From the NCBI GenBank assembly GCA_964016885.1, contig OZ024743.1, positions 54,188,001 to 54,252,000 on the forward strand: 64,000 nt of DNA. Reading direction: 5' to 3'. Below, one piece after another: positions 1 through 64,000 of this stretch; position 1 is the first letter of the stretch; each line of letters opens with the position of its first letter. The position numbers and the translations under genes were made by a program. The notes under the pieces are model-generated. The model was given only the letters and a program-made list of their open reading frames with translations, had not been told where the DNA came from and did no database searches. Origin of the DNA: Eledone cirrhosa (Eukaryota).

Positions 1-221
1 AGGGGCTGGTATGCATGGATGACTGTTGGTCTTCCGCAAACTTTCCCGGACTTTCATGACTGAAAGGAGGTCTATACCCTATTATATATATATATATTTT
101 CGTCGCTATGGTCACTGCGGCCCGTCTATCGGTCGCTGTATTCGATTTGCTTAGCTGCACACCGAGACTGCATTCGTTAGCTTGGCTGCAACCGGAGCTT
201 CGTTGATGGTGTACTAAATTT

Positions 222-258
<37 letters not shown>

Positions 259-826
259 GTTGGGGGTTGGGGGTTGGGGTGTGTGTGTGTGTGTGTTAAA
301 TAATAGAATCAGTTATAGAAATGACGTCATACTAAACCATCCCCTACTCGACCCTATTTTTCTGCTCTCCATTCGTTTGTCATCATCACCATCATCATCC
401 TTCTCAATCCCCTCATCATTATAACGATTGTCATCATCATTAACCCCTAAATATCATCATCATTCCTCACACCCACCTCATTATTGTCATCAACATCATC
501 ATTAACAACAACACAGTATCGTTATTTTAACCATCATCCCCATCTCGGACCCTTCCCCATTATAGTTGTTGTCATCATCCCCATCACCATCACCACCACA
601 ATAACCGTCAACCACATCAGTGCCCACGCATCCGTTACCCAACGTCTGTCAGATTAGCTGTCATAGATGCATCTTCACTGAGAAAAATATATCTGCCCTT
701 GTATCTCTCTCTGAGTCAGTCTGTCTACTCGTCTGTCGGGCTGTCTGTCTGTCTGTCTGTCTGTCTCTGTCCGTCTGTCTATCTGTCTGTCAGCCTGTCT
801 GTCTGTCTGTATAACTGTCTGCATGG

Positions 827-3800
827 ATGTACGTATATGTCTGGCTGTCTCTACGTCTGTCCGTGTCCCTGTGTCTCTATGTGTGTGTGTGCATGTCTGT
901 CTTTCTGTATGTACGTACGTGCCTGGCTGTCTCTACGTCTGTCCGTGTCCCTGTGTCTCTATGTGTGTGTGTGCATGTCTGTCTTTCTGTATGTACGTAT
1001 GTGCTTGGCTGTCTCTACGTCTGTCCGTGTCCCTGTGTCTCTATGTGTGTGTGTGCATGTCTGTCTTTCTGTATGTACGTATGTGCCTGGCTGTCTCTAC
1101 GTCTGTCCGTGTCCCTGTGTCTCTATGTGTGTGTGTATGTCTGTCTTTCTGTATGTACGTATGTGCTTGGCTGTCTCTGCGCCTGTCCGTGTCCCTGTGT
1201 CTCTATGTGTGTGTGTGTATGTCTGTCTTTCTGTATATACGTATGCGCCTGGCTGTCTCTGCGTCTGTCCGTGTCCCTGTGTCTCTATGTGTGTGTGTGT
1301 ATGTCTGTCTTTCTGTATGTACGTATGTGTCTGGCTGTCTCTGCGCCTGTCCGTGTCCCTGTGTCTCTATGTGTGTGTGTGTATGTCTGTCTTTCTGTAT
1401 GTACGTATGTGCCTGGCTGTCTCTACGTCTGTCCGTGTCCCTGTGTCTCTATGTGTGTGTGTATGTCTGTCTTTCTGTATGTACGTATGTGCCTGGCTGT
1501 CTCTGCGCCTGTCCGTGTCCCTGTGTCTCTATGTGTGTGTGTATGTCTGTCTTTCTGTATGTACGTATTTGCCTGGCTGTCTCTGCGTCTGTCCGTGTCC
1601 CTGTGTCTCTATGTGTGTGTGTGTATGTCTGTCTTTCTGTATGTACGTATGTGTCTGGCTGTCTCTAAGTCTGTCCGTGTCCCTGTGTCTCTATGTGTGT
1701 GTGTATGTCTGTCTTTCTGTATGTACGTATGTGTCTGGCTGTCTCTGCGCCTGTCCGTGTCCCTGTGTCTCTATGTGTGTGTGTGTATGTCTGTCTTTCT
1801 GTATGTACGTATGTGCCTGGCTGTCTCTACGTCTGTCCGTGTCCCTGTGTCTCTATGTGTGTGTGTGTATGTCTGTCTTTCTGTATGTACGTATGTGCCT
1901 GGCTGTCTCTGCGTCTGTCCGTGTCCCTCTGTCTCTATGTGTGTGTGTGTATGTCTGTCTTTCTGTATGTACGTATGTGCCTGGCTGTCTCTGCGTCTGT
2001 CCGTGTCCCTCTGTCTCTATGTGTGTGTGTGTATGTCTGTCTTTCTGTATGTACGTATGTGCCTGGCTGTCTCTGCGTCTGTCCGTGTCCCTGTGTCTCT
2101 ATGTGTGTGTATGTATGTCTGTCTTTCTGTATGTACGTATGTGTCTGGCTGTCTCTGCGCCTGTCCGTGTCCCTGTGTCTCTATGTGTGTGTGTATGTCT
2201 GTCTTTCTGTATGTACGTATGTGCCTGGCTGTCTCTGCGTCTGTCCGTGTCCCTCTGTCTCTATGTGTGTGTGTGTATGACTGTCTTTCTGTATGTACGT
2301 ATGTGTCTGGCTGTCTCTACGTCTGTCCGTGTCCCTGTGTCTCTATGTGTGTGTGTATGTCTGTCTTTCTGTATGTACGTATGTGTCTGGCTGTCTCTAC
2401 GTCTGTCCGTGTCCCTCTGTCTCTATGTGTGTGTGTGTATGTTTGTCTTTCTGTATGTACGTATGTGCCTGGCTGTCTCTGCGTCTGTCCGTGTCCCTCT
2501 GTCTCTATGTGTGTGTGTGTATGTCTGTCTTTCTGTATGTACATATGTGTCTGGCTGTCTCTGCGCCTGTCCGTGTCCCTGTGTCTCTATGTGTGTGTGT
2601 GTATGTCTGTCTTTCTGTATGTACGTGTGTGCCTGGCTGTCTCTGCGTCTGTCCGTGTCCCTCTGTCTCTATGTGTGTGTGTGTATGTCTGTCTTTCTGT
2701 ATGTACGTATGTGTCTGGCTGTCTCTACGTCTGTCCGTGTCCCTGTGTCTCTATGTGTGTGTGTATGTCTGTCTTTCTGTATGTACGTATGTGTCTGGCT
2801 GTCTCTACGTCTGTCCGTGTCCCTGTGTCTCTATGTGTGTGTGTATGTCTGTCTTTCTGTATGTACGTATGTGCCTGGCTGTCTCTACGTCTGTCCGTGT
2901 CCCTGTATCTCTATGTGTGTGTGTATGTCTGTCTTTCTGTATGTACGTATGTGTCTGGCTGTCTCTGCGCCTGTCCGTGTCCCTGTGTCTCTATGTGTGT
3001 GTGTGTATGTCTGTCTTTCTGTATGTACGTATGTGCCTGGCTGTCTCTACGTCTGTCCGTGTCCCTGTGTCTCTATGTGTGTGTGTGTCTGTCTTTCTGT
3101 ATGTACGTATGTGTCTGGCTGTCTCTGCGCCTGTCCGTGTCCCTGTGTCTCTATGTGTGTGTGTATGTCTGTCTTTCCGTATGTACGTATGTGTCTGGCT
3201 GTCTCTGCGCCTGTCCGTGTCCCTGTGTCTCTATGTGTGTGTGTGTATGTCTGTCTTTCTGTATGTACGTATGTGCCTGGCTGTCTCTGCGTCTGTCCGT
3301 GTCCCTGTGTCTCTATGTGTGTGTGTATGTCTGTCTTTCTGTATGTACGTATGTGCCTGGCTGTCTCTACGTCTGTCCGTGTCCCTGTGTCTCTATGTGT
3401 GTGTGTGTATGTCTGTCTTTCTGTATGTACGTATGTGTCTGGCTGTCTCTGCGTCTGTCCGTGTCCCTGTGTCTCTATGTGTGTGTATGTATGTCTTTCT
3501 GTATGTACGTATGTGTCTGGCTGTCTCTGCGTCTGTCCGTGTCCCTGTGTCTCTATGTGTGTGTGTGTATGTCTGTCTTTCTGTATGTACGTATGTGTCT
3601 GGCTGTCTCTGCGTCTGTCCGTGTCCCTGTGTCTCTATGTGTGTGTGTGTATGTCTGTCTTTCTGTATGTACGTATGTGCCTGGCTGTCTCTGCGTCTGT
3701 CCGTGTCCCTGTGTCTCTATGTGTGTGTGTGTATGTCTGTCTTTCTGTATGTACGTATGTGTCTGGCTGTCTCTGCGTCTGTCCGTGTCCCTGTGTCTCT

Positions 3801-6800
3801 ATGTGTGTGTATGTATGTCTTTCTGTATGTACGTATGTGTCTGGCTGTCTCTGCGTCTGTCCGTGTCCCTGTGTCTCTATGTGTGTGTATGTATGTCTTT
3901 CTGTATGTACGTATGTGTCTGGCTGTCTCTGCGTCTGTCCGTGTCCCTGTGTCTCTATGTGTGTGTGTGTATGTCTGTCTTTCTGTATGTACGTATGTGT
4001 CTGGCTGTCTCTGCGTCTGTCCGTGTCCCTGTGTCTCTATGTGTGTGTATGTATGTCTTTCTGTATGTACGTATGTGTCTGGCTGTCTCTGCGTCTGTCC
4101 GTGTCCCTGTGTCTCTATGTGTGTGTGTGTATGTCTGTCTTTCTGTATGTACGTATGTGTCTGGCTGTCTCTGCGTCTGTCCGTGTCCCTGCCTCTCTAT
4201 GTGTGTGTGTATGACTATCTTTCTGTATGTACGTATGTGCCTGGTTGTCTCTGCGTCTGTCCGTGTCCCTGTGTCTCTATGTGTGTGTGTATGACTATCT
4301 TTCTGTATGTACGTATGTGTCTGGCTGTCTCTGCGTCTGTCCGTGTCCCTGTGTCTCTATGTGTGTGTGTGTATGTCTGTCTTTCTGTATGTACGTATGT
4401 GCCTGGCTGTCTCTGCGTCTCTCCGTGTCCCTGTGTCTCTATGTGTGTGTGTGTATGTCTATCTTTCTGTATGTACGTATATGCCTGGCTGTCTCTACGT
4501 CTGTCCGTGCCCCTGTGTCTCTATGTGTGTGTGTATGTCTGTCTTTCTGTATGTACGTATGTGCCTGGCTGTCTCTAAGTCTGTCCGTGTCCCTGTGTCT
4601 CTATGTGTGTGTGTATGTCTGTCTTTCTGTATGTACGTATGTGTCTGGCTGTCTCTACGTCTGTCCGTGTCCCTGTGTCTCTATGTGTGTGTGTGTATGT
4701 CTGTCTTTCTGTATGTACGTATATGCCTGGCTGTCTCTACGTCTGTCCGTGCCCCTGTGTCTCTATGTGTGTGTGTATGTCTGTCTTTCTGTATGTACGT
4801 ATGTGTCTGGCTGTCTCTACGTCTGTCCGTGTCCCTGTGTCTCTATGTGTGTGTGTGTATGTCTATCTTTCTGTATGTACGCATATGCCTGGCTGTCTCT
4901 ACGTCTATCCGTGTCCCTGTGTCTCTATGTGTGTGTGTATGTCTGTCTTTCTGTATGTACGTATATGTCTGGCTGTCTCTGCGTCTGTCCGTGTCCCTGT
5001 GTCTCTATGTGTGTGTGTATGTCTGTCTTTCTGTATGTACGTATGTGTCTGGCTGTCTCTACGTCTGTCCGTGTCCCTGTGTCTCTATGTGTGGGTATGT
5101 ATGTCTGTCTTTCTGTATGTACGTATGTGTCTGGCTGTCTCTACGTCTGTCCGTGTCCCTGTGTCTCTATGTGTGTGTATGTATGTCTGTCTTTCTGTAT
5201 GTACGTATGTGCCTGGCTGTCTCTGCGCCTGTCCGTGTCCCTGTGTCTCTATGTGTGTGTATGTATGTCTTTCTGTATGTACGTATGTGTCTGGCTGTCT
5301 CTGCGTCTGTCCGTGTCCCTGTGTCTCTATGTGTGTGTGTGTATGTCTGTCTTTCTGTATGTACGTATGTGCCTGGCTGTCTCTACGTCTTTCCATGTCC
5401 CTGTGTCTCTATGTATGTGTATGTATGTCTGTCTTTCTGTATGTACGTATGTGCCTGGCTGTCTCTGCGTCTGTCCATGTCCCTGTGTCTCTATGTGTGT
5501 GTATGTCTGTCTGTCTTTCTGTATGTACGTATGTGCCTGGCTGTCTCTGCGTCTGTCCGTGTTCCTGTGTCTCTATGTGTGTGTATGTATGTCTTTCTGT
5601 ATGTACGTATGTGTCTGGCTGTCTCTGCGTCTGTCCGTGTCCCTGTGTCTCTATGTGTGTGTGTGTATGTCTGTCTTTCTGTATGTACGTATGTGCCTGG
5701 CTGTCTCTACGTCTGTCCGTGTCCCTGTGTCTCTATGTGTGTGTGTGTATGTCTGTCTTTCTGTATGTACGTATGTGCCTGGCTGTCTCTGCGTCTGTCC
5801 GTGTCCCTGTGTCTCTATGTGTGTGTGTATGTCTGTCTTTCTGTATGTACGTATGTGTCTGGCTGTCTCTGCGTCTGTCCGTGTCCTTGTGTCACTATGT
5901 GTGTGTGTGTATGTCTGTCTTTCTGTATGTACGTATGTGCCTGGCTGTCTCTGCGCCTGTCCGTGTCCCTGTGTCTCTATGTGTGTGTGTATGTCTGTCT
6001 TTCCGTATGTACGTATGTGTCTGGCTGTCTCTACGTCTGTCCGTGTCCCTGTGTCTCTATGTGTGTGTGTGTATGTCTGTCTTTCTGTATGTACGTATGT
6101 GCCTGGCTGTCTCTGCGCCTGTCCGTGTCCCTGTGTCTCTATGTGTGTGTGTATGTCTGTCTTTCTGTATGTACGTATGTGCCTGGCTGTCTCTACGTCT
6201 GTCCGTGTCCCTGTGTCTCTATGTGTGTGTGTGTATGTCTGTCTTTCTGTATGTACGTATGTGTCTGGCTGTCTCTGCGTCTGTCCGTGTCCCTGTGTCT
6301 CTATGTGTGTGTATGTATGTCTTTCTGTATGTACGTATGTGTCTGGCTGTCTCTGCGTCTGTCCGTGTCCCTGTGTCTCTATGTGTGTGTGTGTATGTCT
6401 GTATTTCTGTATGTACGTATGTGTCTGGCTGTCTCTGCGTCTGTCCGTGTCCCTGTGTCTCTATGTGTGTGTGTGTATGTCTGTCTTTCTGTATGTACGT
6501 ATGTGCCTGGCTGTCTCTGCGTCTGTCCGTGTCCCTGTGTCTCTATGTGTGTGTGTATGACTATCTTTCTGTATGTACGTATGTGCCTGGTTGTCTCTGC
6601 GTCTGTCCGTGTCCCTGTGTCTCTATGTGTGTGTGTATGACTATCTTTCTGTATGTACGTATGTGTCTGGCTGTCTCTGCGTCTGTCCGTGTCCCTGTGT
6701 CTCTATGTGTGTGTGTGTATGTCTGTCTTTCTGTATGTACGTATGTGCCTGGCTGTCTCTGCGTCTCTCCGTGTCCCTGTGTCTCTATGTGTGTGTGTGT

Positions 6801-9800
6801 ATGTCTATCTTTCTGTATGTACGTATATGCCTGGCTGTCTCTACGTCTGTCCGTGCCCCTGTGTCTCTATGTGTGTGTGTATGTCTGTCTTTCTGTATGT
6901 ACGTATGTGCCTGGCTGTCTCTAAGTCTGTCCGTGTCCCTGTGTCTCTATGTGTGTGTGTATGTCTGTCTTTCTGTATGTACGTATGTGTCTGGCTGTCT
7001 CTACGTCTGTCCGTGTCCCTGTGTCTCTATGTGTGTGTGTGTATGTCTGTCTTTCTGTATGTACGTATATGCCTGGCTGTCTCTACGTCTGTCCGTGCCC
7101 CTGTGTCTCTATGTGTGTGTGTATGTCTGTCTTTCTGTATGTACGTATGTGTCTGGCTGTCTCTACGTCTGTCCGTGTCCCTGTGTCTCTATGTGTGTGT
7201 GTGTATGTCTATCTTTCTGTATGTACGCATATGCCTGGCTGTCTCTACGTCTGTCCGTGTCCCTGTGTCTCTATGTGTGTGTGTATGTCTGTCTTTCTGT
7301 ATGTACGTATATGTCTGGCTGTCTCTGCGTCTGTCCGTGTCCCTGTGTCTCTATGTGTGTGTGTATGTCTGTCTTTCTGTATGTACGTATGTGTCTGGCT
7401 GTCTCTACGTCTGTCCGTGTCCCTGTGTCTCTATGTGTGTGTATGTATGTCTGTCTTTCTGTATGTACGTATGTGTCTGGCTGTCTCTACGTCTGTCCGT
7501 GTCCCTGTGTCTCTATGTGTGTGTATGTATGTCTGTCTTTCTGTATGTACGTATGTGCCTGGCTGTCTCTGCGTCTGTCCGTGTTCCTGTGTCTCTATGT
7601 GTGTGTATGTATGTCTTTCTGTATGTACGTATGTGTCTGGCTGTCTCTGCGTCTGTCCGTGTCCCTGTGTCTCTATGTGTGTGTGTGTATGTCTGTCTTT
7701 CTGTATGTACGTATGTGCCTGGCTGTCTCTACGTCTGTCCGTGTCCCTGTGTCTCTATGTGTGTGTGTGTATGTCTGTCTTTCTGTATGTACGTATGTGC
7801 CTGGCTGTCTCTACGTCTGTCCGTGTCCCTGTGTCTCTATGTGTGTGTGTGTATGTCTGTCTTTCTGTATGTACGTATATGCCTGGCTGTCTCTACGTCT
7901 GTCCGTGCCCCTGTGTCTCTATGTGTGTGTGTATGTCTGTCTTTCTGTATGTACGTATGTGTCTGGCTGTCTCTACGTCTGTCCGTGTCCCTGTGTCTCT
8001 ATGTGTGTGTGTGTATGTCTATCTTTCTGTATGTACGCATATGCCTGGCTGTCTCTACGTCTGTCCGTGTCCCTGTGTCTCTATGTGTGTGTGTATGTCT
8101 GTCTTTCTGTATGTACGTATATGTCTGGCTGTCTCTGCGTCTGTCCGTGTCCCTGTGTCTCTATGTGTGTGTGTATGTCTGTCTTTCTGTATGTACGTAT
8201 GTGTCTGGCTGTCTCTACGTCTGTCCGTGTCCCTGTGTCTCTATGTGTGTGTATGTATGTCTGTCTTTCTGTATGTACGTATGTGTCTGGCTGTCTCTAC
8301 GTCTGTCCGTGTCCCTGTGTCTCTATGTGTGTGTATGTATGTCTGTCTTTCTGTATGTACGTATGTGCCTGGCTGTCTCTGCGTCTGTCCGTGTTCCTGT
8401 GTCTCTATGTGTGTGTATGTATGTCTTTCTGTATGTACGTATGTGTCTGGCTGTCTCTGCGTCTGTCCGTGTCCCTGTGTCTCTATGTGTGTGTGTGTAT
8501 GTCTGTCTTTCTGTATGTACGTATGTGCCTGGCTGTCTCTACGTCTGTCCGTGTCCCTGTGTCTCTATGTGTGTGTGTGTATGTCTGTCTTTCTGTATGT
8601 ACGTATGTGCCTGGCTGTCTCTACGTCTGTCCGTGTCCCTGTGTCTCTATGTGTGTGTGTGTATGTCTGTCTTTCTGTATGTACGTATGTGCCTGGCTGT
8701 CTCTACGTCTGTCCGTGTCCCTGTGTCTCTATGTGTGTGTGTGTATGTCTGTCTTTCTGTATGTACGTATGTGCCTGGCTGTCTCTACGTCTGTCCGTGT
8801 CCCTGTGTCTCTATGTGTGTGTGTGTATGTCTGTCTTTCTGTATGTACGTATGTGCCTGGCTGTCTCTACGTCTGTCCGTGTCCCTGTGTCTCTATGTGT
8901 GTGTGTGTATGTCTGTCTTTCTGTATGTACGTATGTGTCTGGCTGTCTCTACGTCTGTCCGTGTCCCTATGTCTCTATGTGTGTGTGTATGTCTATCTTT
9001 CTGTATGTACGTATGTGTCTGGCTGTCTCTGCGTCTGTCCGTGTCCTTGTGTCTCTATGTGTGTGTGTGTATGTCTGTCTTTCTGTATGTACGTATGTGC
9101 CTGGCTGTCTCTGCGTCTGTCCGTGTCCCTGTGTCTCTATGTGTGTGTGTATGTCTATCTTTCTGTATGTACGTATGTGTCTGGCTGTCTCTGCGTCTGT
9201 CCGTGTCCCTGTGTCTCTATGTGTGTGTGTATGTCTATCTTTCTGTATGTACGTATGTGTCTGGCTGTCTCTGCGTCTGTCCGTGTCCTTGTGTCTCTAT
9301 GTGTGTGTGTGTATGTCTGTCTTTCTGTATGTACGTATGTGCCTGGCTGTCTCTGCGTCTGTCCGTGTCCCTGTCTCTCTATGTGTGTGTGTGTATGTCT
9401 GTCTTTCTGTATGTACGTATGTGTCTGGCTGTCTCTGCGTCTGTCCGTGTCCTTGTGTCTCTATGTGTGTGTGTGTATGTCTGTCTTTCTGTATGTACGT
9501 ATGTGCCTGGCTGTCTCTGCGTCTGTCCGTGTCCCTGTGTCTCTATGTGTGTGTGTATGTCTATCTTTCTGTATGTACGTATGTGCCTGGTTGTCTCTGC
9601 GTCTGTCCGTGTCCCTGTGTCTCTATGTGTGTGTGTGTATGTCTGTCTTTCTGTATGTACGTATATGCTTGGCTGTCTCTACGTCTGTCCGTGTCACTGT
9701 GTCTCTATATGTGTGTGTATGTCTGTCTTTCTGTATGTACGTATGTGCCTGGCTGTCTCTACGTCTGTCCGTGTCCCTGTGTCTCTATGTGTGTGTGTGT

Positions 9801-12800
9801 ATGTCTGTCTTTCTGTATGTACGTATGTGTCTGTCTGTCTCTGCGTCTGTCCGTGTCCCTGTGTCTCTATGTGTGTGTGTGTATGTCTCTCTTTCTGTAT
9901 GTACGTATGTGCCTGGCTGTCTCTACGTCTGTCCATGTCCCTGTGTCTCTATGTGTGTGTATGTATGTCTGTCTTTCTGTATGTACGTATGTGCCTGGCT
10001 GTCTCTGCGTCTGTCCATGTCCCTGTGTCTCTATGTGTGTGTATGTATGTCTGTCTTTCTGTATGTACGTATGTGCCTGGCTGTCTCTGCGTCTGTCAGT
10101 GTCCCTGTGTCTCTATGTGTGTGTATGTATGTCTTTCTGTATGTACGTATGTGTCTGGCTGTCTCTGCGTCTGTCCGTGTCCCTGTGTCTCTATGTGTGA
10201 GTGTGTATGTCTGTCTTTCTGTATGTACGTATGTGCCTGGATGTCTCAACGTCTGTCCGTGTCCCTGTGTATCTATGTGTGTGTGTGTATGTCTGTCTTT
10301 CTGTATGTACGTATGTGCCTGGCTGTCTCTACGTCTGTCCGTGTCCCTGTGTCTCTATGTGTGTGTGTGTATGTCTGTCTTTCTGTATGTACGTATGTGC
10401 CTGGCTGTCTCTGCGTCTCTCCGTGTCCCTGTGTCTCTATGTGTGTGTGTGTATGTCTGTCTTTCTGTATGTACGTATGTGTCTGACTGTCTCTACGTCT
10501 GTCCGTGTCCCTGTGTCTCTATGTGTGTGTGTGTATGTCTGTCTTTCTGTATGTACGTATGTGCCTGGCTGTCTCTGCGTCTCTCCGTGTCCCTGTGTCT
10601 CTATGTGTGTGTGTGTATGTCTGTCTTTCTGTATGTACGTATATGCCTGGCTGTCTCTACGTCTGTCCGTGTCCCTGTATCTCTATGTGTGTGTGTGTAT
10701 GTCTGTCTTTCTGTATGTACGTATGTGTCTGGCTGTCTCTGCGTCTGTCCGTGTCCCTGTGTCTCTATGTGTGTGTGTGTATGTCTGTCTTTCTGTATGT
10801 ACGTATGTGCCTGGCTGTCTCTGCGTCTGTCCGTGTCCCTGTGTCTCTATGTGTGTGTGTGTATGTCTGTCTTTCTGTATGTACGTATGTTTCTGGCTGT
10901 CTCTGCGTCTGTCCGTGTCCCTATGTCTCTATATGTGTGTGTATGTCTGTCTTTCTGTATGTACGTATGTGCCTGGCTGTCTCTGCGTCTGTCCGTGTCC
11001 CTGTGTCTCTGTGTGTGTGTATGTATGTCTTTCTGTATGTACGTATGTGTCTGGCTGTCTCTGCGTCTGTCCGTGTCCCTGTGTCTCTATGTGTGTGTAT
11101 GTATGTCTGTCTTTCTGTATGTACGTATGTGCCTGGGTGTCTCTACGTCTGTCCATGTCCCTGTGTCTCTATGTGTGTGTGTGTATGTCTGTCTTTCTGT
11201 ATATACGTATGTGCCTGGCTTTCTCAACGTCTGTCCATGTCCCTGTGTCTCTATGTGTGTGTATGTATGTCTGTCTTTCTGTATGTACGTATGTGCCTGG
11301 CTGTCTCTGCGTCTGTCCATGTCCCTGTGTCTCTATGTGTGTGTATGTATGTCTGTCTTTCTGTATGTACGTATGTGCCTGGCTGTCTCTGCGTCTGTCC
11401 GTGTCCCTGGGTCTCTATGTGTGTGTATGTATGTCTTTCTGTATGTACGTATGTGTCTGGCTGTCTCTGCGTCTGTCCGTGTCCCTGTGTCTCTATGTGT
11501 GTGAGTGTATGTCTGTCTTTCTGTATGTACCTATGTGCCTGGATGTCTCTGCGTCTGTCCGTGTCCCTGTGTCTCTATGTGTGTGAGTGTATGTCTGTCT
11601 TTCTGTATGTACGTATGTGCCTGGCTGTCTCTGCGTCTGTCCATGTCCCTGTGTCTCTATGTGTGTGTATGTATGTCTGTCTTTCTGTATGTACGTATGT
11701 GCCTGGCTGTCTCTGCGTCTGTCCGTGTCCCTGGGTCTCTATGTGTGTGTATGTATGTCTTTCTGTATGTACGTATGTGTCTGGCTGTCTCTGCGTCTGT
11801 CCGTGTCCCTGTGTCTCTATGTGTGTGTGTGTATGTCTGTCTTTCTGTATGTACGTATGTGTCTGGCTGTCTCTGCGTCTGTCCGTGTCCCTGTGTCTCT
11901 ATGTGTGTGAGTGTATGTCTGTCTTTCTGTATGTACGTATGTGCCTGGCTGTCTCTGCGTCTGTCCGTGTCCCTGGGTCTCTATGTGTGTGTATGTATGT
12001 CTTTCTGTATGTACGTATGTGTCTGGCTGTCTCTGCGCCTGTCCGTGTCCCTGTGTCTCTATGTGTGTGTGTGTATGTCTGTCTTTCTGTATGTACGTAT
12101 GTGCCTGGCTGTCTCTGCGTCTGTCCGTGTCCCTGTGTCTCTGTGTGTGTGTATGTATGTCTTTCTGTATGTACGTATGTGTCTGGCTGTCTCTGCGTCT
12201 GTCCGTGTCCCTGTGTCTCTATGTGTGTGTATGTATGTCTGTCTTTCTGCATGTACGTATGTGCCTGGGTGTCTCTACGTCTGTCCATGTCCCTGTGTCT
12301 CTATGTGTGTGTGTGTATGTCTGTCTTTCTGTATATACGTATGTGCCTGGCTGTCTCTGCGTCTGTCCATGTCCCTGTGTCTCTATGTGTGTGTATGTAT
12401 GTCTTTCTGTATGTACGTATGTGTCTGGCTGTCTCTGCGTCTGTCCGGGTCCCTGTGTCTCTATGTGTGTGTGTGTATGTCTGTCTTTCTGTATGTACGT
12501 ATGTGCCTGGCTGTCTCTGCGTCTCTCCGTGTCCCTGTGTATCTATGTGTGTGTGTATGACTATCTTTCTGTATGTACGTATGTGCCTGGTTGTCTCTGC
12601 GTCTGTCCGTGTCCCTGTGTCTCTATGTGTGTGTGTATGTCTGTCTTTCTGTATGTACGTATATGCCTGGCTGTCTCTCAGTCTGTCCGTGTCCCTGTGT
12701 CTCTATGTGTGTGTGTATGTCTGTCTTTCTGTATGTACGTATGTGTCTGGCTGTCTCTACGTCTGTCCGTGTCCCTGTGTCTCTATGTGTGTGTGTGTAT

Positions 12801-15800
12801 GTCTGTCTTTCTGTATGTACGTATAGGCCTGGCTGTCTCTACGTCTGTCAGTGCCCCTGTGTCTCTATGTGTGTGTGTATGTCTGTCTTTCTGTATGTAC
12901 GTATGTGTCTGGCTGTCTCTACGTCTGTCCGTGTCCCTGTGTCTCTATGTGTGTGTGTGTATGTCTATCTTTCTGTATGTACGCATATGCCTGGCTGTCT
13001 CTACGTCTGTCCGTGTCCCTGTGTCTCTATGTGTGTGTGTATGTCTGTCTTTCTGTATGTACGTATATGTCTGGCTGTCTCTGCGTCTGTCCGTGTCCCT
13101 GTGTCTCTATGTGTGTGTGTGTATGTCTGTCTTTCTGTATGTACGTATGTGTCTGGCTGTCTCTACGTCTGTCCGTGTCCCTGTGTCTCTATGTGTGTGT
13201 ATGTATGTCTTTCTGTATGTACGTATGTGTCTGGCTGTCTCTGCGTCTGTCCGTGTCCCTGTGTCTCTATGTGTGTGTGTGTATGTCTGTCTTTCTGTAT
13301 GTACGTATGTGTCTGGCTGTCTCTGCGTCTGTCCGTGTCCCTGTGTCTCTATGTGTGTGTGTGTATGTCTGTCTTTCTGTATGTACGTATGTGTCTGGCT
13401 GTCTCTACGTCTGTCCGTGTCCCTCTGTCTCTATGTGTGTGTGTATGTCTGTCTTTCTGTATGTACGTATGTGTCTGGCTGTCTCTGCGTCTGTCCGTGT
13501 CCCTGTGTCTCTATGTGTGTGTGTATGTCTGTCTTTCTGTATGTACGTATGTGTCTGGCTGTCTCTGCGTCTGTCCGTGTCCCTGTGTCTCTATGTGTGT
13601 GTGTATGTCTGTCTTTCTGTATGTACGTATGTGTCTGGCTGTCTCTACGTCTGTCCGTGTCCCTGTGTCTCTATGTGTGTGTGTATGTCTGTCTTTCTGT
13701 ATGTACGTATGTGTCTGGCTGTCTCTACGTCTGTCCGTGTCCCTGTGTCTCTATGTGTGTGTGTATGTCTGTCTTTCTGTATGTACGTATGTGTCTGGCT
13801 GTCTCTACGTCTGTCCGTGTCCCTGTGTCTCTATGTGTGTGTATGTATGTCTTTCTGTATGTACGTATGTGTCTGGCTGTCTCTGCGTCTGTCCGTGTCC
13901 CTGTGTCTCTATGTGTGTGTGTGTATGTCTGTCTTTCTGTATGTACGTATGTGTCTGGCTGTCTCTGCGTCTGTCCGTGTCCCTGTGTCTCTATGTGTGT
14001 GTGTATGTCTGTCTTTCTGTATGTACGTATGTGTCTGGCTGTCTCTACGTCTGTCCGTGTCCCTGTGTCTCTATGTGTGTGTGTGTATGTCTGTCTTTCT
14101 GTATGTACGTATATGTCTGGCTGTCTCTGCGTCTGTCCGTGTCCCTGTGTCTCTATGTGTGTGTGTGTCTGTCTTTCTGTATGTACGTATGTGTCTGGCT
14201 GTCTCGGTGTCTGTCCGTGTCCCTGCGTCTCTATGTGTGTGTGTGTATGTCTGTCTTTCTGTATGTACGTATGTGTCTGGCTGTCTCTGCGTCTGTCCGT
14301 GTCCCTGTGTCTCTATGTGTGTGTGTGTATGTCTGTCTTTCTGTATGTACGTATGTGTCTGGCTGTCTCTGCGTCTGTCCGTGTCCCTGTGTCTCTATGT
14401 GTGTGTGTATGTCTGTCTTTCTGTATGTACGTATGTGCCTGGCTGTCTCTGCGTCTCTCCGTGTCCCTGTGTCTCTATGTGTGTGTGTGTATGTCTGTCT
14501 TTCTGTATGTACGTATATGCCTGGCTGTCTCTACGTCTGTCCGTGTCCCTGTATCTCTATGTGTGTGTGTGTATGTCTGTCTTTCTGTATGTACGTATGT
14601 GTCTGGCTGTCTCTGCGTCTGTCCGTGTCCCTGTGTCTCTATGTGTGTGTGTGTATGTCTGTCTTTCTGTATGTACGTATGTGCCTGGCTGTCTCTGCGT
14701 CTGTCCGTGTCCCTGTGTCTCTATGTGTGTGTGTGTATGTCTGTCTTTCTGTATGTACGTATGTTTCTGGCTGTCTCTGCGTCTGTCCGTGTCCCTATGT
14801 CTCTATATGTGTGTGTATGTCTGTCTTTCTGTATGTACGTATGTGCCTGGCTGTCTCTGCGTCTGTCCGTGTCCCTGTGTCTCTGTGTGTGTGTATGTAT
14901 GTCTTTCTGTATGTACGTATGTGTCTGGCTGTCTCTGCGTCTGTCCGTGTCCCTGTGTCTCTATGTGTGTGTATGTATGTCTGTCTTTCTGTATGTACGT
15001 ATGTGCCTGGGTGTCTCTACGTCTGTCCATGTCCCTGTGTCTCTATGTGTGTGTGTGTATGTCTGTCTTTCTGTATATACGTATGTGCCTGGCTTTCTCA
15101 ACGTCTGTCCATGTCCCTGTGTCTCTATGTGTGTGTATGTATGTCTGTCTTTCTGTATGTACGTATGTGCCTGGCTGTCTCTGCGTCTGTCCATGTCCCT
15201 GTGTCTCTATGTGTGTGTATGTATGTCTGTCTTTCTGTATGTACGTATGTGCCTGGCTGTCTCTGCGTCTGTCCGTGTCCCTGGGTCTCTATGTGTGTGT
15301 ATGTATGTCTTTCTGTATGTACGTATGTGTCTGGCTGTCTCTGCGTCTGTCCGTGTCCCTGTGTCTCTATGTGTGTGAGTGTATGTCTGTCTTTCTGTAT
15401 GTACCTATGTGCCTGGATGTCTCTGCGTCTGTCCGTGTCCCTGTGTCTCTATGTGTGTGAGTGTATGTCTGTCTTTCTGTATGTACGTATGTGCCTGGCT
15501 GTCTCTGCGTCTGTCCATGTCCCTGTGTCTCTATGTGTGTGTATGTATGTCTGTCTTTCTGTATGTACGTATGTGCCTGGCTGTCTCTGCGTCTGTCCGT
15601 GTCCCTGGGTCTCTATGTGTGTGTATGTATGTCTTTCTGTATGTACGTATGTGTCTGGCTGTCTCTGCGTCTGTCCGTGTCCCTGTGTCTCTATGTGTGT
15701 GTGTGTATGTCTGTCTTTCTGTATGTACGTATGTGTCTGGCTGTCTCTGCGTCTGTCCGTGTCCCTGTGTCTCTATGTGTGTGAGTGTATGTCTGTCTTT

Positions 15801-18800
15801 CTGTATGTACGTATGTGCCTGGCTGTCTCTGCGTCTGTCCGTGTCCCTGGGTCTCTATGTGTGTGTATGTATGTCTTTCTGTATGTACGTATGTGTCTGG
15901 CTGTCTCTGCGCCTGTCCGTGTCCCTGTGTCTCTATGTGTGTGTGTGTATGTCTGTCTTTCTGTATGTACGTATGTGCCTGGCTGTCTCTGCGTCTGTCC
16001 GTGTCCCTGTGTCTCTGTGTGTGTGTATGTATGTCTTTCTGTATGTACGTATGTGTCTGGCTGTCTCTGCGTCTGTCCGTGTCCCTGTGTCTCTATGTGT
16101 GTGTATGTATGTCTGTCTTTCTGCATGTACGTATGTGCCTGGGTGTCTCTACGTCTGTCCATGTCCCTGTGTCTCTATGTGTGTGTGTGTATGTCTGTCT
16201 TTCTGTATATACGTATGTGCCTGGCTGTCTCTGCGTCTGTCCATGTCCCTGTGTCTCTATGTGTGTGTATGTATGTCTTTCTGTATGTACGTATGTGTCT
16301 GGCTGTCTCTGCGTCTGTCCGGGTCCCTGTGTCTCTATGTGTGTGTGTGTATGTCTGTCTTTCTGTATGTACGTATGTGCCTGGCTGTCTCTGCGTCTCT
16401 CCGTGTCCCTGTGTATCTATGTGTGTGTGTATGACTATCTTTCTGTATGTACGTATGTGCCTGGTTGTCTCTGCGTCTGTCCGTGTCCCTGTGTCTCTAT
16501 GTGTGTGTGTATGTCTGTCTTTCTGTATGTACGTATATGCCTGGCTGTCTCTCAGTCTGTCCGTGTCCCTGTGTCTCTATGTGTGTGTGTATGTCTGTCT
16601 TTCTGTATGTACGTATGTGTCTGGCTGTCTCTACGTCTGTCCGTGTCCCTGTGTCTCTATGTGTGTGTGTGTATGTCTGTCTTTCTGTATGTACGTATAG
16701 GCCTGGCTGTCTCTACGTCTGTCAGTGCCCCTGTGTCTCTATGTGTGTGTGTATGTCTGTCTTTCTGTATGTACGTATGTGTCTGGCTGTCTCTACGTCT
16801 GTCCGTGTCCCTGTGTCTCTATGTGTGTGTGTGTATGTCTATCTTTCTGTATGTACGCATATGCCTGGCTGTCTCTACGTCTGTCCGTGTCCCTGTGTCT
16901 CTATGTGTGTGTGTATGTCTGTCTTTCTGTATGTACGTATATGTCTGGCTGTCTCTGCGTCTGTCCGTGTCCCTGTGTCTCTATGTGTGTGTGTGTATGT
17001 CTGTCTTTCTGTATGTACGTATGTGTCTGGCTGTCTCTACGTCTGTCCGTGTCCCTGTGTCTCTATGTGTGTGTATGTATGTCTTTCTGTATGTACGTAT
17101 GTGTCTGGCTGTCTCTGCGTCTGTCCGTGTCCCTGTGTCTCTATGTGTGTGTGTGTATGTCTGTCTTTCTGTATGTACGTATGTGTCTGGCTGTCTCTGC
17201 GTCTGTCCGTGTCCCTGTGTCTCTATGTGTGTGTGTGTATGTCTGTCTTTCTGTATGTACGTATGTGTCTGGCTGTCTCTACGTCTGTCCGTGTCCCTCT
17301 GTCTCTATGTGTGTGTGTATGTCTGTCTTTCTGTATGTACGTATGTGTCTGGCTGTCTCTGCGTCTGTCCGTGTCCCTGTGTCTCTATGTGTGTGTGTAT
17401 GTCTGTCTTTCTGTATGTACGTATGTGTCTGGCTGTCTCTGCGTCTGTCCGTGTCCCTGTGTCTCTATGTGTGTGTGTATGTCTGTCTTTCTGTATGTAC
17501 GTATGTGTCTGGCTGTCTCTACGTCTGTCCGTGTCCCTGTGTCTCTATGTGTGTGTGTATGTCTGTCTTTCTGTATGTACGTATGTGTCTGGCTGTCTCT
17601 ACGTCTGTCCGTGTCCCTGTGTCTCTATGTGTGTGTGTATGTCTGTCTTTCTGTATGTACGTATGTGTCTGGCTGTCTCTACGTCTGTCCGTGTCCCTGT
17701 GTCTCTATGTGTGTGTATGTATGTCTTTCTGTATGTACGTATGTGTCTGGCTGTCTCTGCGTCTGTCCGTGTCCCTGTGTCTCTATGTGTGTGTGTGTAT
17801 GTCTGTCTTTCTGTATGTACGTATGTGTCTGGCTGTCTCTGCGTCTGTCCGTGTCCCTGTGTCTCTATGTGTGTGTGTATGTCTGTCTTTCTGTATGTAC
17901 GTATGTGTCTGGCTGTCTCTACGTCTGTCCGTGTCCCTGTGTCTCTATGTGTGTGTGTGTATGTCTGTCTTTCTGTATGTACGTATATGTCTGGCTGTCT
18001 CTGCGTCTGTCCGTGTCCCTGTGTCTCTATGTGTGTGTGTGTCTGTCTTTCTGTATGTACGTATGTGTCTGGCTGTCTCGGTGTCTGTCCGTGTCCCTGC
18101 GTCTCTATGTGTGTGTGTGTATGTCTGTCTTTCTGTATGTACGTATGTGTCTGGCTGTCTCTGCGTCTGTCCGTGTCCCTGTGTCTCTATGTGTGTGTGT
18201 GTATGTCTGTCTTTCTGTATGTACGTATGTGTCTGGCTGTCTCTGCGTCTGTCCGTGTCCCTGTGTCTCTATGTGTGTGTGTATGTCTGTCTTTCTGTAT
18301 GTACGTATGTGTCTGGCTGTCTCTACGTCTGTCCGTGTCCCTGTGTCTCTATGTGTGTGTGTGTATGTCTGTCTTTCTGTATGTACGTATATGTCTGGCT
18401 GTCTCTGCGTCTGTCCGTGTCCCTGTGTCTCTATGTGTGTGTGTGTCTGTCTTTCTGTATGTACGTATGTGTCTGGCTGTCTCGGTGTCTGTCCGTGTCC
18501 CTGCGTCTCTATGTGTGTGTGTGTATGTCTGTCTTTCTGTATGTACGTATGTGTCTGGCTGTCTCTGCGTCTGTCCGTGTCCCTGTGTCTCTATGTGTGT
18601 GTGTGTATGTCTGTCTTTCTGTATGTACGTATGTGCCTGGCTGTCTCTACGTCTGTCCGTGTCCCTGTGTCTCTATGTGTGTGTGTGTATGTCTGTCTTT
18701 CTGTATGTACGTATGTGCCTGGCTGTCTCTGCGTCTGTCCGTGTTCCTGTGTCTCTATGTGTGTGTATGTATGTCTTTCTGTATGTACGTATGTGTCTGG

Positions 18801-21800
18801 CTGTCTCTGCGTCTGTCCGTGTCCCTGTGTCTCTATGTGTGTGTGTGTATGTCTGTCTTTCTGTATGTACGTATGTGCCTGGCTGTCTCTGCGTCTGTCC
18901 GTGTCCCTGTGTCTCTATGTGTGTGTATGTCTGTCTTTCTGTATGTACGTATGTGTCTGGCTGTCTCTGCGTCTGTCCGTGTCCTTGTGTCTCTATGTGT
19001 GTGTGTGTATGTCTGTCTTTCTGTATGTACGTATGTGCCTGGCTGTCTCTGCGTCTGTCCGTGTCCCTGCCTCTCTATGTGTGTGTGCATGTCTATCTTT
19101 CTGTATGTACGTATGTGCCTGGTTGTCTCTGCGTCTGTCCGTGTCCCTGTGTCTCTATGTGTTTGTGTGTATGTCTGTCTTTCTGTATGTACGTATATGC
19201 TTGGCTGTCTCTACGTCTGTCCTTGTCCCTGTGTCTCTATATGTGTGTGTATGTCTGTCTTTCTGTATGTACGTATGTGTCTAGGTGTCTCTACGTCTGT
19301 CCGTGTCCCTGTGTCTCTATGTGTGAGTGTGTATGTCTGTCTTTCTGTATGTACGTATGTGTCTGGCTGTCTCTATGTCTGTCCGTGTCCCTGTGTCTCT
19401 ATGTGTGTGTGTGTATGTCTGTCTTTCTGTATGTACGTATATGCCTGGCTGTCTCGACGTCTGTCCGTGTCCCTGTGTCTCTATGTGTGTGTGTATGTCT
19501 GTCTTTCTGTATGTACGTATATGTCTGGCTGTCTCTGCGTCTGTCCGTGTCCCTGTGTCTCTATGTGTGTGTGTATGTCTGTCTTTCTGTATGTACGTAT
19601 GTGTCTGGCTGTCTCTGCGTCTGTCCGTGTCTCTGTGTCTCTATGTGTGTGTATGTATGTCTGTCTTTCTGTATGTACGTATGTGCCTGGCTGTCTCTGC
19701 GTCTGTCCGTGTCCCTGTGTCTCTATGTGTGTGTGTATGTCTGTCTTTCTGTATGTACGTATGTGTCTGGCTGTCTCTGCGTCTGTCCGTGTCCCTGTGT
19801 CTCTATGTGTGTGTGTATGTCTGTCTTTCTGTATGTACGTATATGTCTGGCTGTCTCTGCGTCTGTCCGTGTCCCTGTGTCTCTATGTGTGTGTGTGTAT
19901 GTCTGTCTTTCTGTATGTACGTATGTGTCTGGCTGTCTCTGCGTCTGTCCGTGTCCCTGTGTCTCTATGTGTGTGTGTGTATGTCTGTCTTTCTGTATGT
20001 ACGTATGTGTCTCGCTGTCTCTGCGTCTGTCCGTGTCCCTGTGTCTCTATGTGTGTGTGTATGTCTGTCTTTCTGTATGTACGTATATGTCTGGCTGTCT
20101 CTGCGTCTGTCCGTGTCCCTGTGTCTCTATGTGTGTGTGTGTATGTCTGTCTTTCTGTATGTACGTATGTGTCTGGCTGTCTCTGCGTCTGTCCGTGTCC
20201 CTGTGTCTCTCTATGTGTGTGTGTATGTCTGTCTTTCTGTATGTACGTATGTGTCTGGCTGTCTCTGCGTCTGTCCGTGTCCCTGTGTCTCTATATGTGT
20301 GTGTATGTCTGTCTTTCTGTATGTACGTATGTGTCTGGCTGTCTCTGCGTCTGTCCGTGTCCCTGTGTCTCTATATGTGTGTGTATGTCTGTCTTTCTGT
20401 ATGTACGTATGTGTCTGGCTGTTTCTGCGTCTGTCCGTGTCCCTGTGTCTCTGTGTGTGTATGTCTTTCTGTATGTACGTATGTGTCTGGCTGTCTCTGC
20501 GTCTGTCCGTCTCCCTGTGTCTCTATGTGTGTGTGTGTATGTCTTTCTGTATGTACGTATGTGTCTGGCTGTCTCTGCGTCTGTACGTGTCACTGTGTCT
20601 CTATGTGTGTGTGTGTATGTCTTTCTGTATGTACGTATGTGTCTGGCTGTCTCTGCGTCTGTCCGTGTCCCTGTGTCTCTATGTGTGTGTGTGTATGTCT
20701 GTCTTTCTGTATGTACGTATGTGCCTGGCTGTCTCTACGTCTGTCCGTGTCCCTGTGTCTCTATGTGTGTGTGTGTATGTCTGTCTTTCTGTATGTACGT
20801 ATGTGCCTGGCTGTCTCTGCGTCTGTCCGTGTCCCTGTGTCTCTATGTGTGTGTGTGTATGTCTGTCTTTCTGTATGTACGTATGTGTCTGGCTGTCTCT
20901 GCGTCTGTCCGTGTCCCTTTGTCTCTATGTGTGTGTGTGTATGTCTGTCTTTCTGTATGTACGTATGTGCCTGGCTGTCTCTACGTCTGTCCGTGTCCCT
21001 GTGTCTCTATGTGTGTGTGTGTATGTCTGTCTTTCTGTATGTACGTATGTGTCTGGCTGTCTCTGCGTCTGTCCGTGTCTCTGTGTCTCTATGTGTGTGT
21101 GCATGTCTGTCTTTCTGTATGTACGTATGTGCCTGGCTGTTTCTGCATCTGTCCGTGTCCCTGTGTCTCTATATGTGTGTGTGTGTATGTCTGTCTTTCT
21201 GTATGTACGTATGTGTCTGGCTGTCTCTACGTCTGTCCGTGTCCCTGTGTCTCTATGTGTGTGTGTGTATGTCTGTCTTTCTGTATGTACGTATATGTCT
21301 GGCTGTCTCTGCGTCTGTCCGTGTCCCTGTGTCTCTATGTGTGTGTGTGTCTGTCTTTCTGTATGTACGTATGTGTCTGGCTGTCTCGGTGTCTGTCCGT
21401 GTCCCTGCGTCTCTATGTGTGTGTGTGTATGTCTGTCTTTCTGTATGTACGTATGTGTCTGGCTGTCTCTGCGTCTGTCCGTGTCCCTGTGTCTCTATGT
21501 GTGTGTGTGTATGTCTGTCTTTCTGTATGTACGTATGTGCCTGGCTGTCTCTACGTCTGTCCGTGTCCCTGTGTCTCTATGTGTGTGTATGTATGTCTGT
21601 CTTTCTGTATGTACGTATGTGCCTGGCTGTCTCTGCGTCTGTCCGTGTTCCTGTGTCTCTATGTGTGTGTATGTATGTCTTTCTGTATGTACGTATGTGT
21701 CTGGCTGTCTCTGCGTCTGTCCGTGTCCCTGTGTCTCTATGTGTGTGTGTGTATGTCTGTCTTTCTGTATGTACGTATGTGCCTGGCTGTCTCTGCGTCT

Positions 21801-24150
21801 GTCCGTGTCCCTGTGTCTCTATGTGTGTGTATGTCTGTCTTTCTGTATGTACGTATGTGTCTGGCTGTCTCTGCGTCTGTCCGTGTCCTTGTGTCTCTAT
21901 GTGTGTGTGTGTATGTCTGTCTTTCTGTATGTACGTATGTGCCTGGCTGTCTCTGCGTCTGTCCGTGTCCCTGCCTCTCTATGTGTGTGTGCATGTCTAT
22001 CTTTCTGTATGTACGTATGTGCCTGGTTGTCTCTGCGTCTGTCCGTGTCCCTGTGTCTCTATGTGTTTGTGTGTATGTCTGTCTTTCTGTATGTACGTAT
22101 ATGCTTGGCTGTCTCTACGTCTGTCCTTGTCCCTGTGTCTCTATATGTGTGTGTATGTCTGTCTTTCTGTATGTACGTATGTGTCTAGGTGTCTCTACGT
22201 CTGTCCGTGTCCCTGTGTCTCTATGTGTGAGTGTGTATGTCTGTCTTTCTGTATGTACGTATGTGTCTGGCTGTCTCTATGTCTGTCCGTGTCCCTGTGT
22301 CTCTATGTGTGTGTGTGTATGTCTGTCTTTCTGTATGTACGTATATGCCTGGCTGTCTCGACGTCTGTCCGTGTCCCTGTGTCTCTATGTGTGTGTGTAT
22401 GTCTGTCTTTCTGTATGTACGTATATGTCTGGCTGTCTCTGCGTCTGTCCGTGTCCCTGTGTCTCTATGTGTGTGTGTATGTCTGTCTTTCTGTATGTAC
22501 GTATGTGTCTGGCTGTCTCTGCGTCTGTCCGTGTCCCTGTGTCTCTATGTGTGTGTGTATGTCTGTCTTTCTGTATGTACGTATATGTCTGGCTGTCTCT
22601 GCGTCTGTCCGTGTCCCTGTGTCTCTATGTGTGTGTGTGTATGTCTGTCTTTCTGTATGTACGTATGTGTCTGGCTGTCTCTGCGTCTGTCCGTGTCCCT
22701 GTGTCTCTATGTGTGTGTGTGTATGTCTGTCTTTCTGTATGTACGTATGTGTCTCGCTGTCTCTGCGTCTGTCCGTGTCCCTGTGTCTCTATGTGTGTGT
22801 GTATGTCTGTCTTTCTGTATGTACGTATATGTCTGGCTGTCTCTGCGTCTGTCCGTGTCCCTGTGTCTCTATGTGTGTGTGTGTATGTCTGTCTTTCTGT
22901 ATGTACGTATGTGTCTGGCTGTCTCTGCGTCTGTCCGTGTCCCTGTGTCTCTCTATGTGTGTGTGTATGTCTGTCTTTCTGTATGTACGTATGTGTCTGG
23001 CTGTCTCTGCGTCTGTCCGTGTCCCTGTGTCTCTATATGTGTGTGTATGTCTGTCTTTCTGTATGTACGTATGTGTCTGGCTGTCTCTGCGTCTGTCCGT
23101 GTCCCTGTGTCTCTATATGTGTGTGTATGTCTGTCTTTCTGTATGTACGTATGTGTCTGGCTGTTTCTGCGTCTGTCCGTGTCCCTGTGTCTCTGTGTGT
23201 GTATGTCTTTCTGTATGTACGTATGTGTCTGGCTGTCTCTGCGTCTGTCCGTCTCCCTGTGTCTCTATGTGTGTGTGTGTATGTCTTTCTGTATGTACGT
23301 ATGTGTCTGGCTGTCTCTGCGTCTGTACGTGTCACTGTGTCTCTATGTGTGTGTGTGTATGTCTTTCTGTATGTACGTATGTGTCTGGCTGTCTCTGCGT
23401 CTGTCCGTGTCCCTGTGTCTCTATGTGTGTGTGTGTATGTCTGTCTTTCTGTATGTACGTATGTGCCTGGCTGTCTCTACGTCTGTCCGTGTCCCTGTGT
23501 CTCTATGTGTGTGTGTGTATGTCTGTCTTTCTGTATGTACGTATGTGCCTGGCTGTCTCTGCGTCTGTCCGTGTCCCTGTGTCTCTATGTGTGTGTGTGT
23601 ATGTCTGTCTTTCTGTATGTACGTATGTGTCTGGCTGTCTCTGCGTCTGTCCGTGTCCCTTTGTCTCTATGTGTGTGTGTGTATGTCTGTCTTTCTGTAT
23701 GTACGTATGTGCCTGGCTGTCTCTACGTCTGTCCGTGTCCCTGTGTCTCTATGTGTGTGTGTGTATGTCTGTCTTTCTGTATGTACGTATGTGTCTGGCT
23801 GTCTCTGCGTCTGTCCGTGTCTCTGTGTCTCTATGTGTGTGTGCATGTCTGTCTTTCTGTATGTACGTATGTGCCTGGCTGTTTCTGCATCTGTCCGTGT
23901 CCCTGTGTCTCTATATGTGTGTGTGTGTATGTCTGTCTTTCTGTATGTACGTATGTGCCTGGCTGTCTCTGCGTCTGTCCGTGTCCCTGTGTCTCTATGT
24001 GTGTATGTGTATGTCTGTCTTTCTGTATGTACGTATGTGCCTGGCTGTCTCTACGTCTGTCCGTGTCCCTGTGTCTCTATGTGTGTGTGTGCATGTCTGT
24101 TTTTCTGTATGTACGTATGTGCCTGGCTTTCTCTGCGTTTCTCCGTGTGT
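827..24150. repeat. Tandem satellite array, ~78-82 bp unit, roughly 285-290 copies
   Basis: Consensus atgtacgtatgtg(t/c)ctggctgtctct(g/a)cgtctgtccgtgtccctgtgtctctat(gt)5-6atgtctgtctttctgt repeats continuously. Unit length varies in 2-bp steps. The flanks are degenerate (GT/CT)n. Confidence 0.98.
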
Positions 24151-24156
24151 TTGTCT

Positions 24157-24218
<62 letters not shown>

Positions 24219-24428
24219 TTATATATATATATATATATATGCCTGCCCGTTTGTGTGTCTGTCAGTCATTTTGTCTGTCTGTCTATCAAGTCTCTCCTTG
24301 TCTGTGTGTTAGCCAGCCTGTGTCTGTCAGCCTGTCTGTATACGTGTAAGTATATATTTGCATGTGTCTGTCTCTGTCATTGTTTCTACCTCTATGCCTT
24401 TCTCTCTATCTATCTGTGTCTATGTGTT

Positions 24429-25692
24429 AGCGTCCGTCACTTACTACCGCCTGACTGTCGTGCCTTGCCCTAAGGAAACACTCACCACCATGGAACGCAT
24501 GCTCTTCCAATTTCTTTGGAAGAAGCGCTCTCCTATGGTGAGAAGATCCATCTGCTGCCAACAACCTTCAAAAGGAGGGCTGGGGATGCCGTGTTTGATG
24601 ATGCGTAGGCACGCATTAAGGTTACGGCACCTACAGGCTTTCCTCACTGGTCAACCGGTGTGGGCTCCGTTCGTGAAACGAGCCTTTCCGAGACTCGTCT
24701 CGCTCACCGAGCTGCAGTCCTGGGTCAAGCAAAGATCCGGAAAACTGGGAGACTGGCACACTGAGTGTGCCCAGGCGCTCAGGGCTTTCTGGCAAGCGGG
24801 CCCGGCAATCGGTGGAGAATCCACCTCATCATTCTATAGAGGGCTGGTGGCTAGCAGGGGCGATGACACCCTTGGAGAGTCGCTGGACATGGAAGAGGAC
24901 GAACTGGCCAGCCTGTTCGGTAGGACTTTCAGCCCGGGACCAATGGACAACTTCCAGAAGTCACTAGCCTGGCAGTGCTACCGGGGGGCTCTACCCGTTC
25001 GAGAGAGGCTCTACAGACACGGGCGCCCGGGCAGGGATCCATCGAAAAAGATTTGCCCTAGATGCGTGCGACACGAAGAAACCGTTGCGCACGCATTGGT
25101 GCAATGTCCGGGCGTGGCTGATCTGTGGGGTTACGCCGAACGACTGCTGTCGCGGGTGGCGCCGATTCGATTGACCGCCGAGTCCGTGATGATAATCAAG
25201 CCGCCTCCCCTCTTCACAAAGGAAGCAAAGGCGGTTTTTCTGTGCGTAATAGCCATGTTGAAAGAGGTTGTTTGGTGGACACGATTGAAAGGTCTGAGGT
25301 CAGGCAACTTCCTCTCTGGCCATAGTCTGGTCTACTTCTTCCGATATCACTTCGGAAGAAGGATAACAATGGAGAAAGAGGTGCTTGGCCACAGGCAGTT
25401 TTATGAAAGGTGGGTGATAGTGGCGAGAAAGGCTCGTGTAAATGGGCCTTCTCTGTATTCCATCCTGTAGGTAAAGAAGTGAAGGAGAGGGGAGCACCCT
25501 CTCCATGTGCTCCCCGGGCAAAGGATTGCACACTTTTTCGGGGGGGGGGGGGGTGCAACCCCCATCACGTCCCCTCCCTTTTGAGGTTGTTTTCGATTAT
25601 TTTCATTTTATACTCTTTTTACTCGGTTTTATGTAAATTCCCCCTTTGTATTTGTCCCTTCTTTTTATGCCTTTATGATAATTAAAGAAATA
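24429..25692 (+). mobile_element. 5'-truncated L1/Tx1-clade LINE (copy A) with 18-bp TSD
   Basis: Encodes the ORF2 C-terminus (YYRLTVVPCP...CPRCVRHEETVAHALVQC...stop 25470), closely matching 53416-54459. TSD tatctgtgtctatgtgtt lies at 24411-24428 and 25693-25710. Confidence 0.93.
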
Positions 25693-25754
25693 TATCTGTG
25701 TCTATGTGTTGTCTGTATGTTGTTTTGTTTGTATGTTCATCAGTCTGGCTATGC

Positions 25755-25961
<207 letters not shown>

Positions 25962-26160
25962 CGTAGGTCCCGGGTTGAGTCGGGGATAACCACAGTAAGT
26001 AAGGTACTCAATACATGGCAGAGTAAAATTTTTTATTTTATAGAAGGAGCTTCTACAGGACTAGTACTGTTTCATTCAGATGAAATCTTCAGGAAGCCTG
26101 GCTTCCTGAAGATTTCATCTGAATGAAACAGTACTAGTCCTGTAGAAGCTCCTTCTATAA
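25962..26160 (-). mobile_element. Penelope-like pLTR fragment with fold-back palindrome, in (TA)n
   Basis: Perfect 61-bp arms 26038-26098 and 26100-26160 with a 1-nt loop. Contains a hammerhead and is flanked by (TA)n on both sides. Confidence 0.75.
26101..26149 (+). ncRNA. Type I hammerhead ribozyme (mirror copy on - strand at 26049-26097)
   Basis: gcttc CTGAAGA t-ttc-atct-gaa-t GAA ACAG tactagtc CTGT A gaagc: 5-bp stem I, 4-bp stem III, GUA cleavage triplet. Confidence 0.8.
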
Positions 26161-26177
26161 TATATATATATATATAT

Positions 26178-26760
26178 ATACGATATATTAACAAATGGAA
26201 ACTATATTTATAAAACCATATTTATTTGATTATACATATTTCAAGGACACCAAGTTAAATTATGGTGTGCTTTCATCAGATAAAATATAATATAGAGCAG
26301 TTTTATAAATAAATATTGACATACCCTTAAAGAATGCGACCATTTCTGTTGGAAACACCCGGATATTGGGGTTACAACTTTACTTATACTATTATGTAAA
26401 TTAGTTTCGGAATTTTTAAATCAGTGTAGATTTAAATATGCCGAAACTAATTTACATAATAGTATAAATAAAGTTATAACCCCAATATCCGGGAGCTTCC
26501 AACAGAAATGGTCGCATTCTTTAAGGGTATGTCAATATTTATTTATAAAACTGCTCTATATTATATTTTATCTGATGAAAGCACACCATAATTTAACTTG
26601 GTGTCCTTGAAATATGTATTATCAAATAAATATGGTTTTATAAATATAGTTTCCATTTGTTAATATATCGTATTTTTACTCCAATAATTTGTTGAGTGCT
26701 TTATATCAGTTATAAAAATATTTGCTTGTTGTATCTCAACAATTTAAATAGAACTTCTAC
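26178..26760 (+). mobile_element. Penelope-like pLTR fragment with ~245-bp inverted arms, in (TA)n
   Basis: Arms 26178-26422 and 26429-26673 with about 8 mismatches and a 6-nt spacer. The right arm continues ~85 bp to (TA)n. Hammerhead in each arm. Confidence 0.75.
26564..26628 (+). ncRNA. Type I hammerhead ribozyme (mirror copy on - strand at 26223-26287)
   Basis: tattttat CTGATGA aagcacacca-taatttaact-tggtgtcctt GAA AT atgt AT (T/A) atcaaata: stem II 9/10 paired, stem I 7/8 paired, minimal stem III. Confidence 0.7.
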
Positions 26761-27056
26761 ATATATATATATATATATATGTCTGTGTGTCAGCCACGTA
26801 AGGACATCACATCACCCGTCATTCACCAAGAAAGTTCTGGTGTGGAATGGGTTAGACAGTTTGTTGGCAACCATCCAACCATGATGTTTACCTGTCCTAC
26901 AGTTAACGTTCTGCAACGTTTGAAGACTTGATGACGTCCATCATTGTCGGTGTTTCATGTAGTGGTTGTTGTTGTTATTATTGCTGGTGTTATTATGATG
27001 GTTATTGTTGTTAATGTTCTGTCTATTGATGCTTCATATTCTGTAACGTATATGCA

Positions 27057-27168
<112 letters not shown>

Positions 27169-27174
27169 ATATGT

Positions 27175-27362
27175 GTGTGTGTACGAGAGGTATGTATGTT
27201 TGCTTGATATAAAGATTCTGAGAGAGGGGCGAGAGAGAGAGAGTCAGAGTGAGAAAGATATATATATATATATATATCTTTCTCACTCTGACTCTCTCTC
27301 TCTCTCGCCCCTCTCTCAGAATCTTTATATCAAGCAAACATACATACCTCTCGTACACACAC
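27175..27362. repeat. Near-perfect palindrome centred on (AT)n
   Basis: gtgtgtgtacgagagg...gagaaag (AT)10 ctttctc...cctctcgtacacacac; the arms differ only by one GA unit. Confidence 0.95.
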
Positions 27363-27444
27363 TCTCTCTCTCTCGCTTTCTTGTATCTATTTTATGAAGG
27401 TGATGATAGGAAACGCTTGCTATACTTATCTTTGTGACAACTTA

Positions 27445-27509
<65 letters not shown>

Positions 27510-27714
27510 ACTCGCCCCTCCCTCTCGTTCTATCATATGAATGTACGGATGTTATAAAGGTGGTGATAGGAAAAGCTTGTGGTATTCATTTTGTGACAAC
27601 TGACTGACAGCTGCTCAGCTTGATATCACACATCCTCTACAGAATCCAATTCTCTTACCACTAAAATAAATAGAAGATTCTATAGGAGGGCTTCAGTTTG
27701 TGTTTGTGTGTTGG

Positions 27715-28020
27715 ACCTCAGTTGGGTCTGACGATGAATGTTCTGTTTCAGTGATCAAAGGAACATTCTGCTTCTGAAATTAACATGCATGTGCCTGACC
27801 ATTCCACAGACACGTGTATCTTTGGTATAATTCGCTGGGAGATTAAGCGTGACAGAATATTTGACAATACAGGCTCAACTCATTTTTGCCAGATGAATAG
27901 AATCGAGTGGAGTATAATAAATTGTTTTGCTCAAGGACACAATACGCCGCCGGGAATCGAACTACCGACCTTACAATCATTAACCGAACATTATAAACCC
28001 TAAGTGTAGTGCCTTCACAA
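27715..28020 (-). mobile_element. tRNA-derived SINE, diverged (family 1)
   Basis: The reverse complement has a B-box-like gttcgattcccggcggc followed by gtgtccttgagcaa. Related copies at ~32320-32490 (-) and ~57300-57670 (+) share ttgctcaa and tccacagacacgtgta blocks. Confidence 0.7.
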
Positions 28021-28289
28021 CTGGAGAACTACCCAACAACCACCACCCAAATGACAACCACTGTTCACGCCCCCTCTCACACTTTACATACAATACATAT
28101 TTACCACCACAGTATGTCATAGATGATTTAAACACGTTTGCTTGTAACATGTGTCTTTTTTGTCCCCTACTAAAATGGCTGGCATACAATAATGGTGTGC
28201 CTTTTATTTTTGGATATATGACGTGGTGCTATAGTTAGATGATATGTGAGTAATTATCTATTTATTTGTTAATATTTGCCTGTAATAAC

Positions 28290-28478
28290 TGTTTCTACTT
28301 TAGGCACAAGGCCAGCAAATATCCAGTGCATTACTGGTACTTTATTTTATCGACCCCGTAAGGATGAAAGGCAAAGTCAACCTCGGCGGGATTTGAACTC
28401 AGATCGTAAAGGGACGTAACTATGCTGGAAAGCATGGCGTCCGACCCTCTACCGATACTACCAATCCACCGCCTGTAT
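28290..28478 (-). mobile_element. tRNA-derived SINE with Nin/Deu-like core (family 2)
   Basis: On the - strand: A-box-like head, gagttcaaatcc B box, and core gcctttcatccttacggggtcgataaa. TSD tttgcctgtaataac at 28275-28289 and 28479-28493. Confidence 0.85.
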
Positions 28479-28727
28479 TTTGCCTGTAATAACATAGTCT
28501 GAAAAGGCTGGGTGTTCAGATTCCAATAAGAAGGTTGGTATGTGGTCACAAAGTTTGCTAGATATAAAAACCTAAAGTTTCTAAAGATTACATCTTTGTG
28601 TCTTATAAAAGGAAAAATACATTAGAATAGATGGCGAGAGTAACGGTAAATATCTTTTAGAGTTGAAGTCGAATCCATTCAATATACAAAGAACAAATGT
28701 GAAATAACTTTACATCTGGCTTGGTTT

Positions 28728-30610
28728 TTCTTCTTCTTCTTCTTCTTCTTCTTCTTTGGTGGGTCATGGGGGTAGAATCTTCAAACACTCCTTCCAACAG
28801 GTCCTGTCAGAAGCAACCGTCTCCAACTGATCCGACTGGATCCCCAAGCGAGACCAGCCAAGCTCATAGATATTATCCAACCATGTTGCTAGGGGGTCAA
28901 CCAATGGATCTCCTGCTGGTTGGTTTTGCCCATAAAATCATCTGTCCAGCGATTGAAGATAGCCAGTTTGGCTTTTACGCCAATCTCCCTTCTACTGATT
29001 ACCGAATGTTGAAGCTGGCGCATTACTGCAGCAGTTCCTGCATTTCTTGCACTTAATTCAGACTCATGCCTTCCCTCACTTATGAAAATTGTCTCGAGAA
29101 ACTTGAACAACTTTACCTGCTTCAGTTGAACTCCAATCTTATGTAGAGTGCACTGCACAGGATTCCTGGAGTTTTCGCAGCCCTGATTTTCATTCCAGCC
29201 ATGCATCACTCGGCATCAAACTTATCAAGTACAAGTCAGAGATCACCTTCTGTTTAGTTAAGTAACACCATGTCGTCTGCAAATTCCAGCCGACTGATTT
29301 TACACCTGCTAATCTTGACACCACTTCCAACCCGGCTGAGCAGGTCAATCCTGTTCATGTAAATAATGAATAGGAGAGGTGTCAATACGCGCCCTTGGCG
29401 GAGTCCAACTCCCACATTGAATGGTTTCGATTTAGCACCATTTATTCGAACACAAATCTCGTGTATTCGTATAGAGACATCAGGGCAGCAAGAAGTTGAC
29501 CATCGATCCCATACTCCTGCACAACTCTCCACAGCAGGTTTCGAAGAACACGGTCATATGCCTGTCCATGTTCGACAAAACAAGAATATACATCTTGGCA
29601 ATAATCCCAGGATTTCCCGAAGACCTGCCGCAATGTGAATGTTTGGTCCGATGTGCTGCGTCCGGGGCGAAAACCGCACGGTTCGACAGCTAGCTTGGAC
29701 TCGACAATCTCCCTTAATTTCTTAGCATAGACTTTACCGAGGACGCTTAACAAATAGATCTCTTATCTCCCTTTTTGAAAATTGGGATTATCACTCCCGA
29801 TTTGCCATTGCTTAAGTGCCTCACCAGAGATCCAGGCCACCCGGCACACACGAGTCGGCCAAAAATACCTTTTATATTTAAGGCCTTTAACATCTCGGGC
29901 CGGATTTCATCTTCCCCAGAACACTGTATTTGGTGATCTGAAGTCGGATTCCATCTTAACCCCAAATTCCTCTCAGGTCTTAACTTTGGACGCCTTTACT
30001 GTCTCTGCGATTTTTCGTGCCTACTTGTCCAAGCAGGATTTATTTCCAAGCCAAACTTTGTAGGCCTTCTTCTTTCCTCGGGTGGCATCTTTGACCTCTT
30101 GATTGAACCAAGGGGTCCTCCTGCCATCCGACACCACACCAAGCCTCTTTCGTTTTCAGTATTTAACAGCTGAAGTAGAAACGACTAAGCTGAACAACGT
30201 CCACTCTGTCTCAACGGCCTAAGTTTGCTCAAAGTGTTCTGTGAATTTGGATGCAATGACATCTGCATATCTGGTCGTGACATCCTTATCCACCAATACT
30301 TCCCACTTTATCCTGGATCTACCAGTTTTGTGGATTTGTTTGGCTTTAGGTAGTCTCCAGCTGCAGATAACTAGAGGGTGATCAGTTGACAGCTCAGCCT
30401 CTCTCTTAATACGAACATCCAGCACAGAATCGAAAATATTAGAGACAATAACAAAATCAGTTATTTGTCTTTGCCCCTGATTCCCCTTATACCATGTATA
30501 TTTATGGATGTCTATGTCCTGGAAGAAAGTGTTCATAATAGAGAGTTCATTGTTAGAACAGAAGTCTAATAAGGCTTCTCCATTCGTATTTAGATCGGGG
30601 GTCACCATTC
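28728..30610 (-). mobile_element. Decayed RTE-clade LINE (APE + RT remnants) with (GAA)n tail
   Basis: Broken ORFs carry NTFFQ..HKYTWY, STDHPLV (APE) and GFRPGRSTSDQ, GLRQG..LTPLLF, FADD (RT). (TTC)n on + at 28728-28755 is the 3' tail. Confidence 0.9.
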
Positions 30611-30849
30611 CTTTCTATGTCAGCTTGATTCTTTTGTTTTTCTTTCTCTCTTCCTGTTTGTAAATATATACAACTCCAATAATATAAATTCCTCCAATAA
30701 AAATGACAAGGATGCTAAAGTATTTAAAAACATGTCAAAATTAGTTGTCTTCATTCATTCAACGGCGTTGTTAAGTGCATTTACATGGTGCATGTACTCA
30801 CTCGTGTTTGCTGTTATTCTCCTTTCTGTGAAGTGAAATCAAACAAAAA

Positions 30850-31120
30850 CAGCGGAGAAAGTAAAGCGACCGAGATGAGGTTCTTTCGAAGAGTCGATGC
30901 AGTAACGTTACTCAAATGAATACGTAGCTCGGATATCAGAGCGTCACTTCAGGTAGAGCCGCTACTTCTCCGAATTGAGAGATCACAGTTCCGATAGTAT
31001 GGGCATGTGGTTAGAATGTCTCAGGAAAGATGGACAGATTTTACGGGCAAAACCATCTGACAGGTAACCCAAGGGTAGACCTCGAGCAAGATGTTTAGAT
31101 AAATAACATCCATGAGCTTG
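30850..31120 (+). mobile_element. RTE LINE 3' fragment
   Basis: Translates to EMRFFRRV...VEPLLLRIERSQ..YGHVVRM...KGRPRAR. Shares ggacaga..tttta(c/t)gggcaaaacca with the adjacent - strand RTE. Confidence 0.75.
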
Positions 31121-31904
31121 GCTGGTCTATTCTTTGCTGATCTATTCCTGGAGAAATTTTATTTTAAGTGGTAGCATTCCTACAACATTTAATTTTCTTT
31201 AGGCATTAAAGAATTATACATTACAAAAAAGTGCATTACTATTATAAAATAATAGGATGGGTTGAGGTCTCAATATGTAAACTAAATTCTGTTGTTTTTT
31301 TCTTTAAATCAACGGAGAAAACCTAGAAAAGTTACCGATTTTCCAATTCCGCTCCCCCCACCCCCTCTCTATTATTTGGGACCCGGCAGAAGAGGTCGAT
31401 ATAATAAATTGTTTCTCTCGACAAATGCGTGGCCGTATGCCTATGTGTGAAAATGACTATTACTATTACTATTATTCATAGAGTTTTTATTATGTCTAAG
31501 CTACTAAGCTTTTATCTCTATATCTCTTTCACTATTTATCTGTTTATATTTATGTCTATCTATCAGTCTAACTTTCCATTGCTTTATTCATATATCAATT
31601 TATTCATCTCATTATTTCCCCGTTTCTTCCCCGAAAAAGAGAGAGAGAGAGAGATGAGGGAGAGAGGGAGAGAGAGAGAGATAAATAAATAGGTAGGTAG
31701 TAGGTAGGTAGGTAGGTAGATAAATATCCGTCCCTCTATACACACTCTACTTACTGACAGATACAAACACTGTGTTTGGATAATGTAAAGCACATCTGAT
31801 TTCCTCTTGCAGACTTATCCTTTGATGTGTGTTGAAATGAAGCAGGACTGTCGGATGATCTTAACCAGAGCTAGAGATGCTCTGGGAGGGAGAGAGAAGA
31901 ACTG

Positions 31905-32011
<107 letters not shown>

Positions 32012-33021
32012 TGTGTGTGCGAGCGTGCGCGCGTATGTATATCAGTGTGTGTGAAAGAGAGAGTGTGTGCGAGAAAATGTTTTCCTCTCAATATGTCTTG
32101 AAAGCAGTAGAATAAACAATGAAAATGATGTTAAGTGAGTCCTAGGTCAGAGAACTTGAAAGGTATGTTTTGAAACCACGAAACATTTGTGCTTTGCCTT
32201 CTAGCTTCACTTCCAGGCTGATGAAATAATGGTTTCTAAATAAGTTGGGGAAGGGGTCAATTTGACTAAATCGACTCTAGTACTTGACTGGTACTTTATC
32301 CTATAGTTAGTTCTCAGCATGGCACATCTTGTGATAAGACTGACCCTTTAAATTACAGGTATAGTTCATTTTCTTCTCCAAGTGAGTACACTGGAGCAAC
32401 GTCAAAGATTGTGACTTGCTCAAAGACATAACGCGTCATGATACGAACTCACTATGATCATGTGGTGGACACGTTAAATACTAAGCCATATGCTTGGCTG
32501 ATGAAAGAGTAAACGATGCAAACGTGGACCCCCACTCCTCCTTCAAATAGATAAAATCTGATAATGTTGAAATATAAGCTTCATTGTAGGCAACCGCTTG
32601 TAAGCAATACTGATGAAGGATATAAGAGATTACCAATATTTGTAATGACTCCTTTCTTCGTTTTAAGTTACCACCATGATCATCATCAAGGCTTGACTTT
32701 GCTAACCAAGACTTATGAGGTAATTGGCATGAGCTGTCCATGTCTATTGAAGCGGGTGTAACGAAATGTTTGCTCTAGGGTTTTTCTTTTCGCCAGTTCC
32801 TTTTGCCCTTAAAAGCAGCCCTCTCCAAGGAGGAAAGCGATTGTTGTGTGATCAGGTCTTACGATCAGAAGCTATATCAGACCACCGACCATGGTCAATA
32901 TGACACGTTTGAGAGGATTTCTTCAGAGAGTGCTGTATCTTTTCTTCGGAAACCGTCTGTTACAGTGGCCAGTTGAGAATTTGAATTTGACATACAGCGT
33001 TATCTTGAGCAAACGTTTTAA

Positions 33022-33079
<58 letters not shown>

Positions 33080-33087
<8 letters not shown>

Positions 33088-33570
33088 AAATATTTCGTAT
33101 CACAAAGGAAATACGGTTTTAGGAAGCCGTAGCTATGCATACGTCGGGGGGCTAACGCCCTCTGGTGATGTCCAGCAGAAGCAAGGGGGACAACCGTCTA
33201 TGCATTTCAGGCTTAACTGGCCTTCGTCAGGACGGTTCCTCCCACCGCTTGCGACTGCTGGACTAGAAGATAGCCGAGAATATATACATTTCTCGTCTGT
33301 GTAAATGAGGTGATTATGAGAAAAGTATATATTCTCGGCTATCTTCTAGTCCAGCAGTCGCAAGCGGTGGGAGGGACCGTCCTGACGAAGGCCAGTTAAG
33401 CCTGAAATGCATAGACGGTTGTCCCACTTGCTTCTGCTGGACATCACCAGAGGGCGTTAGCCCCCCGACGTTTGCATAGCTACGGCTTCCTAAAACCGTA
33501 TTTCCTTGGAGATACGAAATATTTATACATATTGTATAAAGCTATGCTTGAAGCGAAATCCTATTTCTTT
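33080..33570 (+). mobile_element. Penelope-like pLTR fragment with ~215-bp inverted arms, in (TA)n
   Basis: Arms 33080-33294 and 33318-33532 with few mismatches and a 23-nt spacer. The right arm extends ~38 bp further. (TA)n on both sides. Confidence 0.78.
33376..33419 (+). ncRNA. Minimal type I hammerhead ribozyme (mirror copy on - strand at 33192-33237)
   Basis: accgtc CTGACGA aggc-cagttaa-gcct GAA ATGCAT A gacggt: perfect 6-bp stem I, 4-bp stem II, palindromic stem III as in PLE-associated dimerising hammerheads. Confidence 0.9.
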
Positions 33571-33591
33571 TATATATATATATATATATAT

Positions 33592-33862
<271 letters not shown>

Positions 33863-33863
33863 G

Positions 33864-33928
<65 letters not shown>

Positions 33929-33939
33929 GTATATATATG

Positions 33940-33988
<49 letters not shown>

Positions 33989-33989
33989 G

Positions 33990-34079
<90 letters not shown>

Positions 34080-34089
34080 CATACACTCT

Positions 34090-34526
34090 TAAGAGTCAAT
34101 GGCCATCCAAAATCACCGGGAGAGATGACCCCTTAGCCTTTGTCAAGGCAGAATTCTAGGAGAAGGAAAACTCTGATATAACACCTGCAACCCTGATGAT
34201 ATCCAATGATGTTGACTTGTTCTTCTTTTTGGTAAATATCATCTTGGTTAAGAGAGTGGGAATGGCTTTGTGCAGTGCCTTTGCTCACTATAAAAGCTTC
34301 ACGGCACAGGCATCGCTTTATATCTGGAGATCTCTCTGCACTTGTCGTCACATGGTACCATGGGCCCAGCACTATGTGTCAATAATTGTCACAAGTGTAG
34401 TGTTTGTACCAAAGTTTTCAAGTCGCTGGCCGGACTGAAAAATCACACTCGTTCAGCGCATCGGTAGGGGTTCTCCTACATGGATATAAAGTAGTGGCCG
34501 TACTCGAAAACGAGTTGGCAGCCACC

Positions 34527-34527
<1 letters not shown>
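34090..34527 (+). mobile_element. Internally deleted (bipartite) RTE derivative
   Basis: The 5' part matches the 5' UTR of the RTE at 61905-62140 (caccgggag..cc(t/c)tagcc.ttgtca..tctaggagaagg.aactc; atgatgttga.; gagagt.gga.tggct). The 3' part encodes [25 protein letters not shown] (34390-34467), an RTE-type C-terminal C2H2 finger. Confidence 0.8.
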
Positions 34528-34588
<61 letters not shown>

Positions 34589-34592
34589 GTAG

Positions 34593-34648
<56 letters not shown>

Positions 34649-34659
34649 ATATATATATG

Positions 34660-34762
<103 letters not shown>

Positions 34763-34773
34763 ATATATATGTA

Positions 34774-34848
<75 letters not shown>

Positions 34849-34904
34849 CGTAAAATAAGAAAATAAAAAAAAAAATGTTAAAAAATTAACTTACTTAAAT
34901 TTTC

Positions 34905-34986
34905 CCTCCAACTAATTAGTTTCTGCAATGGGATAAAGACAGTTACGTAATGAACTGTTGAGAATTTCATTGCGTCATCAGGGAGG
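34905..34986 (-). ncRNA. Type I hammerhead ribozyme with extended stem II
   Basis: On the - strand: cctcc CTGATGA c-gcaatg...cattgc-a GAA ACTAATTAGT T ggagg. Palindromic stem III. Lies in a ~390-bp insert between (TA)n tracts. Confidence 0.8.
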
Positions 34987-35231
34987 TCTATTCTCAGCCA
35001 AGTCTCCAGGCAATGCGCGGACACTGGGGACTCATATAAAAATAATAATAATTCGGTAAATGGAACAGCTATCGGGGACTGGATTCCAAGCTCTGAAAAT
35101 TCTCGCTGCCACTGGTCAAATGGCCGATTCTAAAGAATCAATCACGTGACACTGAGGCTAGTCGGTAGGAGTGTATTTGCTGGCATTAGCGTACATCTGT
35201 GCGCTTATGTTAGTAGATATATTAAATTATC

Positions 35232-35293
<62 letters not shown>

Positions 35294-35303
35294 CATGTAT
35301 ATA

Positions 35304-35673
<370 letters not shown>

Positions 35674-35685
35674 TATATTTATATA

Positions 35686-35846
<161 letters not shown>

Positions 35847-36137
35847 TCAGGACCACGACGGTTGAGCTCCGGTCGTTTTGACAGCTACATGCTTACTCTG
35901 GTGCATTATGGTCCACCTAGTACCTTACCACACCCTCTTCGTTCTGCATATATATAAATATAAATATATGTAGGGCTCAATCGTTATCTCCTGCTGAGTG
36001 AAGAGCGAAGACAAAAAACATTATCAGGTCATGTGTATTCTATAGCCACGGATCGGATCTTGTTTTATTCTTTTATGTAGACATACACTATCCTTGCCGT
36101 AGATGGCCTATATTTTATTGAACACACATATACATAT

Positions 36138-36210
<73 letters not shown>

Positions 36211-36269
36211 GTAAATATCCGTAGCTGGGAAATCAGTGTTCAATAACGTATGAGAGCCAATATATAATG

Positions 36270-36480
36270 GTTTCTGATTTAGGCACTAGGCCAGCAATTT
36301 TGGGGGTGAGGAAAGTCGATTAATTCCACACAGTGCATTACTGGTACTTTATTTTATCGACCTCGTAAGGATGAAAGGCAAAGTTTACCTCGGCGTGATT
36401 GAACTCAGATTATAAAGGGCCGTAACTCTATGCTGCAAAACATGGCGTCCAACCCTTCCGATTCTGCCAATCCACCGCCC
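36270..36480 (-). mobile_element. Nin/Deu-like SINE (family 2)
   Basis: Same core as 28290-28478. Candidate TSD gccaatatataat at 36256-36268 and 36498-36510. Confidence 0.85.
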
Positions 36481-36527
36481 TATAAATAATATCCAGGGCC
36501 AATATATAATATTATTTATTTATGTTC

Positions 36528-36686
36528 GGGCGGTGGATTGGCAGTATCGGTAGAGGGTCGGACGCCATGTTTTGACGCATAGTTACGGGCCTTGCCATTC
36601 TGAGTTCAAATCCGGCCGAGGTTAACTTTGCCTTTCATCCTTACGGGGTCGATAAATTGCTGGCCTTGTGCCAAAAAGTAGAAACA
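36528..36686 (+). mobile_element. Nin/Deu-like SINE (family 2)
   Basis: tggcagtatcgg A box, gagttcaaatcc B box and core. TSD attatttatttatgttc at 36511-36527 and 36687-36703. Confidence 0.87.
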
Positions 36687-37079
36687 ATTATTTATTTATG
36701 TTCATACACGGAACAAAAACGCTACACAAGATTGACCTTATCTCCAGATCGTAAGAGCGATCAAATTGATGACTTAATCTTCGGCTGCTTAGACGAGTTA
36801 GAAGATACCGTTAAAAATATAGCGCGTTAAAACGCTTGTTTAGGAAAGAGAAATAACACAAAGATGTAAATTTGAAATAGCAAAGCAGGTGTATTCGAGT
36901 TACTATGCGTGCAGTATAGTATAAATTATATGTAAATTTGATGTAGCAAAGCAGTTCTGCACGTGCAATATAGCGAATATATGGTACACTGTAGTGGTAT
37001 GTAATATAGAGATGTTAATATCTATTAACGTATGGTGTTGAATAATATAAAATGTGTACCATATTATGTATATGTGGAA

Positions 37080-38150
37080 AATGAAAAGATATTAAGAAAG
37101 AATATTAATCAAATTTTTCCTTAAAGTAAAGACTAATGTAGGTAAGAAGTTTTTATATTTAACAGATAAACATTTCCCACAACATAAATACAGTAAAATC
37201 TTCAATCGCAATTCCGTCAAGATATCCTTTCATGTGGCCTGTCTATGAGACCAAAGGTTACAGCAAAGAATATACCCGATGTAAATCCAAGCTGTTCTTG
37301 TAGGATTAAAGAGAACTATCCTCTCCAACAGAAATGTTATATCAAATCCGTTGTGTGAGGCATGGATTACACACAACACTACAGACAATTCTGAAGTTAG
37401 CAAAAGATATGTCGGTATGGTGCAAGATAGTTTTGAACAACTTTTTTACTCGAATCTCTCCTCCTCCAGGAATCTTGAAATGAGACCTAACACGGCCCTG
37501 GCAAAAGAAGTCAGGCAATTAAAATAGAAAGGAGTCCCAGATAAGATAACTTGGAAGGTACTTGGAAGATTCAGTGGGAAATTTAGAATAATACAATGTT
37601 ATCATTGAACTCAAATTATTTGAACTCAAACAACGAAATTTTTAGAGGACGTCTCCAGCTCAGAGGACAGCTCCTTATTAAATGGAAACACTCAGCAAAT
37701 TCCTCTTATTTTCAACTTAATTTGGTTTATATAATTTCTTAATATCTTTTCATTTTCCACATTTACATTATACAGTACACCATTTATACTACAGAACTCC
37801 ATACATTAATAGATATTACCAACTCTATATTACATACCACCTCATAATACCATAGATTACTACACGTGTACAACTGCTTTACTATATCAAATTTATATAT
37901 TTGAGTTCTTTTCTTATGTTAAACTACATTTTTCTAAACAAGCATTTTAACGCTTATACTTTCAACAGTAAATTCAAAATCGTCTTACCGCCTGAAGAAT
38001 AGGTCACAAATTTGATCCCTCTTACAATCTGGGGATATGGTCGATATTGGGCCTTGAAACCTTAGGTAGCGCTTTTGTTCTGTGTATGAACATAAATAAG
38101 TAATATAATATAATATATACACATAAATATGTATATACATTTGAACAATT
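37080..38150 (+). mobile_element. Decayed Penelope-like element 3' end (RT thumb, Cys linker, GIY-YIG, pLTR)
   Basis: My translation gives [35 protein letters not shown] (~37124-37230), CSCRIKENYPLQQKCYIKSVV (from 37293), then with a frameshift EAWIT...KRYVGMVQDSFEQ and TALAKEVRQLK*KGVPDKITWKVL. A hammerhead follows. The ORF track misses it because of stops. Confidence 0.8.
37989..38071 (+). ncRNA. Type I hammerhead ribozyme, long stem II
   Basis: cgc CTGAAGA ataggtc...gggcctt GAA ACC tta GGT A gcg; stem I is only 3 bp. Confidence 0.65.
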
Positions 38151-38739
38151 TTAGTATATAGACATGTAAATTTGCCAAATACACGCATTTCCTTGTAGGA
38201 AAAAAAACAACAAAAAACAACCTTAAATCATGAGAGGGCATGTATATCATCTAAACAACCACAAAGAAATACGTACCTGAATGTCTGTATACTCTATCAA
38301 TTCTTGTATTCTCTTAAAATAGACGTGCTGATTTGTATATTATTAGCGCGCTTGTCGATAGATATTTAATTTATATTTAGTTGCGTGCTAACAGCCGAAG
38401 TACACGATAAAGTTAAATATGTATGTATATATATATATATATATATATAGCATAGAAATAACCGGGGCTGCGAACATGTATATTTAATTTTACGCAGTCT
38501 CAGTTACTTCTGCAGTGTATATTATGCAGTGTATATAAACCAATGCTTACTAAAGTGGTTTTGGCCAGAGTTTATATATTTTATACACGAGCAACCTGCG
38601 AAAGTATTTTGATCTATGCTCTAACAACTCCGACAAATCTGCGCTAAATGTAATTATAGATATAAATATGATGGGATGGCAACGGCTAGAACATCTTTGA
38701 TTATAACTGTGTTCATGGAGGGGTGACCTGGGACTCGCA

Positions 38740-39783
38740 CCACCACCACCACCACCACCACCACCACAACAACAACAACAAGCAAAGGCCAGGATATAAC
38801 CAGCCAACCATCCGAAAAACATTCAAAAGTCCAGTCATGCGCAAGACCACCACTGCCACCACACCATTACCACACTACTACAAAACACAAAACATAATAA
38901 AACCAACTAGCCTTACCATCCGAACAACGCTTTCAACAGCCCAGCCATCTAGACACTACCAATCACGATCACCAACACCATCGACCCTCACCACGTCCAT
39001 TACCATAACACTATCACACTACTACCAACCAATAATAATGATTTCTGATTTAGGCAAAAGGCCAATCATTTTGGAAAGGGGAAAGTCGATTAAATCGACC
39101 GCAATGTGTTACTGGTACATTATTTTATCGACCCCGTGAGGATGAAAGGTAAAGCTAACTTCGGCAGGATTTGGACTCAGAACATAAAGGGTCGTAACTC
39201 TATGCTACACAGCATGTTGTTCGGCGTCCTACCAATACTGCTAATCCACTGCCCTACCAACCACTAGTAATAGAATTATTCAGTCAGCTTAGCCATCTGA
39301 ACAACGCCCTAAACAACCCAACAACACAATACTACAACAAAACACCATTGATAAACTAGCCGAACAACATGCACCAAAGTCTACTACCTTTGAGACCATC
39401 TCCACCACCATATCCATCACCACCACTACCACCACGACCACCACCACTACCACCACGACCACCACCACATTTCTACCAGCCACCAGTCCAGCACACACCA
39501 CTGTCCACCATCTCCACCATCTCCACCACCAGCACCATCCACCACCACCACCACCACCACCAGTACAACACACAACACTGTCCACCACCACCACCACCAA
39601 CACCACCACCACCATCACCACCATCACCACATTTCTACTAACCACCAGTCCAACACACACCACTGTCAACCATCTCCACCCCAGCACCACCACCACGACC
39701 AGCACCACCACCATCTCCATCACCAGCACCACCACCATCTCCACCATTTCCACCCCACCACCACCACCACCAGCACCAGCGCC

Positions 39784-39814
<31 letters not shown>

Positions 39815-40124
39815 ACAACAACAACACCAACAACACCAACACCACCACAACATTTCTACCACCCACCAGTACAACACACCCCCACACTACATTTCTAACC
39901 CCCCCCCCCCCCAACCCACCACCACCACCGCAACCACTACAACATTTCTACCCCCCACTCCTGCCACCACCACCACCACCAGTGATATAACCAACCAACA
40001 AACCAACCAAACAACCAGCCTAATTATCTGATCAACACTTTCATCAGCTCCACCCACCACGCCGCCACACGCCACTACCACCACCACCACAACCAGTACC
40101 AGCACCACCACCACCAGCACCAGC

Positions 40125-40155
<31 letters not shown>

Positions 40156-41045
40156 CCACCACCACACTACTAGCAACCATTCAGTCAACGCCCTAATCAG
40201 CCGAGCCATACACTCTGCCACACAACCACCACAATCAGACGACATAAAACACCGCACTACATTCAACCACCAGTGATATAACCAGCTATACCATCCGAAC
40301 ACTTTCAACAGTACAGCCTTACACACACACATACACACACACAGACACACAGACACATACACACACACACACACACATACACACTCACACACAGACACAC
40401 TTACACACAGACACACACACATACATACATACACCAACAGACACGCACGGAGACACACATACATACAGACACACACAGATACACGCACACACACATACAC
40501 ACACACAGAGAGAGACACATAGGACATACACACACACACTCAGACACACACACACGCACAAACACACACACACACGCACAAACACACACATATACACACT
40601 TACAGATACATACACAGATACACACGCACACATACACACACAGACAGACACACACGCACGCACACACAGGTACACACACACACACGCACAAACACACACA
40701 CACAGATGCACACACACAGATACCACACATACAGATATATACACAGATACACACGCACACATACCCACACAAACACATACACACACAGATACACACGCAA
40801 ACGCACAAACACATACACACATATATACACACGCACACATACTCACACAGACACACACGCACACATACACACACACACAGGTACACACATAGACGCACAA
40901 ACACACACACACAGATACACACACACAGATACACACACAGATACCCACGCTCACATAAACACATAGAGACACACACACAGATATATACGCAAACAGACAC
41001 ACACACACACACACACACACTCACACAGATACACACACATACCAC
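38740..41045. repeat. (CAC/CAA)n and (CA)n-rich low-complexity region
   Basis: Degenerate trinucleotide then dinucleotide repeats, with a local ~161-bp duplication (acatttcta..ccaccagtcca.cacacaccactgtc at ~39468 and ~39629). Confidence 0.9.
39040..39255 (-). mobile_element. Nin/Deu-like SINE (family 2)
   Basis: Core ttttatcgaccccgtgaggatgaaagg, flanked by an imperfect TSD ctaccaacca.ta.taat. Confidence 0.8.
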
Positions 41046-41100
41046 TGATCACCACAATCACCACACTACCACTAGTCCAGCTTGCCAGCTTCGATTACAT

Positions 41101-41460
41101 TGTGTTAGTGTATGGTACATACTGTGTTAGAGTGTGGTATATAGTGTGTTAGTGTGTGGTATATACTGTGTTAGTGTGTGGTATATAGTGTATTAGTGTG
41201 TGGTGTATAGTGTGTTATTGTGTGGTATATAGTGTGTTAGTGTGTGGTATATAGTGTGTTAGTGTGTGGTATCTACTCTGTCAGTGTGTGGTATATAGTG
41301 TGTAAGTGTGTGGTATATACTGTGCTAGTGTGTGGTATATGCTGTGTTAGTGTGTGGTATATGGTGTGTTAGTGTGTGGTATATACTGTGTTAGTGTTGT
41401 TAGTGTGTGGTGTATTCTGTGTTAGTGTTGTTAATGTGTAGTGTTGTTAGTGTTAGTGTT
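41101..41460. repeat. 22-bp minisatellite
   Basis: Unit tgtgttagtgtgtggtatata(g/c), about 14-15 copies, decaying at the right end. Confidence 0.92.
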
Positions 41461-41784
41461 CATTCAAGACGGCAGTGATTTTATTCCATAAATCTTGCTT
41501 GCCTATAAATATATTTAGCACTGCAGTCGGCAGCAGCTTACCTGATTAACCTCCTGATCGTAAAGATTTATTCCAAAGGTCGTTGCTTCAACAAGGAAGC
41601 AGTAAACATGTCACCATTACCGAGAGAATCCTTATTTACAACTTTCCAAGGCGTGAAGCTGTCTACCGTATATTACCAATAAGAGCCATTATCTTGCTTT
41701 TGCACGCTGCAAAATGTCTGTTAAGACCCGAACGACGTCCTCACGTCTCTTCCTTCCTCATCGCCTTCGTCTCCTTCTTCATTT

Positions 41785-42000
41785 CCTTCAACTCATTCTT
41801 CTTCTTTTTCTCTCTCTCCCCACCACCGCCTGACCCAAGTGACATCTTCACATTTTCGTCTTTTCCTTCTCCTCCCCTCCTTCCTCCACCTTCAACTCAT
41901 TCTTCTTCTTTTTCTCTCTCTCTCCTCCCACCACCGCCTGACCCAAGTGACATCTTCACATTTTCGTCTTTTCCTTCACCTCCTCCTCTTCCGTTTCCAC
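41785..42000. repeat. ~108-bp tandem duplication in a pyrimidine-rich tract
   Basis: gcctgacccaagtgacatcttcacattttcgtcttttccttc starts at both 41828 and 41936. Confidence 0.9.
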
Positions 42001-42782
42001 TATCTTCCACTCATTCTTCTTCCCCCCCACCCCCCACCCCTCCTTCCCCACCGGACTCGGTCGACGTCTTCATCTTTTTCTTCGTCTCCTTCTTCGTCTT
42101 CTGTTTCTCTATTTCCACCTTCCACTTAATCTTCATCTACTTCTCCCGCCTCTCCTGAACCGAACGATGTCCACACCTCTTCAACTTTTCTTTCCTTCTT
42201 CTCCGTCTTCTGCTCCTCCATTTCCACCTTCCACTAATTTTTCCCCACCCCCACCCACTCCCTCGCCAGCACCAAACAATGTCCACACATCTTCATCTAT
42301 TCTTTCTTCTTCCTCTTCTCATTCTTTGTCTTCTCCTTCCACTCATTCTTAATTTCCTCCTACCCCTCCAACATTAGATCAGAGCGACGTCGTCACTTAT
42401 TCCTTTCCTCCGATTCTACCCCACCTCTTCCTTCTCACACTCCTTCTTTTCCTACTCCTCCTCAGCCTTCTCCTCTCTAAGCCGCCTCTCTCCAGCTACC
42501 AAGCACCTTTTCCTTTCACTTCTCTTTCTATCATTCGAATCTCTTTTTCCTCTATATAGAAATCTTCCCTCTTTCTTCCTTTCTTTTCATTGTTCTTTTC
42601 TTATCCCTCCTTCCCCCACACCCTCGCTTCTCCAGTGTGGTTCCTTCTTTTTCATTCTCTGTTTCTCTTTCCCTCTGACTGACTCTCTGTTTTTCACTAT
42701 CTTTCAATTTGTTTCCCTTTTCTCCTCACCCTCACAAGCTGCTCTGATATCTCTCTCTCTCCCCCCTCTCTCTCTCTATCTC

Positions 42783-42904
<122 letters not shown>

Positions 42905-43257
42905 CTGTACACACACCCATATCGATTTATCTGTCTATCTATCTTGAACGCGGTTCCAAGCCGAAAACCGCCTGGCACCGCGGTCAGGACATAACACATC
43001 TGTATAGCAATTCTGCATCTCCCCATGCATTGAGTACACCCATGATTAGTGGTCTCCCCGGGCTCAGCACTGCAGACAATACACATATACACAGCATAAA
43101 CTCACATTTATATATGAGTATGTACAGTATATACGTATGATGTTGACAGACGTAAGCATAAATACTCTATACCGAAGTAGAGTTTAAATATTCATTAAAT
43201 GCAGTCTGATGAGGGTCTGATTAGATCAGAAAATCGATTAAAGATGTTTATCATTTT

Positions 43258-43372
43258 GTTCAAATCCCGCCGAGGTTAACTTTGCCTTTCATCCTTACGG
43301 GTTCGATAAAATAAAGTACCAGTAATGTACTGGGTATTTGTTGGCCTTGTGCTAAAAGTAGAAACAATTATT
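43258..43372 (+). mobile_element. Nin/Deu-like SINE (family 2), 5'-truncated
   Basis: gttcaaatcccgccgaggttaactttgcctttcatccttacggg...gaaacaattatt. Confidence 0.85.
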
Positions 43373-43382
43373 ATGACCAAGT

Positions 43383-43493
43383 GATGAGTCTTGTTACTCT
43401 GGAGTTTCAGATGTGTACTGAAAGGATCATCGGACTATAATCTTGTCTGATGATCCTTTGCACTGGTGAAACTCCCAAGTGACATGACTTATC
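43383..43493 (+). ncRNA. Old fold-back unit with degenerate hammerhead (43441-43487)
   Basis: Arms 43383-43435 and 43445-43493. The consensus of both arms reads tcttgt CTGATGA t-cc...gg-t GAA ACTC ca GAGT A acaaga. Lies next to (TA)n. Confidence 0.6.
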
Positions 43494-43524
43494 TATACTC
43501 TACCTATAACGATAACTTGTTACA

Positions 43525-43608
<84 letters not shown>

Positions 43609-44288
43609 ATTTAGTATTTTAGTTTTTAGTACTTTAGAGTATTTAGTATTTTAGAGTTTTAGAGCGTATCATATGGTGTATTATACTAAGTGCAATTTAC
43701 CACACCGTACTATATTGTGTTGGTTATGTTGTATATTATCGCATTACTGTATTTCATTTTCATTTTTTAATATACTATCTTTCCTAGCCATAACCTTAAT
43801 TTATATTCACCTAAAAACTCAATACAACACTAATCACCATTTATTTTTACATTCCTTTTAAACTTCCCTATACCAGATACATTCAACTATCAGTTTGACA
43901 ATCCCTTTCCTCCTAATAGATTTGTATGCCAATTCTACTATTAACACCATTCAACCATTCCTTTCAAAGGGTCGTGACCTCAACTAAAGTGTATTACTTT
44001 TCATCTTAACACCATATGAAAAAACAATTTGATTGGTTAGTTCTTCAAAATCCTCCACATAAGGACATGATACTAACATACTACTAATTCTAAATAAAAT
44101 TATTATTGCTTTTCAAAACAGCTGGTGATATGCAAGTAAGTAAATATTCTCTTTATCTGATATTTTGTAACTAACCTTACATAGATCAATAACGGAGTAT
44201 AGCTACAATGTATTATCATCACCTAGAAACGATCGTAAATCAGTGAAGTATATATCTAATGACTTGATTTTTTATTTCATTGTTTTAA

Positions 44289-44330
<42 letters not shown>

Positions 44331-44335
<5 letters not shown>

Positions 44336-44560
44336 AGTTGACAGAACTAGCATGGGTATCAGTGCTAGGAACGGTTGCATCTCAGTGTACCCAGTAGGTA
44401 ATGTTGAATAAACTCCAGAGTATGCACATAGTTATTCGCTTCGATACAACACACGTAAACGGGTACCTTCAATGTTCCCGGACTCGAGTTTCGGCCACAC
44501 TTAATGCAGCAATAGAGTGCACAGCACCCTCTGTCCGCATATATTATGCAACAATGTATA
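44331..44560. mobile_element. Short unclassified interspersed repeat in (TA)n; second copy inverted at 60302-60458
   Basis: The copies share ccagagtat.cacatagttatt.gc.tc.a.acaacacacgtaaa.cgggt.cct...gttcccggact. Confidence 0.7.
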
Positions 44561-44679
44561 TACATATATATATATATTTGTCACCGTGCCCGATGACGGA
44601 TCAGTTTTGAAGAGCCCCCTCCCAATATACAGTGGTGGCCATAATTGGACAAATGGTCGCAGATACATGTTAAGTGTAT

Positions 44680-44858
44680 GGGATTGGCAATATCGGTAGA
44701 GCATCTTTTACAACATCGAGTTATGGCCCTTTACGTCCTGAGTTCAAATCCCGCCGAGGTTAACTTTGCCTTTCATCCTTATGGGTTCGATAAAATAAAA
44801 TATCAGTAGTGCACTGGATAATTGTTGGTCTTGTGCTAAAAGTAGAAACAATTATTAA
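44680..44858 (+). mobile_element. Nin/Deu-like SINE (family 2)
   Basis: ggattggcaatatcggtagag head, gagttcaaatcc B box, core and tail. Confidence 0.85.
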
Positions 44859-44861
44859 TAC

Positions 44862-44899
<38 letters not shown>

Positions 44900-44904
44900 A
44901 ATAC

Positions 44905-44982
<78 letters not shown>

Positions 44983-44984
44983 CT

Positions 44985-45558
44985 GCGGAGCAAGCAATTA
45001 TCAAACAATCTTTTAAATAAATTAAAAAACGATTTAAATATTCACCTTTTCTATTGCTGTTACCGACGGTTTCACTAATCAAAAGATTGGAAATCTAGAG
45101 AATTTCCAATGGAAAGAATTAGATCTTCAGACAGTTTATTTCCATACCATAAGGGTGCAAATCTCATAGTAAGTCAATATTTTGCTTCCTGCCCGACGCA
45201 TGCGGTCAAGCCGTTAAAAGGACACACACGCAAAATTAGGCCACAAGTAAAAGCTGGTTATTATAAACTTGTTGATCGTGCCACTAAAAATAGCAGCGCG
45301 ATACAACGTTTTGTTCTCTATATAAGGATAACTATCATAAAAGTGTATGGATATTCCAACAGGCACTAGGTACCTATAGAAATATGCATGGTGTTTATAA
45401 TAGTTGTGGTTCGATTGTACTAATTTGAGATACCAGAACTATAAAAATGAGCGGAGCAAGCAATTATCAAACAATACTTTAAATAAATTAAAAAACGATT
45501 TAAATATTCACCTGTTCTATTGCTGTTACTGACGGTTTCACTAATCAAAAGATTGGAA
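44985..45558 (-). mobile_element. 466-bp unit with ~108-bp terminal direct repeat (PLE pLTR / retrozyme-like)
   Basis: gcggagcaagcaattatc...gattggaaa at 44985-45092 and 45451-45558; abuts (TA)n. Confidence 0.75.
45057..45134 (-). ncRNA. Type I hammerhead ribozyme with extended stem II
   Basis: On the - strand: ctgt CTGAAGA t-ctaat...[ttggaaat/atttccaa]...attag-t GAA ACC gtc GGT A acag. Confidence 0.8.
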
Positions 45559-45823
45559 AATATATGGAAAAATGAAATTTCATTTCTCATTCTTAGTACG
45601 GCTGATACTTAAATATAAGTATGTATACGTACATACATATATGTATACAGACGTACAGTAGTATGTATATACATACATACATGCACACGTATATATATAT
45701 GTACGTATGGGTTTACCGAACATTTATTATAATGCTCGGTTTGTTTGTAAACAAACCGCCCGAATTGGGCCATATAGTGTTCGGCAACCATCGTTGCCCT
45801 TTTGTTCAACACTGACAAAGGAA

Positions 45824-45864
45824 CGATGAACTAGTTTTTAGCTTATTAGCTGTCATCAGCACCG
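45824..45864 (-). ncRNA. Minimal hammerhead with core G12->A substitution (probably inactive)
   Basis: On the - strand: cggtg CTGATGA c-agct-aata-agct-a AAA ACTAGT T catcg. Confidence 0.65.
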
Positions 45865-45990
45865 TATATCTTCCTGTCAGTCGATTGAACGTTTGAAAGT
45901 ATATACTTTCCTTATGCATATTAACGGCTGAGCATATATATATATCTTTCTCTGACCCATTCCTGACGTATTTCCTACTTTTTATTTATC

Positions 45991-48878
45991 TTTCAACATC
46001 CCCCTTTCAACACCCCTCCTCAAGTCCCTCCTTTGGTGGGTACTATGCGGATTTTTGAACCACGAAACAGACTATATAATATCGGTAGGTAAGTCCTCCG
46101 GCGACCTGTTTAGCGGAACTAGCCTGGAAGCTCTGGTCCAAATGACACCAGAACGAATAGCTAGGATCCCGGAAACGTGTGTTGCTGGATGGGCTTATAT
46201 AAATAAACATTTCGATCGAGGGTAGGCGGCCCTCATGTTACCACTGCTCAAGCAGGGGTCACTTGAGAGCTTCCTGTCCTCGGCTAACTAACCCCAAAAA
46301 GGCACTACTGCCAACACCTGCAACACCAGCACAACAATCACTACCACCACCACCACAACAACAACATAAAAAAAAATAGTGACAACAAAACAAACGACAA
46401 ACACAGTCCCACCCAACCCCTCCCCACCTAAAACAACTCCAGAAACACCCACACACATAACCGCTCCCCAAAACGTACCCCTCCCCAACAACACGGATGA
46501 GGCCTCATCATCGTCACCCAGTGACGATGAGGGAGTGCCTTTCCGACCAGCAAATAGAAAAAAGAAAAGACATAACACAAACAAAAATGCATCATACACA
46601 CAAACACCAACACAAGCGACGCAAACAGCACAAACAAAAACACCCCCTCCTGAAAACAAAACACCTACTACAAAACGTAAACACACACAAGAACCACAGA
46701 CAAAAAGCAACCCAACACAACAATAATGTTACACCTACATAAATACTAACAATAAAACTTTAACAGACACCATATATAAAAACCCTTCGGTGGAGACCGA
46801 AGGGAAAACTTTTACACACTCTTCGGAGAATCCTAATCTTAAAATGATTAGGACCTCCATGGACACACATAAACAATTAAAAGAAAAATTTCCTAACGAC
46901 GTACGTAACCCCTGCGTCAAACCCTACAATCGAGTCCTATTAAAATGTTTCCCCACCCCCACCCCTCCAGGGACCACCACCCCACTAACCAACCCCTCCA
47001 ACACCCCCATGGAAATTGTGCAGCCTGGTCCCCAGGAGACGAAGAGGTGAGTGATTTCTTTTCCTCTTCTGTTAACTTTTCAGCACCAACATGGCCAATA
47101 TAAGAGTTGGATGTGTGAATGTACGCGGCCTGGGGATGCCCTGGAAACAGGGCAAACTCTTAAACGACCTCAGGTCGCACAGCATGGATGTAGTAGCCAT
47201 TTGCGAGTGCAGGATCCACAGCGAGCGACAACTGGCCCCCATCTTCGATGACTTTGAGATCTACGCATCTCTCTGTCAGCCGGGAGGTGGGGGTGGGGTT
47301 GCCGTTTTGCTGCGGAAACACCTGGACCTCTTAACACAGACGGTACATCTGGACCCGGGAGGTCGACTGGTGGTCCTAGACGTTTGCAACTCGGAACGTG
47401 GAGAGGCAAACCGATGCCTTCCGATGATGTCGTCGGACGCTGGACGGAAGGACCGGTAAAGCTGCTCGGGGTCTGGTTTGGTCCTGACCTCCAGGTGGAG
47501 AAGAACTGGAACGAGGTGACGGCCAAGGTGTTTGCGCTCACCCAGAAGTGGGCCGAGTGCAAACTATCCTTGAAAGTTCGAGCGGAGGTGGCGAACACTT
47601 TTATAGCGTCTAACATCTACTACCGCTTGACCGTTGTGCCTTGTCCAGCCAAAACGCTCACCAAAAAGGAGCGCGCGCTCTTCCAATTCCTTTGGAAGAA
47701 ACGGGCTCCTTTGGTGAGAAGATCCATCTGCTGCCAACACCCTTCAAACGGAGGGCTGGGGGTGCCGTGGCTGACTATTCGCAAACACGCGCTCAGGCTG
47801 CGGAACCTCCACGTATTGCTCACCAGACAACTGGTGTGGGCCCCGTTCGTGAGGCGAGCCTTCCCACGACTCGTCTCGCTGACCGAGCTGCAGAACTGGA
47901 TCAAGCAAAGACCGAGGAAAATGGGCAACTGGCATATCGAATGTGCTCAGGCGCTCACAATCCTCTGGCAAACGGACCCGGCGATCAGTGGAGACTCCAC
48001 TTCGATATTCTATAGAGGGTTGGTCCGCAGCAAGTGCGACGACACGCTCGGAGAAACTCTAGGCGTAGAGGAGGACGAACTGGCCAGTCTGTTCGGTAGG
48101 ACCTTCCGCCCGGGACCAATGGAGAACTTCCAAAAGTCCCTGGCCTGGCAGTGCTACTGAGGAGCTCTACCAGTTCGAGACAAGCTCTACAGACACGGGC
48201 GCCCGGGTAGGGACCCTTCGAAAAAGGTCTGTCCGAGATGCGTGCGCGACGAGGAAACCGTCGCACACGCATTTGTACACTGCCCGGGCGTTACCGACCT
48301 GTGGGGCTATGTAGATCGACTATTGTCGCGGGTGGGACCAATCCAGTTGACCACCGAGTCCATTGTCATGATCAAACGGCCACCCTCCTTCAAAAACGAG
48401 GGAGAGGCGGTTTTCCTATGTGTCATGGCTATGGTGAAAGAGGTTATATCGTGGATGAGGTTAAAAGGTCTTAGGTCAGACACCTTTCTCTCCGGCAAGC
48501 AACTGATTCCTTTTTTCAAATATCATTTTGGAAGAAGAATCAGGATGGAGAGAGAGGTACTGTACCCCAGCAAATTTTATAAAAGGTGGGTGAATGTGGC
48601 AAAGATGGCCCGAGTGGTTGAGCCTTCTCTCTATATAAGCCTGTAGGTTGAGGAAAAAGAGGAAGAGAGGAAGGGAGTGCTCACTCTTGGTGCTCCTGGA
48701 GATGAGGGTTGTACATTTTTTCGGGGTGTGTACAACCCCTGTGTAACACCTCCCCCCTATTGGGGATTTCAATTGTTATTTGTTGTTTTATTAATAGTTT
48801 TATTTTCATATACCTGTATGTAAACTCCCCATTTGTATTTGTCCCCTTCTTTTGTGCCCTTGTGGCTAATAAAGAAAT

Positions 48879-48880
<2 letters not shown>
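45991..48880 (+). mobile_element. L1/Tx1-clade LINE (copy B), 5'-truncated and internally deleted
   Basis: Frameshifted ORF1 remnant (LVQMTPERIARIP). ORF2 starts at ATG 47091, then jumps from APE to post-RT sequence at ~47382 and has a TGA at 48158. The 3' end aataaagaaat runs into (TATC)n. The 5' boundary is approximate. Confidence 0.9.
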
Positions 48881-48936
<56 letters not shown>

Positions 48937-49188
48937 GTATGTCTCTCTCTATCTATCTATCTGTCTATCTATCTATCTATCTATCTTGATAGAGTAAGAC
49001 ACGCTTCGCATCGGCTCCGCTATTCCATCGGGATTTACCCTTACTATTGTAAGTACCGGATAAATTTTTTAGTGCAACACATTTGGAACACTAACCCCTG
49101 TTATTTAGGGAAACATTTTTGCATTTACCCCCTTTTTAGGGGGTAAAATAAATATCTATTTTTGCCGAAAAATTTCTTTCTTGGCAGC

Positions 49189-51021
49189 ATGGCGGAAAAG
49201 ATGGCAGACATGTCTGCCATTAGCTCTGCCACGCCCCCCAAGTCTGAAGAACAAAAAATAATTACAACAAAATTAGACATTGAAACAAACAAACAAAATG
49301 AAAAAACAAATGTTAAGGAAAATGAGCAAACAGAAAACAAACAAACAGAAAATAATACAAATAACGACAGGGCAACTTTCGCCCAGAAAACAAAACAATC
49401 CATTACATACACACCAATTGACCTAACTGCCGCCAGAGAAAAACTGGCCGAAGCAAAGAAACACATTGTTTTGGGGGAGAACGGAATGTTTTCCATTAAC
49501 TCCCCCCCAGAATTCAAGAAAGCCAGAGCAGAAAACACAGTTCTATACAGAACTATACTGAACCAGACAAGAAAACCAGCACAGCCCAGCCAAATGGAAA
49601 TAGAGTTAGTCCTAAAAGACTATATGAAGAATATTCTCTTCATACGAAAGGACCGACTCTATGGCAGCATTTCGGTCCTAACAAGAGACAAAGAAACGGC
49701 GGAGAAGCTTTCCCTAAGCCCACTCTCGTCGACAACATATAGCTTCTATCCCTCCTACATGGGTAGAAGAACACAGAGAGTAAAAGTAAAAACAATGCTG
49801 CCCACAATGGACTTCTGGTGGGCTATTGCTGGCTTCATTGATATGGGCGAAGACACTATGCTGTCAATGGGGAAGGCAACTGGAGATGCGTTCCTGGGAA
49901 TGGGCCTCGACATACTAGTCCAAATGAGGCCCGAAAGAATAGCACAAATCCCGGATCACATCTGGCTGGATGACCTTACCCCAATAGACATAATTGTAAA
50001 GGGGAGAAGACCAGCATGCTATTTATGCATGGAAAGGGGACACGTTAAGGCTAACTGCCCGAAACGTATCCCCCAAAAAGGACTATTGCCCACACCCACC
50101 ACAAACAGTACACCAACACCACCCACCTCCAAAAATACACTAATACCACACACAGCAAACAAAATACAGACACCACCAACCACAAACACAACACAAACAT
50201 CACCACCACCAGCACCAAACACAAGCACGACACAAAAATCACCACCACCAACCACAACACAAACATCACCACCACCATCACCAACCACAAGCACGACACA
50301 AACATTACCACCACCACCACAAAACCCATTCCAAACAAATAATAAAAAAAACAGTAACAAATCTACCCCTCCCGCAAAAAAAAAACAACCACACAACACG
50401 TCCCTCCCACCTAGCGCTGAAGAGTTTCCCCCAACTTCTGAAGAAGAAGGAGGAGAAGCCTTCAGACAAGTTAAAAGAAAAAAAAGAAAACACACACCCA
50501 GCACACCACAAATAACCCACACACAAACACCAACTCCAATCAAAAACACCCCACCCTCAACAAACAAAAATAAATCTGCGCCTCCCCTCTCCGAAACATT
50601 GACAGCATCACAAAAAAAGACGTTGCAATACACATATATAAATAAAGAAAACAAAAAACTGGTTAAATTAATAAACAATAACCCTATGGTGCAGACCGAA
50701 GGGCCAAACTTTATCTCAACAGAGAACTTTACCCATTTAAAAATGATAAAGGTCCCTCTGGACCTTTATCGTTCCTTAAAAGAACAATTTAGACGGGACG
50801 TGAGCCCCCCCTGTTTAAAACCGTTGAATCGCGTCCTCTTGAAAGATTTCCCCATAACTGCCCCTCTCTCTGACACAACTCCAAATACCCCAACCCCACC
50901 ACACACGTGTACCCCCACACCACCACAAAACATCCCTCCACCCAACACACCTGATGCCATGGAAATTACGCAACCCGGAGAGGTAAGTGCTTTTCTTTCT
51001 TCACTTTCAACACCAAAATAG
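49189..51021 (+). CDS. LINE ORF1 protein with CCHC zinc knuckle and Pro/Thr-rich tail
   Basis: Open frame from ATG 49189; CYLCMERGHVKANC (CX2CX4HX4C) at ~50017-50058; basic patch KRKKRK. Confidence 0.85.
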   Translation: MAEKMADMSAISSATPPKSEEQKIITTKLDIETNKQNEKTNVKENEQTENKQTENNTNNDRATFAQKTKQSITYTPIDLTAAREKLAEAKKHIVLGENGMFSINSPPEFKKARAENTVLYRTILNQTRKPAQPSQMEIELVLKDYMKNILFIRKDRLYGSISVLTRDKETAEKLSLSPLSSTTYSFYPSYMGRRTQRVKVKTMLPTMDFWWAIAGFIDMGEDTMLSMGKATGDAFLGMGLDILVQMRPERIAQIPDHIWLDDLTPIDIIVKGRRPACYLCMERGHVKANCPKRIPQKGLLPTPTTNSTPTPPTSKNTLIPHTANKIQTPPTTNTTQTSPPPAPNTSTTQKSPPPTTTQTSPPPSPTTSTTQTLPPPPQNPFQTNNKKNSNKSTPPAKKKQPHNTSLPPSAEEFPPTSEEEGGEAFRQVKRKKRKHTPSTPQITHTQTPTPIKNTPPSTNKNKSAPPLSETLTASQKKTLQYTYINKENKKLVKLINNNPMVQTEGPNFISTENFTHLKMIKVPLDLYRSLKEQFRRDVSPPCLKPLNRVLLKDFPITAPLSDTTPNTPTPPHTCTPTPPQNIPPPNTPDAMEITQPGEVSAFLSSLSTPK

Positions 51022-54000
51022 ATCAATTGAGAGTTGGCTGTTTGAACGCGCGTGGCCTGGGCTCAGCTTGGAAGCAAGCAAAGCTTCTAAGTGACCTCAG
51101 GTCACAAAGTATAGATGTGATGGTTGTTTGCGAGAGTCGGATCAGCAGCGTGAGACAGCTGGCGCCCGCCTTCGATGACTTTGAGATGCACGCATCTCTC
51201 TGTCAACCCGGAGGCGGGGGGGGGGGGGAGTTGCCGTACTGCTGGATAAACGTCTGACTCTCGACGTACAGATTGTTCACTTGGACCCGGGGGGTCGATT
51301 ACTGGTGCTGGACGTCGGAGGCGGTGAAGGCGGGGCTTTCAGACTGGTCGGTCTTTATGCTCCCTTCGGGGCGGAAAGAGCCGACTTCTTCCAGCGTCTG
51401 GAGACTTTTATAGGAACGTCGCGTTCCCTGCTTTTAGTGGGGGACTGGAATGGAATCCTAGATGCGCGTTGGGACTATGCAGGGGCATGTCCCGATAGAG
51501 GGGGGTGTAGCAGCCTCAAGGGGTTACTCGATCGATTCGACCTGGTCGATAGATTTCGACTAGATTGTCCAACTGCGCCAACCTGGACCTGGGCAAACCG
51601 CAGTGGACAATCTAGATCGTACCTAGATAGGTTTTGGTTAGGAGTAAGGATAGGGACGTATTTAGTTGTCCAGAACTGATCATGGTTGGCTATTCAGATC
51701 ACAAATTAGTGACTTGCGTGGTCAACCTTGATAGAACGCATAGACAGGGTCCCGGTTACTGGAAGATGAACTTGTCCTTACCGACAAAGAAAGATTACAG
51801 AAACCGGATTAGTAGCTTAGTTAAGATGCGGTTGACGGGAGCGATCGTCAACAGTAGGTGGTGGATATCTCTAAAGAGAGAGATTAGAGTAAGTTCGATA
51901 GGTTACAGTAAGGAACTAGCGGCGAATAGAAATAGGAGGGAAAGGGAGTTAACAGATAAACTAGAAGAGGCGATTAGGAGCGGAGACGTAGCCAGAGTGT
52001 TAGCGACGAGAACGGCATTGAGCCAGTTCTTTGACGCGAAGCACGAAGGCTGCGTTGTCCGAAGTAAAATACGTGCTTTAGGAAACGAGGGGACCAAAGC
52101 TGTTAGCTGGGCCCGCGTGACAGAAGCCAAGAGTGGGATTAAATCCACCATTCGGTCTTTGCGAGACCAGGATGGACGGGTGATCCTTGAACCTGAGCGA
52201 ATGTGCGAGACCTTTCAAAGGCACTTTGCTCGACTGTTCGGAGGTGGCGGGGGGCCGGACGGGGATGTGGACTTCGGTCCATACCTCGACGGTCTACCGC
52301 GTCTTTCGAGCGGCGAAGCGGAGTGCTGCGAAAGGCCAATCACAGCCACTGAAATCGGGGAAGCGCTCAGCCAATGCAGCAGACGCAAATCCCCGGGTCT
52401 CGATGGTCTACCATACGAACTTTATTTAGCTATGCCGGTCTTGTTCTCCGAACTCCTCGAGGCTGTCTATTGCAACTGGCAACAGAACGGGAGAATTCCC
52501 TGTTCTGTGACCAAGGGCGTGGTCACGCTAGTGAGGAAGGACGAGAGCAAGGGGGACGACTTAAGTAACTTTAGGCCCATAACTCTGCTGAATGCAGAGT
52601 TACAGATTTTGGCCAAGGTGTTGGCGAAGAGGTTGGCGCTTGTGGTGGGTGGTTTGGTGGGAGACGCGCAGACATGCGCTATCCCGTCCAGGTCCATTCA
52701 CGACAACCTCCACCTCATGCGATACATCATAGAGAGGGTTGGCTACGAACCCGGCTTTGGTGGGGCCCTGATCAACTTGGATCAATCTAAGGCGTTCGAT
52801 AGGGTCGACCATGGTTACCTGGATGCGGTGCTAGCGGCGGCGGGCTTCGGACCCGTTTTCAGGGGCTGGATTTCTGCCATGCACAGTGGCAACATCTACT
52901 CTAGGATTAAAGTAAACGGCTACCTCTCGGAGCCGTTTCAAATCACCCGATCCATCAGACAGGGGTGCCCCCTCTCCTCCCTTCTGTACGTATTGACTCT
53001 CGAGCCACTGCTGCGGAAGTTGGAGTTGCTGCGGGGCATACCCCTGGAACCGGGATTGCACAAAGCGGTCTCGGCCTATGCCGACGACGTAACAGTAATG
53101 GTGGCGGACGCCTCGGAAATCGGGGCGATCGCCACCCTACTGGAGGAATACGAAAGGCTGACGGGGGCTAAGCTGAACCAGGACAAGTCAGTCGGTTTGC
53201 AACTCGGAACGTGGAGGGGCAAACCGATGCCGTTAGACGGTGTCGTCGGGCGGTGGACGGAGGGCCCGGTGAAGCTGCTCGGGGTCTGGTTCGGACCGGA
53301 CCTCCAGGTGGAGAAGAATTGGGGCGAGGTGACGAGCAGGGTGTTTGCGCTGACCCAGAAGTGGGCCAAGTGCAAACTATCACTGAAAGGTCGGGCGGAG
53401 GTGACGAACGCTTACATAGCGTCCGTCATCTACTACCGCCTGACCGTCGTGCCTTGCCCCAAGGAAAAGCTCACCATCATGGAACGCATGCTCTTCCAGT
53501 TCCTCTGGAAGAAGCGGCCTCCCATGGTGAGGAGATCCATCTGCTGCCAGCACCCTTCGAAAGGAGGGCTGGGTATGCCGTGGCTGTTGATGCGTAGGCA
53601 CGCATTGAGGCTACAGCATCTACAGGTATTCCTCAACGGTCAGCCGGTGTGGGCCCCGTTTGTGAGGCGAGCCTTCCCACAGCTCGTCTCGCTCACCGAA
53701 CTGCAATCCTGGGTGAAGCAAAGACCGAGAAAACTGGGCAACTGGCACACCGAGTGTGCCCAGGCGCTCACGGCTATTTGGCAAGCGGACCCGACTGTCA
53801 GTGGAGAATCCACCTCGACATTCTATAGAGGGTTGGTGGCTAGCAGGGGCGACGACACCCTTGGAGAGTCGCTAGGCATGGAGGAGGACGAACTGGCCAG
53901 CCTGTTCGGTAGAACTTTCGGCCCGGGACCCATGGACAACTTCCAGAGGTCCCTAGCCTGGCAGTGTTACCGGGGGGCTCTGCCCGTTCGAGAAAAGCTC

Positions 54001-54459
54001 TACAGACACGGGCGCCCGGGCAGGGATCCCGCGAAAAAGATCTGTCCCAGATGCGTGCGCGACGAGGAAACCGTTGCGCATGCACTGGTACACTGCCCGG
54101 GCGTTGCCGATCTGTGGGGCTACGTCGAACGACTGCTGTCGCGTGTGGCGCCGATTCGATTAACCGCCGAGTCTGTGGTGAACATCAAGCCGCCTCCTCC
54201 CTTCAGAAATGAAGCAGAGGCGGTCTTTCTGTGCGTAATAGCCATGATGAAAGAGGTTGTGTGGTGGACGCGCCTGAAAGGTCTGAGGTCGGGTGACTTT
54301 CTCTCCGGCCATCACCTGGTTTACTTCTTCCGATACCACTTCGGAAGAAGAATCAGGATGGAGAGAGAAGTGCTTGGTCCCAGACAGTTTTATGAAAGGT
54401 GGGTGAAAGAAGCGAGAATGGCCCGTGTAAATGGGCCTTCTCTCTACATTGTTCTGTAG
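51018..54459 (+). pseudogene. LINE ORF2 (APE endonuclease, reverse transcriptase, CCHC) with two frameshifts and an ATA start
   Basis: Motifs GCLNARGL, GDWN, YLDR, SDH; KSPGLDG, FRPITLLN, DQSKAFDRV, RQGCPLS, YADD; CPRC..EETVAHALVHC. Frameshifts fall in G runs at 51216-51228 and ~51630. 51634-54459 is open. Confidence 0.92.
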
Positions 54460-54689
54460 GTGAAGAAGTGAAGAGGAAAGGGGGAGCGCCTCCTCTCTGG
54501 GCTTCCCCCGCGAAAAGAGTTGCACACTTTTCGGGGGTATGTGCAATCCCCAACACGCCCCCTCCCTTTTGAGGACTTTTATTGTTATATTATTATTGTT
54601 ATTCCTTTTTTCTTTACTCGATTTATGTAAACTCCCCCACTGTGTAAATGTCCCCTTCTTTTGTGCCCTCGTGGCAAATAAATAGAAAT

Positions 54690-54742
<53 letters not shown>

Positions 54743-54862
54743 AGTCTATCTGTCCATCTCATTCTCCCGCAGTCAATCTGTCTCTCTATTCCATCTTAAC
54801 TCTCTCTTTCTCTCCCTTTTCTCTTATTGCCATCTTATTTATCTTCTCTCTCTCTCTCTCTC

Positions 54863-54908
<46 letters not shown>

Positions 54909-55544
54909 CTCAGTATGTCAATCTCTATCCACAGTCCCCCTCACTACTCTTCGGACTCTGTCTCTCTCCCCTCTTACTTCTGCCTACCTTATATTTCATC
55001 ACTTACTAACCCCCACTACTCTACCCTCTCCTACATTGATTTCCTTCTTGTGTTTATGTTTCTTATCGTTCTATCCATTTCAACATTCGTCTTGTCTTAC
55101 AGAGGCTCTCGCACATATACACTCATATACATATACACATACACGCATATACATACACACATACACTCACATACTTACACACATACTTACAGATATACAT
55201 ACACTTATATGCACATGCAATCAAAATACAGACACCCTCACAAATCACGCGTCATTGCCTCTTCACGCTATACACACATATGTACACGCTATCCACACAC
55301 ACACGCACACACACACACACATATATACACACAGACATTTATGTTCATCGACGCCCCGAACCATTTACTTCTGTCATCATCATCATTAACAACACTACTA
55401 CAATCACCACTATGATTATTACCACCAACATCACAACCACCATCACCGTTACCAACTTGACCCCCACCTCGCGAGAATCGTTAGCGTCTCCGTTGTAAAA
55501 CACATATACACACACATACATACATACGTAACGTACACACACAC

Positions 55545-55629
<85 letters not shown>

Positions 55630-56419
55630 ACACACACACACACACGTAAACACACACCATACACAGAAGATAAAACGAAAGATATGACATTCTCGCGTGA
55701 GTCGTGACGTGACTTACTGATATAGAAATTCTCTGCTAGGAGTGTGGAGTGGTGGGCTGGAGATAGGGTTAATGGAGGAGTGTAGCAACTAATGTAGGGT
55801 TAGGGAGGGTTCGAGGTTCTCACAGAGCCTCTCTCCTTCCCCTGTATTAAATCCGACCCTTAATGCTACCCATAAATCCGAGAGAAGCTATTCCCTATGT
55901 CGATGATATCACTCGACTGTCATCAATCGTAGTTTTAAAGACAGATTTAGTTTTGATCAACTGTTAAACAATGATTAATTAAAATCCGAATGTAGCCTGA
56001 ATGATTTATGTCAAATGAACTTCCCATATAATGTTAACACCCAAGAGACCCTTTTACAGAGTTTTTGTTGTTGTTGTTTTTAATTCCTACCGTAGATTGA
56101 TTTGATAAAAAGAAAATCCACGTCAACAGTAATAATAATGATGATGATGATGACGATGATGATGAAGATAATAACAATAATAACAATAATAATAGTAACA
56201 AAAACAGTAGCAGCTTTGTATATCAACAACAAGGCGAAAGAAAATGAGATGTTAACTACTTAAAGAGTCCGCCAGCTTCTATATTAACGTTACCTATTTA
56301 CATAATGTAATCTAGGGTTTACCAAACGCAGTTACCCACAAACGCTTAGTGCTCATCTAAGTCATTTATACACATCATGCTAGATTACGTTAAATTTAAG
56401 ATGTCATGAGTTGCTTGTA

Positions 56420-56850
56420 ATTGTGTAGCCCCAGGCCAGACCTGGTCGTGTAGACATATAGCAACCTACTGTAATTGTGAAGCCTCAGGTCTACCCTGAT
56501 CAAGCAATATCTATAACGACACACAATAACTGTCTAGCCCCTGACAAGCCTTGATCCAGCAGAAATATGACTATCCACATGGGTGGCATAGCTCCATGAT
56601 CAAGCAGATCTATAACGATACACAGTAGTTGTATAGTATCAGGTCAGCTCTTGATCGTGTAGATATGTAGCCACCCAGAGTGTAGCCCCAAGTCAGCACT
56701 GGTTGGGAAATTTTCTGCCGACCCACATTATAGCCACAGATCATCCACGAGTGAGTAGATCTCTATCAACTCACAGTAGTTGTATATCCTCAGGTTAACA
56801 TTGATCTTGCAGTTCTATGATGACCTTTAGTGTAGCCCTAGGTCAGCGTC
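56420..56850. repeat. Diverged ~45-60 bp tandem repeat
   Basis: Recurrent tgtagcccc.gg.cag..c.tgatc.agcaga..tat motif. Confidence 0.65.
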
Positions 56851-56899
56851 GTAATCTCGTTTCCTCTTCTAAATCACACTCTGAGGTCTTAAAACATTG

Positions 56900-57150
56900 A
56901 ATGTTCATGGCTTCTTCTTCAGTCATCCCTCCATTGAAGGTGAAGTAGACACAACGTTCTTGTTTTAGACGTTTCGACCCCTCATTGCAGCAAGAAGATC
57001 CTGTCCAGTAAGGCCAGTGTCCCTCGCCTACAGACTCTTGGCGGTTATGTTTGGACGTCCCACTTGGTGCATTGTATCTGATGACCAGAGAAGCAGTTTC
57101 CTTGCATACTTATCATGGCGGAAAACATGACCAGCAAGAGCCAAGATCAA
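56900..57150 (-). mobile_element. RTE-like LINE 3' fragment
   Basis: The - strand translates to LALAGHVFRHDKYARKLLLW...VGRP. Confidence 0.55.
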
Positions 57151-59357
57151 CTGGATCAGGGCTGACCTGTATCTAAGTCATAGCCACAAACACAACAGCA
57201 ACAACAACACATAATACACACTGCTACACGAGAGTATCTCTATGTATTTGAATCGCTATACCTATAAACTCTTTGTAGTTACTGGGGGAAATGTGAAGCT
57301 GTGTTGGCTTAATAATTAGGGTGTTCGGTTCATGATCGTTGAGAGTTCCATTCCCAGAGACAAGTTGTGTTTTTGAGCAAGACAATTTATTTCACGTTGC
57401 TGCAGTCCGGTCAGCTGGAAAATAAAGATGTAGTAGATGTAATTGGAATAGCCAGTCTTATCACACACAGATCAGGCTGAATCTACCTTAGAATTACGTT
57501 AATGCTGCACATGTTTGTAGAATGAAGAGCAAATTGCCTGGAAAAAATAGCTATGTCTGTAATCCGATGCATTAGCCTTGTCACACAATGTGTCATGCTA
57601 AATCTCCCCGAGAACTACATTAAATGTACACGTGTCTGTGGAATATCCATCCACTTGTATGTTAATTACCTACAGATCCAACAACAACAACAGATAAGAT
57701 TAGTAAAACTATTATTTTAAATTCAGCGGTATTTTGAAGCTATTTTGTTGATTGTATTATGGACTATATTAGCATGGGATAGGCTTAATTCAATTTTTTT
57801 TAATCACATGTCAAGAGCAAGCATGGCTATGTGGTTAAGGAGTTCACTTCGCAACACTGTGTTTACGGTTTCAGTTTCGCTGTACCTCAGCTAGTGTGTG
57901 TGTCTCAGACTGACAAATGCTTTTGAAATGGAATTTGGTAGATGGAAACTGCAAAAGATCTATCATTTTCTCACAGTTTGGCAGATTGTTTCTTGTGTAA
58001 GTTAAACATTTCTTTTATGTATTCGTTATTTGATTCTATATTTGCTACTCTGTCCTTGTGTATAAATGTTTTAAATTAATCGAAAGATTTTTGGCGAGTA
58101 ATCCAGTGTTTATAGCCCCCACAAATGTGTTATCTCAAAAGCGGTCTTCCTCTATTTTTGGAGTTCACGTGTCATGACAGCACTGTACTGCTAGAATTGG
58201 CGAGGCTAGTGTTGAGTATGGACGTGTTCAACTGAAGACCACTATGTTTGGATGGGATTGTCATGCTGATGAAGTGCAGCTTAGCCCGGTTGCATAATAT
58301 CTGCTGACATTAGACAATTCTCTGCATATAACACTTTTAATAAAAACTTTTATAGGCAAAATGTTGCGCAAAAACGGATCTATCCAGGATTATCTTCACC
58401 CAAGCACTACCATCTTACTTACTAAGCAACTGTAAATGTGTACTCTGACAACTGGTTTGCATTTACTCACGGTTCGAGAAAAATGTATCGATAAAATCAA
58501 TACCAAAATATTTACTGGGGTCGCCATGATCGACTAAATTCCTAAATAAATGAGTATGGGCCTGGTTGTTATCATTGAGTAATTTAAAAACTCAATAAGA
58601 TGATGACATTTTAACAGCAATTTAAAAAAAAAAGAAAAAATGGCCTTTATCTCCTGATGCTGTAGGAGCGTTGCCTTCACAAATTACGTGTCTTGGACAA
58701 TAAGAAGTTGGTGGATCCCATTCCTCTTCAGGTCAAAACCCAGCTGATTTATTCTACAAGGAGAGAGAGAGCGGGGGAGCGAGAAAGGGTGAGAGAGATA
58801 GGGTGGAAAGAAAAATCGACCTTAGAGTTTGACAGGTATTTTATGTATAGACCTGGAAAAGATGAAAAGTAGATTTGAACGTGGCAAGATTTAAACTCGA
58901 GGCGCAGTGAGCCATAACGTAAACAGAAGCCTTTATAATCGGATGCTCTAAATACGCTGAAAATTTTCCGCCACTAACAACACCTGTTGATAAAGAATAA
59001 CAGAAAACATACAAGATTCATATATTGACATTTTTCGTTAGGGTATGATTTCCCAAACATATATATCTTGCAACCGTAAACAACGCCAAAGCTACTATCG
59101 CCATTTTGCATTTTAGTAGCAACGATACCAGAATTCTTGCAGTAAATAGCATTCTGACTTGTTTCACTGTTTTATGTGAGTAGGTTTCCTTTATCGACTG
59201 GTGTCTTTTAATGAGGTTATCACAAATGGTTTATGTGTTTCCAGTGATATAACTAAGATATCTAACTATTTGCTTGTACCTCTTATCTTTTCCCCGATAT
59301 CAATATAATCTATCTGTCCGTCTATCTACCTATCTATCATTCATTCTCTCTCTCTCC

Positions 59358-59463
<106 letters not shown>

Positions 59464-60016
59464 CTATGTATGTCTGATTGTACGTATATATATGTATTTA
59501 CGAAACTGCTTACATAGCAACTTGTGTATAATCTATTAGTTACGAGATGGGTCTAGCTATTTGTTAGACTGTTGCCCTTCATCTGTCGTTTTCTATATAT
59601 CGACAAGCGCATATTGATATAATATTAAGAAATACACACACACACAAACACACACACAAACACATACATACACGTTATCTCATAAATTGTGTTATACATA
59701 TTTAATAATATTCTCTCGCGTTTGTAAATTCAATTCCAAATAAGTATCTACATATGTATGTATGGTCATGTGGTTTAGGGGTTTGCATCGCAACCACGTG
59801 GATTCTGTTGCAGTAACATTGCATGGCACTTTCTTTACGTAACACATATGGTATATTAACAAATATGTAAGTGTACATCCTCTTTGATTATCAGTCACGA
59901 TATGACATGTAAACAAATGGGAATTCATTTTGTTATTCATACACGGGGAAAGCTTTATATATATATATATATATACACTAATATGTATATATATATATGT
60001 GTGTGTAAGTATACAA

Positions 60017-60098
<82 letters not shown>

Positions 60099-60529
60099 GT
60101 GTGTGTGTGTGTATATACTTACACACACATATATATATATGTATATACATGTATATATACATATTAGTATCAGTGCCGAGAATAAGTAAGTGACATAGTC
60201 ACTACTTTAAAATTCATAGCGAATGTTCTTCAAAATGCCTTTAAATAAACATACAGTATATTATCAAATATACTATACATACATTCATATATATATTTAT
60301 ATAGTCCGGGAACCTTATAGGCACCCGTTTTACGTGTGTTGTGTTGAGGCAAATAACTATGTGTATACTCTGGTAATGTATCTTACATTGCCCATTGAGT
60401 GCGCTGAGATACAACCGGTACGGGCATTGATAAATATGCTGGGTCCGTCAACCCTTATTATATATATATAGGAAAAAGTATGACCCCCGACGGCAGAGCT
60501 CAAGCCGTTTCGATGGTTGTTCATATATT

Positions 60530-60572
60530 GTCAAAGTTCTTTCGTCACACATTATGTGACCTCTTCAGTGAC
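60530..60572 (-). ncRNA. Minimal type I hammerhead ribozyme
   Basis: On the - strand: gtca CTGAAGA g-gtcaca-taatg-tgtgac GAA AG aa CT T tgac. Lies in a ~185-bp insert between (TA)n tracts. Confidence 0.7.
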
Positions 60573-60702
60573 TGGGATTCTTTTCTTTGTTTTTGTGCCT
60601 GTCCTTTTTTCTGTCCTACGCCATCTTGTTTTTGTTGCTAAACAAATTCAGAAACGATATATATATTATATATATATATATGTGGGTGTGTATGTATGTA
60701 TG

Positions 60703-61812
60703 TTTTCTCTTTCTCTTAATTTCGAGTATATTTTTTTGACCGGCCACCTTCCTGGTGGCAAGGTTGTAAAAGAAAAGAAATTGTCATCCCTTGAATCGCA
60801 AGAATGTTTTGCAAATTTTGAAGGTGCCAGCTATCGCAGCCATTTGTAGACTATGAATTAGGGAGCTGCGCTTTTTGTCCGCAAATCCAAGTTCAGTCAT
60901 ACTTTGGTCCAAGCGGGTTGGTATATAACCCGTAGCACCAATAATGATGGGTATGAAGCTAAAGGTGTATCTTGGATACTGGATTTGTAAACTCCTCATC
61001 AATGGTCCGTAGATGTCCTCCTTCTCCTTTATTTTTCTGACAACGTTTACATCAAGTGGGCAGCTGATCTCCACAACAGAACACGTTTTCAATGTGTGGT
61101 CCCAAACTACAATATCAGGCAGGTTGTGCTTTAATTTGGTGGCAGTTTTTATTTTCAGGTTCCACCAGTATTCCTTAGTGCCATCTGTCTCAATATATTC
61201 TTCCTCGTTTGTTGTTAATTTTGTTTTCCGAAGTGCGTTCCAGATGGTTCTAGCTATCCCATCGTGTCTCATGGGGAGGTAGTAGCGAGATGACATTCTT
61301 TCGCAGCTGGCAACAATGTGGCTTACATCCTCGATCTTTGTTTTACATAGCCTACATTTATTGTCAGCTGCTGGCCCTCCTCTTTTGTGCAGCAGATATT
61401 TGGTAGGGAGTTCTTGTTCCTGTATTGCATAGAGATATCCCTCAAGGTGTGATGTCATAAACTTGTCGGAACTCCATGCCAGGCTTTTTGAGTGGTTTAT
61501 CCCCTCTATGGTCTGTGTTTTACGCCTCAAGTATCCATGCACAACTTTTTCTGTAAATTGGTCAATTTTTTTATCTTGTTTGAACATTGAATAGGATCTT
61601 CCGATTTCTCTGGGTGAGAGATTTATATCAGGCTTTATTCCATATCTCTCCTCCAGATCAGTCGCTATTCTAATGATATTTCTTTTTTCATGGTCATAAA
61701 CCTGGGCAAGATGGTTGCCAACCTTTTTCCTCTGTTGAAGGTGTTGCTTCAGTGTCACTATCCGGGTCTCATATGTTGTTAATATTGATTTTAGACCCCG
61801 GCCACCTTCCTT
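60703..61812 (-). mobile_element. 5'-truncated R4/Dong-type non-LTR retrotransposon (RLE endonuclease)
   Basis: Open frame KEGGRGL...AIQEQEL..CRLCKTKIEDVSHIVASC..RHD..PDIVVWD..EISCP..KEKEDIY, stop at 60784. (TATG)n on both sides. Confidence 0.9.
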
Positions 61813-61899
61813 GTATGTATGTATGTATGTATGTATGTATGTATGTATGTATGTATGTATGTATGTATGTATGTATGTATGTATGTATGTATGTATATA

Positions 61900-64000
61900 G
61901 ATCGCGCAGTTAAACCACCGGGAGTGAAGAATCCCTAGCCCTTGTCAGGGTATTCTTCTAGGAGAAGGCAACTCAGGAACCTGTGTTAACTCCGACATAA
62001 AACCAGCGGCTCAGTAGTTACCGATGATGTTGATCTTTTCTTCTTTTCGGGTTATAGCTACTGTCGCTCAGAGAGTAGGATTGGCTCAGTGCACAGTCTT
62101 TCCTCACTTTAAAAATATTCTTCACGCACAAGCATTGCACGATTGCATTAATTAATAATTATTAATAGTGTAGTATATAAGGTTAACTTTGCCTTTCATC
62201 CTTACAGGGTCGATAAAATAAAGTACCAGTAATGCACTGATAATTACTGGCCTTGTGCCAAAAATAGAAACAATTATTATTATTATTATTATTGTTACTA
62301 TTATTATTACTTGTTTTTTTCTTTTCCCAATTCAATGATGTTCCAAAACAATATAAAAGAGATAATTGTCAATAAGGGTTCTGGAACAAAAGAGATAATT
62401 GGCAATAAGAGCAGGGACCTCAGGTTATCACAGCCTGGGGCTGCTCGTCATCGTGCCACTGTAATAGAGCCAAACAAGGTATTTAGTCTTGGCTGCTGGA
62501 ACGTACGGACGCTGCTTGACAGAGATTCCTTGGAACGTCCTGAACGAAGGACCGCTCTTGTTGCAAAGGAGCTTTGACATAGTAGCTTTATCTGAGACGA
62601 GGTTAGCTGGAGATGGTCATCTTACAGAATTTTGTGGAGAATATACATTCTTCTGGAAAGGAAGAGATGAAGGAACCAGAAGAGAGGCTGGCGTAGCATT
62701 TGCTGTTAAGACTGTTCTTGTGAATAAATTAGAAGAATTCCAGTAGGGATTAGTGAGCGACTTATGAGAATTCCGCTGGACAAAGGAAGATATGCGACCC
62801 TGGTGAGTGTGTATGCTCCAACTATGAATTCTGTCGATGAAGAAAAAAAATGTCCTTTTACCATGCCTTGAAAGGTGTTTTAAGAAATATCCCTCAAGCC
62901 CACAAAGTAATCGTGCTTGGTGACTTTAATGCTAGAGTGGGTAAGGATTTTAATACATGGAATGTAATCGGAAGGCATGGGGTGGGAAAGTGCAACAACA
63001 ATGATATGCTCCTGCTGCAGATGTGTTGGAACACCATGTTCCAACAAAAGAACAAATTTAAGACTACATGGATGCATCCTGCATCTAAGGAATGGCATCT
63101 TTGGACTACGTTCTAGTCAGGATGCGTGACATGTGCAGTGTGTTCGTGCTCTTCGTGGAGCTGAGCGCTGGACGGACCACCGCCTGGTACGCGCAAAAGT
63201 GAAACTAATCACTAAACGTAAAATCCGGGCTCCTGGTGTTGCCCTGCCCAGAAGATTGAATGCTGCTCGTCTTAGGGATAAAAACGTGAAGAGGACATTG
63301 CGAGAAGAGATGCAGGTTGCAGATCTTGGTGAGGATTGGCCGACCCTTAAAAAGTCGGTTTATGATGTAGGCAGGCGTGTTCTGAGATTGGTGCAGTGAA
63401 AACATCAAGACTTGTTTAATGAGAATAATGAACATATAGAAGACTTGTTGGCTGATAAGAGGCGTGCTCTGTCACGCTACTTGGCGGCAAAACCACCGGA
63501 GAAGAATATGTTGCATAAGGAACTCAAGGATGTGAAATCACGTGTTAGGCGGAGTCTTTCTCAGATGAAGGATCAGTGGTGGAGTGAGAAGGCTGATGAG
63601 ATACAAACTGCGTCAGATTCCAATAACACAAAGCTGTTGAACAGTCTTTTTTCGTGAAGTTTATGGACCCTCTTCTTCTCTGGTGACACCGCTTCGCAGC
63701 AAGGATGGCAAAGAACTTTTTGTGACTCACAAGGAATTCTACGAAGGTGGCGAGAGCACTTTCATGAGCTTTTGAATCAGCCGTCTGTCGTCAATGAAGA
63801 TTTCCTCAATCTCATTCCAGAAAGTCCTGTGAAAGTAGCTCTCACAGAACCTCCGACACTTGTGGAGGTTGCAGTGGCTATCTCGAAGCTGAACAGTGGA
63901 AGGTCTCCAGGTATGGATGGCATACATGCAGAGCTCCTACAATATGGTGGTGAGAGACTCCTGCAACATCTTCACTCTTTGTTTGGCAGGATATGGGCTA
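61900..64000 (+). mobile_element. Decayed RTE (BovB-like) LINE 5' half, with a family-2 SINE fragment at ~62180-62275
   Basis: [52 protein letters not shown]; many frameshifts; runs off the window end. Confidence 0.92.

Follow-up and report, generated by a model that had tools for sequence, protein, structure and literature searches.

Penelope-like elements (PLEs) insert with a bias for (TA)n, and their insertions show 5' truncation, partial tandem copies and a tail of 30-40 bp (PMC8557442). In an anole PLE studied in vitro, priming is internal, downstream of the hammerhead, and two sites define the tail (PMC11167929). Cleavage is dispensable in this system, and uncleaved RNA is the main substrate (PMC11167929). 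Animal retrozymes, which are often monomers, have been argued to be non-autonomous PLE derivatives (Li et al., bioRxiv 10.64898/2026.07.22.740005); no mollusc was sampled in that study. For cephalopods, the accessible portion of PMC6962438 gives 235 annotated hammerheads in the giant squid, and that of PMC8967140 describes Penelope elements as abundant in coleoids. In the literature covered, which excludes most subscription journals, we found neither a cephalopod retrozyme nor a Hydra-type hammerhead with a long stem II described.

Here, we describe an insertion in a 64-kb stretch of DNA (the window). An initial annotation had seen in it a hammerhead-delimited unit resembling a non-LTR retrozyme. 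We consider the insertion to be, in all likelihood, a 5'-truncated copy, 1.23 units long, of a multi-copy, non-coding 466-nt family. This family is likely a non-autonomous PLE, of the kind known as non-LTR retrozymes, that depends on the enzymes of another, (TA)n-targeting PLE; the Hydra clade is their most likely source. The resemblance to a retrozyme held for a multi-copy, non-coding, structured, hammerhead-bearing family. It did not extend to what Li et al. call an "active retrozyme", since the locus carries one complete hammerhead and that term requires two consecutive complete ones.

Anatomy of the 466-nt unit and its hammerhead

The features of the insertion are collected in Table 1. The direct repeat, which had been put at about 108 bp, is real and has an offset of 466; its length was corrected to 109 bp and its end to 45559 rather than 45558. 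The two copies are identical at 105/109 positions, with the four mismatches at 45010, 45011, 45048 and 45064. The repeat can be extended to 44974-45093 and 45440-45559 (113/120 identical, 94%, E 7e-49), and the left end of the insertion may reach 44974 via TATA microhomology. On the minus strand, two GUA triplets with ends at 45061 and 45527 are 466 nt apart, as the initial annotation had claimed. No TSD was callable at the insert because both flanks are TA. No other copies of the unit were found within the window.

Table 1. Features of the insertion and its flanks in window coordinates
Feature	Position	Strand	Details and basis
Whole insertion	44985..45559	-	575 nt, ~1.23 units; repeat alignment
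Unit, cleavage site to cleavage site (predicted monomer/circle)	45061..45526	-	466 nt, 35% GC
Left (3') copy of the 109-bp direct repeat	44985..45093	-	repeat alignment
Right (5') copy of the repeat = pseudo-LTR	45451..45559	-	repeat alignment
Complete type I hammerhead	45057..45134	-	core motif and helices; predicted cut after 45061
5'-truncated hammerhead: 3' arm of stem II, GAAA, stem III, GUA ending 45527	45523..45559	-	
Non-coding spacer with several long hairpins	45136..45410	-	folding: structured on ribozyme strand only
Likely PLE-type optional "tail"	45400..45450	-	depth step at 45400, contig X1-8 start at 45408
Putative GT-AG intron	45439..45511	-	73 nt, starts 16 nt past cleavage site; consensus match only
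(TA)n microsatellite, left part of likely target	44862..44979	.	repeat scan
ATATAT, right remnant of likely (TA)n target	45560..45565	.	sequence inspection

A different repeat ends at 45566-45612 and abuts the element, with a summed contig depth >1,000,000 in organism A. Continuation of the right copy beyond 45559 via a deletion was ruled out, as 45570-45612 belongs to a different repeat (>1,000,000 summed depth). One hairpin arm of the spacer has a 38-nt inverted match at 57632-57668 (84%, E 7e-5).

The absence of a convincing ORF between the cleavage triplets was borne out. The longest stop-free stretches are 74 codons in sense (no ATG) and 96 codons in antisense, and a Pfam search of both gave no match. 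The 74-aa sense stretch had 0 matches against 1.84 billion representatives. An RT plus GIY-YIG ORF between pLTRs, which marks an autonomous Penelope-like element, is absent from the insert. The spacer forms a stable fold on the ribozyme strand (z -4.1, 0/200 shuffles as stable) compared to the plus strand (z -0.7, 45/200 shuffles), and the 466-nt unit as a whole gave a z of -2.7. A search of the unit for a B box was negative. The putative intron spans the repeat/body boundary, and its splice donor is the only donor in the unit. Introns of Penelope and Chlamys-3 overlap or span their repeat/body boundaries, according to the available part of PMC8557442. A donor at +16 was also seen at the other long-stem II hammerhead (34910), and three other sites checked were without a donor. 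The splice-donor background is 0.0012 per position, and the +16 coincidence is a post hoc consensus match.

The left copy had been proposed to hold a complete hammerhead and the right copy to be cut off inside stem II, and the mapped motif parts agree. In the left copy, 45134-45131 pairs with 45060-45057 to form a 4-bp stem I, and the core consists of CUGAAGA at 45130-45124 and GAAA at 45073-45070. The stem II region (45123-45074) is 50 nt long and is made up of U.U, 6 bp, an internal loop and an 8-bp distal hairpin, while stem III is palindromic, with 4 bp + 1 nt. CUGANGA, GAAA, NUH, three helices and an open stem I, which identify a type I hammerhead, are all present. The R10.1-Y11.1 pair is absent and is replaced by U.U at that position. 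The right copy begins at 45559, within the distal hairpin of stem II, and is without CUGANGA. Its stem III has a private mismatch at 45530, where ~100% of the family depth carries the other base.

A strict hammerhead descriptor was run on the 24.4-64 kb part of the window with microsatellites removed (36.4 kb). Four motifs were found, and none of 200 dinucleotide shuffles yielded any match; therefore, the motif is not a product of chance. Rfam detected no hammerhead in the whole window (E<=1) or in the element alone (E<=10). Its matches were otherwise low-complexity, microRNA-like and below gathering scores, plus one chance match. The miss is probably due to the 50-nt stretch between CUGAAGA and GAAA.

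Folding was also used to consider how the RNA might cleave. The active hammerhead fold lies 6.2-6.5 kcal/mol above the minimum. Self-pairing of the stem III palindrome gives -11.3 kcal/mol, compared to -5.4 kcal/mol with the mutated right copy. This self-pairing points to dimer-type cleavage, as in the PLE hammerheads covered by the available part of PMC4209133, and the palindromic stem III predicts that cleavage would occur mainly as a dimer. With the single intact core on the right site in a double-hammerhead pairing, the constrained fold is -126.0 kcal/mol, compared to -127.2 kcal/mol for the monomer and -133.7 kcal/mol for the free fold. The costs of the two folds, 7.7 and 6.5 kcal/mol above the minimum, are similar and, thus, a "truncated" right site is predicted not to be necessarily "uncleavable". 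Such pairing might in principle let the one intact core cleave the right-hand site. Private changes in the window copy weaken stems I and III; with the family alleles, stem I is longer (45135) and stem III is restored (45530). The copy at this locus appears to have since decayed and its predicted hammerhead to be at best weakly active.

Several other elements were observed in the window, which is rich in AT microsatellites and has an 82-bp satellite over its first 24 kb (827-24148, ~288 copies, strong strand asymmetry). On the minus strand at 34844-35233, an insert of ~390 nt between two (TA)n runs holds a second, apparently unrelated type I hammerhead (34910-34985). Its 51-nt stem II is closed by a C.A mismatch, its stem III is palindromic, a splice-donor motif lies 16 nt past the cut and the element ends 66 nt past the cut. 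This hammerhead was tried as a relative of the one at 45 kb and gave no convincing alignment. A tRNA-like fold at 35040-35140 was unsupported (z -0.5), and ARAGORN found no tRNA in the 24.4-64 kb part of the window. An inverted pair of minimal hammerheads at 33080-33575 (93% over 449 nt, cuts at 33199 on the minus and 33413 on the plus strand) is a classic PLE inverted insertion, with ends 115 and 157 nt past the cut and hence a 42-nt tail difference. Overlapping inverted hammerheads at 26034-26164 (cuts at 26054 on the minus and 26144 on the plus strand) have a short stem II with U.U at its base and sit beside a separate 496-nt near-perfect palindrome at 26178-26673. A perfect-looking hairpin of ~150 nt at 27194-27344, centred on a TA run, is possibly an inverted-duplication scar.

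Several RT-type non-LTR fragments lie at 46000-54459 and 24313-25470, and we take these copies to be L1/Tx1-like. They comprise an ORF1-like stretch at 49147-51021 (weak zf-CCHC), an RT ORF at 51631-54459 (RVT_1, E 4e-24) and further fragments at 47076-48646 and 24313-25470. A 386-aa C-terminal non-LTR RT fragment with zf-RVT at 60784-61944 on the minus strand, 44-56% identical to nine RVT_1 proteins, is presumably R4/Dong-like. Short interspersed repeat copies at 43258-43373, 44742-44857 and 28318-28410 (two 93% alike, the third recognized by eye) are assumed to be an octopus SINE. Judged by this SINE motif and the mix of transposable elements, the host is presumably an octopus.

Copies of the unit in public sequencing reads

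Seven public sequencing runs were listed, none of them recorded as RNA, and four of these contain part of the stretch. Four of the seven (all but X2, X6 and X7) were compared with the stretch. In one sample of organism A, 1556 contigs from run X1 and 1592 from run X3 matched, most at 90-99% identity and with depth in 29/29 bins. Run X4 (share 0.05) contributed only 3 contigs. In metagenomes, a 22-nt motif gave 0 hits, and the 4 hits of a gapped motif were discarded because all fell in coding contigs of bacterial type and had no stem I. Among the 19 of 3157 pieces listed, overlapping diverged ones cover 44988-45553. The tiling pieces among those listed are 45086-45201, 45107-45236, 45159-45313, 45245-45402, 45379-45515 and 45408-45527. 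Again among the pieces listed, three diverged contigs cross the repeat/spacer junction (45450/45451) and reach 31 letters or more to either side of it. The tiling is weakest at 45395-45409, where the bridging sequence extends <31 letters to one side. It is pieced together from different molecules: no one record covers the entire unit, and the listed read-derived records are too short to span two consecutive hammerheads.

RAD reads from a second study were also available. In these, 293 molecules end at 45425 where 2729/2821 begin at 45199 and, on the opposite strand, 139 molecules end at 45020 where 647/703 begin at 45202. Assuming that molecules start at the dominant site, spans of 227 nt and 183 nt are therefore colinear in other copies. 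Opposite-strand joints in the RAD run were excluded as possible ligation products. Since contigs and RAD spans recur, the short distance from the post-cut sequence to the next core is a family trait and not a local accident. The initial annotation had named a single-copy unit, or one confined to the pLTR of a coding PLE, as speaking against its reading. The unit is neither single-copy nor a chance junction because diverged contigs and read pairs tile it, and in the reads these other copies tile it without an ORF.

Depth over the hammerhead and tail was ~6,000-35,000 (lower bins of 2,500-8,800 inside repeats), mostly several times the 600-7,000 in the middle of the spacer. This terminal excess fits 5' truncation, and it also fits a longer coding partner with a common terminal part. 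Alleles that are nearly fixed against the window copy, e.g. at 45096, 45135, 45220, 45321, 45416 and 45530, are private decay or species differences. In organism B, one contig matches 45003-45126 with 4 differences, and a low-depth (2.9) contig of a distant relative keeps GAAA and the palindromic stem III.

The variation was also compared with the predicted structure, using 40/213 variant rows. Stem II covaries: three of its pairs (45119 with 45078, 45121 with 45076 and 45122 with 45075) carry complementary changes on both sides, and U.U is kept. In this variant subfamily the two arms were seen on separate molecules, with the 3' arm represented by one contig (a loose end). Thirty alleles are listed in the unit, 12 of them at predicted pairs, where 9 keep the pair and 3 break it. 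The 20 listed spacer alleles lower the sense fold energy compared to random changes of the same type (p 0.024; antisense p 0.41). A count version of this test was not significant (13/20, p 0.27).

Origin of the insertion

The insert combines a partial tandem, 5' truncation, a hammerhead in the pLTR and a microsatellite target, all of which are PLE traits. A partial tandem PLE pLTR had been offered as the alternative to a retrozyme, and it turned out to be no true rival, since the anatomy itself is PLE anatomy. At this locus, "retrozyme" and "pLTR partial tandem" are the same thing. The suggestion of a circular or tandem RNA template is upheld to the extent that a cleaved linear monomer cannot be the template, because the insert reads through both cleavage sites. 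The DNA is compatible with both an uncleaved tandem RNA and a ligated 466-nt circle; we lean toward the tandem RNA and regard the circle as the somewhat less likely template.

The insertion was probably copied by a PLE enzyme acting in trans from an RNA longer than one unit, with target priming and internal initiation. A source locus with more than one unit would be transcribed, and a PLE RT/GIY-YIG protein would nick (TA)n DNA. The 3' end of the insert lies 76-87 nt past the left cut. Priming would be internal on the RNA, at this distance downstream of the cleavage site, possibly through pairing with UAUA at +84 to +87. Copying would then pass one cleavage site, continue over the full unit and cross the next site, and the RT would fall off 33 nt past this second site to leave the pseudo-LTR. 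The depth step near 45400 and the contig end at 45408 suggest a second 3' end ~40-45 nt further on. The inverted hammerhead pair with cuts at 33199 and 33413 and ends at +115 and +157 shows this two-end tail pattern directly. Another five hammerhead motifs of the window have (TA)n 15-157 nt downstream of them.

The enzymes may come from the Hydra clade. (TA)n is the target of nearly all Hydra families, and the clade includes Hydra-1_Obim from Octopus bimaculoides (PMC8557442). In the Hydra rows of File S2 in the accessible supplement of that paper, U.U closes stem II in 14/26 and a 4-bp+1 palindromic stem III is present in 17/26, as counted by hand with duplicate rows included. By hand count in the same supplement, the ends of six Hydra consensus sequences are 36-116 nt beyond the cut. 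The window hammerhead and its (TA)n context match the Hydra pattern except for stem II length. Axolotl HHR_Amex2 also carries U.U, according to the available part of PMC7229834. When six exact motifs were searched against the Hydra/Naiad supplement, in which line breaks can hide matches, 0/6 matched, and no helper PLE was found. Since no motif matched and the signature was compared with Hydra rows alone, the Hydra clade as the helper is a lead.

A different possibility is that the stretch is the 5'-truncated 3' end of an autonomous coding PLE with two hammerhead repeats 466 nt apart, in which case the unit never moves alone. Most PLE insertions are indeed 5'-truncated (bioRxiv 10.64898/2026.07.22.740005; available part of PMC8557442), and axolotl PLEs with tandem minimal hammerheads are mentioned in the accessible text of PMC7229834. 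Depth peaks at the terminal hammerhead region, and no sequence was seen upstream of a complete right-hand hammerhead. However, the six Hydra consensus elements in the available part of PMC8557442 have a single 3' hammerhead ~60-250 nt from the ORF stop, the spacer is without a protein match, and the listed loose ends within the unit (22/342) resemble colinear variants or flanks rather than coding sequence. We therefore find this origin unlikely. The private changes that weaken stems I and III could also mark the hammerhead as a dead relic within a DNA-level partial tandem duplication or satellite remnant, and PLE ends can seed satellites by unequal crossover (bioRxiv 10.64898/2026.07.22.740005). 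Such an event is very improbable given that diverged copies share the junction, stem II shows covariation, one strand alone folds stably and TA flanks the insert on either side.

The remaining explanation is a branch of PLE-driven copying rather than a departure from it, and holds that the element is a strict circRNA-producing retrozyme whose abundant 466-nt circles in vivo serve as the template. The insert does consist of a unit plus a partial unit, its strand-specific stable fold resembles the self-paired circles of coral, mussel and axolotl (available part of PMC7229834), and folding suggests that double-hammerhead pairing could in principle let a single core cut the right site. In contrast, only one complete ribozyme is present at the locus, PLE-type hammerheads cleave poorly in vitro (accessible portion of PMC4209133), and 8/9 predicted Xenopus retrozyme dimers were uncleaved (bioRxiv 10.64898/2026.07.22.740005). 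The preference of the anole PLE for uncleaved RNA, with cleavage dispensable, also argues against it (PMC11167929). We regard this strict form as possible and rather doubtful.

The element type is already known and widespread, and the base case adds one family. If true, the preferred origin would connect a non-vertebrate retrozyme-type unit with one particular PLE clade (Hydra), a link that goes beyond the tests of Li et al. (bioRxiv 10.64898/2026.07.22.740005). A long-stem II hammerhead was missed by standard scans and, therefore, ribozyme counts in such genomes may be underestimates. The 1.23-unit form with one intact core offers a compact test of tandem RNA versus circle as the template for PLEs. 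A broader reading, to which we give little credence, is that the 466-nt family and the unrelated 34844-35233 element represent an overlooked, probably cephalopod, class of non-autonomous Hydra-type PLE passengers. The ~50-nt, mismatch-closed stem II of this class would escape Rfam and short-spacer descriptors, and with the donor at +16, self-cleavage and splicing (or U1 binding) might be coupled in production of the 466-nt circle.

Comparison with known elements

Metazoan non-LTR retrozymes share with the window element a non-coding unit of a few hundred nt, GC <50% and a type I hammerhead at the unit junction (PMC7229834; bioRxiv 10.64898/2026.07.22.740005). Self-paired predicted RNA, many copies and the lack of any LTR, PBS or PPT seen are further likenesses. 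At 466 nt, the unit is longer than the 170-400 nt of reported retrozyme circles, but it is within the 51-972 bp consensus range. In contrast to these retrozymes, the window element is 1.23 units long and has one complete ribozyme with a 50-nt stem II. TSDs of non-LTR retrozymes, when present, are longer than 4 bp; the TA flanks here allow no TSD to be called.

The anole Poseidon PLE, PAc, is similar in that its RT starts internally past the hammerhead cut, with two tail-defining sites, and in its AT-rich target (PMC11167929). PAc differs in being autonomous, with an ORF that starts inside the hammerhead, whereas the frames after the cut are closed in the window element (PMC11167929). Non-autonomous Chlamys elements such as MRC1 are likewise PLE derivatives that lack an ORF and yield pLTRs and copies arranged head to tail but, according to PMC8557442, they are green algal, and Chlamys elements are mostly without hammerheads.

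The Hydra-clade PLEs are alike in U.U closing stem II, a palindromic 4-bp+1 stem III, a short stem I and a (TA)n target, and their 3' end lies a few dozen to ~115 nt past the cut. They differ in carrying an RT/EN ORF, which is absent here, and the window element has no sequence match to the listed consensus motifs. The stem II region is 50 nt here, compared to roughly 12-26 nt in the Hydra rows in the accessible supplement of PMC8557442. A stem II region of ~50 nt does have a precedent in the same source, in the row for the plant element PLE-X1_sMoe.
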